The notes: generated by a model not told the origin, from the letters alone. Positions 1-64,000 are shown, counted from the first letter of the stretch. The stretch: DNA of 64,000 nucleotides from Penicillus capitatus (GCA_965649825.1 OZ287695.1:620001-684000), one strand, 5' to 3'. Made by a program: numbers and translations.

Positions 1-1047
1 TGTCAATACGACGCACTCAGAGCTGGAAGGGTTTGACTACTCTCCCGAAGAGATTCCATCGCTGCTGCACTGAGCGTTGGGCTTCGAGGCACTCGAATGC
101 GTCAAGGCACGTCTATGCCCTTATCGTTGCTCCCAACTCAAAAACGGTCTCTGGATTGAAGGTTTTCGCGAGAGAAGGAGCGGACGTCGATTCCACCACT
201 CTGTGTTCGTTCACACCGCTTCACGATTCCGTCCTGATCGTATCGAAGGAAATATCACAGGTTCGTCTCTAGAACATCTCTTTACCTATGACGCTACCCG
301 TTGCTGCACGAACCTCACGCGAAAAGTGTGACCTTGCCAGTGAAGTTCGCCCTCCTTCGCGTTCCGATACGAGACAGATCGCGCATGTGGATTTCCTTGG
401 CCGCAGTCACCAGTTTCCCTGCGGGATCTTGGCCTCCTCGACACAGTTGCGCGTGGACGTGTTTGTTCAGGGTCTCTTTATGGCCGGCGCGAACATGAAT
501 GGGAAGGAGTGTCTAGAAAGGACGGCATTTGCATCAGGCAGCCCACTACGGATACCTCGACATAACAGAGGTCTCGTCACCTCCCTGTCTCATTCTCTCA
601 TCTAGGTGTGGCACTTTATCATCGAACGGAGTGACAACAAAAGTGCAAAAGACTACCGCGGATGGACGCCGCTGCACTACGCAGTGCTCTCCAACGACGT
701 CGACACGGTCCGGGTAAGATCGCCGGCAAACAGGCGTCCATAGCGTGCGGTCGGACAGGTCCTTCTTGATTCCGGCGCAGACGTCGGTGCCAAGGATTAC
801 GCCGTGGAGCAGACGCCACTGCATACAGCATCGGCAGGAGGCTGTCTCGAGATCGCAGAGGCAAGACGCACGTGACGTGCGAGAGTCTGCGATTGTGTTT
901 TTACAGATTCTAGTAGAAGCCGGTGCATCGAAGACCATCACGGATCGCTTTGCAAATACACCAGATTATTACGTTTGCTCTTCCGCATTGTTGCTTGAAT
1001 GCAGTGCCGAAACTCGCGCCGCTCTTGTCGAACTGCTGATTTTTTGA
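1..1047 (+). pseudogene. Ankyrin-repeat gene, 5' end outside window; paralogue of 58718-60369
   Basis: ANK exons (..SLLH*ALGFEALECVK; VFAREGADVDSTTLCSFTPLHDS; ..EQTPLHTASAEG; ILVEAGASKTITDRFANTPDYYVC..TRAALVELLIF*). In-frame TGA at 71-73 where the 59 kb copy has TGG, and a 1-nt insertion near 525 relative to that copy. Confidence 0.85.
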
Positions 1048-1725
1048 TGATCGTTCCTGGTCTCCGGGGATTCTTCGGAGATCACGCTCGGCAGACGTTG
1101 TTCTGACTGTGCCTGTCGCTTTTCGATGCGACCACATGTTGACACGGGCTAGTTACGTAACAGTCAAGAGTAGAGTATTCAAGACACTCGTTTCTGCGTT
1201 GTCGTTACGAGACAAGGACGCGCGGACAATAGAGTAAGACGAGGCAGTCTTGCTTATCGAGTGGCCAGATGCTCGCGGACGAGATGATCACGACGTCATG
1301 CGGGTCTCAGTTATCACACATGATAGGACGCGAGTGAGATAGCGGACGGTGGACGACAGTCTCAACAACACGGCGACACCGCGTTACAAAAAATAAAGCC
1401 CCCCGATTGTTTCTTTGTTCTGAAAAACTTGCAACAAGCACAACGGCAACAAGGTCTTTTTTTAACGTCATTCAAATGCAAGGCGGATTCAACGAGGCAG
1501 GAGTAAAATAAAGGTGGAGATGATAAAGAAGCATTGTCCACCGAAGCCCCTTTCCGTTTGATAAAAGACTTTCTCCCGTTTGTTTTGGACTCCGGATCCC
1601 CCTTAAGCCCTAGACAGGGCATCCAATAATGCACACCCCCTTACTTCGCGGTTCATAGTTAACCGCGATCGCCTAAATCATATGTGCCGTTTGTATCTTT
1701 GAACAAGGAGTCCTTCTTCTTTGAC

Positions 1726-2178
1726 TTAAAAAAATAAATGTCTTATTATCTTTTTCATTTGCAAGTAAGACTCATCTGTCGGAGTCTTGCAACAAGAAAG
1801 CAGAACGGCCACAACTGCCATGAAGATAATGATCGACAAACAAATCAACGACGGCATAACTCCCCAGAAGATAACGGCGACGGGCCACAGCACCCCCAAC
1901 AACCCAAAGCCAGCAAAACCCTTCACCGCTTCCTTGTCTTCTTCTTCTTGACATGCATAGCACGCTGCTAATACGGCACATATAACGGAGAACAGAACTC
2001 CGCCGCCTATTGCTATCAACAGCACTATCGGGCGACTGAGCCCTGCGTCTTTCGAACCCTTCGTCGAAACAGAGTCTTCAGGGATTTCTTCTTCAGATAC
2101 GGGGAGGTCAGACCGAGAGGCCGTGACTCCGAAGAATGTAAAGAGCACAAGAATCATCAGAACTCTTGCGCGAAACAT
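1726..2178 (-). CDS. Small membrane protein: signal peptide, short acidic ectodomain, 3 TM helices; shares the TM module of the Cys-rich family
   Basis: 150-aa ATG ORF; hydrophobic N-terminus MFRARVLMILVLFTFFGVTA; TM1 with GGG, TM2 LLGVLWPVAVIFWG like LLGLPWIAFVLIWGG at 16.8-17.8 kb. The extreme 3' end could include a short intron. Confidence 0.7.
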   Translation of the reverse strand: MFRARVLMILVLFTFFGVTASRSDLPVSEEEIPEDSVSTKGSKDAGLSRPIVLLIAIGGGVLFSVICAVLAACYACQEEEDKEAVKGFAGFGLLGVLWPVAVIFWGVMPSLICLSIIIFMAVVAVLLSCCKTPTDESYLQMKKIIRHLFF

Positions 2179-3215
2179 CTTGAGAAACAGGAACCCCTGA
2201 TATCAGCGACCAGATATCCGTCAGTACGCACTGCACAACGCTGCCGACATTTTTATGGCCCAAGACGAGAATGAGAACAGTGGTCTCATTGCGAATGTGC
2301 GAATGGCACAGTGACGACGCATCCTTCCGAGAAGGTTCGAACTCGAATGAGCTTCTCGATGTGACAGATGATGCACCACAGTCTGCCTGCAGCGAACAAT
2401 TGTACACCGTTGGTTCTCTGTCTCTGTGCATGTTCAGAAGTATTGTCAGACAAGGGAATGGAGAAGCTCCTTAGAAGGACGAGCAACTGAATCGCCATTT
2501 ATCTGACGGACAGTTCTAGAACACACGAGCGCGCAGCAGCAGTTCCGAGTTCAGAAAGACCAAACCCAAGAGTGGACAAATGCTAGATACCCATTACTCG
2601 TGCCTGGAGGGATTATTCGGCTTCTTCCATAATCACTTCTGTCTTCACAGTAAATTTCAGTCATGGACATAACGCTGTCATGAAGGCGCCGAACAGAGAA
2701 GGAGAAAAGTCACATCATTACAAAAAACGTGACGAGTCATGACGTCATACTGAGAACATAACAAGAAAAGAGGGTTTTGAAAACCAGAGCGTGTCTTTGA
2801 GAGTTTTAGACTTTCGTTTTAGAAGAGACCGTGTTCAACACGATGACAGATAGTAGAACACAGTGGAATGGATGGAATCATATCGCGAAGCCAAAAGTAA
2901 GAGGACGTATAGCATGTCATTGCACCAACGCCTCCTCAGATGACAGCGTTCGGAGAACCATATTCCGTTCCAGGAAAAGACCCAACACGTACGTAGACAC
3001 TAAGACCCACGGTCCGTCTCCTATTCTCGACGTCTCGGTCACCTTGCCCCTCTGCCAACACCAATAGACGGCAACACGGCTGCCTTTGACAGAAAAGACC
3101 GATTACTGACCACGAGCTCAAAGGCAAGAGGCAGAATGTGTTTTCCGTTGTACAGACAGAGCTCCGGATAAGGAAGGTAATTGTAAAACCAGTCGCATCA
3201 TTTAGAAGCAGATGT

Positions 3216-3957
3216 TGTCAGTGGACGGCTGTCCACCTTCGTGCAGCTGTCCAATTGCATAAATTCTTACAATTAGTGTTCGAACAGTCTTTGTAATCCT
3301 TACGCCTTCGTCGTTAACCCGTTGTCCGTTGACAAACACGACATGGTTTCGGAGCGACAAAGATTCCGGCGATAGAATCCCGTCATCGAAGACTGAAGAC
3401 TTTCCAAGACACGTCCGTGGTGACAGCGTTTTACCTAGCACCTGCAGTCTGTAGTTCGTTCCATCGTCCGAGCTGCTGTGTTTCAGTTCCATCGTCCGAG
3501 CTGCTGTGTTTCAGTTTCACGCTGCGATAAGCGTACTGTTGCGCATTGTTGTGTTTACGTTCTTGTTACTTTGTCTGTGTTTACGTTTTCTATCTGGGTC
3601 ACCACGGACGTGTTGTCGCTGTGAAGTACGGTTCGAATTTCCAGAGTCGGCGTTGAAGTCTCAGAGACATAAGAGCTACAAAGCTGCGGCGAATGGGCCG
3701 CAGAGGGAGAAGCCACGTGACGATGGCCCTGGCTCGACTCCTGGCCAGCCTGATGTCATCCCGACTGTCGTGAAATGTGTTCCGTTCACATCATTCGGAG
3801 TCTGCACAACGGAAAGGGGGTGGGCACATGTCAGTGGACAGCTGTCCACTTTCGTGCAGCTGTCCAAAGAATTACATAAATTCTTACAATTATTGTACGA
3901 ACAGTCTTTGTCAGCCTTACGTCTTCGTCGTTAACCCGTCCGTTGACAAACACGACA
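3216..3957 (+). mobile_element. TRIM-like non-autonomous LTR retroelement (742 bp)
   Basis: LTRs 3216-3343 and 3829-3957, both TGTC...GACA; 4-bp TSD ATGT (3212-3215, 3958-3961); PBS-like TGGTTTCGGAGC at 3344; polypurine tract GGAAAGGGGGTGGG at 3811-3824; no recognisable retroelement coding. Confidence 0.85.
3459..3514. repeat. Perfect 28-bp tandem duplication inside the TRIM
   Basis: TTCCATCGTCCGAGCTGCTGTGTTTCAG x2. Confidence 0.95.
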
Positions 3958-4266
3958 ATGTTCGAGGATGGATGCTAAACGGACGAGTCATGTCAAGAAG
4001 AGAGACTTGCAGATCGCTTACTAATGTCACGGCGGTCAGAGCCGGAAGAGAAGGATTCTTCACGGTGGTCTCTCCAAGATATTGCGGTAAAAGACCCACA
4101 TTCTCGGGAAAAAGAAAAGGTCTAAGACCTGTAACGAATGCTGTTACAACCTGAGTAACGAACTGTAGCCATTATCTCATCGATAGAGTTGTATTAGATC
4201 ATCAAAGTCGGCATGCGTCACGACTTCTTTGCGCATAACGCGTCACGTCAAGTCGCGGGGTTCAGA

Positions 4267-5047
4267 ATGATCCTTTGTCTTCGCGTTTCGCCTTTTGTCA
4301 TCGACCAGTTCCATTCGACGCTATTTCGGCACATTCTTCCTGCTTTTCTACACCGCGGCAATCATCCTTCTGCGTCACGAGGTGAACCGAAACCAGTTTG
4401 CATAAGTGCTCCGCAGCCGGCCTGTCTTTCGTTCGACGGCACGTGCAGATGCAGTCGCGACGGAGACGTGACTCTCGCATTCGCCGACGGTTCCTTTCTG
4501 AAAACGCAATCCAAGTTGCTGCAACTGGCATCTCCCACATTCGGCGTAATGATGACAGGCAGCTATCACAGCAGAAGAATACACATGGAGAGAACGTCTA
4601 GAGAGACATGGGTCCGTATCCTGAACTTCCTGCATCCGTCTGCTCCGCCTTTTGAATGGGACATCAATCCGTACGAAGAAACGGATCTAATCGTAAAGAC
4701 ACGCACTCATCGACAGGACTGAGTCTTTTGGCATTTAGGTTGACATGTTGGAACAGGCGAGGAAGTTCAGGTTCGGCGCCTTGATGTCGTTCTTGGATGA
4801 TGCGATTTCCGAAAAACTATCTCTTAGTCCGTCGTCCACGTTCAGATTCCTCTTCCTAAGCAGCAGCACCTTCCGGGAAAACCAAGCAAGTTTTTACCAA
4901 GCGGCCATCCATTTTGAAGTCGACCTGGCCAAAGGAGAGAAACGCATTTTGATGCATCATCGCCATAAGCAGATCTTCAGATATGTTGTCGAGAATGGAA
5001 GACCCGTATTCTTTAAGAAACTGGTGGAAGATATTATAGAGGACTGA
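4267..5047 (+). CDS. BTB/POZ-domain protein (2 exons, intron 4693-4738)
   Basis: DGDVTLAFADGSFLKTQSKLLQLASPTFGVMM..ETWVRILNFLHP..VDMLEQARKFRF fits the BTB pattern; phase-0 GT-AG intron joins the two ORFs; start codon uncertain. Confidence 0.7.
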
Positions 5048-5632
5048 TGGTGTCTGCTCGTTATGATGGGCAACTGAAGTCAGGCAGTAAATGATATGGC
5101 AGTCCACGGGTAGACAGTGAGATGCGATAAGAACTGAGGTTGTAATAATGTTTTGTAAAGAACGAATGATGGGTTAGTAAAGGATTCTGATTCGTCATTC
5201 GGATTCATCATTAATTGATCGGTCATTTCGAATTCTCTCCAGTGCTGTCCCGTTTTATACAGAGTCGTTCGGATACGAAAAAATGTCACCGTCCAAGACT
5301 TGTCCGTATTCTTTCACGTTATTGTTTCGCTGGCAATTGACGGCGGCGAAAGCGAACAGACTATCACCAATAAATTTCGGGATCCCTCCCCGTCAGTAAA
5401 TGTAAAAGCCTTTCTCGTTTGGCATCGCCCTTGTCGAAAACATGTTGTCAAAGGGACCAACACTCTCAGGACCTGGCCGTTTTGTTCCCGCGCGATCCTG
5501 TTCGAATTCACACGGTAAACGCAAGGCGACGACGATCAAACCGCAGAGTAATATTGCAAGAAGTGTTTGTCGACAGAAGAACGAAACGTAGCACCGTGTT
5601 TCGTTGCCGTAGAAAGGCCAAAGAGATGCAGT

Positions 5633-8244
5633 TCAAACACGCAGGAGTTCAGTGAGCGCCGCCCGAGTTTCATCCGAGCACTTGGCGTTACTGTCGTCAC
5701 AGATACGATCGAACGGAATCCTGTTGAGTTCATCTGTGCTGTTCTTGTTTGCACCAGCTGCTACGAGCATCTGCCCATAGCTATACCTAAGCGACGGTCA
5801 ACGGGATCGGTAACTTACCTTGGCCGTTTGCAATTTGCCATAAAAAGCTGTTACGTGAAGTGGAGACCCGCGATCGTCTTTAACAATTGCTTCGACATCT
5901 GCACCGTGCTCAAGGAGGATCTTCAAACGTCTCCATTAGCACGGCAGTCCGACACAACCGCTGCTTTACTTTTGTAATCTCGATGTGTTCTCTAAGGGCA
6001 GCTTCGTGCAATGGAGTAAAACCGTTGGTGCTGGCAGTGTTGATGTTCGCGCCGGCTTCTATAAGGATCTGCATTCCGTCGTTAATTAAGTGGACATAGG
6101 AGCGAAGGCACGATTCCGACCTTCACAATCTGTATAGATCCACGTTGAGCAGCTCTTTGCAGTGGTGTCCAACTGTTTCCGTCAAAAACATCTATGTCTG
6201 CCCCAGCGTCTACTAGAATCTTGCTCCACTGACTTATAAACAAGTAGCCAAACGAATTCAAGGCCAACTAACCTTTGCAATCTGTGTGCACCCCCCTGCA
6301 GCTGCATCAATAAGTGGAGAAAAGCCACGGTCATCGCTGAAACTGTCGAGGTACGCGCCATGGTCGACAAGATACTTTTCGGAACTTCTCAGCAAGAGAG
6401 TCGACACAAAGCACTGAGTTAACCTTTACGATGTTGACGTGATTTTTGTTCGTTGCCATTTGAAGCGGTGTCGAGTTGTCGTCGTTTAAGACATCAGTGT
6501 CCGCTCCATGATCAAGGAGAATCTGCTTGCGCGACCGGCACTGCGAGACATGAAAGATGTCTCGCCAACCTTTACGACTCGAGCGCTGTTGAACACCGCA
6601 GCTTCATGCAGAGGCGTATTGCCGTTGGCACTCGGGATGTCAATTCCCGCGTCATACTTTATTAGTACCTAAAGGGAGCAGTCATTTATTAGAAATGAGA
6701 GGACTTGGTGTCTGTCATTCCGCGATTAAGCATCTGCACAGGAGTCTGGCCTTACCTGAGCACACTGCGCGGCGTTAAGCGCAGCAGCTGCGTGCAGCAG
6801 AGTCGAGCGATCCGGTTTCGGAAGTGACTGTACGTCTTTCTCTCCGTAGGTGGTGTCGACGTAGAGACCGGCCAAGATGAGGGCCTCGGCGTCAATGGAG
6901 TTGTCCGACCGCATGGCATGGAGCATCGCCTGCGCAAAACACCGTCCACACTTCGACTTCTATGCAGTTTACTTCGATCATATCCGATTCCGAGAACAAG
7001 GCATAGTGCTTCCGCCTCTCCTCCAACTTGACCTGGCGCGTCGCAACGCACCTCGAACGCTGGGCGCATGTGCTGAAGACGAAGAGTGAATCTCGGATCT
7101 CACATCTTGATGACAGGTGATGGTCCGTTCGATCCAATCGAAGAAGTAGTCGACCCTCGTGTAAACAGCAGGCTCGTCCCCGGAACAAGCGTCGGCGTCG
7201 TCCCCCGCGTAGCCGAATGACGTGATGCCGACGATCATGTCCAGCTGCGGCTTCCCATCCTCCACTTGTCCGTAAGGAGCGTCCATCAGCAGCAGAGGAC
7301 CTCCAGAGTCACCTGCCAGACAGTGTAAGAACATTGCTTGTGAGAGGGTGCTGTGGGGGTCAGCCCAGATGACCTTTGCAGGTGTCCTCCCGCAGACCCC
7401 CAGCGCAGATCCAGCTCTTCGGGTCGACGTCCTGCGGTCTTGTTTTGCATTTGTCCTGCCCGACCACGGCGAGATGACCCGCCACCTGCAGCTTCTTCGC
7501 GACGACGCCGTCTTCGGTGAGTCCCCATCCTGTGGCACCGAGATATTGACCCTTGTCCAGGGGAACGTAGCCCGTGCCCAATCGCGGCAGCGTCACGCCG
7601 GCGTCTCTGTCGAGCTTCAGCACGGCGACGTCGTGTCCATGTCCGACGTCGCCTGTCCACTTGGGGTGGACGTATCCTGCGATCGCATCAAATACCTGCA
7701 CAGACGCGACATGCAGGCCTCGCTTCCGTCACAGAGTGATTCGCAGCTACCTGGTGTTCTTCTGCCTTCTTGCGGTCGTGTATCCCGCAGTAGACGATGG
7801 GCGACAGACCGACGGTGGGGCGAATGTTAGGGTCCACGCAGTGAGCCGCCGTCAGGACCCAGTCGCGTCTGAACAGCGTCGCTCCGCACATGTGGCGGCG
7901 AGTGCCACGTTCTCTCAGGCTGCATGCGTATGGAAACCTTCCAGGCGGCGCCGTCTTTCCTCTCTGTCAACCGTTGGCCTTGAATTCTGCGGCAACAACG
8001 TTTGTAACGCTTACCACTATTCTTCCGACGGCGGTTGTGTTCGACTTAGAGCTTATGTCACTGTTTTTTAATGCTTCGCACAAGAGAAGGTCGTACAAAT
8101 GCAAGTGTTTTCGTTTTCCGCACCTAGAGTGTCGACGGATGCCCATGCCGTCAGCAACAGCGAGTGCAGCGTCAAATACGTCAGCGCGAAGAGCCACTTC
8201 TTCGAGCGGTGTGCTTGCGCGGAAGACGGACGGAGCGCGAACAT
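5633..8244 (-). CDS. Signal peptide + S1A serine protease + ankyrin repeats, type 1, copy A (7 ANK exons + terminal exon)
   Basis: R|[14 protein letters not shown]; TAAHC, GHDVAVL, DTCKG|DSGGP; phase-0 introns link CHQD|VKLEERRKHYALFSESDMIE|AMLHAMRSD.. to the ANK exons; ends ..CSDETRAALTELLRV*; no lesion found. Confidence 0.85.
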
Positions 8245-8379
8245 CTTCTCCAACGAGAATGACGCTTAGATGCGGAAACAGTCAACCAGTCCCGAGTCAT
8301 CTGTTGTACCAAATCGATCTCGAATCATTTGCGTCCCGACAGAATCGCATCATAAGACGTAAGTTGTTAGACGTGATCG

Positions 8380-9060
8380 ACGATTTCGGACAGACCCAGA
8401 ACTGTCGAAATTGTTCGGCGTTTAATGGCGATTAAACCAGAGATTCGAGTTTCAATCTCCAGCATCTCAGATGGAGAAGATCAGCTACTGGCTGTTTGTC
8501 TAAGGGCAAGTGACAGAATCCCAGATTCACTGTCGAAGTGTAAGCTCATCGATCGGGGTGTGTTGTCCTTTCATGCACATTTGTTTTCGTAAAGCGGACC
8601 GCTCTTAAACGAATGCACTTAATATAATGTAATGTCGAGATACATCCTTTCGCAAAGATGTCTCGAGGCCGAGATGCAGCAAACAATCAGCACTAAGCCT
8701 CACCGAATGGGAGTTCAGATTTCACTGTGAAATAAACAGCGAAGACATTTCTGAACTCTGGACGTACCACTCAGTCATTTCCATAACAAAGGTGAATAAT
8801 GTGATCTCCATGCGAAATGTTACTCAATGACAGAAAGAGTGAGAATGTTGCTATTGTCATCATTAAACAGACGATGTTAAAATGCAACAGATGTTTCAGT
8901 TTCGGTTCTAAGATTTTCTCCAACAATGATGCGCAGCGATTGATAACAATCAGCATTCGATAACAGACACAATGGTCGTAATATCCTCTCACTTCTTGCA
9001 TACAGGAAATCATCAATCGTTTGGTCTCCCTTTCACCCGATCTGAATTTATGATAAGAAC
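8380..9060 (+). pseudogene. Degenerate conserved block downstream of type-2 protease-ANK genes, probably a dead convergent gene
   Basis: Homologous to about 20330-21000, 41290-42130 and 45900-46560; recurring frame KSENV.I.I.KQTM.KC.RCF.FG.K; many indels. Confidence 0.45.
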
Positions 9061-9159
9061 TTGTTAGAACACAGATACAGTGTGACAATAAAATGAGAAA
9101 GGGTCAAGACAGTTGTCTCATTGGAGTGTTTAATAGTGGTGGGTTTATGGGACGTCCCC

Positions 9160-11774
9160 TCACGGACGTAGGAGTCGCTCGAGGGAGTTTCGTGTCGATT
9201 TAGAACACTGTGACAAACTTTTAAGACAGATAACGTCGAAAGGCGTTTCTTTATCGTCGTTGATCACCATCTTCAAGGCTCTGGCATCCAGCAGAATCTG
9301 CAACACGACATTAAATCTCGATATGGTACCACTGACTCGCCTTTGCTGTCTTTGGATGACCACACTCTGCAGCAGCATGAAGCGGAGTATCTCCATGTTT
9401 ATCAACAACGTTGACGTTAGCGTCTTCTTCGAGCAACAACTGTAGTAGGCAAGGTGAAGAAGAAGACAGAAGACAATCAGAAGAATGCACCTTTACGATT
9501 TCAAGCTTCCCATCTAACGCAGCGAGATGAAGTGGTGTCTGTTCAGCAGCGTTCACGTGGTTAACGTCCGCCCCGTGCTTTATCAGGATCTGTTGAACCA
9601 CAGGTTTGTCATCAAGGTAATGAAGTGCGTACACAGCTGACCTTGACCACTTCGGTATCTGCGAATCGCGCTGCCAGATTCAGAGGAGTCCATCCTCGCT
9701 TGTTGACCACATCGACCTTCCCTCCGTGCTCAAGAAGGATCTGATGAACAGAGGTCTCTGCCAATGCAGCGACGAGGTGAAGGCGTGACTGACCTTGACC
9801 ATTTCAGCGTCTGCGTTAATCGCTGCAACGTGCAGAGGAGATTCTCCATCGTCTCTGGCCTTGTTAACCTTCGCTCCGTGCTTGATGAGTACCTATCTGG
9901 GCACTTGCTGGAAGCACGGAAGCACATCATGACTCGCCTGCGCAGTTTTTGAGTATCCGAAGAATGCAGCCATGTACAGAGGCGTCTGTCCATCGTCGTC
10001 GGCGACGTTCACTTCAGCATCGTGATCCAGGAGAATCTACGAACAAACGTCAAAGCGGACGCCCGAGATCGCGTTGTGAATTCACCTTGGCCACTTTTGC
10101 GTGACCCTTCTTCGCTGCCAGATGCAAAGGAGTTTCTCTGTCATCGTTGAGTTTGTCGACGACTGCGCCATACTCCAGAAGAACCTGACATTGGAAGCAC
10201 AAGGATTCAAAGAACTGAGACGAAGTGTCTTGTTGACTCTGTCATCCAGAGTGGTCTCAGAGAAACACATTACCTCCGTGCATTTTGACGCATTGTGAAA
10301 CGCTGACCAGTGTAACAATGTGAAACGCTTTTCTCTCTCATATCTTGGCATTCGAGCGGACTTGCGGAAAGAATCTGGATCCAGTCCCTCCAGCAGAGCA
10401 GCTTCCAACTTCAAAGCATTATCATCTTTTATGGAGTCATACGTCTCCTACAAAACTATCTGTGTGTTCGTTCGATCGTCATTGTCGATGCTACAGCAAA
10501 GAGTTCTTTCTGCGATAGCTCCGTCAGCCGCTCACGTTCCTCTTTAATCTTCTGTTGTTTTGATTGTTTCTTTCTCGTTTTCTTGTCTGTCGGAAGTTCT
10601 GTTCCTTCTTTTCCAATAGGTGAAGGTGACTCGACTGAGTGTTGCTGATCTTTCTCCTGTTCTAGAAGATTAGACACGAGGAATCAAATGCGGAACATTG
10701 TTTACCTTCGGTTTTTCGCCGATTGTTTCCTGAATCCAATCCCAGAATGCACCGATACCTGTGAAGACGCTCGGTGTTGGTTCGGTGCAATTTGAGGGCC
10801 CCATGGATGTCACGCCAACAAACAGATCGAGTTTTGCATTCCCAGTTGCTATACTGCCTCCAAATTGATTAGGAATCAACAGCGGATTGCCAGAATCACC
10901 TTCACAGAGGAACCTTGGCAGGAAGGTGGTGTTGACAAGTATTATACCTCGGCATACGCTCTCATTTGAGAATCCAGCACAAATCATGTGTTTTTGAATG
11001 ACGTCTGATAGAAAATCCTTGCACTGGTGGTGACTCACATAAACAAGTGTCTCTGCTATCTGTAAAGCATTCGGATACTCTCCAGTCTTGTCTTCTCCCC
11101 AGCCAAGTGAGGTGAAAAATTTGCCAGAAGGGAACTCTCCTCCCTGAGTGTCTATCGACGGCAGTGTATGATTCGCTTCTTTATTCAGTTTGACGACGGC
11201 GATGTCATATCCGTCTTCCACGTTACCTGTCCAAGATTCAGGCCAGTGGCTTTCCTGTGCGCTGAACACCTACAAGTTTTTATCTCGCAAGAAGGTGCAT
11301 AGCGACGAAGTAGTTACTTCGTCGGGGTCATCTGCGTCAGGCTTGTGAATGCCACAACGAACAAGCGGATTTCTGCCAAGGCTTGCCCGACTGTTGGGGT
11401 CGACACAGTGTGCAACTGTGACGACCCATTGTGGTCGAATGAGTGTTCCACCGCAGCGGTGAAATCCATCCTCTCGCGCCGAAAGACTGCAAACGTAGGG
11501 GAACCGTCCCTCTGGTGCCTCTTTACCCTGCGGGAAGACGAACAGTAAAAGTCGAACGCGTACGTGGCTGCATAGACTCACGATGATATTAAAAGTAAAT
11601 CGCGACGTAGAGGCCATTGATTCTAAACCGTTAACACATAGACACGCGTCGGAAATGCCGACAAAGGGTTGTAGTACCTCTTGTTTCTCGACATTCTGAT
11701 ATTTGGAAGTGCAGGAAAAGCAGCAGAGAGATATGGAAGCAAAGACGGCGACGCGAAATGGAGAAAAGCTTCAT
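9160..11774 (-). CDS. Signal peptide + S1A serine protease + ankyrin repeats, type 2, copy B (7 ANK exons + terminal exon)
   Basis: [28 protein letters not shown]; TVAHC, GYDIAVV, ESVCRG|DSGNP; Lys/Glu-rich linker; [20 protein letters not shown]; 99-nt ANK exons; ends ..[15 protein letters not shown]. Confidence 0.85.
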
Positions 11775-11998
11775 ACTCAAGGAAAAAGTGTTCTGCAGCA
11801 ATGATGGGCGCTTAAGTAACGCAAGTAATTGAGCCATTAAAGTGCTTTCCCTGCAGTGTCCCAATTACTGTTAGACGTTGCGAGAAGAAGAAACCGTCGT
11901 GTCTCTCCCATGTCCGTATGAGCTTTTCCATGTACTGAGTTAGCATGCATAGGAGGATCAAATGCTTCAGCAATACATGTGCACCCATCCACGCTTTT

Positions 11999-13287
11999 TT
12001 ACGGTGCCGCTAGGTTAGATCCATTCGAGTGCATCGACATGCTGTGGCGGATAATGGATGTGAAATCGACAACATTCTGCAGTCCGTCCATGACACCTAG
12101 CACCACACTAATGCCTCCGCGGCGCACTGAATGGAGAGAACCTGTGAAGTAGAGCATGTCCTGAGTAGCAATGATGAACTCTGGACCCACGGCACTGATG
12201 ATGTGCTGTCCACGTCTGCCGGACAGTACAGTGCCTTCATTCAAATGGTGCTTCGAGCTCATACCTGACGGATGCGAGAAAGAGTCCATTCAGACCACGC
12301 AGACCAGCTTCGTCGACCGTGCAGCCAACTGCACGCGAATGATCCGTGACCTCCAGTCCAACGAGGAAGGAACTCTGGGCATCTAGAAGAAGAGGAAGCT
12401 GGAAGGAATGCATTGCAGCGTCTGCCCAACATTGCACTTGGTTTTGAGAGAGGCCAGGGAGAAGCAGCGGAGAAAAGAGATACATGTAGATGAGTCCGCC
12501 GACGGCGACGGGGACGCCAAACTTGCCGATGTCGAAGAAGCTCTGCTTGGGTATCTGCTCACCCTCTTCGGCACTTGCCGCCATGTCGTCAATCAGACCT
12601 AGAGAGCACACAAACAAACGCGTTTCCTCTCGCGCCCGTCTCCTGTGCACCTGCCACGACCAGATTGGTCGACGTGCCGATCAGAGTGCAGGTTCCGCCG
12701 AGCATCGATGCGAAACTCAGTGGGATGTACAGCTGCAGGGAAGGCGTCTGGACAGTGTTTATCATCGAGATGGTGTGCCTACCTGTCCTGCAGGGAGATG
12801 GGATCTCTGACACCACACTTTGACGATGGGTAACATGATGGCCACTACTGGTGTGTTGTTCATGAAGGCGGAGAGAATGGTCACGGGAAGCATCATGCGC
12901 ATCATGGCCGACCCCGTATTCGTCGGATTTCCTAAGACGACTTGGAAGAGAGCGTCCAGACATCCCGTTTCTGAGATGCCCATCGCCACAACGAACAGCA
13001 CTGGTGGAAAACGTCCATTCCCGATGCTTCGCCAACCGTCGGCTCACCTGCGACAGTCAGAGGTGCTTCGTTGGAGAATCCAGCCAGTCTTTCGTCCACG
13101 CTGATGATGCGCGTCACCACGAGCACAGAGAGAACACCTATTGGCGAGTATGCTATTCATCTGCTTGAAGAAGGGGTGGCTGATCTAAGAAGAAGAAATC
13201 TGCTCCCGTCCATTTTTTGAAGGGGATGATTATCGCCACGACGATGCATAGAATCGCAACGGCAGAATCCAAAACAAACTCTGCCAT
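11999..13287 (-). pseudogene. 5' half of an SLC13/SLT-type Na+/sulfate cotransporter with the first TrkA-C domain
   Basis: GFSNEAPLTVA; ILSAFMNNTPVVAIMLP; SFASMLGGTCTLIGTSTNLVVAG; GCTVDEAGLRGLNGLFLASVR..DMLYFTG. First intron donor appears to be AT rather than GT; the frame stops at 11999 and the C-terminal half is absent. Confidence 0.75.
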
Positions 13288-14895
13288 GACGGGCAAGATA
13301 ACCTGAGGACAAAGGGGAAGGTCAAATCTCAACTGTCGTACAGAAGGAGTTCTTAAACAACCGTCTGTCAGATGTCCGACTCAGTCAGTGCCCGCGATTT
13401 CGAGGAGAGGGAAGCAGAAGGTTTGCCATCTTGAACCAGAAGAGTCAGCATCAGCATGGATATAGAGGGACTGTGTCCGTTGTCCACTGGAGTATTCAGG
13501 GTACTAGAACTCGATCTGCTTGTCTTTATCCGCCAGTTGCCCACCATGCGCACGGAGATTCTTGCCACTTCAGATCGCTGTGCTTCGAGTGGCATCTCTC
13601 GAGCTCGTTGCTGTTCCCCTAGAGACGTGTGTTGTCAGATCGAGATCACTTCTGCTCCAGCAACAGCGTTCGTTATGTTTATCCGAACCACGCTTAAGAT
13701 CTCATTCATTGTGCTCGACGCGCAGATCTTTGGATACTGTAACAGTTGCCGTAACAGAACGATGATACGTCTTTGCTCGACTCCACGAAAACAGGATGCG
13801 CAAGTGTGCTAGGTTTCTGCTTGTAGAGCTTTAATCCTTTGCTCAAGCCTGCTGCTTCTGTACAAATGCCGCGTTGAATTCATCCGCCGCTCTTGTGGAC
13901 GTCGGTGCACCTTATAAAGCACCTGAACGTTTCTGTGCCTGGTCTCCCAACGAGCAAAGCCTATAGCAGCTGAATCACTATTGCTTCAAACAAGCGGTGT
14001 CCTTCTCACTCAAAGACGATGCGTCCGAGAATCGAATGACATGCATGATCACTAAGAACTACAACAACACGCGTGCCTCTTTGTGCACTGCCTTCATGTC
14101 AATCGGCAGGAACGAGAACACCGGGGAGGAAAGTTCCGTTTCTTCTGAGGTCTTTTGGTTTTGTAGGTACTAGAAAGAACGGACGAAAGGCGCACCCCGA
14201 CAGCCGAGGCTGCTTGACAGATGATTTCTAAAAAGACCAAAAAATTATGCCGCCAGAATTCATCCGTCCACTTTCCGAGGTCCGCAACGCATAGATATGA
14301 AGCCCTCTCGATCGCTCGTTGGTGCTATTAGCTACAACGCACAAGAATCCGGGAGATTTTTGAAAAATAGGGAAAGGAATCATCAGATGGAGCTCGTTGA
14401 GTGCAGGGACGTCGTCAGCTTTCAAGAGTGTCATCAAATACAGCAAGGAGATAAAAGATATGTGTCTGCCCGTCGTGGTCGTCCCGCGTTTATCGACTGG
14501 CACGGGCAACTGCTTGTCGCAAGCGCCAGTTTGACGTCCGTCTTGGAATCTCGCATAAACCAGGACGCAGTGAAAACAGACGACGAGGAAAAAGAAACAC
14601 GTTATCGACTGTTGGACAGAGTTCGCAAACGCAAAATCTGCGCTGGCAATACTTCTGAACACGTGTCAAAAGGGGACTGTCACGGTGTGATTGTCCGCCG
14701 GAGGCGTGCCGTAATGCGCCATCTGTTACATCGATTTCGCACCACGGAAGGTTGCGTCGCCCTGTGCCATCGCATACCGACGCTAAGAACAAAATTCTTA
14801 CTCTCTTCTTCGGCTATAAAAATGTAGACAGCGTTGTGTGTTCGTGCTATCGGATTTCTGGTCGCTGAGAACTGAGGCTTTCCGTTTTGCTCAAG

Positions 14896-15856
14896 ATGTC
14901 TTGCCGACGTGTTCTGACGATTCTTGCGCTCTCTGCGCTCTTTGGCGTCTCGTTTTGTCAGAGATCGAGCACCCATGCCAGAAAAACCCTTCCCGAAGAA
15001 CCACAACCGCAGAGATCGAACGACAGTTCACGGACACCCGATGGCGTTGACTTACCAAACCAAGACGCGAACAATACGAGTCTATACAGGTCAGTGTCAA
15101 GAAAGAATGCCGTTGTCTCTGTGACAACGAGACGTTTTGCAGGGAGCAGTCGACGAGCGAGTTTGAGCAGGAACGCTGCTACTGTTGTCTCCCAGATGAC
15201 GATTCCTGTTGCCAGATCTGGATCTGTCATCGGATGGGACCCGAACTCGGCTCTACGGATTGTCGACAAAGGATCTTAAGTCCTGGTGATAACTTTAACG
15301 ATTCCAGTGACGTGACCACGTGCACATGCTCGAATGTATCCTCGGAGGAGGACTATTGCGACGAATAGTACTGTCATGGGTTCACCGAGGACAGAGAGCT
15401 AAAGCGATCGGACACTGCTGCCTGGAACGGAACACGAGTGGTGTGCCTTGTCTCCGCTGGAAAACGATACAACCCCTTTGGAATAATGATGTCGAATCGA
15501 TCTGTCGGTGTACAAAAAAGGAAGACGGTTTCTGCAAACTGTCGAGCTGCACGGAAGAGAGACGCGTTCAGTGTTGCGAAGACGAGGGTCACCGCAAGTG
15601 GTATGTGTGGTTGATCGGAGGAGTCGGTATGCTGGTGCTTTCCTCTGTGAGCTCCTCGCTACTGTGCGATGGACAACCCCTGGGAATGTACTACGCTGCT
15701 GTCGGTTGGGTGCTGGGAGTGATGTGGTTCATTAGCGTTACCATTTGGGGAGTCGGACGTGTGTGGCTGTATTTCTTAATAGCATCAGTGGTCGCAACGT
15801 TTTTCCCCCAAGCCTTTGTGGTAATTTGTCTTTGCGTGTTTCGTATAGTGGAATAA
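14896..15856 (+). pseudogene. Cys-rich 3-TM family member with frameshifts and a stop
   Basis: Signal peptide MSCRRVLTILALSALFGVSFC; KECRCLCDNETFC..RCYCC..CCQIWIC..TCTC..YCDE*YC (TAG at a conserved W); ICRC..FC; 3-TM tail. Confidence 0.75.
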
Positions 15857-16811
15857 AAGAACGGCCTTTAGACAAAAGAAAAGAGACTCCTCATTCCGAC
15901 ACAGAACATGACGCACATAATCAAGTGATCGCGGTCAAGTATAAATCGTGGAAGTGTGGGGGTTTACATGATTTGTTGTCTTGTCGTGGGGGTTAAAGCA
16001 GATCCAGAATTTTAAAAAATGGAAAAGTCTTATTATCAGAAGCAATGGCCAAGAGTGGAACGGTGCTTCTTCGTCATTTCCACCAATCTATTTCTGCCTC
16101 GTTGTTGAATCCGTCTTGCATTCGATTGAACACTTGGGGGAAGAACTAATTGCCGTTCTGTTACAAGTTTGTCTGAAGAAAGGAACAATCTGCGGGGAAA
16201 CTCCATTCTTGTATAGTACACCACCGCCGTGTTACTGGGCACTGTTCTCACTCGCACTCTTACTGTCTACACAGATGTGTGATAACAGACTCTGGCAGAG
16301 TTCGAGAAAACGAATCGATTAAGGCACAGATCAGTTGGAAGACAGAGAATCTCACTTGTTTGACAGATCTGGTCCGATTGATCGTCGCACCTTTATCTAA
16401 CACCAACCTGGAGCATATATGGACAGTACTCAATGATGGTGGGGTAAGTCGTACGGCAAGATTCGTTTTTTGTGCATCTGAGTTAATAGAGTGGCCACAG
16501 TGCCTTCGTCGGACGAACTCGCTCTTTTTAACGAACTGTCGGGCGACGATTCGGGTATGCAAGAACGGCAGCCGTTGCTGATTCGATGAACATTGTACGG
16601 TAAGTATTTGTTGTTTCCAAATCCTCTGTCCGAACGGTAGCAGCCACCCGTCGTCAGGAAATGGATAAGAACCTCGCTTCTGTTGTTTCGGTTGTCACAC
16701 TCGTAGCTCGACTTCTCCTCTTTTCATTTGCGATTCCGCGAAAGCCGAAGGAGAACTGAGGGGGCGGATTTCACAATACAGCTTTTCCGGAGATTCACTC
16801 TTTCTCTCAAA

Positions 16812-17786
16812 ATGCGCCTTCGACGCGTTCGGGAAGTGCTGACACTCTTGGTGTTCTGCCGCCTCGCGTGCTGTCAAGGGACACAGGAGTTCGACTTCGA
16901 ATCTGATATCGCCACTTGGCCGCAGCTGAAGCGGCAAGCGGGTTATCGAACAGAGTCAGGGAAATACTTGGGCGGTCTGTACAAGAAAGCACGCTTCGAA
17001 GAACGGGAGTTCTATCTCTGCCTCCGAGATAACGAAAGCTTTTGCATGGAGTGGTTGATACAACAAGCAAGCGGCGGCGAATCGAAGATGGGTGGATGCA
17101 TATGTCGAGAGGAAACCGGTCCCTACTGCCCAATGTGGACTTGCAGTCATACGGAAACGGAAGTCCACAGGTCCAAGGGTAATGATGACGATGATGACTA
17201 CCACACAGTCGTCCATGGAAAAATAACAAGATGCTTCTGCAGCAAGACATCACCCAACGAGAACTACTGTCACGCATGGCACTGCGTAGAAACGGGCACG
17301 GACGGGACTTTAGAAAACGAGCATCACCGCTGTCTGGAAGAGGACGAGAGCGGCGAGTTCTGCTTCCGCTGGAAAGGAGACATCACTTCGGAAAAGGAAG
17401 TCGAATCATCTGTCTGCCAGTGTACGGACAGAAAAGATGGCCATTGTGAAACATGGGAGTGTGTCGAGCGTGGACTCGTTCGATGTTCGAAGCATTGCCC
17501 TTCGTGGTGCAATGTATGGATTGGTGTTTTTGTCGCTGGAGGACTCGGACTGTTCTTCCTTGCCCTCGGTGGCGTGATCAGTGGACTCGTACCCTTCTTC
17601 GACCTACATCCTATTTTTTATGTCTGCTATCCGGCTGGCCTTTTGCTTGGATTGCCGTGGATTGCATTTGTTCTCATCTGGGGAGGTGTTGATGCGCCGA
17701 TGTATGTTCTTCCAGTGTGGGGACTCGTGATATTGCTCCCCTGTCTGTCTTTCGTGCTCTTTTGTTGTATCGGTCGTTGCCGTTGA
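16812..17786 (+). CDS. Intronless Cys-rich ectodomain + 3-TM membrane protein, unknown family (324 aa)
   Basis: Long ORF, first ATG at 16812; signal peptide; five C-x(5-9)-C-x2-W units; three hydrophobic helices; clear paralogue at 27270-28250. Confidence 0.9.
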   Translation: MRLRRVREVLTLLVFCRLACCQGTQEFDFESDIATWPQLKRQAGYRTESGKYLGGLYKKARFEEREFYLCLRDNESFCMEWLIQQASGGESKMGGCICREETGPYCPMWTCSHTETEVHRSKGNDDDDDYHTVVHGKITRCFCSKTSPNENYCHAWHCVETGTDGTLENEHHRCLEEDESGEFCFRWKGDITSEKEVESSVCQCTDRKDGHCETWECVERGLVRCSKHCPSWCNVWIGVFVAGGLGLFFLALGGVISGLVPFFDLHPIFYVCYPAGLLLGLPWIAFVLIWGGVDAPMYVLPVWGLVILLPCLSFVLFCCIGRCR

Positions 17787-18479
17787 CCTTCTCTTGCCCT
17801 TCCTTGAAATTCAACCAGACAGAGAGATGATAAAAGGCAGATCGCCATTTCCAGTTAGGCTGGAGGAAATGTGTCTGGCGTGGTGTTGATCTAGATTTGG
17901 TTCTCTGCTTCAGCATGCTGTTGATGCAGGCTTACATGTTCGAGAATTGTCAGTCACTGCAAACGCAGTGCAACAACTAATTGAGTTCAGAAACATCCAC
18001 GCCTCGTTCGATTCTTGTCCCAATAAAAAATTCATCAATTCGTCCTAACAGGCAAAGTGTATGATAAATGACGATTTGATATTCAAAACGGGTCTACTGT
18101 TATGCTGGGACCGTTGCATCTGCAAGTTCCGGCGGGTCGCACGTTCCCGAAAAATGGTCCTTACGTATACCGCCGCTACTGTATCTTTTTCGAAAGAACT
18201 GTTCTCACACTTTGTTTTGGCTGTAAAAGCCAGTAGTGCTGTTTACGCACAAACCTACTTAGTACTTTTATTGTCAGCGAAGGTTGACGTTTCTGCGTTT
18301 CTCGAGACGCCTTAACGACGTGTTCTGAATTCTTGTACTCTCTGCACTCGTCGGAGTAACGTCTTGTCGGAGGTCGGTTGTCTGTACAGGGAGGACCCTT
18401 TCCAGGAGAAAGGCGCAGCACAAACCAAAGGAGTCGCCACTAAGCGTTGACAACAAACCAATCCATCCAGAGAACATTT

Positions 18480-18870
18480 TGACTCCGTGTTGGTCGGTGT
18501 CCAGAATAGAACACCGTTGCCTCGTCGTCAACAACGCGATTCGCACGGAATGGTCGACAGGAGAATTAGATCGAGGACGTTGCTTCTGTTGCCATCAAAC
18601 GGTCTCCTCTGGACTCGCCACCAGAAGGAAATCGAACTCGGCATCGTTTATCATACCGTGCTCACAGCACTAGGACATCTGGAAACACGACTAGATGCAG
18701 CTGTTTCAATATATCCTCGAAGAAGGGCTGTTGCGAAGAGTGGTACTGTACCGAGCCCGCCGTGGACGGAGATATGAAGTACGCGTACTACAGATGCCGG
18801 GAAGCAAACAAGAACGGTGGCATTTGCTCTGTAAGCCAAGCACCACTTTGATGTATGTGTGTCCGGAAGC
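18480..18870 (+). pseudogene. Fragment of a Cys-rich family member
   Basis: RCLVVNNAIRTEW..GRCFCC and TRCSCFNISSKKGCCEEWYCTE..YYRCRE in different frames; no TM part. Confidence 0.65.
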
Positions 18871-19189
18871 CAACAAAGATTTCACGCCAAGTTCGCCGCG
18901 CGAGTCGTAGGAAAGCACATCGCCCTTCTGCTGTGGGCGGAAACGATCGAGAATCAGTCATGCATCGACTGCACCACCAAGGACAGCAACATTCAATCGA
19001 AAGTTGAATGTCAAAAGGGCCAGTTTCATCGCGAAGGAAATGTCCGTGTACCCGTCTTCTCAGCTTGTACCTAGTACCTACTTACCTGCCTTATGTCTTA
19101 TGACTCGTGTCATTTAAGTTGCATATACGCCTTGAGTTTTTATTCTGTATCCTAGAAAGTCGCTGGCCACTCCGATTCTGCAAGTGCAG

Positions 19190-19900
19190 TAGAGTCAAAA
19201 GTGCAGGAGCAAAAGCGCCGAAAAGTCGAGGCGAGGTCGACGGTTAGACGAAGAATGAAGAGTTTTTGTCCGGGTGGTGACCCTATCGTCGGCCCCCGAA
19301 ATTAGCGCGACGTTGTCATTTCCCCGCCGGAACCCATCCAACTCGGCGCGGCTCGCCAGACACAACCGGGTCAACTCTGATGGGACGTCCCTCCTCTGTG
19401 TCCGGCGCAGGAATCGATACCCCGCGGTCGTACTTCTCGAACTGGTCCAGCTGCACCATCCGCTTCGGGTCGATCCCCGCAGTCGAGAAGGCGCTGATCG
19501 CAATATACTCCCGCCGTATACGCGTCCGTAGCTCCGCAGAGGTCCCGTCAAGGTTGGCGACCTCAAAGTCGAGACGACTTCGCCGACGTCTTCCGATTCT
19601 CGACTCAAGACGGCGACGGCCTCGACGACCAGATACGTATCCGCGAATCTTTGCCTTTGGACTCACTTTTCGGATTCCTCGTCCATCGACGTTCGACGGA
19701 GGACAAGAACGAAATCCTATCTCCTGTTGTGGGAGTCGGCACTGCCACATTTTCTTCTCCACTCCATTACAAGTGTTCGTTTCGTTGTGAAAATAACTTC
19801 CTTGTGGAATCGTGGTTCAAGAGCATGCACAGTTATGCGACGTTGTTCGGAATGCATTCGATCAGCTGCAGACTTTGGAGAGTCATGTGTCAAAAGACTT
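19190..19900 (-). repeat. Dispersed repeat / degenerate ORF of unknown identity, copy 1
   Basis: Highly similar in inverted orientation to 39910-41150; ..RRRRSRLDFEVANLDGTSAELRTRIRREYIAISAFST..; weaker similarity to 28400-28900. Confidence 0.75.
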
Positions 19901-20329
19901 GAAAAACGCCACAAAGAGTTACACCCCGTTTCTAAGCACAATCCTTTTCCACTTTGTGTTATTTTTACTCAAGTTGTACACAAAAATGGATGTCCTGCAT
20001 AGAAGAGCGGATGCAATGGACAACAAACTACCACCAAAGATCATGTCTCACAAAAGAAAGAATATCACTCTACAAGGAGGGCAGATACCGAAAAAGTGGA
20101 ACTAGAGACATTAGACGATTACATCTAGTTCCGAAAATGTTACCGGCCATCTTACGCATGGTGCTGCGTCTCATTTTTTGAAGGAAACGCAGCAATTCTA
20201 GAAAAAAGTTGTTTGTTTCGCAAACTGACTCAGCAGGCGGAGGGGAGTTGGGTGCATAATCGTAAGACGGAATTAGCGGCGCATTTTACTGCATGGTGTG
20301 AGAGCGACCTCGAGCTTTTTCACCGAGAA

Positions 20330-21000
20330 TGTCTGACGGACACGTCGTTATTCGTGAGACGGTCTTGTAACTGTTCGAATTGTTTGCCGTTTTATGGCGA
20401 TCGACCTAGAGTCACGGAGTTCAGTCTCCAGCACTTCAGGCGCAGAACACTATACTGACTGTTTGACTGAAAGGCAAATGTCACGATCCCAGATACGCTT
20501 TCAGAGTGCCTTCAAAAAGGGCCATTGATCAGGATGCGTGTCCTTTCAACTACACTTGTTTTTCGATGAGGAAACCGCGTTTGTAACGAATGTGCTTAGT
20601 ATAATGCAGTGTCGAGATGTGTAGGGATTGAAATGCAGCTTAAAATGATCACCAAGTCTAACCAAATGAAAGGTCAGATTTTACAGTGAAAGGAACAATG
20701 AAAACATTCATTCACACACAAGCCAATCGTTCACTCATTCCCACAACGAGGGAGAATAACGTGACCTCGCGAGGAAATGTGACTGGATGACAGAAAGTGT
20801 AAGAATGTCGTTATTGTCATCAATAAACAGACGATGTGGAAATACGACAGGTGTTCCAGTTTCGGTCCTAAGACTTCTCAGACAATGAATGCACAATATT
20901 AGTCAAGAATCAATATTCGATATGTAACAAACGGTCCTAATGACCGCGCCCTCTAGCATCCAAGAGAGCGCAACCTTCTGGTTCTTCGTTCATGTGATCT
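20330..21000 (+). pseudogene. Second copy of the degenerate convergent block
   Basis: Homologous to 8380-9060 (..RKCKNVVIVINKQTMWKYDRCSSFGPK). Confidence 0.45.
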
Positions 21001-21116
21001 GGATTCTTATCACGTATTGGTCACAGAAGACGAAGGCACTGTAATAATAAAAGCAGCAAAGGTTAGACTCTTCTTGGAGAATATTTATTAATAGAGGGCT
21101 TTGTCGGACGCCCCGC

Positions 21117-23765
21117 TCACACACGCAGGAGTCTCTCGAGGGAGTTTCGTGTTAAATCAGAACATCCAGAAGTCCTTCCTTCACAGATAACGTCAAAAGG
21201 TGTGTCTCCCTGCGCGTCGGTTAATGTCTTCCAGGCTTCGGCGTCCAGCAAAATCTGTAGTACGCCATTAGACTCTGAGATGGTGCTTCTGACGCACCTT
21301 TGTTATCTCCAGATGACCATCTAGGTAACCATACCGTGCTGCAAGGTGAAGTGGTGTTTGACCAAGCATATCAACAACATTGACACCAGCATCTTCTTCA
21401 ATCAGCAACTGTACTAAGTAAGGTGAAAATAGGACAGACGACCATGGGAAGAATGCACCTTTACAACCTCAGGCGTCCCAAATGCCGCGGCAATGTGAAG
21501 TGGCGTCCATCCACTCTTGTCGACAATATCGAGTTTCACACCATGCCCAATGAGAATCTGGCGAATGACCGTTTCTGTCAGCAAGGGGACGAAGTGAATA
21601 GGTAACTGACCTTGACCACTTTGGCATCTCCGGATATTACAGCGATATGCAAAGGAGTCCATCCGTTTTCGTTCGCGATACTGACCTTCGCTTTATGCTC
21701 GATGAGGATCTGGCGACTGACCGCTCTGCCAATGAGGGGAAGAAGTGAATGGATAACTGACCTCGACCACTTTGGCGTCTCCGGATAACACAGCGAAATA
21801 CAAAGGAGTCAGTCCATTGTCATTAACCTTGTTGACCTTCGCCCCGTGATCAACGAGTGCCTATCAAGGAACTTGTCGAGTAGTCCGAGAGCACATCATA
21901 ACTCGCCTGCACAGTTTCTGAGTCTTTGCCGCGCGCAGCCATGTGCAATGATGTGTCTCCAGTTAAATTGGCGGCGTTCACTTTAGCGTCGTGCTCCAAA
22001 AGAATCTGCGAGCAATCTTCTGTGTAGACAGCTGGGATCATATTCGGATTTACCTTCGCCACTTTTGTGTGTCCAGTCTCCGCTGCTACGTGCAGAGGAG
22101 TCACTCTGAAATCCGTGGGCGTGTCCACGCTTGCACCATATCCCAGAAGAACCTAAAATTGCAGGCACAAGGATTCAACGGACAGAGACTTTGCGTCTGG
22201 GCTCCGGCATGCAGAGTGGACTCAAAGAAGCACATCACCTCAGTGCATTCTGGCGCATTGTGATACGCTGACCAGTGCAACAACGTGAATCGCTGCTGTG
22301 CTCGATACCCTTCTACTCGAAATGTATACATGCGGTGAGAATCTGGATCCAATCCCTCCAGAAGAGCAGCTTCCAACTTCAAGGCATTGTCATTCTTTAT
22401 GAAGCGATACGCTTTCTACAGAACCGTCTGTGCACTCCAAGCGATCTTCTGCATTGTTACTGCAACCTTAATCAGTTCTTTCTCCGAAAGTTCTGTCAGT
22501 CGTTTGCGTTCCTCTTTGATCTTCCGCTTTTCTGCTCGTTCTTTTTTCGTTTTCTTGTGTGTCGGACTCTCTGTCTGTGGAGATCGTGTGCCATCTTCTC
22601 CATTCGCCAAAGGTGACTTGCGTGACTGTGATCGATCTTTCTCCTGTTCTGGCGATCAGACACGAAGAAGCAAATGCGGAATGCAGTTTACCTTTTGATC
22701 TTCGCCGATTGTTTCTTGAATCCAATCCCAGAACGCACCGATACTTGTATAGATGGTCGGTGATTGATCGGTACAGTCTTCGGAGCCCGTGGACGTTACG
22801 CCGACAACCAGGTCAAATTCTGGATTCCCGGCTGCAATGCTGCTTCCAGATCTGTCAGGGATCAACAGTGGACCACCCGAATCACCTTCAACAGAGGAGA
22901 CTTGGCAGAATGTGGCGCTGTCGAGTGTTTAACCCTTGCATGTGTTCTCGTTTGCGAATCCAGCACAGATCGAGTGTTTTTTGACGGCGTCTCCGAGGAA
23001 TTCTTTTTTACAGTAGTGATTCGTCACATACACCAGGTTGGCTGCGATCTGTAAAGAATTTGGATTTCTTCCAGTCTCGTTCAGTCCCCAACCCAATGCG
23101 GCGAACAGTTTCCCTGAGCGAAATTTACCCCCCTGAGTGTCCAGTGAAGGCAGCGCAAAATTCGCTTCTTTATTCAGTTTGACGACGGCGATATCATAAC
23201 CATCCTTCACGTTACCGGTCCAAGATTCGGGCCAGTGACTTTCCTGTCCGCTGAACACCTAGCAGCTTCCACCTCGGAAGAAAGCGAATAGACGTGAACA
23301 GGTGATTACTTTGTTGGTATTGTTTGCGTCGAGTTTGTGAATACCGCATCGGACAATCGGATTTCTGCCGAGTGTGTTCGAAGATGGGTCGACGCAGTGT
23401 GCTGCTGTGACCACCCATTGTGGTCGAATGAGGAATCCGCCACAGCGATGGAGTTTATCTTCCCGTCTGGATAGACTACAAACGTAAGGGAACCGTCCCT
23501 CTGGTGCTTCTTCGCCCTGTGACAAGAAAGGTCGTCGAAACCTGAATTTGTGTGCGTGCAATTGCAAACTCACGATGATGAAGGGAGCGAGTCGCGGCTT
23601 AGAGGCCAATGCTCCTGAACCGTTGGAAATATGCACGCGTCGGAAATGCTAACCTGGAGAGGTATTACCTCCTTTTTCTCGGCATGTTGCAATGTGGAAG
23701 TGCAAGAGAAGCAGAAGAGACATGTGACAGCCGAGACGACAACGCGGAACGTTGGAAAGATTCAT
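21117..23765 (-). CDS. Signal peptide + S1A protease + ankyrin repeats, type 2, copy C (7 ANK exons + terminal exon)
   Basis: MNLSNVPRCRLGCHMSLLLLLHFHIATC; TAAHC, GYDIAVV, ENTCKG|DSGGP; in-frame linker and ANK exons; ends ..[15 protein letters not shown]. Confidence 0.85.
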
Positions 23766-23929
23766 GCTCGAGAATGTGTTCTGCGGCAGTGGCGTGCGCT
23801 CAAGTAACGCAGTTAATTGATCCATTAATGTTCTCAGTTCTCAGTGACTGTCAGACGTTGCGAGGGGAAAAACCGTTCGTGTCCTCTGTCGTGTTCGTCT
23901 AGGCTTCTCATGGACTGAGTTGGCATGCA

Positions 23930-24040
23930 TGACAGGGTCAAAGCTTCTCCGCAATGCATATGTATACAGCTTATCCAAGTTGCCGCTCGACCAAGTCAAG
24001 CTGGTGCATCGACACGGGCAACTGTGTGAACGACGATCTG
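23930..24040 (-). other. Remnant homologous to the broken 3' end of the SLT gene; similar remnants near 45200-45280 and 49660-49740
   Basis: Matches 11930-12060 (SMSMH / VSMHQ / SMSMQ / SMSMG frames) immediately upstream of each type-2 gene. Confidence 0.6.
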
Positions 24041-24265
24041 CGCTTCACCTCGAATCTCCGTTCTGTGTGCATTCATTTTTTGAGAGTGCTTTAAGGCAAG
24101 GGGAATGCCGACGGTTAATCCTCTGTGTTCCATCCAGCTTTCTGCCAAGACCATACAAGCGTCTCATGCCGTTCAGAACAAATCAGGCTCATTGCGACGG
24201 CTCCACAGGCCGATGCGAGTGCTCTTGCGATCCTATCAGACACACATCGGTTCACGCTCCCAGAT

Positions 24266-24800
24266 TCAAATTGTGCTCACTCTCGAGGGACGGCAGACAG
24301 CAATCCACAGAGGCAGCAGCAGAGCAAAGAACCAGAGCGCTCCGACGATGGGCAGCGCACGAAATCCGCCCCAAACGAACACTCCGATCATCATGAAAAG
24401 CGCTGGAACGCTGAGAGGCAGAGCCAAGTGTGGTTCTTCCATCAGCAGACTGAAGGTCGAGGCAGAGATGATGATGAACACAGCGACGCCGCCACCCAAG
24501 ACAGCAACCCAGTAATTGCACCACCAACCGGAATGCGCCTCGCAACGAACCATTCCTCTCATCTCACAAAACCAACAGTCGAAGAGTGTCTCGTTGGTCG
24601 ACTGGCATCGGCAGACAACGGACTTGATCTTCTTTTCCGACGAGATCTGACCCTTCACCACTCGCAGCAATCCTCCATGTTGGTACTGTGGCATTGGAAA
24701 TGCTGCTCTTCGAAGTCGCCATAATAGCCGAGCTTCACACAGAACCACTCCGAACGGTACTCTGTGTTTTCGGTCTTGCTACACCGTCGCGGTTTCCTTT
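24266..24800 (-). pseudogene. 3' half of a Cys-rich 3-TM gene
   Basis: CSKTENTEYRSEWFC..FQC..CCEW, frameshift, KGQISSEKKIKSVVCRC..VRCEAHSGWWCNYWVAVLGGG + 3 TM; 5' half replaced by ANK sequence. Confidence 0.75.
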
Positions 24801-24829
24801 ATATCCGCACAGCTTCATTGGGGTTCTCG

Positions 24830-25630
24830 CATAACCAGTTGTCGATGGCGATCGATTCGATCGACCTACGTCGCCAAGAACAGCGTTCTCTGCCCATTGG
24901 CATCTGCGACATCGACATCAGCGCTGGTGTCGAGCAATACCTGCCAGGAGTTAGGCAAGGGAAACAAAATGGTCTCCAGATGTCCCTGTGTCGATGCCAG
25001 CATCAACAGGGTCACGACCAGCTGATGACATCGTATCCATGCATGTTGAGAAGCTGAGTATTATCTACTTCAGCAGGAGATGTGTGACGTAGATCAGAGG
25101 CACACCTCAACAATGTCGTCGTATCCACTTTTCGATCTTTCATGCAATACCGTCCGGCCGTTGCTCTTGAAGATTCCGGCGTCCACGGCACTGTCGGCGG
25201 AATCTGAATGCAAATTGCTGGACAGCTGTCTGACTGTTCGATTATAGCTAACACACTTGCAGGAACTCTCTGCCACTGCTTGGTACGGATCGATACAAGT
25301 GAGTCTCTCCATCCTCGTTGACAAAGTTGAGCTTGGCCATCCGAGAAACAAAAAAAGGCACGACAGACAGAGGACAAACCGACCAACTCTTAACCTTCTA
25401 ACCACTCTTTCTTCATTGCTTCAAGCCGGCATGCGCGGACGCAAGATAAAGGCATTTAACATGGCGAGAGACTCCAGCGACTTCATTGAGTGTGATATCG
25501 TGCACATGTGGCCTTCGGTTTTTCCTTCCGTTTCGACAGATCGTTTATCCTGTTCCTCCTCATCGAGACACTTGATGCGTTTGTTTGTAAAGGAAAGGAG
25601 AACATCGCCTAAGTAAGAAAACTGGTTCAC
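24830..25630 (-). pseudogene. Degenerate ankyrin-repeat gene
   Basis: Broken ANK exons: RTVLHERSKSGYDDIVE; TLLMLASTQGHLETI; VLLDTSADVDVADANGQRTLFLAT*; paralogue at 57660-58447. Confidence 0.7.
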
Positions 25631-25899
25631 GCTCTGTCAGCTCTTTCGAGGAAGATTCGGAGTGTTCTGGAACAGCCATTCTTCTAAAGGCAGATGATCA
25701 GTAAGATGCCTGTCTACCCACTATCGTATCTCTTGCCACCGTCGATTCGCTCGAGTCAAAAACGTACGTCTCTGTATACGGTTTTCGAAGTACGATTCGA
25801 GTTTCTGCAGTTGGACGGCTGAGACAGAAGGTTCACGTTCTGCTGGTCTATTATAACCAAAAGACGAACAAGCGAGCGTCGAAAGCTCTCCGGAAGACA

Positions 25900-26655
25900 A
25901 TGAAGATTCCTGTTTCTATCCTTCTTTTTATTTTAGCCGGAGATTTCTCCGTCCTCTGTACTCGCCGTAAGGCATCGACCGGCGCCGCTACACGGCCAGA
26001 CACGCATTCTCTGCTTGGTCAGGTCATAATGACTGGAACACCCTCGTTCGACGCGCGAACCCTTCCCAGTTGACGACGACGCACCATTCAGATTCTCCCG
26101 TGTTCAACCGAAAGGTAACCAAGAGGCTGCCCGCACACTCTCTGCTTACCTATGCTGGCGAGTGTAGAGCACCACGAGCGAAGAGAGAAGGGTACAGTCG
26201 TCCGTGACGGAGTCGGTCGAGTACGGAGACCTCACGGCCGATGCACGCATCCTGGTGTACCCGCGTACATCGTCTGTATCGATATGCGCCCTGCTTTCCA
26301 GGAAGCGGTCTCCGCCATCGAGCGAGACGACGCAGCGAGCCTCGCTGCGTTGATTCGTGCAGGTCTGGATGTCAATACGACGCACTCAGAGCCGGAAGGG
26401 TTTAACTACTCTCCCGACGAGATTCCATCGCTGCTGCACTGAGCGTTGGGCTTCGAGGCACTCGAATGCGTCAAGGCACGTCTATGCCCTTATCGTTTCT
26501 CCCAACTCAAAAACGGTCTCTGGATTGAAGGTTTTCGCGAGAGAAGGAGCGGACGTCGATTCCACTACTCTGTGTTCGTTCACACCGCTTCACGATTCCG
26601 TCCTGATCGATTCGAAGGAGATAGCACAGGTTCGTCCCTGGAACATCTCTTTACT
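25900..26655 (+). pseudogene. Signal peptide + ankyrin gene, 3'-truncated
   Basis: MKIPVSILLFILAGDFSVLC; EAVSAIERDDAASLAALIRAGLDVN..SLLH* (TGA 26440-26442); homology to the other copies ends near 26655. Confidence 0.8.
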
Positions 26656-27269
26656 TGTTACTGAACGAATCCGCGATCGTTATGTTGTTGCATATCGTAA
26701 AACGGATGTCCTCTGGTCCTGATCTGGCAGATGGTCAACTCAACATCTTCAGTCGACTTCATGTCGTCCTTCGAGTAGAACCAGACGCGAAAAAGAAGAC
26801 TGATGCGTCGAATGTGCATCGAGGTTGAATTCGAATGGCAGAGGGATTCTTGATTCCTTTGAAGCAAGAATCTGTTCGATCTATGGACAGAAGCTAGACA
26901 TATGTACATATCGACAGATGCACGTCTGAAAATGGAGTGACCAATGAGAATGTCATCTCTCGTAGTGCAGTCAAACAGGTCTCATGACGAAATTGTCTGA
27001 AAGCAAACGATGTGACGTCTACACTAAATGGCCGAAATCGTCTCTGGCTGATCAATGCGTTTGTTCGCGATAATCGGCTACACATGAACGCAAAATGAGG
27101 TCGTTACAGCACGGAAGTCGGTTCCTTTGTCTTACGAATATCTTTTGATGAGCCGTTTCTTAGGCATAAGACCAATGTCTCGACATCTTTATAAGCAACA
27201 GCATGTTACCGCCATGCTTATCATAACAACAGAACAAAAAGAATAGTACACAACGACAGCTGCCAATCG

Positions 27270-28250
27270 TCATTTCGTCGGAGGCGATGACGGTATGAAA
27301 CATCGTTTCAGTATGAGAAAGAAGAGAGGAAGGAGGATAGCGATCCCCCACACAGGAACAACATATGGCCATGCACGTTCACCTCCCCAGATAACAACAG
27401 CAGCAATCCACGGCAATCCAAACAAAAGACCACACAGATAGCCGCAGACAGATAAAGTCTTGTACTCGCCAAAGAAGAGAGCAAATCCACCAATCAAGCC
27501 ACCGACAGTAAGGAAGAACAGTCCGATTCCCCCAGCGACAAAAACACCAATCCAGAAATGGCACCACGCACCGGAATGCTTCGAGCATCGAACGAGTCCA
27601 CGCTCAACACATCGCCACACCTCACAGTAACGATCTCCTCTGTCCATACACTGACAGACGGATGATTCGACTTCCTTGTCCGAAGTGATGTCTCCTTTCC
27701 AGCGAAAGCAGAACTCGCCGCTCTCGTCCTCTTCCAGACAGCGGTACTCCTCATACTCCACTGCCCCGTCTGTGCCTGTCTCGACACAGCTCCACACCTC
27801 ACAGTGCGTTTCGTTCGAGGATGGCTTGTCGCAGACGCACGTTGTCACTTCGCCGTGGATGGTGTCCTCGCAATCTCCATTGCAGTGGCTGTCGAATCCA
27901 ATTTCTATTTGACTGCACGTCCACATTGGACAGTATGTGCCTGTCGTCTCTCGGCAAAAACACCTTCCTTGTTCAGCTTCTCCGCCGCCCGCTTCTCGCG
28001 TCAACCACTCTGTGCAAAATGCCTCGTTGTCTTGGAGGCAGCGATAGAATTCGCGTTCTTCGTCTCTGACGTCCTTGTAGAGACCTCCTCGGTATCTCCC
28101 CGACTCGGTTCGGTAACCCGTCTGTCGTTTCAACCGCGGCCAGCTGGAAATGTCCGACTCGTATTCGAACTGCGCTCTGCCTTGATGTGACAAGGCATTG
28201 TACATAACAATCAGCAGCAGCGCCTGCAAAGTTCGTCGACGTCGCATCAT
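27270..28250 (-). CDS. Intronless Cys-rich ectodomain + 3-TM membrane protein (326 aa)
   Basis: Long ORF, first ATG at 28250; aligns end to end with 16812-17786, with the five C..C-x2-W units and the TM motifs conserved. Confidence 0.9.
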   Translation of the reverse strand: MMRRRRTLQALLLIVMYNALSHQGRAQFEYESDISSWPRLKRQTGYRTESGRYRGGLYKDVRDEEREFYRCLQDNEAFCTEWLTREAGGGEAEQGRCFCRETTGTYCPMWTCSQIEIGFDSHCNGDCEDTIHGEVTTCVCDKPSSNETHCEVWSCVETGTDGAVEYEEYRCLEEDESGEFCFRWKGDITSDKEVESSVCQCMDRGDRYCEVWRCVERGLVRCSKHSGAWCHFWIGVFVAGGIGLFFLTVGGLIGGFALFFGEYKTLSVCGYLCGLLFGLPWIAAVVIWGGERAWPYVVPVWGIAILLPLFFLILKRCFIPSSPPTK

Positions 28251-28399
28251 GGAAGAAAATAAGTCTTCGGTTCCTGACACTCAAAACTCGTTTCCGCTGA
28301 CGAACACAGTTCCCAGTCAATTTATCTTCTGCTTCAGTGTGAGATTCCTACGAACCATAGAATCATCACTGTACAGAGCTATTGCCAACTTTTTGAAGG

Positions 28400-28900
28400 A
28401 CGCGCTGCCTTGAAGCCGACGATGTGACCTCTGTCGCGTTGCATCATGAAATCGCTGAAGGGTCGAGTCGTCTTGTTCCCTTCGCCTTCGCCTGTGCACG
28501 AGGATCTCTGTGTCCGAGTACGAGGCAAGCCGCGGCTACCTCCAGCGAATCCCCTCTGACGCCGAACGCGACATGCCGTCCTGTTCGCCGAAGGGACGGA
28601 CGCCGCAGAGATGCTGGCACCCTTGTCTCCTCTACCCGTCTCACGATTCCTCGGGCGCTCGAATTGGGACTCGACTTCAGTTCGCCCCACTTAAGACGTT
28701 GTTTTCTTTCGATATTATGCGGCAAAGATCGTTTCTAGCCACTGTCCTCCATTTCGAATTGACTGCTCCTCCGATAAAACGAGCCAAATCCATTGAACAA
28801 TCTGGGTGATTTCGTGCAGGATAACGCACAGCAAATTGAGAAGGTAGTCTATTGGATTTCAGACAGTCATTGAGACCTGTATGCTTCGCAACGCAGAAAT
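28400..28900 (-). repeat. Diverged third copy of the 19 kb / 40 kb unknown repeat
   Basis: Patchy nucleotide similarity (CTCTGTGTCCG..CCGCGG) to 19390-19570. Confidence 0.4.
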
Positions 28901-30130
28901 CGATATCCGTGCACACCACTTCGGATTTGACGTTTCCGACTAGTCATTGACGTCGTCTAAGGAGTCTCATTGTTTTCAGGGATCTCACAATGAGCATGAT
29001 CGTTAGACCTTAGAAATTGAAAACACACTGTGTCCTGACTTAACCACTCAGTACTTCAAAAACATGAAGTCTTTCTACCATCCGGGATTTGAACGAAAAT
29101 CCGAGATCGAGAACATTCGGACATCTCAGAACATACCGTGTGAATTACACCAGCAGTCCTCATGAATACATCAACAATGCCTTTTGATCCATTCTGTGCC
29201 GATCTAATGCCACAAACAGAATAGATGTATGTGTACACGGCACCAGACACCGCTGTCTGCCATGGACACCTCCATCCAGCCTCGCACAGTTCATTCTGCT
29301 GAGCAAACTTGCTGATTGGTTTCAACAAACCTGCTATCGCTTCAAGGAATTAGCGTTGAGGAAAATAGCGACAAACTGCTCGAGCTTCAGAGGTACACAT
29401 ACACAATTCTCGTCGATTTACTGCCACAGAACTTGACGATCTCAATTATGCAGCGCATTGTTCGGAATGACTGATGTCTCCGAATCTATACTGCCTTCGC
29501 ACTTTTATCAATCAAGAGCGCAGGATGGCAGAATTCATTAACCGAGAATCTCTCCCGTCACGTGCTTTACTTCGTTCATCGTTCTGTCGGCTTTTTTGAC
29601 GAACGTGACTCTGATACCACGTCCTTTCGTGGTGAATGGAGTCGTGTAGGTATAAGTGACGGATGGCTGCTGTAGCTTCGACCGAACCGGCGACAAGAAA
29701 TAACTTCAGCCCTGCATCGAACCGTCACCCGAATTTAAGCGGAATTTTCGTCATCGCTTCACTTTGCAGCCGCTTGTCGCATTCGCAAATCTTGTCGCCG
29801 CCGTGGCCACATCCAGAACACTCGCGGTCGTCCCTGCTGTGCGACAGGTTCCAGGTATCATTGTCTCGTGTTTGCGCAGACGCGGGGCTTCTACCCGTCA
29901 TCTCTCCGATCCGGGCCGGACCGGTCCGTCGCGATATCAACAAGGCTTAGTACATCAGTCTTTAAACTCCTGCTCACTGGTTTGTTTTCCAGGCGAAGTG
30001 GTCACAAAAGCCTACGTATTTACTCGACATCACTTGACAGTCGTGCGACCAGTCGCAAATTGAAGCAAACGGTTGACGGCGTTCAAAGCGTCTTTCTTTT
30101 TGGTTTTCAATCTTGGCGCGGTTAGAAAGA

Positions 30131-31537
30131 ATGTTGGTATACATCGCAAGGCCGATGACGAAACCCTTCCTCATGTCTTGCTCTCCTGAAGACAAAGTTG
30201 GAGATATGAAAATAAAAGTGTTCGACACGGAGGGAATCCCTCCCCGTCAACAACGCTTTACTCATCGAAGCAGAACGCTCATGGACGACAGGAAACTAAA
30301 GGACTGCGGCATTCGAGACAGAGACTCTATATTCCTGGAGTTGCCGTCAAGGGCAGCAAAAACAATGAAGATATGCATAAAGACGATGGATGATAAAACC
30401 ATTCTTGTCTCTTGCTCTTCCGAAGACACGGTAAATGACATCAAAATGAAAGTGGAACACAAATTGGAGATCCGACACGATCTGCAATACTTTACTCATC
30501 GAAGCAGAACGCTCATGGACGACAGGAAACTAAAGCACTACGGCATTAAAGACAGAGACTTTATATTCCTGGAGCTCCTGCCAAGCGAGCTGGAAACAAT
30601 GAAGATATGCATAAAGACGATGGATAGCAAGACCATTCAAATCTTTTGCTCTCCCGAAGACACCGTTCGTAATATTAAAGCGAGAGTGTTCGACACAGAG
30701 AGAATCCCTCCGCGCCGACAACGCTTCACTAATCGAAGCAGAACGCTCATGGACGATAGAAAACTAAAGCACTACGGCATTAAAGACAGAGACTTTATAT
30801 TCCTGAAGCTCCTGCCAAGCGAGCTGGAAACAATGAACATATGCATAAGGACTTTGGATAATAAAACCTACTCTGTCTCTTTCTCTCATGAAGACACAGT
30901 TAACGACATCAAAATCGAAATGGAAAGGATTACGGGGATAGCACGCGAAAATCAACGGATTATTTTCGCTGGGAAAGGTCTTCTTACAGACGAAATGATC
31001 CTTAAGGACTCCGGCATATTTGACAACTGCACTTTGTCGCTGGTGACCCGATTACTCGGAGGAGGCGGGTTTTCCCCTTGCGTGGGATTCGACTTCGCCA
31101 GTATGAAAAGCGGCGGCAAGAAGAAGTTTTCCCAGGATGCGCCGCATTACAGAGCCATTGATTATGGATTCAATCTGGAGGGTCGATGCATGAATGAGAA
31201 GTGCGAAGCTTTCAAGCAATTGGCATGGAGCAGACTCGGATTCTCCCGCTCTCTTAATGAAGTTGATTCTCTCTTTGAAACGGCTGGCTTCAACATTGGC
31301 TTGCTGCTGCACAACACGCCATGTCCTCTCTGCAAAGAGTCAATGGACCCTAATTCTATTGTGTCTTGTGGATTCTATCGATGCAAGTATACCTTTGAAG
31401 GTTATCAGCAAGGAGAGAAGTCTGTCATCAAAGGAAGCGGCAAGGCTATTGACACAGATGGAATCGAGTACCATAACGGTGTCATGGACAGCAAGAGCTG
31501 GACGACGTTGATCATCGTCGTCAAAAAACTACTTTGA
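30131..31537 (+). CDS. Intronless protein with four tandem ubiquitin-like domains and a Cys-rich C-terminal domain (468 aa)
   Basis: UBL units start at 30131, 30365, 30599 and 30833 (234-nt period); UBL4 IIFAGK..TLSLVTRLLGG; tail GFNLEGRCMNEKC..TPCPLC..CGFYRC. Confidence 0.92.
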   Translation: MLVYIARPMTKPFLMSCSPEDKVGDMKIKVFDTEGIPPRQQRFTHRSRTLMDDRKLKDCGIRDRDSIFLELPSRAAKTMKICIKTMDDKTILVSCSSEDTVNDIKMKVEHKLEIRHDLQYFTHRSRTLMDDRKLKHYGIKDRDFIFLELLPSELETMKICIKTMDSKTIQIFCSPEDTVRNIKARVFDTERIPPRRQRFTNRSRTLMDDRKLKHYGIKDRDFIFLKLLPSELETMNICIRTLDNKTYSVSFSHEDTVNDIKIEMERITGIARENQRIIFAGKGLLTDEMILKDSGIFDNCTLSLVTRLLGGGGFSPCVGFDFASMKSGGKKKFSQDAPHYRAIDYGFNLEGRCMNEKCEAFKQLAWSRLGFSRSLNEVDSLFETAGFNIGLLLHNTPCPLCKESMDPNSIVSCGFYRCKYTFEGYQQGEKSVIKGSGKAIDTDGIEYHNGVMDSKSWTTLIIVVKKLL

Positions 31538-32599
31538 AATGCCACCACCTGACACCACTTGAGATTAGTGTCTTTTTTTGAGAGACTATCGCCTGGAGAA
31601 GTCTCGCAGAAACCAACCTTCCACATTCCCTCGACTGTCAACCAATCTGCTGACCGTATACACAGACCAGAACTATTATTTCTATCCATTATTGCAATGT
31701 CAAACAAGTTTGAGCAGCAACTATCTTAGGATGTGCTTGTTCCTCTTTAAGTGTCTGGTTAAACAATTTACACGTGCGACAAACCACTGCTTTGTCTCAG
31801 ATACTATGTCATTCTTGTAAGAAGTGTAGTAGCTGACAGGATGAAACAAAGTCTTCAAGAAGAGATCATACGGCACGAGGATCGATAAAGGCTCTTGGAC
31901 CAGATGGTGCTGTCTGATCAAGCAGTACTCGTAGGTAGCCGGTCGAGAGATCGGATTGGAGAACTGCCACCGCATGCATTCGCAGGAATTGATTGCATTG
32001 CAGTACGACGACCACTTGCTGACGATTCCGCCACTTCGGTTGCGTTTCAGAGAATTTCTGACCTTTAACGCAACAGCCATCGTTTCGTGATCGGACGGGA
32101 ACGAAGCTTCCCTTCTCCTAGGATGCAGGGCATCCATCGAGTTCGAAGGAGTTCGCAGTCACAGCGCTTAATTCGAATTATCTGCCTCGTCGACAATCCC
32201 TGCTGCAGGAGTATAGCTTCAGTGTACCGAAGTCTCTCACCAAGTTAACTGCGAGTCATGGCAGAGATCTAAGTAAGACACGTGGCAGCCCTATCTGCAC
32301 CTAAATTATAAAACCTCCTTCGATTGTTTGGTATCCATTCTTGGTTCGACGACGATTTGTAGAATGATTGATGTTTTGCGCAGCGGCTTTCCGTCTTTTT
32401 TCCTTTATGCGTTGAAAACATCGCAAAATTGACAGCTGTGCGATCATTGGCCCTCAAGATAATTCGTTCCTGTGTCTGTATGAGAAGAGATGTGGTTAAA
32501 TGATAGATCATGCATTCATGTATTCAGGTTTCGAGGAACATCTGATGAGATTTGGTTGTTTGGAATCGAAACCTCTGGGAGATGCCCTTAGTGTTTGCA

Positions 32600-33290
32600 T
32601 TCTGTGTCCCAATTACCACAACAACTGCTAGGAAGACCATATCATCGCTCTTTGTGGACTGCTCGCTGGGGGTTCCTCCTTCACCTCGCCGCCTTATTGG
32701 ATAACCCAGTCACACAATGAGGAAGACTCTCGGTCCGTCGCTTGAGGCATTTGGATATGTCTCCACGACACCTGTGCTGGCGAACCCACATCTCCAAAGC
32801 CTTTTAGATTCATGAAGCAGCAGCAGGAGAGTTAGAAATGCCTCTTCGCCGAGATCAGTGTTTGTTGGCACCTTGACGACGGTGACTGCACATGAACAAC
32901 AAGCCGCGACTCATTTCAATCCGTGAGGGACAGGGCAGCTGTCGCAGCACACGATCTTCTTCAGTTCGTTGCCGTATGCCATCTAGCATTGGAAGGTACA
33001 GATATGTTCTGCTGCTTGGCTGATTTTCTACTGGCGACGAAGAGGGTGATGTCGACCGAGGTGAGATGCGAGAACTTCCGCAGAGGAACGAGATCCAGCG
33101 GACCGAAGAGGCGGTTCTTGTGCGGACAGATGTCGTAGATGTTCTGATTGATGGCCTCGCTCCAGTGCTTGTTTATGAGACGTAATAAAGGACCGTCGGA
33201 CTTCGATCTTCGTAATACTTTGAGGAATGGACCAGACACAGATAAGTGGAAACGGAAGAGATACCCAATGACGTGGCACCTTCCTGAAGA
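32600..33290 (-). pseudogene. Probable F-box/LRR relic
   Basis: WVSLPFPLI..(shift)..LLRLINKHWSEAI..LRKFSHLTSVDIT and SLPHCVTGLS resemble algal F-box-LRR proteins; frameshifted. Confidence 0.4.
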
Positions 33291-33592
33291 ACTGGAGTTT
33301 CTGTGAGGAATGTTTGAATCATAGCACGCGAACGGTCAGTTTACACGAGGCAACCCATCAGGCTCCTTCGTCGTCATCAGTCTCATCATCCGCTTCAGCA
33401 TACGTCATCACCACGGGGGAGAACACTCATTGTCACCTCACATGGTCTAACAGACCCGTAATGAATGTCTGCTAAACGGAGTAACGAATTGCTTCCATTA
33501 TCTTATCGATAGAGTTGTATTAGATCATCAAAGTCGGCATGCGTCACGACTTCTTTGCGTAGAACGCGTCACGTCAAGTCGCGGGGTTCAAA

Positions 33593-34423
33593 ATGATCCT
33601 TTGTCTTCGCGTTTCGCCTTTTGTCATCGACCAGTTCCATTTAGGCTATCTTAGCATACCCTCCCCTTCGTTTCTTCACCGCGGCAATCATCTGACATCG
33701 CAGAAAGGGGAAGAGAAGGCAGTTTACATGAGTGCTCGGCAACCGATCTATCTTCCGTTCGACGGCACGTGCAGATATGCAGCCGCGACGGAGACGTGAC
33801 TCTTGCATTCGCGGACAGTTCTTTTCTAAAAACGCAGTCCAAGTTGATGCAGCTGGCGTCTCTCACATTCGACGCAATGCTGACAGACAGCTATCACAGA
33901 GAAAGAATAGACATGGAAACAACATCCATGCATCTACCTGATTCACATTCCGTACAGAACATCAATCCGTTCGCAGAAACGGATCTAATCGTAAAAACAC
34001 GCAACCGCGACAGTCCTGACGCGTTTTGACATTCAGGTCGACATAGTGGTACAGGCGAGGAAGTTCAAGTTCGACGCCCTGCTGACGTTGTTGGATGATT
34101 CGATTTCCGAAAAACTATCTCTTAGTCACCCTTCTACGTTAAAATTCCTCTTCCTGAGCAGCAGCACCTTCCGGAAAACCAAGCAGATTTTTACCACGCG
34201 GCCATCCATTTTTAAGCCGAGCTGCTCAATTTTAAAACAAGCAGATGCGTTTACATGTTGCCAACTTTTGCGGAGAATCGTCATTGATTTTGAAAACATT
34301 CATAGTCGCGGAGAGGGACGATTTCTGCTTGATCATCGCCATAAGCAGATCTTCAGGCATGTTGCCGCGAATGAAAGCCCCAATTTCTTCAAGATGCTGG
34401 TGGGAGATCTTACAGAGGACTGA
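33593..34423 (+). pseudogene. BTB gene copy 2
   Basis: Colinear with 4267-5047, same intron; frameshifts, and the SRETWVRILNFLHP segment is missing. Confidence 0.75.
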
Positions 34424-35012
34424 TGGTGTTTGTTCGTCATGATGGGCAACTGAAGTCAAAGACGGTATCTGATATGGCAGTCCACGGGATGAACAGTGAG
34501 AAGCACTAGACACTGAGGTTGTAATGGTGTTTCTTAAAGACCTAATGATGGGTTAGCAAAAGGATCCCGCTTCGTTGTTCGGATTCATCACTAATTGATC
34601 GGTCATTTCGAATTCTCTCCAGTGCTGTCCCGTTTTATACAGAGTCGTTCGGATACGAAAAAATGTCACCGTCCAAGACTTGTCCGTATTCTTTCACGTT
34701 ATTGTTTCGCTGGCAATTGACGCCGGCGAAAGCGAACAGTCTATCACCAATAAATTTCGAGATCCCTTTCCGTCAGTAAATGTAAAAGCCTTTCTCGTTT
34801 GGCATCGCCTTTGTCGGAAACATGTTGTCGAAGGGACCAACACTCTCAGGACCTGGCCGTTTTGTTCCCGCGCGATCCTGTTCGAATTCGCACGGTAAAC
34901 GCATGGCGACGATCAAATCGCACAGAGAAATATTGCAAGGAGTGTTTGTCGACAGAAGAACGAAACGTAGCACCGTGTTTCGTTGCCGTAGAAAGGTTCA
35001 AAGAGATGCAGT

Positions 35013-37627
<2,615 letters not shown>

Positions 37628-37849
37628 CTTCTCCAACGAGAAATGCGTTTAGATGCGAAAACAGTCAACCTGTCCCGAGTCATCTGCTGTACCGAATTGA
37701 TCTCGATTCATTCTCGACGTTAAACGGCATCGCCTTTTCTGCCGTGTTTCGCCGTTCACTTCGCCATCGCAAAAATGCGCTCGAGCACTGTCTATGGCCG
37801 ACAGGACCAAAACACGTGAACAATCGACTGCACGAGGCAGCTTGTCATT

Positions 37850-39600
37850 CCTTTTGTCGTCAGTAAGTCACGTCATCTGTCCCATCTCGAGTCATCGTCG
37901 GCACTAATCCCTCAGTGCGATCTCATGCTCTGTCACTTCTACTCACATCGGGAACAAAACTCCCCTCGCGTTCAAAACTTCACATCGCGACAGAAACACG
38001 GTCGTCATCATCGAAAACACATCTCGGAGTTCTCCCGTGACATGCCTATTCTCCATCGTCCTCTCAATCGCTGAACCGTTTCAATCGATCTCAATGTACT
38101 GTCAGAAGCACTTTCCCACTCGAGTCATCTTTCAAGGAATAAAGATTCTCAGCCACTCTGTCGATCATTGTGCATGTTTCTGCTTAACGCAAGTCGAGTT
38201 TGGCTCGAGTTCTGCTCTTCCAAGAAACGCAAAGAGTCACTCTTTTAACAAGTTGTCATTTCAATCGTCTTTCTCTACTCGGCGTCTGCGCTCTGCCACT
38301 GCAGGCAGAGAGTGTCACGAATCTAGGCGTCGCATCGGTCTTCTGCCACATGGACCACGCTCATCGACAAGTTTTCATCGTCCAGCATCGTCAGTAAACC
38401 AATGTCTGCAGCTCATGTCATGAGCATCACACGTAATGCTTTCGTCTTTTGCCTTCCTCGATTTCTCGACTCAAAACCCATCAGGATTTTGGCTGGCGAT
38501 GTCCCTAGAACCAAAAGATGCAACGTTCGGACGGCATAGAGTAGGTACGCTATGAAGGCTAACATGCCGATCTGCCTTCTTTCCATGCTCGCTTTGATAT
38601 CGTCAACAAGACTTCGATTGCATCTCTCGACCATCCTGCAGCTTTCTGGTGTCAGCTCTCTCGATGTCGTATGTCGAATGTCATTGCCACAGGGTATCTC
38701 CTGCGAACCATCCTGCGCGAAGCTTGTGGTTTGATCGGTTAACAAAAAAGTCGACTTGTCAAAACGCGTCGCTATCTCCGCCTTCGGTACTGCTTCTGTA
38801 CATTGGCTGCAGTACAATCGATTGCAGCGAACGCCTTTGGTCATGGTGCACAAGTCGATGGAGTTGAGCATGCATTTGCCTCTTCGCCTTGTCAGCGGCA
38901 ATGATCCGATGAAATCTGCCGCGAGGACCTCGAATGACTAGACGACAACGGACTCTCACTCTCTCTCTCGCACTTGCTTGATCACTAGGTTGTTGACACA
39001 GCCGACAACTTCGCGCTGTTTCTAAGCGTTTGTCATACAATCTCGGCCATCAGTGCTCGAGTGGAGATCGTGCTGTGAGTTTTCCGGCGCTTCATGGCCG
39101 CCAGCGCGATGTGACATCTTCTACGCGGCAGGCTTTCGCGTGCGGTTTACAAAGACGATGATACGAGACTGTGTGTTTGTCATCCTTGTGTGGCGCGTTC
39201 CTGTGACGTCGTCCATCCAATGCGGACGAAGCCAAGAAGGAATCGAAGCTCCGTGTTCGCGATCGTTGTGAGACTTCGTTGCTTGTCTATGTAAGAAACT
39301 TGCAGTTGGGGATGGAGATGACAGCAGTACCTCGATGTGACATCTACACTGTCTTGCAGTCCAGGTTGGACCGAAACCACCATCTGATCTTTCCGTTGCG
39401 TCTGATCGCGATAAGCGGCTACAAACGCACTCGCAATGACGTAGGTCACTGAATCCTGAAACTCTGTCTTCTTCTCGTACGAAGAGCGTTTTGCTTGAAC
39501 GCCTCTTAGGCAGGCGATCTGTGTCAAGACATCTTGTCAGAGGACAAAATACGAGAATGGCGCATGGCGCACGACTTCCGCACAAACCACGAGGAGTGAA
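37850..39600 (-). mobile_element. Degenerate Ty3/gypsy pol remnant (RT fragment, then integrase)
   Basis: ELRFLLGFV (RT thumb-like) near 39250; WPRLY..SCRLCQ (Zn finger); LAADFIGSLP..IDLC, LLTDQ, MVERCNRSL (D,D,E), SPAKILMG; RT-before-IN order. Confidence 0.8.
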
Positions 39601-39909
39601 TATGTAATTGCGACCACTATTTTTTGTCGGAGGCGATGGCTGTGTAAAACTTGAACTTCAGCATGAGAGGTAAGAGAAATGATGACAGCGCTCTCCTGCA
39701 CCGGAACAGCATAACGTTGTGCGCGTTCACCTCCTCATCGAGTGCCAGACTTTCTTTTATAAAAACCGGAGATCTGTGGACAGTTTGTTGCCTATTGCAC
39801 CTTTTTTTCGATGTACCGTGACCATTCTCGTGTATACTTGTGTGAAAAAGAACATGGTGTATTCTCTTCGTGGAAGTTTTTTATGTATATTAACACACGA
39901 CTCCAAAAC

Positions 39910-41150
39910 CTACAGCTGATTGGATACACTCCAAAAAGCGTCGCATAACTATGCACAGTCTTTAACGACGAATTTACAAAAAAGTTATCTCAAACCGCGT
40001 AACTTCGAACACCTGTACACGAGTGGAAAAGAAAATGTGGCAGTGTCTGTCGCCAAGATTTCTCTGGCGATGGGACTGCCTTGTTTGTAAGGGGTGCAAG
40101 TGCTTCTTGGGACGCTGTTTGTCGCGTCAAATGGGTTCACTGACCTCTGAGGGTTCATTTTCTATGGTTTTGGTGAATAGCTGACTCATCTGCCTAGGAA
40201 CGTCTTATCACCACGCGCGTACATAATGAATAATCCGGACCACTCCGGTCCTTGCTCTGTAAACATCAAGAAGTCTTCCGCTGTTTGTATCTTCTTCGTT
40301 CGGCCGACCGGCGACAGTGGTGCACTTTGTTTTGGGCCACTTGGGGTCTTGTCAGTTCGGGTTTCGGGCCGGAAAGAGGCCTTTTTCTACGGTTCTGAAG
40401 CGGTGCTGAGTCACCTGCCTAGGGATGTCACGTCACCATGTGAGTACTTAATGGCGAAACTGAACTATTCGAGACCTTGCTCTGAAAACTGTAAGTCTTC
40501 CGCTGTGAGTTCGTTCAAACGCGGCGCCTCCGCGCGACAGTGTCGACTCCTATAGCAGGAGATAGGGTTTCGTTATTGTCCTCCGTCGAACGTCGATGGA
40601 CGAGGAATCCGAAAAGGTGTTCCCAAAAGCAAAGATTCGCGGATACGTATCTGGTCGTCGAGGTCGTCGCCGTCTTGAGTCGAGAATCGGAAGAAGTCGT
40701 CGAAGACGTCGGCGAAGTCGTCTCGACTTTGAGGTCGCCAACCTTGACGGGACCTCTGCGGAGCTACGGACGCGTATACGGCGGGAGTATATTGCGATTA
40801 GCGCCTTCTCGACTGTGGGGATCGACCCGAGGCGGATGGTGCAGTTGGACCAGTTCGAGAAGTACGACCGCGGGGGGTTCGATTCCTGCGCCGGATACAG
40901 AGGAGGGACGTCCCATCAGAGTTGACCCGGTTGTGTCTGGAGAGCCCGCGCCGAGTTGGATGGGTTCCGGCGGGGAAAGGACAACGTCGCGCTGAGTTCG
41001 GGAGCCGACGGTAGGGTCACCACCCGGACAAAAACTCTTCATTCTTCGTCTAACCGTCGACCTCGCCTCGACCTTTCCGGCGCCTGCGCACTGCCCACTA
41101 TCGTCGCTGCTGCACTTTTGAGAAACAGAGGGGTGTTTAGCGACTTTCTA
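39910..41150 (+). repeat. Inverted copy of the 19190-19900 repeat, interrupted by a solo LTR
   Basis: High nucleotide similarity to the reverse complement of 19.2-19.9 kb on both sides of 40048-40539. Confidence 0.8.
40048..40539. mobile_element. Solo LTR (492 bp)
   Basis: TGTCGC...GCGACA termini; 5-bp TSD GTGTC (40043-40047, 40540-40544); empty site in the paralogue near 19740. Confidence 0.85.
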
Positions 41151-41289
41151 AGCGCCCACATCTCAAGGAGAAATACGTCGTCCCGGATGCACAAAAGCTA
41201 GCTTAATCGGTAGGTAGATATTGTTGTTTTCCGGCCAAGACAGAAGTTCCAGAGCGGTTTCGCATTCTTGGCCTATTGCAGGAATGTGG

Positions 41290-42130
41290 GCAGTATTTTA
41301 GCAATCTAGCTAGATATTCGAATTTCGTTCTCTGGCATCGTACATGCAGAAGATCAGCAACTGACTGTTTACAGAGGCCAAACGCCAGAATCCTAGATGT
41401 GCTGAAGGAGTACCTTCAAGGAAGCCCATCGACCAGGGTACGTGTCCTTTCAATCACAGTCGTCTCTTCGTCGCGGGAACCGCTTTTAAAACAAATGCAC
41501 ATAGTCAAATGTAATGTCGTGGACCTGAAGTTGGAAGGAGAAGACAAGAGGAAGAAGGACAAGTCACATCATGACAAGAAGCATGATGACATCATAACGT
41601 CATGCTCAGAATAGTATAAAAGTGGGAATCCAAACAAAAACCCGTATTCTGTAAAAACCAGCTCGAACGTTTGTGTTTACTCTCATTCGCCACGAATAAC
41701 TCGCTTACGCCTATAACAGTAATGTCGAGATACATTCCTTCGCAAAGGTGTTTGGGGATAAAATGCAGCTTAGAATACTCATTAAGTCCAACCGAATGGA
41801 AATTCAGACTTCACAGTGAAAGAAACAGTGAGGACATTTCTGAACTCCGGATACGTGCCACTCACTCATTCCCACAAGAAGGACGAGTAATGCAACTTCG
41901 ATAAGAAATGTTACTCTGATTAACAGAAAGAGCGAGAGTGTTGATACGTTCATCAATAAACAGACGATGTGTAAATGCAACAGATGTTTCGATGTTGGTC
42001 CTAAGGGTTTCTCAGGTGATGCACGGCCTTTGTTAACAATCGACATACGACAACAACCAACGGTCGCAATGACCTCTCTCTTCTTGAATACAGGAAATTA
42101 ATCGTGACGGTTTCTTGTTCACCTGATTTG
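41290..42130 (+). pseudogene. Third copy of the degenerate convergent block
   Basis: NARILDVLKEYLQGSPSTRVRVLSIT; RKSESVDTFINKQTMCKCNRCFDVGPK; homologous to 8380-9060. Confidence 0.45.
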
Positions 42131-42251
42131 AGTGTTTGAAAAGTACGCGTCACAGGACAACGGGCGCAGTAACAATAGACTCGATAAATGGTCAGACAGT
42201 TGTCCTAGTCGAATGTTTAATAGCGGAAGGCTTCGTCGAACATCCGTCCCG

Positions 42252-45023
42252 TCATGGACGCAGAAGTCTTTCGAGGGTAGTTCGTGTCGATTTAGAACAC
42301 TCTGAAGTAATGCCAAGACAGATAACGTCGAAAGGCGTTTCTCCATCATCGTTGATTATTATCTTAGAGGCACCGGTATCCAGCAGAATCTGCAACAAGA
42401 CATCAAAATTCGAGATGGTACCTCCTCTGACTTGCCTTTGCTGTCGTTGGATGACCATACTCTGCTGCACTATGAAGTGCAGTATCTCCACTCTTAGTAG
42501 CAGCATTGACTTCAACCCCTTTTTCAAGCAACAACTGTAATAGGCAAGGTGAAACAGAAGACAGAAGACAATGGGAAGAGTGCACCTCTACGACTTCAGA
42601 CTTCCCAGTAATCGCGGCAAGGTGAAGTGGCATCCATCCAGCCTCGCTACCGACATCAACCTCTGCTCCGTGCTCAAAGAGGATCTGTCGAATGACCGTT
42701 TCTGCGATGCGGCGACGAAGTGAATTGCAAAAAATGCACCTTCACAATCTCGGGGTCTCCGAAGGCCGCTGCCAGATGCAGAGGCGTAAATCCCAACTTG
42801 TTAGCCTTGTTGACCTCTGCTCCAAGACCAAGAAAGATCTGACAGTCAACAGATTTCTCCAATGAGGTAAGGAACTGAATGCGGAGATGACCTTGACCAC
42901 CTTAACATTCCCAGACACCATGACAGCGTGAAATGGCGTCCATCCTCCCGTGTCGACGACATCGATCTTCGCTCCATGTTCAAGAAGGATCTGCAAGTCA
43001 GACAGATTCTTTCAATGAAGCTGCAAAGTGAATATCCAAACAAATGACCTTGACCACCTTAACGTCTCCGAGTGACGATGCCATAAACAGAGGAGTCCGT
43101 CCATCGTCATTGATCTTGTGGACTTTTGCTGCGTGTTTAATGAGCACCTATCTGAGCATTTGCCAAGAAGCCAGGGAATACACCATAACTCGCCTGCACA
43201 GTTCTCAAGTATCTGTTCTGCCCAGCCAAGTGCAGGGATGTGTTTCCATAGACATTGGTGGCATCCACTTTAGCGTCATGATTCAGAAGAATCTACAAAC
43301 AAACGTATGAGCAGACAGAAGCCTGCGATCACATCGTAAGTTCACGTTGGCCACCTTCGCGTGTCCGTTCTTCGCTGCCACATGCAAAGGAGTCATGTCG
43401 CCGTTAGCGAGCTTGTCAACGACGGCGCCATGCTCCAGCAGAACCTTCGAAATGCAAGCACAGGGACTTAATGGACAGAGACGATGTGTCTCGACCACAC
43501 GACCTCAGTGCATTGTGGCGCATTGTAAAACGACGTCCAGTGCAGCAAAGTGAAACGCTTCCATGTCGAATCATTTGTTGTTGGTGCTTCGACGAAGGTA
43601 CTGTAGAAAGCATCTGGATCCAGACCTTCCTGCAGAGCAGCTTCCAGCTTTAAGGCATTGTCATCTTTTATGGTGCGATACGCTTCCTGCAGAACCGTCT
43701 GTGCATTCACAGTTATCTCACTACCAATGCAACCTTGATCAGTTTGTTCTGCGAAAGCTCTTTGAGCCGTTTGCGTTCCTTTTGACTCAACTGCTTTTCC
43801 GACAGTTCTTTTCCCGTTTCCTTTTCTGTCGGGCGTTCTGTCTGTGGAGTTCGTGTGCCCTCTCCTTCCTCTGGCGAAGATGGCTCGACATGGTTTTGTA
43901 GATGTCTCTCCTGTGCCAAACGATCAGACACAAGAAGATGCAGAGAACAGTTCACTTCTGGCACTTCGCCGATTTTGTATTGAATCCAGTCCCAAAATGC
44001 ACCGATACTGGTGTAGATGGTCGGCGATGTATCGGTGCAATCTTCGGGCCCTGTGGACGTTACGCCGACAACCAAATCGAATTCTGGATTCCCAGCTGCT
44101 ATGCTGCTTCCAGGTCGGTCGGGAATCAACAGTGGACCGCCAGAATCACCTTCAACAGAGAAAGCCTGGCAGAGAGTAATGCTGTCAAGTGTTTAACCTT
44201 CGCAGGTGTTCTCGTTTGAGAATCCAGCGCAAATCGAGTGCTTCTTGACGGCACCTCCAAGGAATTCTTTACAGTCGTGATTCTTCACATACACCAAGTT
44301 GGTTGCCATTTGTAAAGTATTCGAATGCCTTCCAGTCTCGTTTAGTCCCCACCCCAGTGCGGTAAACAATTTGCCTGTGCGGTATTCACCTCCTTGAATG
44401 TCTATCGACGGCAGCGTGAGATGCGTTTCTTTGTTCAATCTGACGACGGCGATGTCGTATCCATCTTCAACGTCGCCGGTCCAAGAATCCGGCCAGTGAC
44501 TTACCTCCCCGCTGAACACCTAGAAACCTCTATGTAGACAAGAAAGCGAATGGTCGCGAACAGGTGGTTACATTCTCGGGGTCGTTTGTGTCGAACTTGT
44601 GAATACCGCATCGGATGAGCGGATTCCTACCGAGGCTGTCGAGAGATGGGTCAACGCAGTGTGCTGCAGTGACCACCCATTGTGGTCGAATGAGGAAGCC
44701 GCCGCAACGATGGAGCCTATCTTCCCGTCTGGACAAACTGCAAACGTAAGGGAACCGTCCCTCAGGCGCCTCTTCGCCCTGCAGGAAAAAGGGCGATGAA
44801 ACATGAATTCATACGCAATGCATAAACTCACGATGATGTAGGGCTTGAGTCGCGGCTTAGAGGCTAATGCTGCTAAACCGTGAAAAAAACATGTACGCGT
44901 CGGAAATGCCAGCATAGAAACAGTACCTCCTTTTTCTCGACACGCTGCGATGTGTAATTGCACGAGAAACAGCAGAAAGAAGTGACAAACGAAACAGCAA
45001 CGCGCAACGTTGGAAAGATTCAT
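42252..45023 (-). CDS. Signal peptide + S1A protease + ankyrin repeats, type 2, copy E (8 ANK exons + terminal exon)
   Basis: MNLSNVARCCFVCHFFLLFLVQLHIAAC; TAAHC, GYDIAVV, ENTCEG|DSGGP; ends ..CSKSTRTTLERLLRP*. Confidence 0.85.
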
Positions 45024-45899
45024 ACTCGAGAATGTGTCCTTCTGCAGCTGTGGCGGGCGCTCAAATAACGATGGTAACTGAGCCATTAAAGCATTTGCTA
45101 CTGTTACACGTTGCGAGGACATAAACCGTTGGCGCTCTACAGTGTTGATGCTGACTTCCCATGTATTGAGCTGGTATGCATGATCGGCTCAAGTGCTTTC
45201 CTCAATGCATGCACACACACTTCTCCACGTTGCCACTAGACCAAATCCGGTTGCTGCATCGACATGCTCTAGTAGATGACGGATACGCAGTCCGCAATCG
45301 GGACTGCTTCACACCAAGGAGCATAACTACAAGACATGCAAGATAGCGTATTCGTTGTCTTCTACTAAGCGTTCAAGCAGTGTAGCTCATTGAACCTTCC
45401 CAAGGCGGTGCTCAAGCCGAAGTACGTGTTGCTCTACAAGATCATGACCAGCGATGCAGCAGACGTCTGTCGATATCGAACTCCAAGGCTGGACTGAAGT
45501 ATGTCGGGATGGATGTCGATACGACAAAACCCGTGGCTCATGTGCACCGGAAACGCTCTCCTCTGGCAACTCGATGTGGCTGACATCCATCCCAATAACC
45601 GCCACTGAAGAATGGGACTGCTGCAGGTGACGCTGGAGCAGTGTAGGAGATCCCGTCGTCAACGCCCATCTCTCCGTTCTTTACGATACGCTGTTCGAAC
45701 AGAATCCTTGTCGACTGATCGAACCCTTTCTCGGCTTCGAGATCAGTCACATAGCGAAGCTCTAGGCTCGATTGCTCCGTCGTCGTAAGAAACTGTCGCA
45801 AGTGACGGTTCTGTTATTTGGAGGATCAGTTGCAAGAAGAATGGAGTCTTGAATGTAGAGTATTCTGGACAAGATGATCATAGGGACGTCGTCACTCGT

Positions 45900-46560
45900 G
45901 ACACACGCTTGGAACTGTTGAGATTGCCGCTGCTCTATAGCAATCGAGCCAGAGTTTCGAATTTCTGTCTCCAGCATCTCAAATGCAGAAGATCAGCTAC
46001 TGATTGTTTGACAGAGGTCAAATGTCAGACTCCCGGATTTACTGACGGAGTGCCTTCAAGGAAGCCCATCGACCAGGGTACGTGTCCTTTCAATCACAGT
46101 CGTCTCTTCGTTGTGGGAGCCGCTTTAAAAACGAATGCACAGTCAAAAGCAATGACGGGATACATTCTTTCGCAAAGATGTCTGGAGATTAGGATGCAGT
46201 TTTAAATGATCATCAAATCCAACATAAAGGAAGTTCGGAATTCACAGGGAAAGAAACAATAAGACATTCCTGAACTCTGGATACATGCCACTCAGTCATT
46301 CCCATAACAAAAGTAAATAACGTGACCTTGAAACGAAGTTTTATTCATTGACAGAAAGAGTGAGAATGTTGTTATTCATCAGAAAACAGACGATGCTGAA
46401 ATGCTACAGATGTTTCAGTTTCAGTCCTAAGATTGTCTCAGACAATGCACAGTGTTTAATGACAATCAACGTTCAATAAAAGTCGCAGCGGGGCTAATTG
46501 ACCGCTTTCCTCTTGCATAGGAATTAATCGCTTGTGTTCCTCGCTCACCTGATTGATTTG
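45900..46560 (+). pseudogene. Fourth copy of the degenerate convergent block
   Basis: RLELLRLPLLYSNRARVSNFCLQHL; homologous to 8380-9060. Confidence 0.45.
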
Positions 46561-46678
46561 AATGTTTGACAATATTCGCCACAGAACATGAAGGCAATGT
46601 ATCAGTAAGGTCAGCAGAAGGGTAAAGAGTTCTCCTAATAGAATGATCGCTTAATAGTCGAGTTTCGTGGGACGGCCC

Positions 46679-49446
46679 TCATGGACGCAGGAGATTCTCG
46701 AGGGAGAGTCGTTCCGAATCAGAAGGGCAGGTGATAAATGAATAACAGATTCTGTCAAAAGGCGTACTTCCATGATCAGTGGTTGCTGTCTTTGAAGCAC
46801 CGGCATCCAGCAGAATCTGTAATACATCATTAAACGTTGAGATGATGCCGTTGACTTGCCTTTGCTATCTCTAGGTTACCAAAGAAGGCTGCAATGTGAA
46901 GCGGAGTGGCTCCGATCACATCAGCATCATTGACGTCAGCTCCTTCTTCAATCAACAACTGTAACAGGTAAGGTCGAAACAAGACAGAAGAAAATGGGAG
47001 AAATGCACTTTTACAATCTCAGACCTCCTATACATCACGGCAATGTGAAGTGGCACAAAACCATCCTTGTCGACGAGATCGACTCTCGTTCCGTGCTCGA
47101 GAAGGATCTGGCAAACGATTGTTTCTGCCGATGATGTGACGAAGTGAATGGGCGACTGACCTCGACGATCTCAGTGTCTCCCAAGCTCGCTGCCTCATGC
47201 AGAGGTGTAAAGCCATCCTTGTTGCCGATATCGCCCTTTGCTCCATGCTCGAGGAGGATCTGATAGTCGACAGTTTCTTCAAGCTAGGTAACGAAGCGAA
47301 TGCGCACACGACCTTGACCAAGTTGGCGTCTTCGTGCGTGACGGCAAGGTGAAGTGGCGTCGATCCATTCTTGTCTCCGATATCGACCTTTGCTCCGTGC
47401 TCGAGGAGGATCTGATAGTCAACAGTTTCTTCAAGTTAGGTAACGAAGCGAATGCGCAAACAACCTTGACTCCCTTAACGTCTCCGAGTACCGTTGTAAT
47501 AAATAGAGGAGTCCATCCATCGTCATTGGCCCTGTTGACCTTCGCTCTGTGATTTATGAGTACCTACCAAGGCGCCCTCCGAGAAGCCAGGGAATACACC
47601 ATAACTCGCCTGCACAGTTCTCGAGTATCTGTTCTGAGCTGCCAAGTGTAAGGATGTGTTTCCATAGACATCGGCGGCGTTCACATTAGCGTCATGATTC
47701 AGAAGAGTCTGCAAACAAACGTTTAAGTAGTTGCCCGATATCACACTGTGATTTCACTTTAGCCACCTTCACGTGTCCGTTCTCCGCCGCCACATGCAAA
47801 GGAGTCATGTCGTCGTTAGCGAGCTTGTCAACGACAGCGCCATCCTCTATAAGAACCTTCAAGTGCAAACACAGGGATTTAATAAACGGAGAGAAAGAGA
47901 TGTCTCGACCACACGACCTCAGTACATCGTGGCGCATTGTAAAACGCTGACCAGTGCAGCAAAGTAAAAAGTTTCCATGTCGAATGACCTGTTGTTACTG
48001 TGCGAACGAAGGAACGGTAGACAGAATCTGGATCCAGTCCCTCCAGCAGAGCAGCTTCCAACTTCAAGGCATTATCATCTTCTATGAAGCGGTATGCTTC
48101 CTACAGAACCGTCTGTCCGCTCACAGCGATCTTCTGCATTGTCAATGCAACCTCGATCAGCTGTTTCTGCGAAAGTTTTGTCGGCCTCTTGCGCTCCTTT
48201 TCAATCTTCCGCTTCTCTGCCTGTTGCTTTCTCGTTTTCTTGTCTGTCCGGCTTTCTGTCTGTGAAAGTTGTGCACCCTGTTCTCCATGCACTGAAGGAG
48301 ACTCGATTGAGTGCTGTCGATCTTCCTCCTGTTCTGGACAGATCAGGTGCGAGGAAACAAATGCAGAACGCCGTTCACCTCAGGATCTTCGCCAATCGTT
48401 TCTCGAATCCAGTCCCAGAATGCGCCGATACTCGTGTAGACGGACGGCGATGAATCATCGCAGTCTTCGGACCCCATCGATGTCACGCCGACAAGCAGGT
48501 CATATTCTGGATTCCCAGCAGCTATGTTGCCTCCAAATCTGTTGGGAATCAATAGTGGACCGCCAGAATCACCTTTAACAGAGGGAGCTTGGCAGAGAGT
48601 AATGCTGTCGTGTGTTTAACCTTTGCATGTGTTATCACGCATGAGTCCGGCACAAATCGAGTGCTTCTTGATCGCAACTTCCAAAAGCTCTTCGCATTCG
48701 CCATGTTTTACGTATAACAGGTTTTCCGCCATCTGTAGAGAATTCGGAAGCCTTCCAGTCTCGTTTAGTCCCCAACCCAGTGCGGTAAACAATTTGCCTC
48801 CGGGGAATTTCCCACCCTGAGTGTCTATCGAAGGCAGTGTGACATTTGCTTCTTTGTTTAATCTGACGACGGCGATATCGTATCCGTCGTTCACGTCGGC
48901 CGTCCAGGACTCAGGCCAAAAACTCTCCTCTCCACTGAACACCTAAAAACTTTCTGTTAGACTAGCAAGTGAATGGCTGTAGCCAGATTGCTTTGGCAGG
49001 GTCGTTTGTATCGAGGTCGTGAATGCCACAGCGAATTAGCGGATTTCTGCCGAGACTGTTCGGAAAGTCCGGGTCAACACAGTGTGCTGCTGTGACGATC
49101 CACTGCTGTCGAATAAGCGTTCCACCGCAGCGGTGAAATCCATCCTCTCGCGCCGAGAGACTGCAAACGTAGGGGAACCGTCCCTCGGGTGCCTCTTTAC
49201 CCTGCGACAAAATGTGTGGTAGAACCTGAAGTCCTGCGTAATGCGCAAGCCTCACGATGAGGTAGGGAGCAAGTCGCGGCTTATAGGCCAATGCGCCTAA
49301 CCGTTAGACACGTACACGCGTCGGAAATGCCAACACGGAGCGGCAGTACCTCCTTTCTTTCGACACGCTGCTATGTGGAAATGCAGGAAAAGCAGCAGAG
49401 AAAAGTGATATCCAAGACGGCGACGGCAAACGGTGAAAGACTTCAT
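46679..49446 (-). CDS. Signal peptide + S1A protease + ankyrin repeats, type 2, copy F (8 ANK exons + terminal exon)
   Basis: [28 protein letters not shown]; TAAHC, GYDIAVV, DNTCKG|DSGGP; ends ..TPFDRICYSFITCPSDSERLSLENLLRP*. Confidence 0.85.
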
Positions 49447-51189
49447 ACTCACGCTCAAGGTAAAAACATGTTCTGCAGGAGTGGCGGACGTTTAAGTAGC
49501 GCAAGTGATTGAGCCATTAAAGCACTTCCCTCTATCCGTCCAATGACTGGCGGTCGTTGAAAGAGACGAGACCGTTCGTGCCTTTTCGCTATCGTCGAGG
49601 ATTGCCAAGCGCTGAGCTAGTAGGAGGATTGAACGCCTCCGGCACTGCATTTTTATACTTACCCACGCTTCTTCACTGTGCCGTTGGACCAAATCCGACT
49701 GACCCATCGACATGCTTTGGCGAATAATGGATGTGAAATCGAATGTGAAGTCACCATCTGCGAAGCAACTGAAAACACGTTATCACAGGATGCACCGAGG
49801 CATGCCTGCATGTGTCAACGACGCGTGCATTCTTGTCGAGTTTAATCAATCTCACAGCATATCGGTCACAGTTATGGGTTGGCTGTGATTGGAGCTGAAC
49901 AAAGGTTGTAAACAATGCCGTCAATACACCGTGGGAACTAGAAACTACTATCAACAACAGAAAGTGCGGAACTGTCGATCAGATATGGCCATTGACAGTT
50001 CTTCCTTTGTCAGCTGCGCTCCATCAGGTAGCATTTCAAGAAAGCAAATGTTCAGACAAATGAATTTGATGACTAGGGAAGGCAAAAGAATGAGGATTGG
50101 AGAGTCGATTACAGAGGGGCAACAGAGTAAGAGAAGATGGAAAAGAGCAGTACGGTTCAAGATCTCCCATTTTTTCAGCATGTGCTCAGTAACACTAGAG
50201 GATGTGAGTGAATCGGATGTTATTTAAAGGATTGACTGGCTTCATTCATCTACAATCAGTCTGTCATAATACTCTGCCGTTTTGGTCGAGACCAGTCATC
50301 TATCTAAAGTTCCTTTCATTAAGTTGAGATAAATCCTTCCGATGCCAGTCCAGTCACGTCGCTGTTCGTCATGAACGAAGACAGGGAAGCGTGGATGGTA
50401 GCCGCAGCAGCCACCATAGTCGCTGACTCGCTCTTCTCTGGATGCCGATTCGACCTTGGAAGTTCATTCGTCGTCGTCTTGGGCGGAAGTCCCTTCATCG
50501 GAGAAAACGGAAATCAGACGGATCTTGCGAGTCGGCCGACTTCCCATCAAAAGTGAGAAATTCGAAAAGGCCCTCCAAGCGACCGAAGATTCCTTTGGAA
50601 ATACCCAGCACGCACCGAACTGCTGGTGCTCGGAGAGAGTCTGAAACACTCGGTGAGTCTGACAGAGGTTCGTGTCTCACGAGGTTACCTGTATGAAAGT
50701 ATCATGATGTCTCAGGCCATAACTTGCTCTGTGAAAGCGGCGTATGATGTCGGAAATACGGAAGACCTGATGCATCTGTGTGTCATGGACCGCCAACAAG
50801 AGAATCTCCAATCATGTCTCGAGCTCGCGAAGAGCGTGTGATTTGAAGCCGGAGAACAGGGTTCGGTCCCCTCCCTGACCTTCTTGTGTGAGAACTTACG
50901 GTGTGAGCAATGCTCAGGAATTCAAGACGACATTAGCAGTGGTGCTCACCGATCTTGGAACGAACCTGAAGAACGAAGGCATTCTTCGTCACTAATTATG
51001 ACGCTGTGCCGCAAACAAACACTGTAGGAAAACAAGACTAAACGATGCAGCGATACAAGGAAGCACAGAGGGCTCATTTCACGTTCCCCCACTCTGTACA
51101 ATCTGAGAGTTTCCAGCACAGAATCCCAGCAAGCGATGAACGCTTTCATTGTACTGATGGAGAATTTTACCATTGTCATGTGGAATAGA

Positions 51190-51560
51190 CGAGGAAGTTC
51201 AAGATTGACTCTTGCTGACGTTCTTGATGACTCGATTTTCGGAAAACTCTCTCCCAGTGGCTCTTCTGTGTTCCCATTCTTCCCCCTGAGAGCAACTCCA
51301 ACCAATAAACCAAGACGGTTATTACCATACGGTAGTCCAATTTGAAGCCGAGTTGCCAGACTTAGCGAGTAGATTCGTTTACAGCTTAGCAGACAAACAC
51401 TTGCGGAGCATCTTTACGTATTCTAGACACATTCATAATCAGGGAGAGCGACCCATTTTGCTTCGTCATCGCAACGAATAGTACATTTGGACGTTTTGTC
51501 GCGAACGGAAGCCCGATTTCTTTAAGAAGGCAATGGAAGGTCTCACAGAGGATCGTTTCG
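51190..51560 (+). pseudogene. BTB gene copy 3, heavily decayed exon 2
   Basis: CGAGGAAGTTCAAG..GATGACTCGATTTTCGGAAAACTCTCTC..CATCGC..TTCTTTAAGAAG match exon 2 of copies 1 and 2. Confidence 0.6.
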
Positions 51561-51959
51561 GTGTTCCTATTCTTCACTGGTTGATCTGTCCTTCGAACTC
51601 TCTCCATTACTGTGCCGTTTAGCTCAGCATCGTTCGGAGACGAAGAAAGCGTCACACTATTGCTCCGGTCGCGTTCGACGGCGGTTTGAGCGATCAAACA
51701 TTCACCGATGGATTTCGAGGTCCCGAAAAAGTAATGTAAGCGCTTTTTCAAGAAATGCATGTTGCTAACGGGACCGACAGACCCTTTCAGAGTTTTCTGT
51801 ATTGTACTTTCTTGATGAAATGGTTGTTCAGACGTTCGGTGAGCGTAAGGCGCCGACGATCAGAGTTAAAAGAGTTACACCGTGGCGACTGTTTGTCAAC
51901 GCATAACAACATACAGCATCAGGATTCTTTGCTGCGGAAGGCCGAAGCAAAGCAAAGGT

Positions 51960-54900
51960 TCAAACACGCAGGAGCTCAGTGAGCGCCGCCCGGGTTTCAT
52001 CCGAGCACTTGGCGTGGGGGGCGCCGCAGATTCGATCGAACGGAATCCTGTCGCCACTGTCTGTGCTGTTCTTGTTTGCACCGGCTGCTACAAGCATCTG
52101 CCCATACCTATACCTGAGCGACGGTCTACGCAATTTGTAAACCTACCTTCGCCGTTTGCAATTTGCCAAAGAAAGCTGCTACATGGAGTGGAGTTCCACG
52201 ATTGTCTGAAGTCACTGCTTCGATATCCGCACCGTGCTCGAGGAGGATCTTCAAACGTCTCCATCGACACAGCAATACGATACAAGGCACGGCCTCACTT
52301 TTTGAAGCTCGATGTGTCCAGCAGTGGACGTTTCGTGCAGTGGAGTCCAACTGCCGACGCCAAAAGTGTTGATGTTTGCACCGGCTCCAACGAGGATCTG
52401 CATCCCGTCGCCTTACGAGTTGATAACAGAGCTAAGGCGAGATTCTGACCTTCGCAATCTGTACGTGTCCCGCGATTGCTGCTGTGTGGAATGGTGTCCG
52501 ACTGCGTTGATCGAAAACATCGACGTCTGCCCCAGCGTCGACAAGAATCTGCTTGCCGATGGTCCTGAAGAGGGACCATCCGACCAAAGGCGCGATTCCT
52601 ACCTTTACAAGTTCAGTGTATCCTTTTTCGGCGGCTGTGTGCAACGGAGTCCAACCTACATGGCTGGCAGTGTTGATGTTTGCGCCGGCTTCAATAAGTA
52701 TCTGCATTCTGCTGTCTTTAAGTGGTCAAAGAACAAGGGCGCGATTCTGACCTTCGTGGTCTGTATAAATCCCCGGTATACACCTTTGTGCAGTGGCGTC
52801 CCACTGTGTTGGTCGAGAACATCGACGTTTGCCCCGGCGTCAACAAAAATCTGCTTTGCGTCGTTCTGAAAAAGGGACATCCGACCAAAGGCGGGATTAC
52901 TACCTGTACAATTTCACTGTACCCTTTGTCGGCTGCTTCGTGTAGCGCTGTCCAACCCTGGTTGTCGAAAGTATCAACGTCCGCCCCTTCTTTAACGAGA
53001 ATCTTGGTCCAATGGATTTTTAAACAAACAACCGAACGAATACAATGCTGGCAAACCTTCGTGATCTGTGTGAACCCCTTAGCAACTGCATCAAAAAGTG
53101 GAGAAGCGCCGTCGTTGTTCCTGAAACTGTCGAGGTCCGCGCCATTGTCGACGAGATACTTTCGGAATCTCTTCAGCATGAAACTCGACACAAGCGTCGG
53201 ATTTACCTTCACGATGTTGACGTGATTTTTGTTCGTTGCCATTTGAAGCGGTGTCCAGTTGTTGTCGTTTAAGACATCAGTGTCCGCTTCATGATCAAGG
53301 AGAATCTGCTTGCGCGACCGGCACTGCGAGATATGAAAGAGGTCTCACCAACCTTTACGACTCGAGCGCTGTTGAACGTCGCAGCTTCATGCAGAGGCGT
53401 ATTGCCGTTGGCACTCTGGATGTCAATTCCCGCGTCGTACTTGATCAACACCTACAAAGTGCAGTCAATCGCTGAGAATGCGTAAACAAGGGGTCTGTCA
53501 TTTCCCGAACGAGAATCTGCATAGGAGTCAGTCTTTACCTGGGCACACTGCGCGGCGTTAAGCGCAGCAGCTGCATGCAGCAGAGTCGAGCGATCCGATT
53601 TCGGAAGTGACTGTATATCTTTCTCTCCGTAGGTGGCGTTGACATAGAGACCGGCCAAGATGAGGGCCTCAGCGTCGATGGAGTTATCAGTCCGCATGGC
53701 ATGGAGCATCGCCTGTGCAAAGAACTGTCTACTGCTCGACTTCTACGCAGTTTACTTCGACCATATACGATTCCGAGAACAAGGCATAGTGCTTCCGCCT
53801 CTCCTCCAACTTGGCCTGGCGCGTCGAAACGCAGCTCGAACGCTGCGCGCATGTGCTGAAGACGAAGGGTGAATCTCGGATCTCACATCTTGATGACAGG
53901 TGATAGTCCGTTCGATCCAATCGAGGAAGTAGTCGACCCTCGTGTAAACAGCAGGCTCGTCTCCGGAACAAGCGTCGGCGTCGTCCCCCGCGTAGCCGAA
54001 TGACGTGATACCGACGATCATGTCCAGCTGCGGCTTCCCATCCTCCAGTTGTCCGTAAGGAGCGTCCATCAGCAGCAAAGGACCTCCAGAGTCACCTGCC
54101 AGACAGTGTAAGAACATTGCTTGTCAGACGGTGCAGCAGGGATCAGTCCAGATGACCTTTGCAGGTGTCCTCCTGCAGTCCTCCAGCGCAGATCCAGCTC
54201 TTCGGGTCGACGCCTTGGGGTCTTGCTTTGCATTTGCCTTGCCCGACCACGGCGAGACGACCCGCCACCTGCAGCTTCTTCGCGACGACGCCGTCTTCGG
54301 TGAGTCCCCACCCCGTGGCACCGAGATATTGACCCTTGTCCAGGGGAACGTAGCCCGTGCCCAATCGCGGCAGAGTCCCGCCGGCGTCTCTGTCGAGCTT
54401 CAGCACGGCGACGTCGTGTCCATGTCCGACGTCGCCTGTCCACTTGGGGTGGACGTATCCTGCGATCGCATCAAAGACCTGCGACAACGCGGCAGGCGTC
54501 GCTTCCGTCACAGAGTGATTCGCAGCTACCTGGTGTTCTTCCGCCTTCTTGCGGTCGTGTATTCCGCAGTAGACGACGGGCGACAGACCGACGGTGGTGT
54601 GAACGTCGGGGTCCACGCAGTGAGCCGCCGTCAGGACCCAGTCGCGTCTGAACAGCGTCGCTCCACACATGTGGCGGTGAGTGCTACGTTCTCTCAGGCT
54701 GCATGCGTAGGGAAATCTTCCGGGCGGCGCCGTCTTTCCTCTCTGTCAACCGTCGGCCTTGGAGTTTTGCGACAAAAACGTTCGAGCGCTTACCACTATC
54801 TTTCCGAAGATGGTTATATTTGACTCTGAGCTCAAGTCCGTGTTGTCCGCGTCGTCCAAGGCTTCACAGAAGTGACCGTCTCCAGAAGAACATGTTTCGG

Positions 54901-55031
54901 TTTTCCGCACCTAGAGTGTCGAAGGATGCCCATGCCGTCAGCAACAGCGAGTGCAGCGTCAAGTTCGTCAGCGCGAAGAGCCACTTCTTCGAGCTGTGTG
55001 CTTGCGCGGAAGACCGACGGAGCGCGAACAT
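51960..55031 (-). CDS. Signal peptide + S1A protease + ankyrin repeats, type 1, copy G (10 ANK exons + terminal exon)
   Basis: Protease nearly identical to D; catalytic H, D and S intact; three extra ANK exons; ends ..CSDETRAALTELLRV*. Confidence 0.85.
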
Positions 55032-55249
55032 CTTCTCCAACGAGAAATGCGTTTAGATGCGAAAACAGTCAACCTGTCCCGAGTCATCTGCTGTACCGAA
55101 TTGATCTCGATTCAATTCTCGACGTTAAACGGCATCGCCTTTTCTGCCGTGTCTCGCCGTTCACTTCGCCATCGCAAAAATGCGCTCGAGCACTGTCTAT
55201 GGCCGACGGGACCAAAACACGTGAACAATCGACTGCACGAGGCAGCTTG

Positions 55250-56995
55250 TCATTCCTTTTGTCGTCAGTGGGTCACGTCATCTGTCCCATCTCGAGTCAT
55301 CGTCGGCAGTAATCCCTCAGTGCGATCTCATGCTCTGCCACTTCTACTCACATCGGGAACAAAACTCCCCTCGCGTTCAAAACTTCACGTCGCGACAGAA
55401 ACACGGTCGTCATCATCGAAAACACATCTCGGAGTTCTCTCGCGACATGCATATTCTCCATCTTCCTCTCAATCGATGAACCGTTTGAATCGATCTCAAT
55501 GTACTGTCAGAAGCATCTTCCTACTCGAGTAATCCCAAGGAACAAAGATTCTCAGCCATCTGTCAATGATTATGCATGTTTCTGCTTAACGCAAGTCGAG
55601 TTTGGCCCGAGTTCTGCTCTTCTAAGAAACGCAAAGAGTCACTTTTTAACAAGCTGTCATTTCAATCGTCTTTCTCTCCTCGGCGTCTGCGCTCTGCCAC
55701 TGCAGGCAGAAAGTGTCACGAATCTAGGCGTCGCATCGGTCTTCTGCTACATGGACCACGCTCATCGACAAGTTTTCATCGTCCAGCATCGTCAGTAAAC
55801 CAATGTCTGCAGCTCATGTCATGAGCATCACACGTAATGCTTTCGTCTTTTGCCTTCCTCGGTTTTTCGACTCAAAACCCATCAGGATTTTGGCTGGCGA
55901 TGTTCTGAGAACCAAAAGATGCAACGTTCGGACGGCACAGAGTAGGTATGCTCTGAAGGCTATCATACCGATCTGCTTTCTTTCCATGCTCGCTTTGATA
56001 TCCTCAACAGGACTTCGATTGCATCTCTCTACCATCCTGCAGCTTTCTGGTGTTAGCGCTCTCGATGTCGTATGTCGTATGTCATTGTCACAGGGTATCT
56101 CCTGCAAACCATCCTGCGCAAAGCTCGAGCCTTGATCGGTTAACAAAAAAGTCGACTTGTCAAGACGCGTCGCTATCTCCGCTTTCGGTACTGCTTCTGT
56201 ACATTGGCTGCAGTACAATCGATTGCAGCGAACGCCTTCGGTCATGGTGCACAAGTCGATGGAGTTGAGCATGCATTTGCCTCTTCGCCTTGTCAGCGGC
56301 AATGATCCGATGAAATCTGCCGCGAGGACCTCGAATGACTAGACGATAACGGACTATCTCTCGGACTTGCTTGGTCATTAGGTTGTTGACACAGCCGACA
56401 ACTTCGCGCTGTTTCTAAGCGTTCGTCATACAATCTCGGCCATCGCTACTTGAGTGTCGATCGTGCTGTGAGTTTTCCGACGCTTCATGGCCGCCAGCAC
56501 GATGTGACGTCTTCGACGCGGCAGGCTTTCGCGTACCGTCTACAAAGATGATGATTCGACTGTGTGTTTGTCATCTTTGTGTGGCGCGTTCCTGTGACGT
56601 CGTCCATTCAATGCGGAAGAAGTCAAGAAGGAATCGAAGCTCCGTGTTCGCAATCGTTGTGAGACTTCATAGCTTATCTATGTAAGAAACTTGCAGTTGT
56701 GGGGTGGAGATGACAGCAGTACTCAATGTGACATCTACACTGTCTTGCAGTCCAGGTTGGACCGAAACCACCATCTGATCTTTCCGTTGCGTTTGATTGC
56801 GATAAGCTGCTACATACGCACTCGCAAGAGGCAGGTCACCGAATCCTGAAACTCTCTGTCTTCTTCTCGTACGAAGAGCGTTTTGATTAGACACCTCTTA
56901 CGCAGGCGATCTATGTCACGACATCTTGTCAAAGGACGGAATACGAGAATCGCACATGGCACGTGACTTCCGCGCTAACGACGAGGAGTGAATAT
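55250..56995 (-). mobile_element. Second copy of the Ty3/gypsy remnant, co-duplicated with the type-1 gene
   Basis: Colinear with 37850-39600; LLTDQGSSF..MVERCNRS..SPAKILMG. Confidence 0.8.
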
Positions 56996-57640
56996 GTACT
57001 TGCACCACCAACCGGAATGCGCCTCGCAACGAACCACTCCTCTCATCTCACAGGACCGATCGTCGAAGAGTGTCTCGTTGGTCGACTGGCATCGGCAGAC
57101 AACGGACTTGATCTTCTTTTCCGACGAGATCTGACCCTTCCACCACTCGCAGCAATCCTCTATATTGGTACTGTGGCATTGGAAATGCTGCTCTTCGAAG
57201 TCGCCGTCGTAGTCGAGCTTCACACAGAACCATTCCGAACAGTACTTGCCCACGCAACCTGCGAATGTGGACAAGGAGACGAAGACAGAGATCACCTGCT
57301 CCACTCATGCACCCGATTTGATGGCATCAGAAGGACTTACCAGCAAGAACTGTTAACTAGTGAAGGGCAATCTCACTCTCTTTGGAATGCCCCGAGCTCG
57401 CTGGCGGCTTTCTTGGACAACATCGCAAGAGAATGGAACTCACAAGGAAGAAGGTGGTGTTAATCCACATGAACTAGTTTGAGTCACTATGAACAATGAA
57501 CAATGTGTTCGGCCTCTCCTCTGATGTTTCACTTTAAAAGGGGATGTAAGTACCGCCAACTTAATAATAATTCCGAACAGTACTTTGCATTTTCGGTCTT
57601 GCTACGCCGGCACCGTTTCCTTTACATCCGCGCAGCTTCA
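56996..57640 (-). pseudogene. Internal fragment of a Cys-rich gene, split by a LINE and cut before the TM region
   Basis: YCSEWFC..FQC..CCEWWKGQISSEKKIKSVVCRC..VRCEAHSGWWC; colinear with 24512-24800. Confidence 0.75.
57248..57569 (+). mobile_element. 5'-truncated non-LTR retrotransposon (LINE), 322 bp
   Basis: CECGQGDEDRDHLLHSC (ORF2 C-terminal CCHC knuckle), stop at 57463; (TAA)n-like tail; 16-bp TSD ATTCCGAACAGTACTT (57232-57247, 57570-57585); empty site near 24750. Confidence 0.9.
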
Positions 57641-57659
57641 TTGTGGGTTCTCGCATGAC

Positions 57660-58447
57660 CAGTTGTCGATGGCGATCGGTTCGATCGACCTACGTCGCCA
57701 AGAACAGCGTTCTCTGGACATTGGCGTCTGCGACATCGACATCAGCGCTAATGTCGAGCAATACTACCAGGAGTTGGGTGGCTCACCTGAATGGTCTCCA
57801 GATGTCCCTGTGTCGATGCCAGCATCAACAGCGTCGCGACCAGCTGATGACGTCAGATCCATGTGCGATGAGAAGCTGCATACCGTCTGTTCTAGCAGGA
57901 GACGTGTGACGTAGATCAGAGGCACACCTTTACAATATCGTCGTATCCACTTTTCGATTTTGCATGCAGCGCCGCCCGTCTGTTGCTCTTGGAGATTCCG
58001 GTCCACACCGCTGTCGGCGGAATCTGAGTGTACATTGCTCGGCAGCTGTCCGACTGTTCGATTACAGCTAACGCACTTGCAGGAACTCTCTGTCACTGCT
58101 TGGTACGGATCGATACAAGTGAGTCTCTTCATGCTCGTTAACAAAGTGTAACTTGGTCATCCGAGAAACGAAAAGGCACGACAGCCAGAGAGCAAACCGT
58201 GCAACTCAAACCATCCAACCACTCTTTCTTCATTGCTTCAAGCCGGCATGCGCGGAAGCAAGATAAGGGTATTTAAGATGGCGAGAGACTCCAGCGACTT
58301 CATTGATTGCGATATCGTGCACATATGGCCTTCGGTTTTTCCTTCCGTTACGACAGATCTTTTATCCCGTTCGTCCTCATCGAGACTATTGATGCGTTTA
58401 TTTGTAAAGGAAAGGGGTGCTTCACTCAAGTAAGAAAACTGGTCCAC
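57660..58447 (-). pseudogene. Degenerate ankyrin-repeat gene, copy of 24830-25630
   Basis: EETHLYRSV..EFLQ; RAALHAKSKSGYDDIVK; stops and frameshifts. Confidence 0.7.
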
Positions 58448-58717
58448 GCTCTGTCATGACTCTCGAGGAAGATTCGGAGTGTTCTGGAACAGATATTTTT
58501 CTAAAGGCAGATGATCAGAAAGAGGCCGGTCTGCCCACTATCGTATCTCTTACCGCCGTCGATTCGCTCGAGTCAAAAGACGTACGTCTCTGCATACGGT
58601 TTTCGAAGTACGATTCGAGTTTCTGCTGTTGGACGGCTGAGACAGAAGGTTCACGTTCTGCTGGTCTATTATAACCAAAAGACGAACAAGCGAGCGTCGA
58701 AAGCTCTCCGGAAGACA

Positions 58718-60369
58718 ATGAAGATTCCTGTTTCTATCCTTCTTTTTATTTTAGCCGGAGATTTCTCCGTCCTCTGTACTCGCCGTAAGGCATCGACCGG
58801 CGCCGCCACACGGCCAGACACGCGTTCTCCGCGAGGTCAGGCCATGGCGAATTGAGTACCCTCGGACGTGCGAACCCCTACCCGTTGACGACGCACAATT
58901 CAGATTCACCTGTGTTCGACCGAGAGGTAACCAAGAGGCCGCTACCCACACTCTGTCTGCGTACCTCTGCTGGCGAATGTAGAGTACCACGAGTGAAGAG
59001 AGAAGGGGACAGTCGTCCGTGACGAAGCGGGTGAACTACGGAGGCCTCACGGCCGATGCACGCATCCTGGTGTACCCGCGTACATCGTCTGTGTCGATAT
59101 ACGCCCTGCTATTTAGGAAGCGGTCTCCACCATCGAGCGAGACGACGCAAGGAGCCTCGCTGCGTTGATTCGTGCAGGTCTGGATGTCAATGCGACGCAC
59201 TACGAGCCGGAAGGATATGACTACTCTCCCGACGAGATTCCATCGTTGCTGCACTGGGCGGTGGGCTTCGAGGCACTCGAATGCGTCAAGGCACGTCCAT
59301 GCCCTTATCGTTTCTCCCGACTCAAAAACGGTCTCTGGATTGAAGGTCCTCACGAGAGAAGGAGCGGACGTCGATTCCACCACTCTGTGTTCGTTCACAC
59401 CGCTTCACGATTCCGTCCTGATCGATTCGAAGGAGATAGCACAAGTTCGTCCCTGGAACATCGCTTTACCTATGACGCTACCCGTTGCTGCACGAACCGC
59501 ACGCGACAATTGTGACCTTGTCACCGGAGTTCGCCCTTCTTCGCTTTCCGACACCCGGCGGATTGCGCATGTGGATTGTCTCAGCCGCTGTTACCTGTTC
59601 CCTATCAGGGTCTTTGCCTCCTTGACACAGCTGCTCGTCGATGTGTTCAGGTTCTCTTCGCGGCCGGCGCGAACATGGATGCGAAGGACTACTTGGACAG
59701 GACGCCTTTGCATCAGGCAGCCCATTACGGGTACAGCGACATGACAGAGGTCTTGTCCTTCTTCTCTTGCACTCTATCATTTGTATGTAGCAGTTTCTCA
59801 TCGAACGGGGCGCTAACATAAGTGCGATAGACGACAGAGGATGGACGCCGCTGTTTATCGCAGCGGTCTACGCGAACCCTGACGTCGTGGAGGTCAGACG
59901 AAACGACTCACGCTCTGCTAAAGTCATGCCTGATAGGTCCTCATCAGAAGGGGAGCAGACGTCAACGTCAGCGGTGAACGAGGCTGGACGCCGCTGCACT
60001 ACGCAGCGCTCTCTAACGACGTCGACACGGCTCGGGTAAGATCGCCGGCAAACAGGCGTCCATAACGTGCGGTCGAACAGGTCCTTCTCGATTCCGGCGC
60101 AGACGTCGGTGCCAAGGATTACGTCGTGGAGCAGACGCCACTGCATACAGCATCGGCAGAAGGCTGTTTCGAAGTCGCACAGGCAAGACGCATTGCGACG
60201 CGCGATCCTGCGATTGCCTTTTTTGCAGATTCTAGTGGAAGCCGGCGCATCGAAGACCATCATGGATCGTTTTGCCAATACACCAGGCTACTACGTTTGC
60301 TCTTCCGCATTCTTTCTCAAATGCAGTGCCGCAACTCGCGCCGCTCTTGTCGAACTGCTGACTCCTTGA
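58718..60369 (+). CDS. Signal peptide + short linker + ankyrin repeats, no protease (6 ANK exons + terminal exon)
   Basis: Spliced in frame: MKIPVSILLFILAGDFSVLCTR|RHGELS..FDRE|STTSEERRG..DARIL|EAVSTIERDD..SLLHWA..; ends ..CSAATRAALVELLTP*. One 205-nt intron (59446-59650) may hide decayed exons. Confidence 0.75.
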
Positions 60370-61329
60370 TGATCGTTCCCTGGTCTCCGGGATCACGCTC
60401 GGTAGAAGTTGTTTTGAATAAGCCAGTCGCTTTTCGATGCGATCGGACGTCGACACGGGCTTGTTGCAAAACGGTCAAGAGTAGAGTATTCAAGACACTC
60501 GTTTCTGCGTTGTCGCTGCGAAACAAGGCAGCGCGGACAATAGAGTGAGACGAGGAAGCCTTGACAATCGAGTGGCCAGATAGTCGCAAGCGAGATGATC
60601 ACGAAGTCATGCGGATCTCGGTTATCACACACGATATGACGCAAGTGAGATAGCGAGCGAAGGACGACAGGTCCAACAACACGGCGATAGTGTATTACAA
60701 AATAAAAATGAAGTTCCCCCCTCAGATCGTTTTCTTCTTCTGACAAACCTGCAGCACAATGGCAACAAGGTCTTCCCTCCAATACGTTTCGAACGCAGGG
60801 CGGATTCGACGAATCCATACCGTGTACACTCCGCTGGCCATATCAAGAAAGACCGTTCAATAAAACTCTTGCCACGAGCGATCGTACGTGGCTCGTTTTG
60901 TAGCACCCTTGGCAGTCGTCAGGCATTGTCCACTTAGCACTCTGCTCTCAAGCAATACCTCGCGCGAAAGGATGCGTGAATGGACACAAATCATTGATTA
61001 GTTAAAAGCGTTTTGAAATGTCGCTGTCAACAAGGTGTGATGTCTACTCGGACAGTGTGATAATGATGCACAGAGGAAAGGATATCTACCCCGCGACATG
61101 GTCTACAAAGGAAGGGTGAGAAAGTGCGAATTTCTGCGAAAGAGACTTACGGTCGGCAGGCGACGCCTTGCAGTGCGGCGCGGGAGGTAACCCCGAACGA
61201 ACACTGACACCAGATCCGATCGAGGTGCGCGAGGAGAACGGGATGCAACTGGTAGTTGACTACTCGGAGGCATCGCGCGACTCCCGATACAACGGCGCGC
61301 TGCGCGGACATGCAGGTAGGGGGCCCTTA

Positions 61330-61600
61330 ACATGAAAGAAGGAAAACAAGACCCAAAGAACATCAGGAAACAACAGGAAAAGACAAATGCAATGAGGAAA
61401 ACAAACAAAAAACAGTCAAACAGGCACATGCAGGCAGGTGAGGAGGAAAAGGAAAGTAAAAGATGGACACAAAGACACAGGAGACAGGTAAGCGGCAGAC
61501 AGGAGAGAAGCAAGAAAGGACAGAAGGCAAGCAGGGAGAGACACAAGAGACACCCAGGAGGGAGAAGAGACGCAAAAAATGAAGAAAAAACGGTCCTGGG
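61330..61600. repeat. Low-complexity A/G-rich, T-poor tract
   Basis: Strong strand asymmetry with recurring GACAGGAGA / AACAA motifs; no clean repeat unit. Confidence 0.6.
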
Positions 61601-64000
61601 TGTCCGAGAGTCGCACTTACCCCTTTTCGTCGCAGTGTACAACCGCCTGCCTCATGTGCGCGACCAGGAAAGGCGGGCAGGTCGCCAAGGCCCTACCCGC
61701 TGGTGCCGCGAGGGATAGTGCGACGCCGCCGCCGGCACCGTTGCCGCGGGGCGAGGAAGTTATGTGGCATCTCAGTGGTGTGTTGATGAAGCAGTCTAGG
61801 TCCATCAGATCTTGAGAACATCCACATGCTCTGCCAGTTTCTGTCCTCGATCTATAAGTCCATCGCAACTCATGTCTGGAGCAGAGATGGTGATCTTACT
61901 CTTCGTCCGTGGAGTTAGAGGGGAATGTCATGGCTCCGTTGGCAGCAGCATCGGAGAGTGGAGCCACGATCCGATCTTATGGTTCTTCGAGAAGGGGGTC
62001 GAAGAGATTGCTTGGTCCGCGGTGACTGCTCACAGGCTTCTGGTCATCGCTCTCCACGGCTCTTTATCACCAGTAGTGTTGGCGTTTGCAAGATCCAGTC
62101 TTGGAGCATGTGGAGGCCGGTCCAGAGAAGAGTGCTCCAAACAGTGGAAGTCCATTTGCCTAGTCAAGTCCATCACTCCAGCCACATCTGCCTGCTATCG
62201 CACACGCCATCAGCAGGGCACGCTCGATCTCATCTCTGCAAAGACAACAAAACCGTTCAGACAGAACGAGTGTCAATGAATGGACCAACCTGTTGATTGT
62301 TTTCCACAGTTCGAAGTTGTTGTTTCGAGGGAGGAGAAACCATATAGACTATAATGCGTCGACTTCGTAGTCCAAAAGCAGTGGGAATTCTTCGCAGCTG
62401 CTGTGATGGATCGACACTCCTTCTCTAGAGGACTGGGCGACCGAGGAAGAAGTCCTGCCACAACAATCTGTGATTCCTTCGAAAGACCAGGGAAGTCTTA
62501 TCGATGACACCCCTCCTGCAAATGGAGAAATGTGGCCTTTCTGGTCGGATCTCCTTGAACGTACTTTTTCCGCCTCGCTTTGATGCGGATTGCCGCAGTC
62601 GACAGGATCGATTCTGAACAGCTACAGCTTCTTCAGAATGACGAAAGGCTTCCTCTTTTGGCTGCCGTCATGTCTTGAAGGAGGCCATCCAGTCTCAGGG
62701 CACTGAGTCGCTTGTCGTTGACGACATCGATCAGCTGACATCAGAAGGCGGCGTTTCCATGAACCTCACTAGCTGCTTGAGGCCTTGGTACAGTCTTCTT
62801 CGTTCTGAAGGGGCGTGTTGTTTATCTCCAGATAAACGAGGTGCATTCTGATCGGACATCTTGGTCGTCCACATCGATACAAATGCACGGCAGGTGATTG
62901 GATGCATCGGTTTGGAGTACTTTGTGTCCACTGCAGATCCTCAATCCGTCTTGTCTGCAGTGCAATCTCTGCATGGACTGGATCGCGTCGGTTTGGAAAC
63001 CAGAACAGGACTTTCTGCAGAAGATCTGATGACGGATTCCCTGTTTCAATCGCTCCGACAGCGAAAGGCCTGTGCTCCAGAGTAAGATCAGGTCTGGAAG
63101 CACGTTTCTTTGCCGCCATCAAAGTTACTGGCCACTGCCGCTCCTTCTTTGTTGTGCACCATTCGTGTCTCCTCCTTCTTGTTGACGCATCTGCGCATGG
63201 CGAAGTCGATTTCCGTGCTGCTCGTTCGTTGACTGAGCGGTATGAGCTCCAGATTCCCAATGAACGTCGAAGGGATGGAGCTTCACTTTGGTTGAGCTGG
63301 ACTAATGTCGGGTGGTTTCTTTCTGCTGCCCGTTCCAGAACTACACAGGAAAGAGGAATCAGATAGATGCGCAAGAATGAACGGACTGTGTACATGATAC
63401 AACAACCACTGGTAACCCAGAACTGATCTTAGGTGTGTCCCCAGAGAGTGTCGTCTCAAGGCTCCCTCGTTGAGGCAACACCTAGAACAGTATGCTCAAC
63501 AGAGAAAAAAAGGCTCTTTTGATCACACATGTGAAGCAAGAAACACCCGAGGCTGATGGAAGAGCATGCTCGAACGATCAACTCTTCGGGAACTGAGTGA
63601 ATTCTCAGTCCCCTCTCCGATTTGGTCCTCTGATGCCTGTGGTTTGCCGAGAGAAGCTACCGGGATGTCGAGTTCAGGCCATATGTCATCCACTCGATCA
63701 TCCCTGCAGGAGTGGGAAGGTTTCCAGGTGTTCGTCGAGCGAATGGCGATTTCATGTCTCTCATCCAGCAGGGAAATGTCTCCACAGTGAAATCGACAGC
63801 CATGCGAACTGCGAACACGAGAAGGGATCTCTGCAGGTCAGCTCCATCGATGTGTTCATGCAGTCTCACCTTGAGTCCAAACCGTGTGTCGATGCAAATT
63901 TGCTGATCCATCCCTGATCGGATAGGAGTGGTCAGCACAGATCACGAATCTCGATTCCTCTTCGTTCTGCTGGCCTTGCTCGCCTTGGTCTCTTTCCAGG

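Follow-up and report, generated by a model that had tools for sequence, protein, structure and literature searches.

An unannotated family of hairpin-repeat proteins with three transmembrane helices, interleaved with trypsin-ankyrin genes in Penicillus capitatus

Disulfide-rich surface membrane proteins that evolve by birth and death are a familiar kind of family, and several modules used in such ectodomains are well described. The EGF-like module comprises ∼40 residues with six Cys paired 1-3, 2-4 and 5-6; the LDL-receptor class A module (LDL-A) has six Cys and an acidic Ca2+ cage (D-x-S-D-E); and the thrombospondin type 1 module (TSP1) is characterized by W-x-x-W layers and a C-S-x-T-C-G core. 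P2X and ASIC-ENaC channels have two TM helices, both termini in the cytosol, and no signal peptide.

The window analyzed here is a 64-kb stretch of P. capitatus DNA containing two intact copies, four pseudogenes and one candidate deletion derivative of a gene family, representing three subfamilies. Ectodomains of this family resemble those of the EGF-like, TNFR, LDL-A and TSP1 kinds, in that small, putatively disulfide-stabilized modules are repeated one after another downstream of a signal peptide in a membrane protein. They differ in that the repeating unit is a long hairpin of two strands bearing a conserved Trp, successive units form a continuous ten-strand run rather than separate beads, and the anchor is a conserved three-helix bundle. 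Compared to TSP1, the unit contains C-x2-W-x-C with a single Trp. The order of elements in the intact products is signal peptide, N-terminal motif (N-motif), five hairpin units, Cys stalk, three TM helices and short tail.

The two intact copies, B and E (Table 1), are single-exon genes. The ORF enclosing copy B extends from 16728 to 17786 on the plus strand, with the true ATG at 16812, and all the peptides quoted in a preliminary description of this DNA are found within it. The product of B is 98% identical to database protein P0001 and that of E is 100% identical to P0002, while the two are 61% identical to each other over 311 aa. Both match the family HMM over positions 3-316 (349 bits for B and 372 bits for E), and both contain a signal peptide, AGY..G.Y.GG, five units, a C-x7-C stalk, three TM segments and the (W)GG loop, the full set of features that define the family. 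The dN/dS value is 0.36 for B versus E, and 0.27 for E versus either its orthologue P0003 or a 90%-identical paralogue. With values of 0.23-0.38 across the intact copies, these genes are held by purifying selection. Judged from sequence, both B and E are functional and belong to an old family of eukaryotic membrane proteins that is unannotated.

The other copies show several kinds of decay. In copy A, three different frames encode the signal peptide, units 1-3, and units 4-5 with the TM region, respectively; a TAG (15366-15368) stands in place of the invariant Trp codon of unit 3, and the Trp of unit 5 is changed to Ser. An intact subfamily II paralogue is found on the same contig as the window (L009:14168-15169). 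Copy C is 61-63% identical to that paralogue in two frames (tblastn). A stop interrupts its signal peptide, the frame shifts between units 2 and 3, and the copy ends after unit 4, without the TM region. Copy D has an in-frame stop and, relative to its duplicate F, a 1-bp deletion between CEW and WKG. It lacks the N-terminal third, shows a 13-residue gap versus P0033 and has substitutions at conserved Cys positions; its TM region is still 92% identical to P0033. Copy F, 93.6% identical to D, is interrupted by a 338-bp insertion with a ∼15-bp direct repeat at its flanks; at the edge of a further duplication it is cut short beyond the stalk, and it too is therefore without the TM region. We considered whether A and D might be intron-containing genes and rejected this reading, because A has its stop at the site of an invariant Trp codon, D carries the single-base deletion relative to F, and conserved Cys are substituted. 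The preliminary description counted two intact and four decayed copies between 14896 and 28250. The intact pair stands; three decayed copies lie in that interval, and the fourth, F, lies outside it.

Table 1. Family copies and trypsin-ankyrin genes in the window (positions counted from its first nucleotide)
Feature	Position	Strand	Basis or remark
Intact 150-aa ORF, signal peptide + 3-TM domain	1726..2178	-	family HMM, phmmer
Copy A, pseudogene, subfamily II	14896..15856	+	two frame changes, stop, Trp loss
Copy B, intact, subfamily I, 324 aa + stop	16812..17786	+	ORF, HMM, dN/dS
Copy C, pseudogene fragment, subfamily II	18320..18830	+	stop, frameshift, 3' end missing
Copy D, pseudogene, subfamily III	24266..24849	-	spans residues ~109-316 of intact paralogue P0033
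Copy E, intact, subfamily I, 326 aa + stop	27270..28250	-	ORF; protein used for modelling
Copy F, pseudogene, subfamily III	56996..57690	-	segmental duplicate of D; outside 14896-28250
Trypsin-ankyrin gene	21283..23636	-	Pfam Trypsin + Ank, tblastn map
Trypsin-ankyrin genes	~5967-7966, 9335-11632, 35350-37381	-	Pfam Trypsin + Ank, tblastn map
Trypsin-ankyrin genes	~42430-44882, 46845-49297, 52144-54784	-	Pfam Trypsin + Ank, tblastn map

The ectodomain is composed of five homologous Cys/Trp β-hairpin repeats of ∼30 residues, in the order A-B-B-A-B. Type A corresponds to units 1 and 4, and type B, with CxC...C-x2-W-x-C, to units 2, 3 and 5; each hairpin has one conserved Trp together with either two or four conserved Cys. 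P0002 contains the pattern C-x(5-9)-C-x2-W six times, once per unit and once in the stalk (C222-x7-C230-x2-W233), compared to a mean of 0.24 occurrences in composition-preserving shuffles, 0 of 20,000 of which contained at least five. Profile-profile comparisons showed the five units to be mutually homologous (hhalign probability 78-98%). Both results bear out the earlier claim of five such units. The Cys-x7-Cys stalk is a sixth, degenerate unit, linking the ectodomain directly to the TM bundle. Across 63 divergent members, 20 Cys and 5 Trp are conserved, and these residues, together with the N-motif and the WGG loop, make up the most conserved columns. The five-unit layout is typical among 141 near-full-length members.

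No Pfam family matched the window proteins at E ≤ 1, none was common to any two of the 63 members at E ≤ 0.1, and none was shared among 16 distant members. The models tried include EGF-like/laminin-EGF, LDL-receptor class A, TSP_1 and TNFR_c6. Searching PDB sequences with the A1 profile returned nothing. The A3 profile gave weak, TM-only matches to the 7TM regions of GABA-B receptors and to transporters, which we judged to be compositional because posteriors were low and no motif was aligned. As for class C GPCRs (GABA-B/CaSR), one GABA-B1 chain reached an E value of 4.5e-5 and the others 0.02; these receptors have seven TM helices, whereas the window proteins have three. With a signal-like N-terminal segment, three TM segments and no Pfam match, the window proteins also fall outside the P2X and ASIC-ENaC families. 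The view that the repeat is not EGF, LDL-A, TSP1 or another named module is upheld by the absence of any Pfam match or credible PDB sequence match, and no confident full-length match to a characterized family was found in the Pfam, PDB and Foldseek searches.

Signal peptide and topology were assigned by hydropathy and model only. Three hydrophobic segments were seen in every member checked, and the AlphaFold2 model of E (63-sequence alignment; pLDDT 94.1, pTM 0.83) contains ten strands and three TM helices (232-259, 264-289 and 291-318); tails are 8-13 residues long. The mature N-terminus is predicted to be outside after signal-peptide cleavage, with a cytosolic tail of ∼10 residues, and the motif AGY..G.Y.GG is predicted to pack on a rigid, mostly acidic ectodomain with ten long strands. 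In these respects, ORFs, hydropathy and model agree with the signal peptide, stalk, three TM helices and very short tail noted previously. TM1 is Gly-rich and presents a conserved G-x-x-G-x-x-G face. At the outer end of TM2 lies WGG, the last residues of the conserved motif (L)PW..GV.IWGG. No conserved polar or charged residue is present in any of the helices. The conserved motifs in the bundle exceed what a simple anchor would need. The importance of the TM domain is also indicated by the intact 150-aa ORF, which retains only a subfamily II-like signal peptide, an acidic linker of ∼30 residues and the 3-TM domain (IAIGGG..., LWPVAVIFWG...), without the Cys-rich ectodomain. The family HMM matches its TM region (E 1.4e-5), and phmmer matched it both to TM domains of the family and to the signal peptide of subfamily II. 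This ORF could be a short paralogue, or a family copy that has lost its ectodomain by deletion.

Foldseek searches with a first, low-confidence model (pLDDT 68) gave only noise. The modelling proposed in the preliminary description produced a confident structure, for which no structural neighbour with a TM-score >0.4 was found in PDB or BFVD; the viral structures of BFVD gave no match. Ten-stranded up-and-down β-barrels (nitrobindin 3wjf, NanoLuc/FABP-like, bacterial OMP) recur among the weak matches, with target-normalised TM-scores ≤0.39. These barrels have similarly long antiparallel strands and short turns, but they lack disulfide staples and a C-terminal TM bundle.

Tentatively, we favor the idea that the protein serves in recognition or adhesion at the cell surface, as a module without enzymatic activity that belongs to an unannotated 3-TM hairpin-repeat family. 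Its array of hairpins, putatively stapled by disulfides, would present an extracellular partner with variable turns and an acidic face, and signaling or anchoring would occur via the conserved TM bundle, associating with itself or with partner membrane proteins, rather than via the tail. This reading is based on the breadth of the family, on its tandem expansion within lineages and the accompanying pseudogenes, as is typical of genes for surface recognition, and on the absence of any enzymatic or signaling domain in Pfam searches. The preliminary description had inferred a receptor or adhesin, and the architecture is compatible with either. Several points argue the other way. Selection is purifying, whereas many recognition families are under diversifying selection; a conserved three-helix bundle is more than recognition requires; and the bundle, short tail and ectodomain-less paralogue would be just as expected of a channel subunit or of an endomembrane protein.

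It is possible, albeit unlikely, that the protein is an oligomeric channel or pore subunit, whose β-rich, putatively disulfide-stabilized ectodomain would rest on the helical bundle and gate a pore lined up from several Gly-rich TM1 helices, as in Cys-loop, P2X and ASIC receptors. The top Foldseek PDB matches are pentameric ligand-gated channels (GABA-A 9crs_D, E 7.9e-4, probability 0.66), with further matches to GlyR, GluCl, ELIC and nAChR, and all have the same order of short N-terminal helix, ten outside β strands and membrane helices. The conserved face of TM1, the WGG at the end of TM2, and the persistence of the TM domain without the ectodomain in one ORF are in line with such a role. 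However, TM-scores of 0.13-0.24 and an rmsd of ∼20 Å mean that only the order of secondary structure agrees. The resemblance is one of layout, and we reject homology. Unlike these channels, which have helices M1-M4, the family has three TM helices (neither four nor two), devoid of conserved polar or charged residues; it gives no Neur_chan_LBD or Neur_chan_memb match in Pfam, and its five homologous hairpins are unlike the pentameric channel sandwich.

The charge of the ectodomain raises another possibility, to which we assign a low probability, namely that the protein acts in the secretory pathway or cell wall, binding cargo or polysaccharide, or serving as a Ca2+-binding anchor for anionic wall or matrix. 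The ectodomain carries a strong acidic charge, Glu alternates along its strands (E-x-E-x-Y-x-C), walled algae are rich in members of the family, and purifying selection and the lack of a cytosolic signaling part are consistent with this idea. On the other hand, while the ectodomain pI is 4-5 in most members, some are basic (e.g. P0030, pI 8.4), and members are present in transcriptomes of wall-less heterotrophs (choanoflagellate and foraminifer), although contamination of these is possible.

The family, defined from 63-150 members, comprises 217 clusters at 50% identity. Brown-algal members include CAM9858132.1 and CAM9719478.1 of Ectocarpus fasciculatus (each an 'unnamed protein product') and EP00904_P003204 of Undaria pinnatifida; others come from the raphidophyte Chattonella subsalsa (MMETSP0947 CAMPEP_0117758104), the choanoflagellate Salpingoeca kvevrii (EP00050_P012059) and the foraminifer Bolivina argentea (EP01084_P238023), the last two from transcriptomes. 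These relatives, all uncharacterized, are 24-36% identical to the window proteins and share with them the N-motif, five C...C-x2-W hairpins, the stalk, and the 3-TM region with (W)GG loop. They differ in that brown-algal members have longer tails, the Chattonella protein has two added C-terminal Laminin_G_3 domains, and the choanoflagellate-type group carries an additional Cys-rich module at the N-terminus. Some homologues lie on short contigs, possibly transcripts. A dinoflagellate origin was rejected, as neither the window nor any of five short homologue contigs that were examined carries a spliced-leader relic. A search of the literature for an earlier description of a Cys-rich 3-TM family in brown algae found nothing relevant. 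The family is unannotated, as first proposed, but with members in brown algae, a raphidophyte, a choanoflagellate, a foraminifer and NCLDV-like contigs, it is neither rare nor lineage-restricted. Provided that the model is correct, we are dealing with a widespread membrane-protein family without a name, whose repeat type and fold have no counterpart among curated or solved ones. A name would allow hundreds of 'hypothetical' proteins to be annotated, bring a new Cys-rich repeat and 3-TM module into domain catalogues, and provide brown-algal biology, for which Ectocarpus is a tractable model, with a candidate surface or virus-interface protein. The interest here lies in a new fold, an obligatory TM bundle and a viral copy, rather than a new principle.

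One clade, consisting of the P0045 cluster (8 members) and P0180, lies at a distance of two genes from the gene for an NCLDV major capsid protein (Capsid_N 2.6e-57, Capsid_NCLDV 8e-45), in a neighbourhood that includes EsV_1_7_cys, Bro-N and HNH_3 genes, on two independent contigs (12.4 and 88.8 kb). In an NJ tree, this clade groups with cellular brown-algal members, and its contigs derive from the same sequencing project as the Undaria-type cellular copies. These associations would fit a host-virus interface protein, involved in membrane attachment or fusion of gametes or cells, a copy of which was captured by brown-algal giant viruses for entry or to block superinfection. We consider this quite improbable. 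Three queries of IMG/VR found no relative, nor did BFVD; the contigs could be integrated proviruses carrying a host gene without a virion role; no fusion-loop or coiled-coil feature is visible; and NCLDV hallmark genes are absent from the window, being present only on separate contigs (L014 and L016). A scan of JGI metagenomes yielded only three short contigs from a single project. Broader still, and a long shot, is the idea of a hitherto overlooked superfamily common to algae, heterotrophic protists and giant viruses, in which a novel ectodomain of putatively disulfide-stapled hairpin repeats is coupled mechanically to the Gly-rich three-helix bundle, the subunits together forming an oligomeric gated pore or a device for membrane attachment or fusion. 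If true, this would represent a new class of channel or fusogen, borrowed from hosts by phaeovirus-like NCLDVs.

Most copies in the window are broken and the region is highly repetitive, as would be expected if there were no real family, only chance or repeat-derived ORFs or pseudogenes, but this notion is refuted by full-length intact B and E with dN/dS well under 1, 217 homologous clusters with invariant Cys/Trp columns, and the high-confidence model, and is almost certainly wrong. Interleaving of the family copies with protease genes, reported earlier, is real: seven trypsin-plus-ankyrin genes were mapped, all on the minus strand. The array is segmentally duplicated, with duplications 68-91% identical, and intact paralogues of the decayed subfamilies are found elsewhere on the same contig. 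The locus evolves via tandem and segmental duplication followed by pseudogenisation. The proposal of birth-and-death evolution gains support from the mix of intact and decayed copies, the segmental duplications, the intact paralogues elsewhere, and the dN/dS values of the intact copies.

No rRNA or tRNA was found in the window, and among its ORFs of at least 110 aa, the only Pfam matches are to Trypsin, Ank, ubiquitin-like and CitMHS. The ubiquitin-like ORF, considered with regard to the rhizarian polyubiquitin insertion marker, is distinct from canonical polyubiquitin. A Tab2-like neighbour is without a signal-peptide-like N-terminus, a tentative hint that the source, a phototrophic eukaryote, may be a primary-plastid alga. 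A plastid-type LysRS that adjoins one paralogue has no close counterpart in a named eukaryote and is most similar (∼60%) to sequences of cyanobacteria, Chlorella and Hibiscus.

The window has about 50% G+C and sparse long ORFs, Rfam and tRNA searches of it gave zero matches, and it looks like nuclear eukaryotic DNA; its sequence is part of a 613,634-bp contig in ENA assembly ERZ25074695. It forms an array generated by segmental duplication (68-96% identity), in which two intact genes (B and E) and four decayed copies (A, C, D and F) of the Cys-rich, three-TM (3TM) family are interleaved with protease genes, as the preliminary description had reported. B and E encode paralogous proteins, 61% identical, and B contains every peptide quoted in that description. 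Its copy count needs one correction: the range it gave, 14896-28250, runs from the ATG of a decayed copy to that of E and takes in two intact and three decayed copies, with copy F lying beyond it. The proteases are seven trypsin-plus-ankyrin genes, all on the minus strand.

Positions of family copies and neighbouring features in the window, with related features on other contigs
Feature	Position	Strand	Description
Copy A	14896-15856	+	Subfamily II, pseudogene
Copy B	16812-17786	+	Subfamily I, intact single-exon ORF, 324 aa
Copy C	18320-18830	+	Subfamily II, pseudogene fragment
Copy D	24266-24849	-	Subfamily III, pseudogene
Copy E	27270-28250	-	Subfamily I, intact single-exon ORF, 326 aa
Copy F	56996-57690	-	Subfamily III, pseudogene
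Insertion in F	57251-57588		338 bp
Mini-ORF	2178-1726	-	II-like, intact, without ectodomain
Trypsin-ankyrin 1	5967-7966	-	
Trypsin-ankyrin 2	9335-11632	-	
Trypsin-ankyrin 3	21283-23636	-	
Trypsin-ankyrin 4	35350-37381	-	
Trypsin-ankyrin 5	42430-44882	-	
Trypsin-ankyrin 6	46845-49297	-	
Trypsin-ankyrin 7	52144-54784	-	
Ubiquitin-like ORF	30113-31537	+	474 aa
CitMHS-like pieces	~12240-13056	-	
Dispersed repeat	19153-19744		
Dispersed repeat	40538-41150		Inverted
Dispersed repeat, L002	7500-7958		Other contig, same assembly
Family gene, L014	8001-9059		ENA ERZ6863740, 12.4 kb
Family gene, L016	10001-10978		ENA ERZ6864290, 88.8 kb

Copy A carries two frame changes, a TAG (15366-15368) where other members have an invariant Trp codon and a Trp-to-Ser change in repeat unit 5. 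C has a stop in its signal peptide, a frameshift, and nothing beyond unit 4, while D lacks its N-terminal third and contains an in-frame stop, a 1-bp deletion and substitutions at conserved Cys positions. Copy F, cut off at a duplication boundary, holds an insertion relative to its duplicate, D; a direct repeat of ~15 bp (AAGTACTGTTCGGAA) borders this insertion, which looks like a small transposable element with a target-site duplication. Subfamilies II and III both have intact paralogues elsewhere on the window's contig. In the mini-ORF, open throughout (150 aa), a short acidic linker joins a subfamily II-like signal peptide to the 3-TM domain, and the Cys-rich ectodomain is missing. This ORF may be a short paralogue that functions, or a deletion derivative so far unbroken. 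Together with dN/dS values of 0.23-0.38 for the intact copies, the segmental array, explicit lesions and intact paralogues uphold the earlier proposal of birth-and-death evolution, under purifying rather than diversifying selection.

The five C-x(5-9)-C-x2-W units noted previously are not random. Six occur in E, compared to a chance expectation of 0.24 on average, and five or more were seen in none of 20,000 composition-preserving shuffles. We split a 63-sequence alignment into five units and compared these profile against profile (hhalign); all pairs are related, with probabilities of 78-98%. Type A units (1 and 4) follow the pattern C..C-x2-W and type B units (2, 3 and 5) CxC..C-x2-W-x-C, giving the order A-B-B-A-B along the ectodomain. 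The Cys-containing stalk that precedes TM1, C222-x7-C230-x2-W233, is a degenerate sixth unit whose second strand now begins TM1. Conserved among the 63 aligned members are 20 Cys and 5 Trp, an N-terminal AGY..G.Y.GG motif and the GG at TM2's outer end, and five units are the norm among 141 near-full-length members.

Hydropathy analysis revealed three hydrophobic segments in every member checked, mostly with an additional N-terminal signal-like segment. AlphaFold2 gave a mediocre model with 21 close sequences (pLDDT 68) and a confident one with 63 diverse sequences (pLDDT 94.1, pTM 0.83). The confident model starts with a signal helix and a short helix (37-43), continues with ten long strands paired into five hairpins (62-220), and closes with TM helices at 232-259, 264-289 (kinked) and 291-318 and an 8-residue tail, in line with the three helices and short tail first described. 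With the signal peptide cleaved, the ectodomain and WGG loop would lie outside, and the TM1-TM2 loop and tail in the cytosol. The strands are acidic, with alternating Glu, and the proteins may accordingly act in the wall, the matrix or the secretory pathway.

Window proteins had no Pfam match at E≤1, and among 63 members no two shared a Pfam family at E≤0.1. PDB sequence searches returned either no match or a weak, TM-only likeness to the 7TM regions of GABA-B receptors, for which posterior probabilities were low. When the confident model was submitted to Foldseek, pentameric ligand-gated channels ranked first (E ~1e-3); superpositions gave TM-scores of 0.13-0.24 and rmsd values of ~20 Å, and therefore only the order of elements (helix, ten strands, membrane helices) is common to the two. 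This layout, a Gly-rich TM1 and the paralogue without an ectodomain are the grounds on which the family may be a channel subunit. For ten-strand barrels the highest TM-scores were 0.32 to 0.39. Across the Pfam, PDB and Foldseek searches, then, family and fold have no counterpart among curated or solved ones, and the original label, unassigned, still applies.

The GABA-B likeness involves profile positions 222-357 (stalk plus 3-TM), which match 9jr0_A 606-749, the last TM helices of receptor subunit 1, weakly (E 4.5e-5; remaining chains, E ~0.02), and it recurs among several class C GPCR entries. We judge it compositional, as posterior probabilities were low and no motif aligned.

A word-indexed search found only 12 clusters of relatives, none named. 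An exhaustive profile search yielded 217 clusters at 50% identity (E≤1e-3), 110 of them with E≤1e-10 and 39 with E≤1e-30. Those members that carry a name or accession come from brown algae (Ectocarpus fasciculatus, Undaria pinnatifida), the raphidophyte Chattonella subsalsa and two transcriptomes, one of a choanoflagellate (Salpingoeca kvevrii) and one of a foraminifer (Bolivina argentea). Introns are present in the Ectocarpus gene; the Undaria-type gene has one exon and lies in gene-sparse DNA. A distance tree resolves three groups: that of the window, with at least five divergent subfamilies within the same assembly; a brown-algal group; and a large group with an additional N-terminal Cys-rich module. 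The family is unannotated and without structural neighbours, yet widespread.

The C. subsalsa protein (P0169, MMETSP0947, 871 aa) has a Laminin_G_3 (ConA-like lectin) match in two stretches C-terminal to its membrane region (Pfam E 1.3e-31). Such domains are as a rule extracellular, so its helix count may differ from that of other members.

Within the brown-algal group, the clade of database member P0045 (n = 8, 83-99% identity), with which P0180 (assembly GCA_020357715.1) groups, occurs on two independent contigs, L014 and L016. On both, an NCLDV major capsid gene (Capsid_N, 2.6e-57; Capsid_NCLDV, 8e-45) lies two genes upstream of the family gene, and the other neighbours, densely packed and intronless, include EsV_1_7_cys, Bro-N, HNH_3 and ankyrin genes. 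These contigs, which share a sequencing project with the Undaria-type cellular copies, look like a phaeovirus-like giant virus or provirus with a family copy; searches of IMG/VR and BFVD found no relatives. Given the adjoining capsid gene, a role at the host-virus interface or in fusion may be considered.

Family proteins contain no enzymatic or signalling parts. The best-supported functional reading, which we offer tentatively, ahead of its rivals (channel subunit, host-virus interface or fusion, and wall, matrix or secretory pathway), is that they serve at the surface as non-enzymatic modules for recognition or adhesion, and the receptor or adhesin role suggested at the outset is plausible. 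The conserved TM bundle could mediate self-association or association with a partner. The structural description is much firmer than this functional reading. Disulfide-rich surface membrane proteins are a known kind, and what is new here is the repeat, the fold and the obligatory 3-TM bundle.

In the trypsin-ankyrin paralogues, a Lys/Glu-rich linker connects a trypsin-like serine protease domain at the N-terminus to ankyrin repeats at the C-terminus. Trypsin domains are normally secreted and ankyrin repeats cytosolic, making the fusion unusual. In several copies the reading frame changes or meets a stop, perhaps because of short introns or decay. Trypsin and ankyrin genes likewise adjoin the Cys-rich family in a related genome (L001). 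A paralogue of the Cys-rich family has among its neighbours a Tab2-like gene, with no signal-peptide-like N-terminus in its product, and a plastid-type, cyanobacterium-like LysRS gene (closest named relatives, at ~60%, in cyanobacteria, Chlorella and Hibiscus; closer unnamed ones, 71-90%). These neighbours point to a phototrophic eukaryote, possibly one with a primary plastid.

The only recognisable housekeeping-type gene within the array is represented by ORF pieces that match CitMHS, a family of citrate/anion transporters (Pfam E 6.3e-7), their position placed by ORF inspection rather than from Pfam output. The ubiquitin-like ORF, which is not a canonical polyubiquitin, has four divergent repeats, duplicated internally at 79-81% DNA identity, and then a C-terminal region rich in Cys. 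The dispersed repeat (89.6% identity between the window copies) may be a mobile element; its ORF had no Pfam match, and its copies share the motif ...FEKYDRG.SIPAPDTEEG.PIRVDP.VSGEP...
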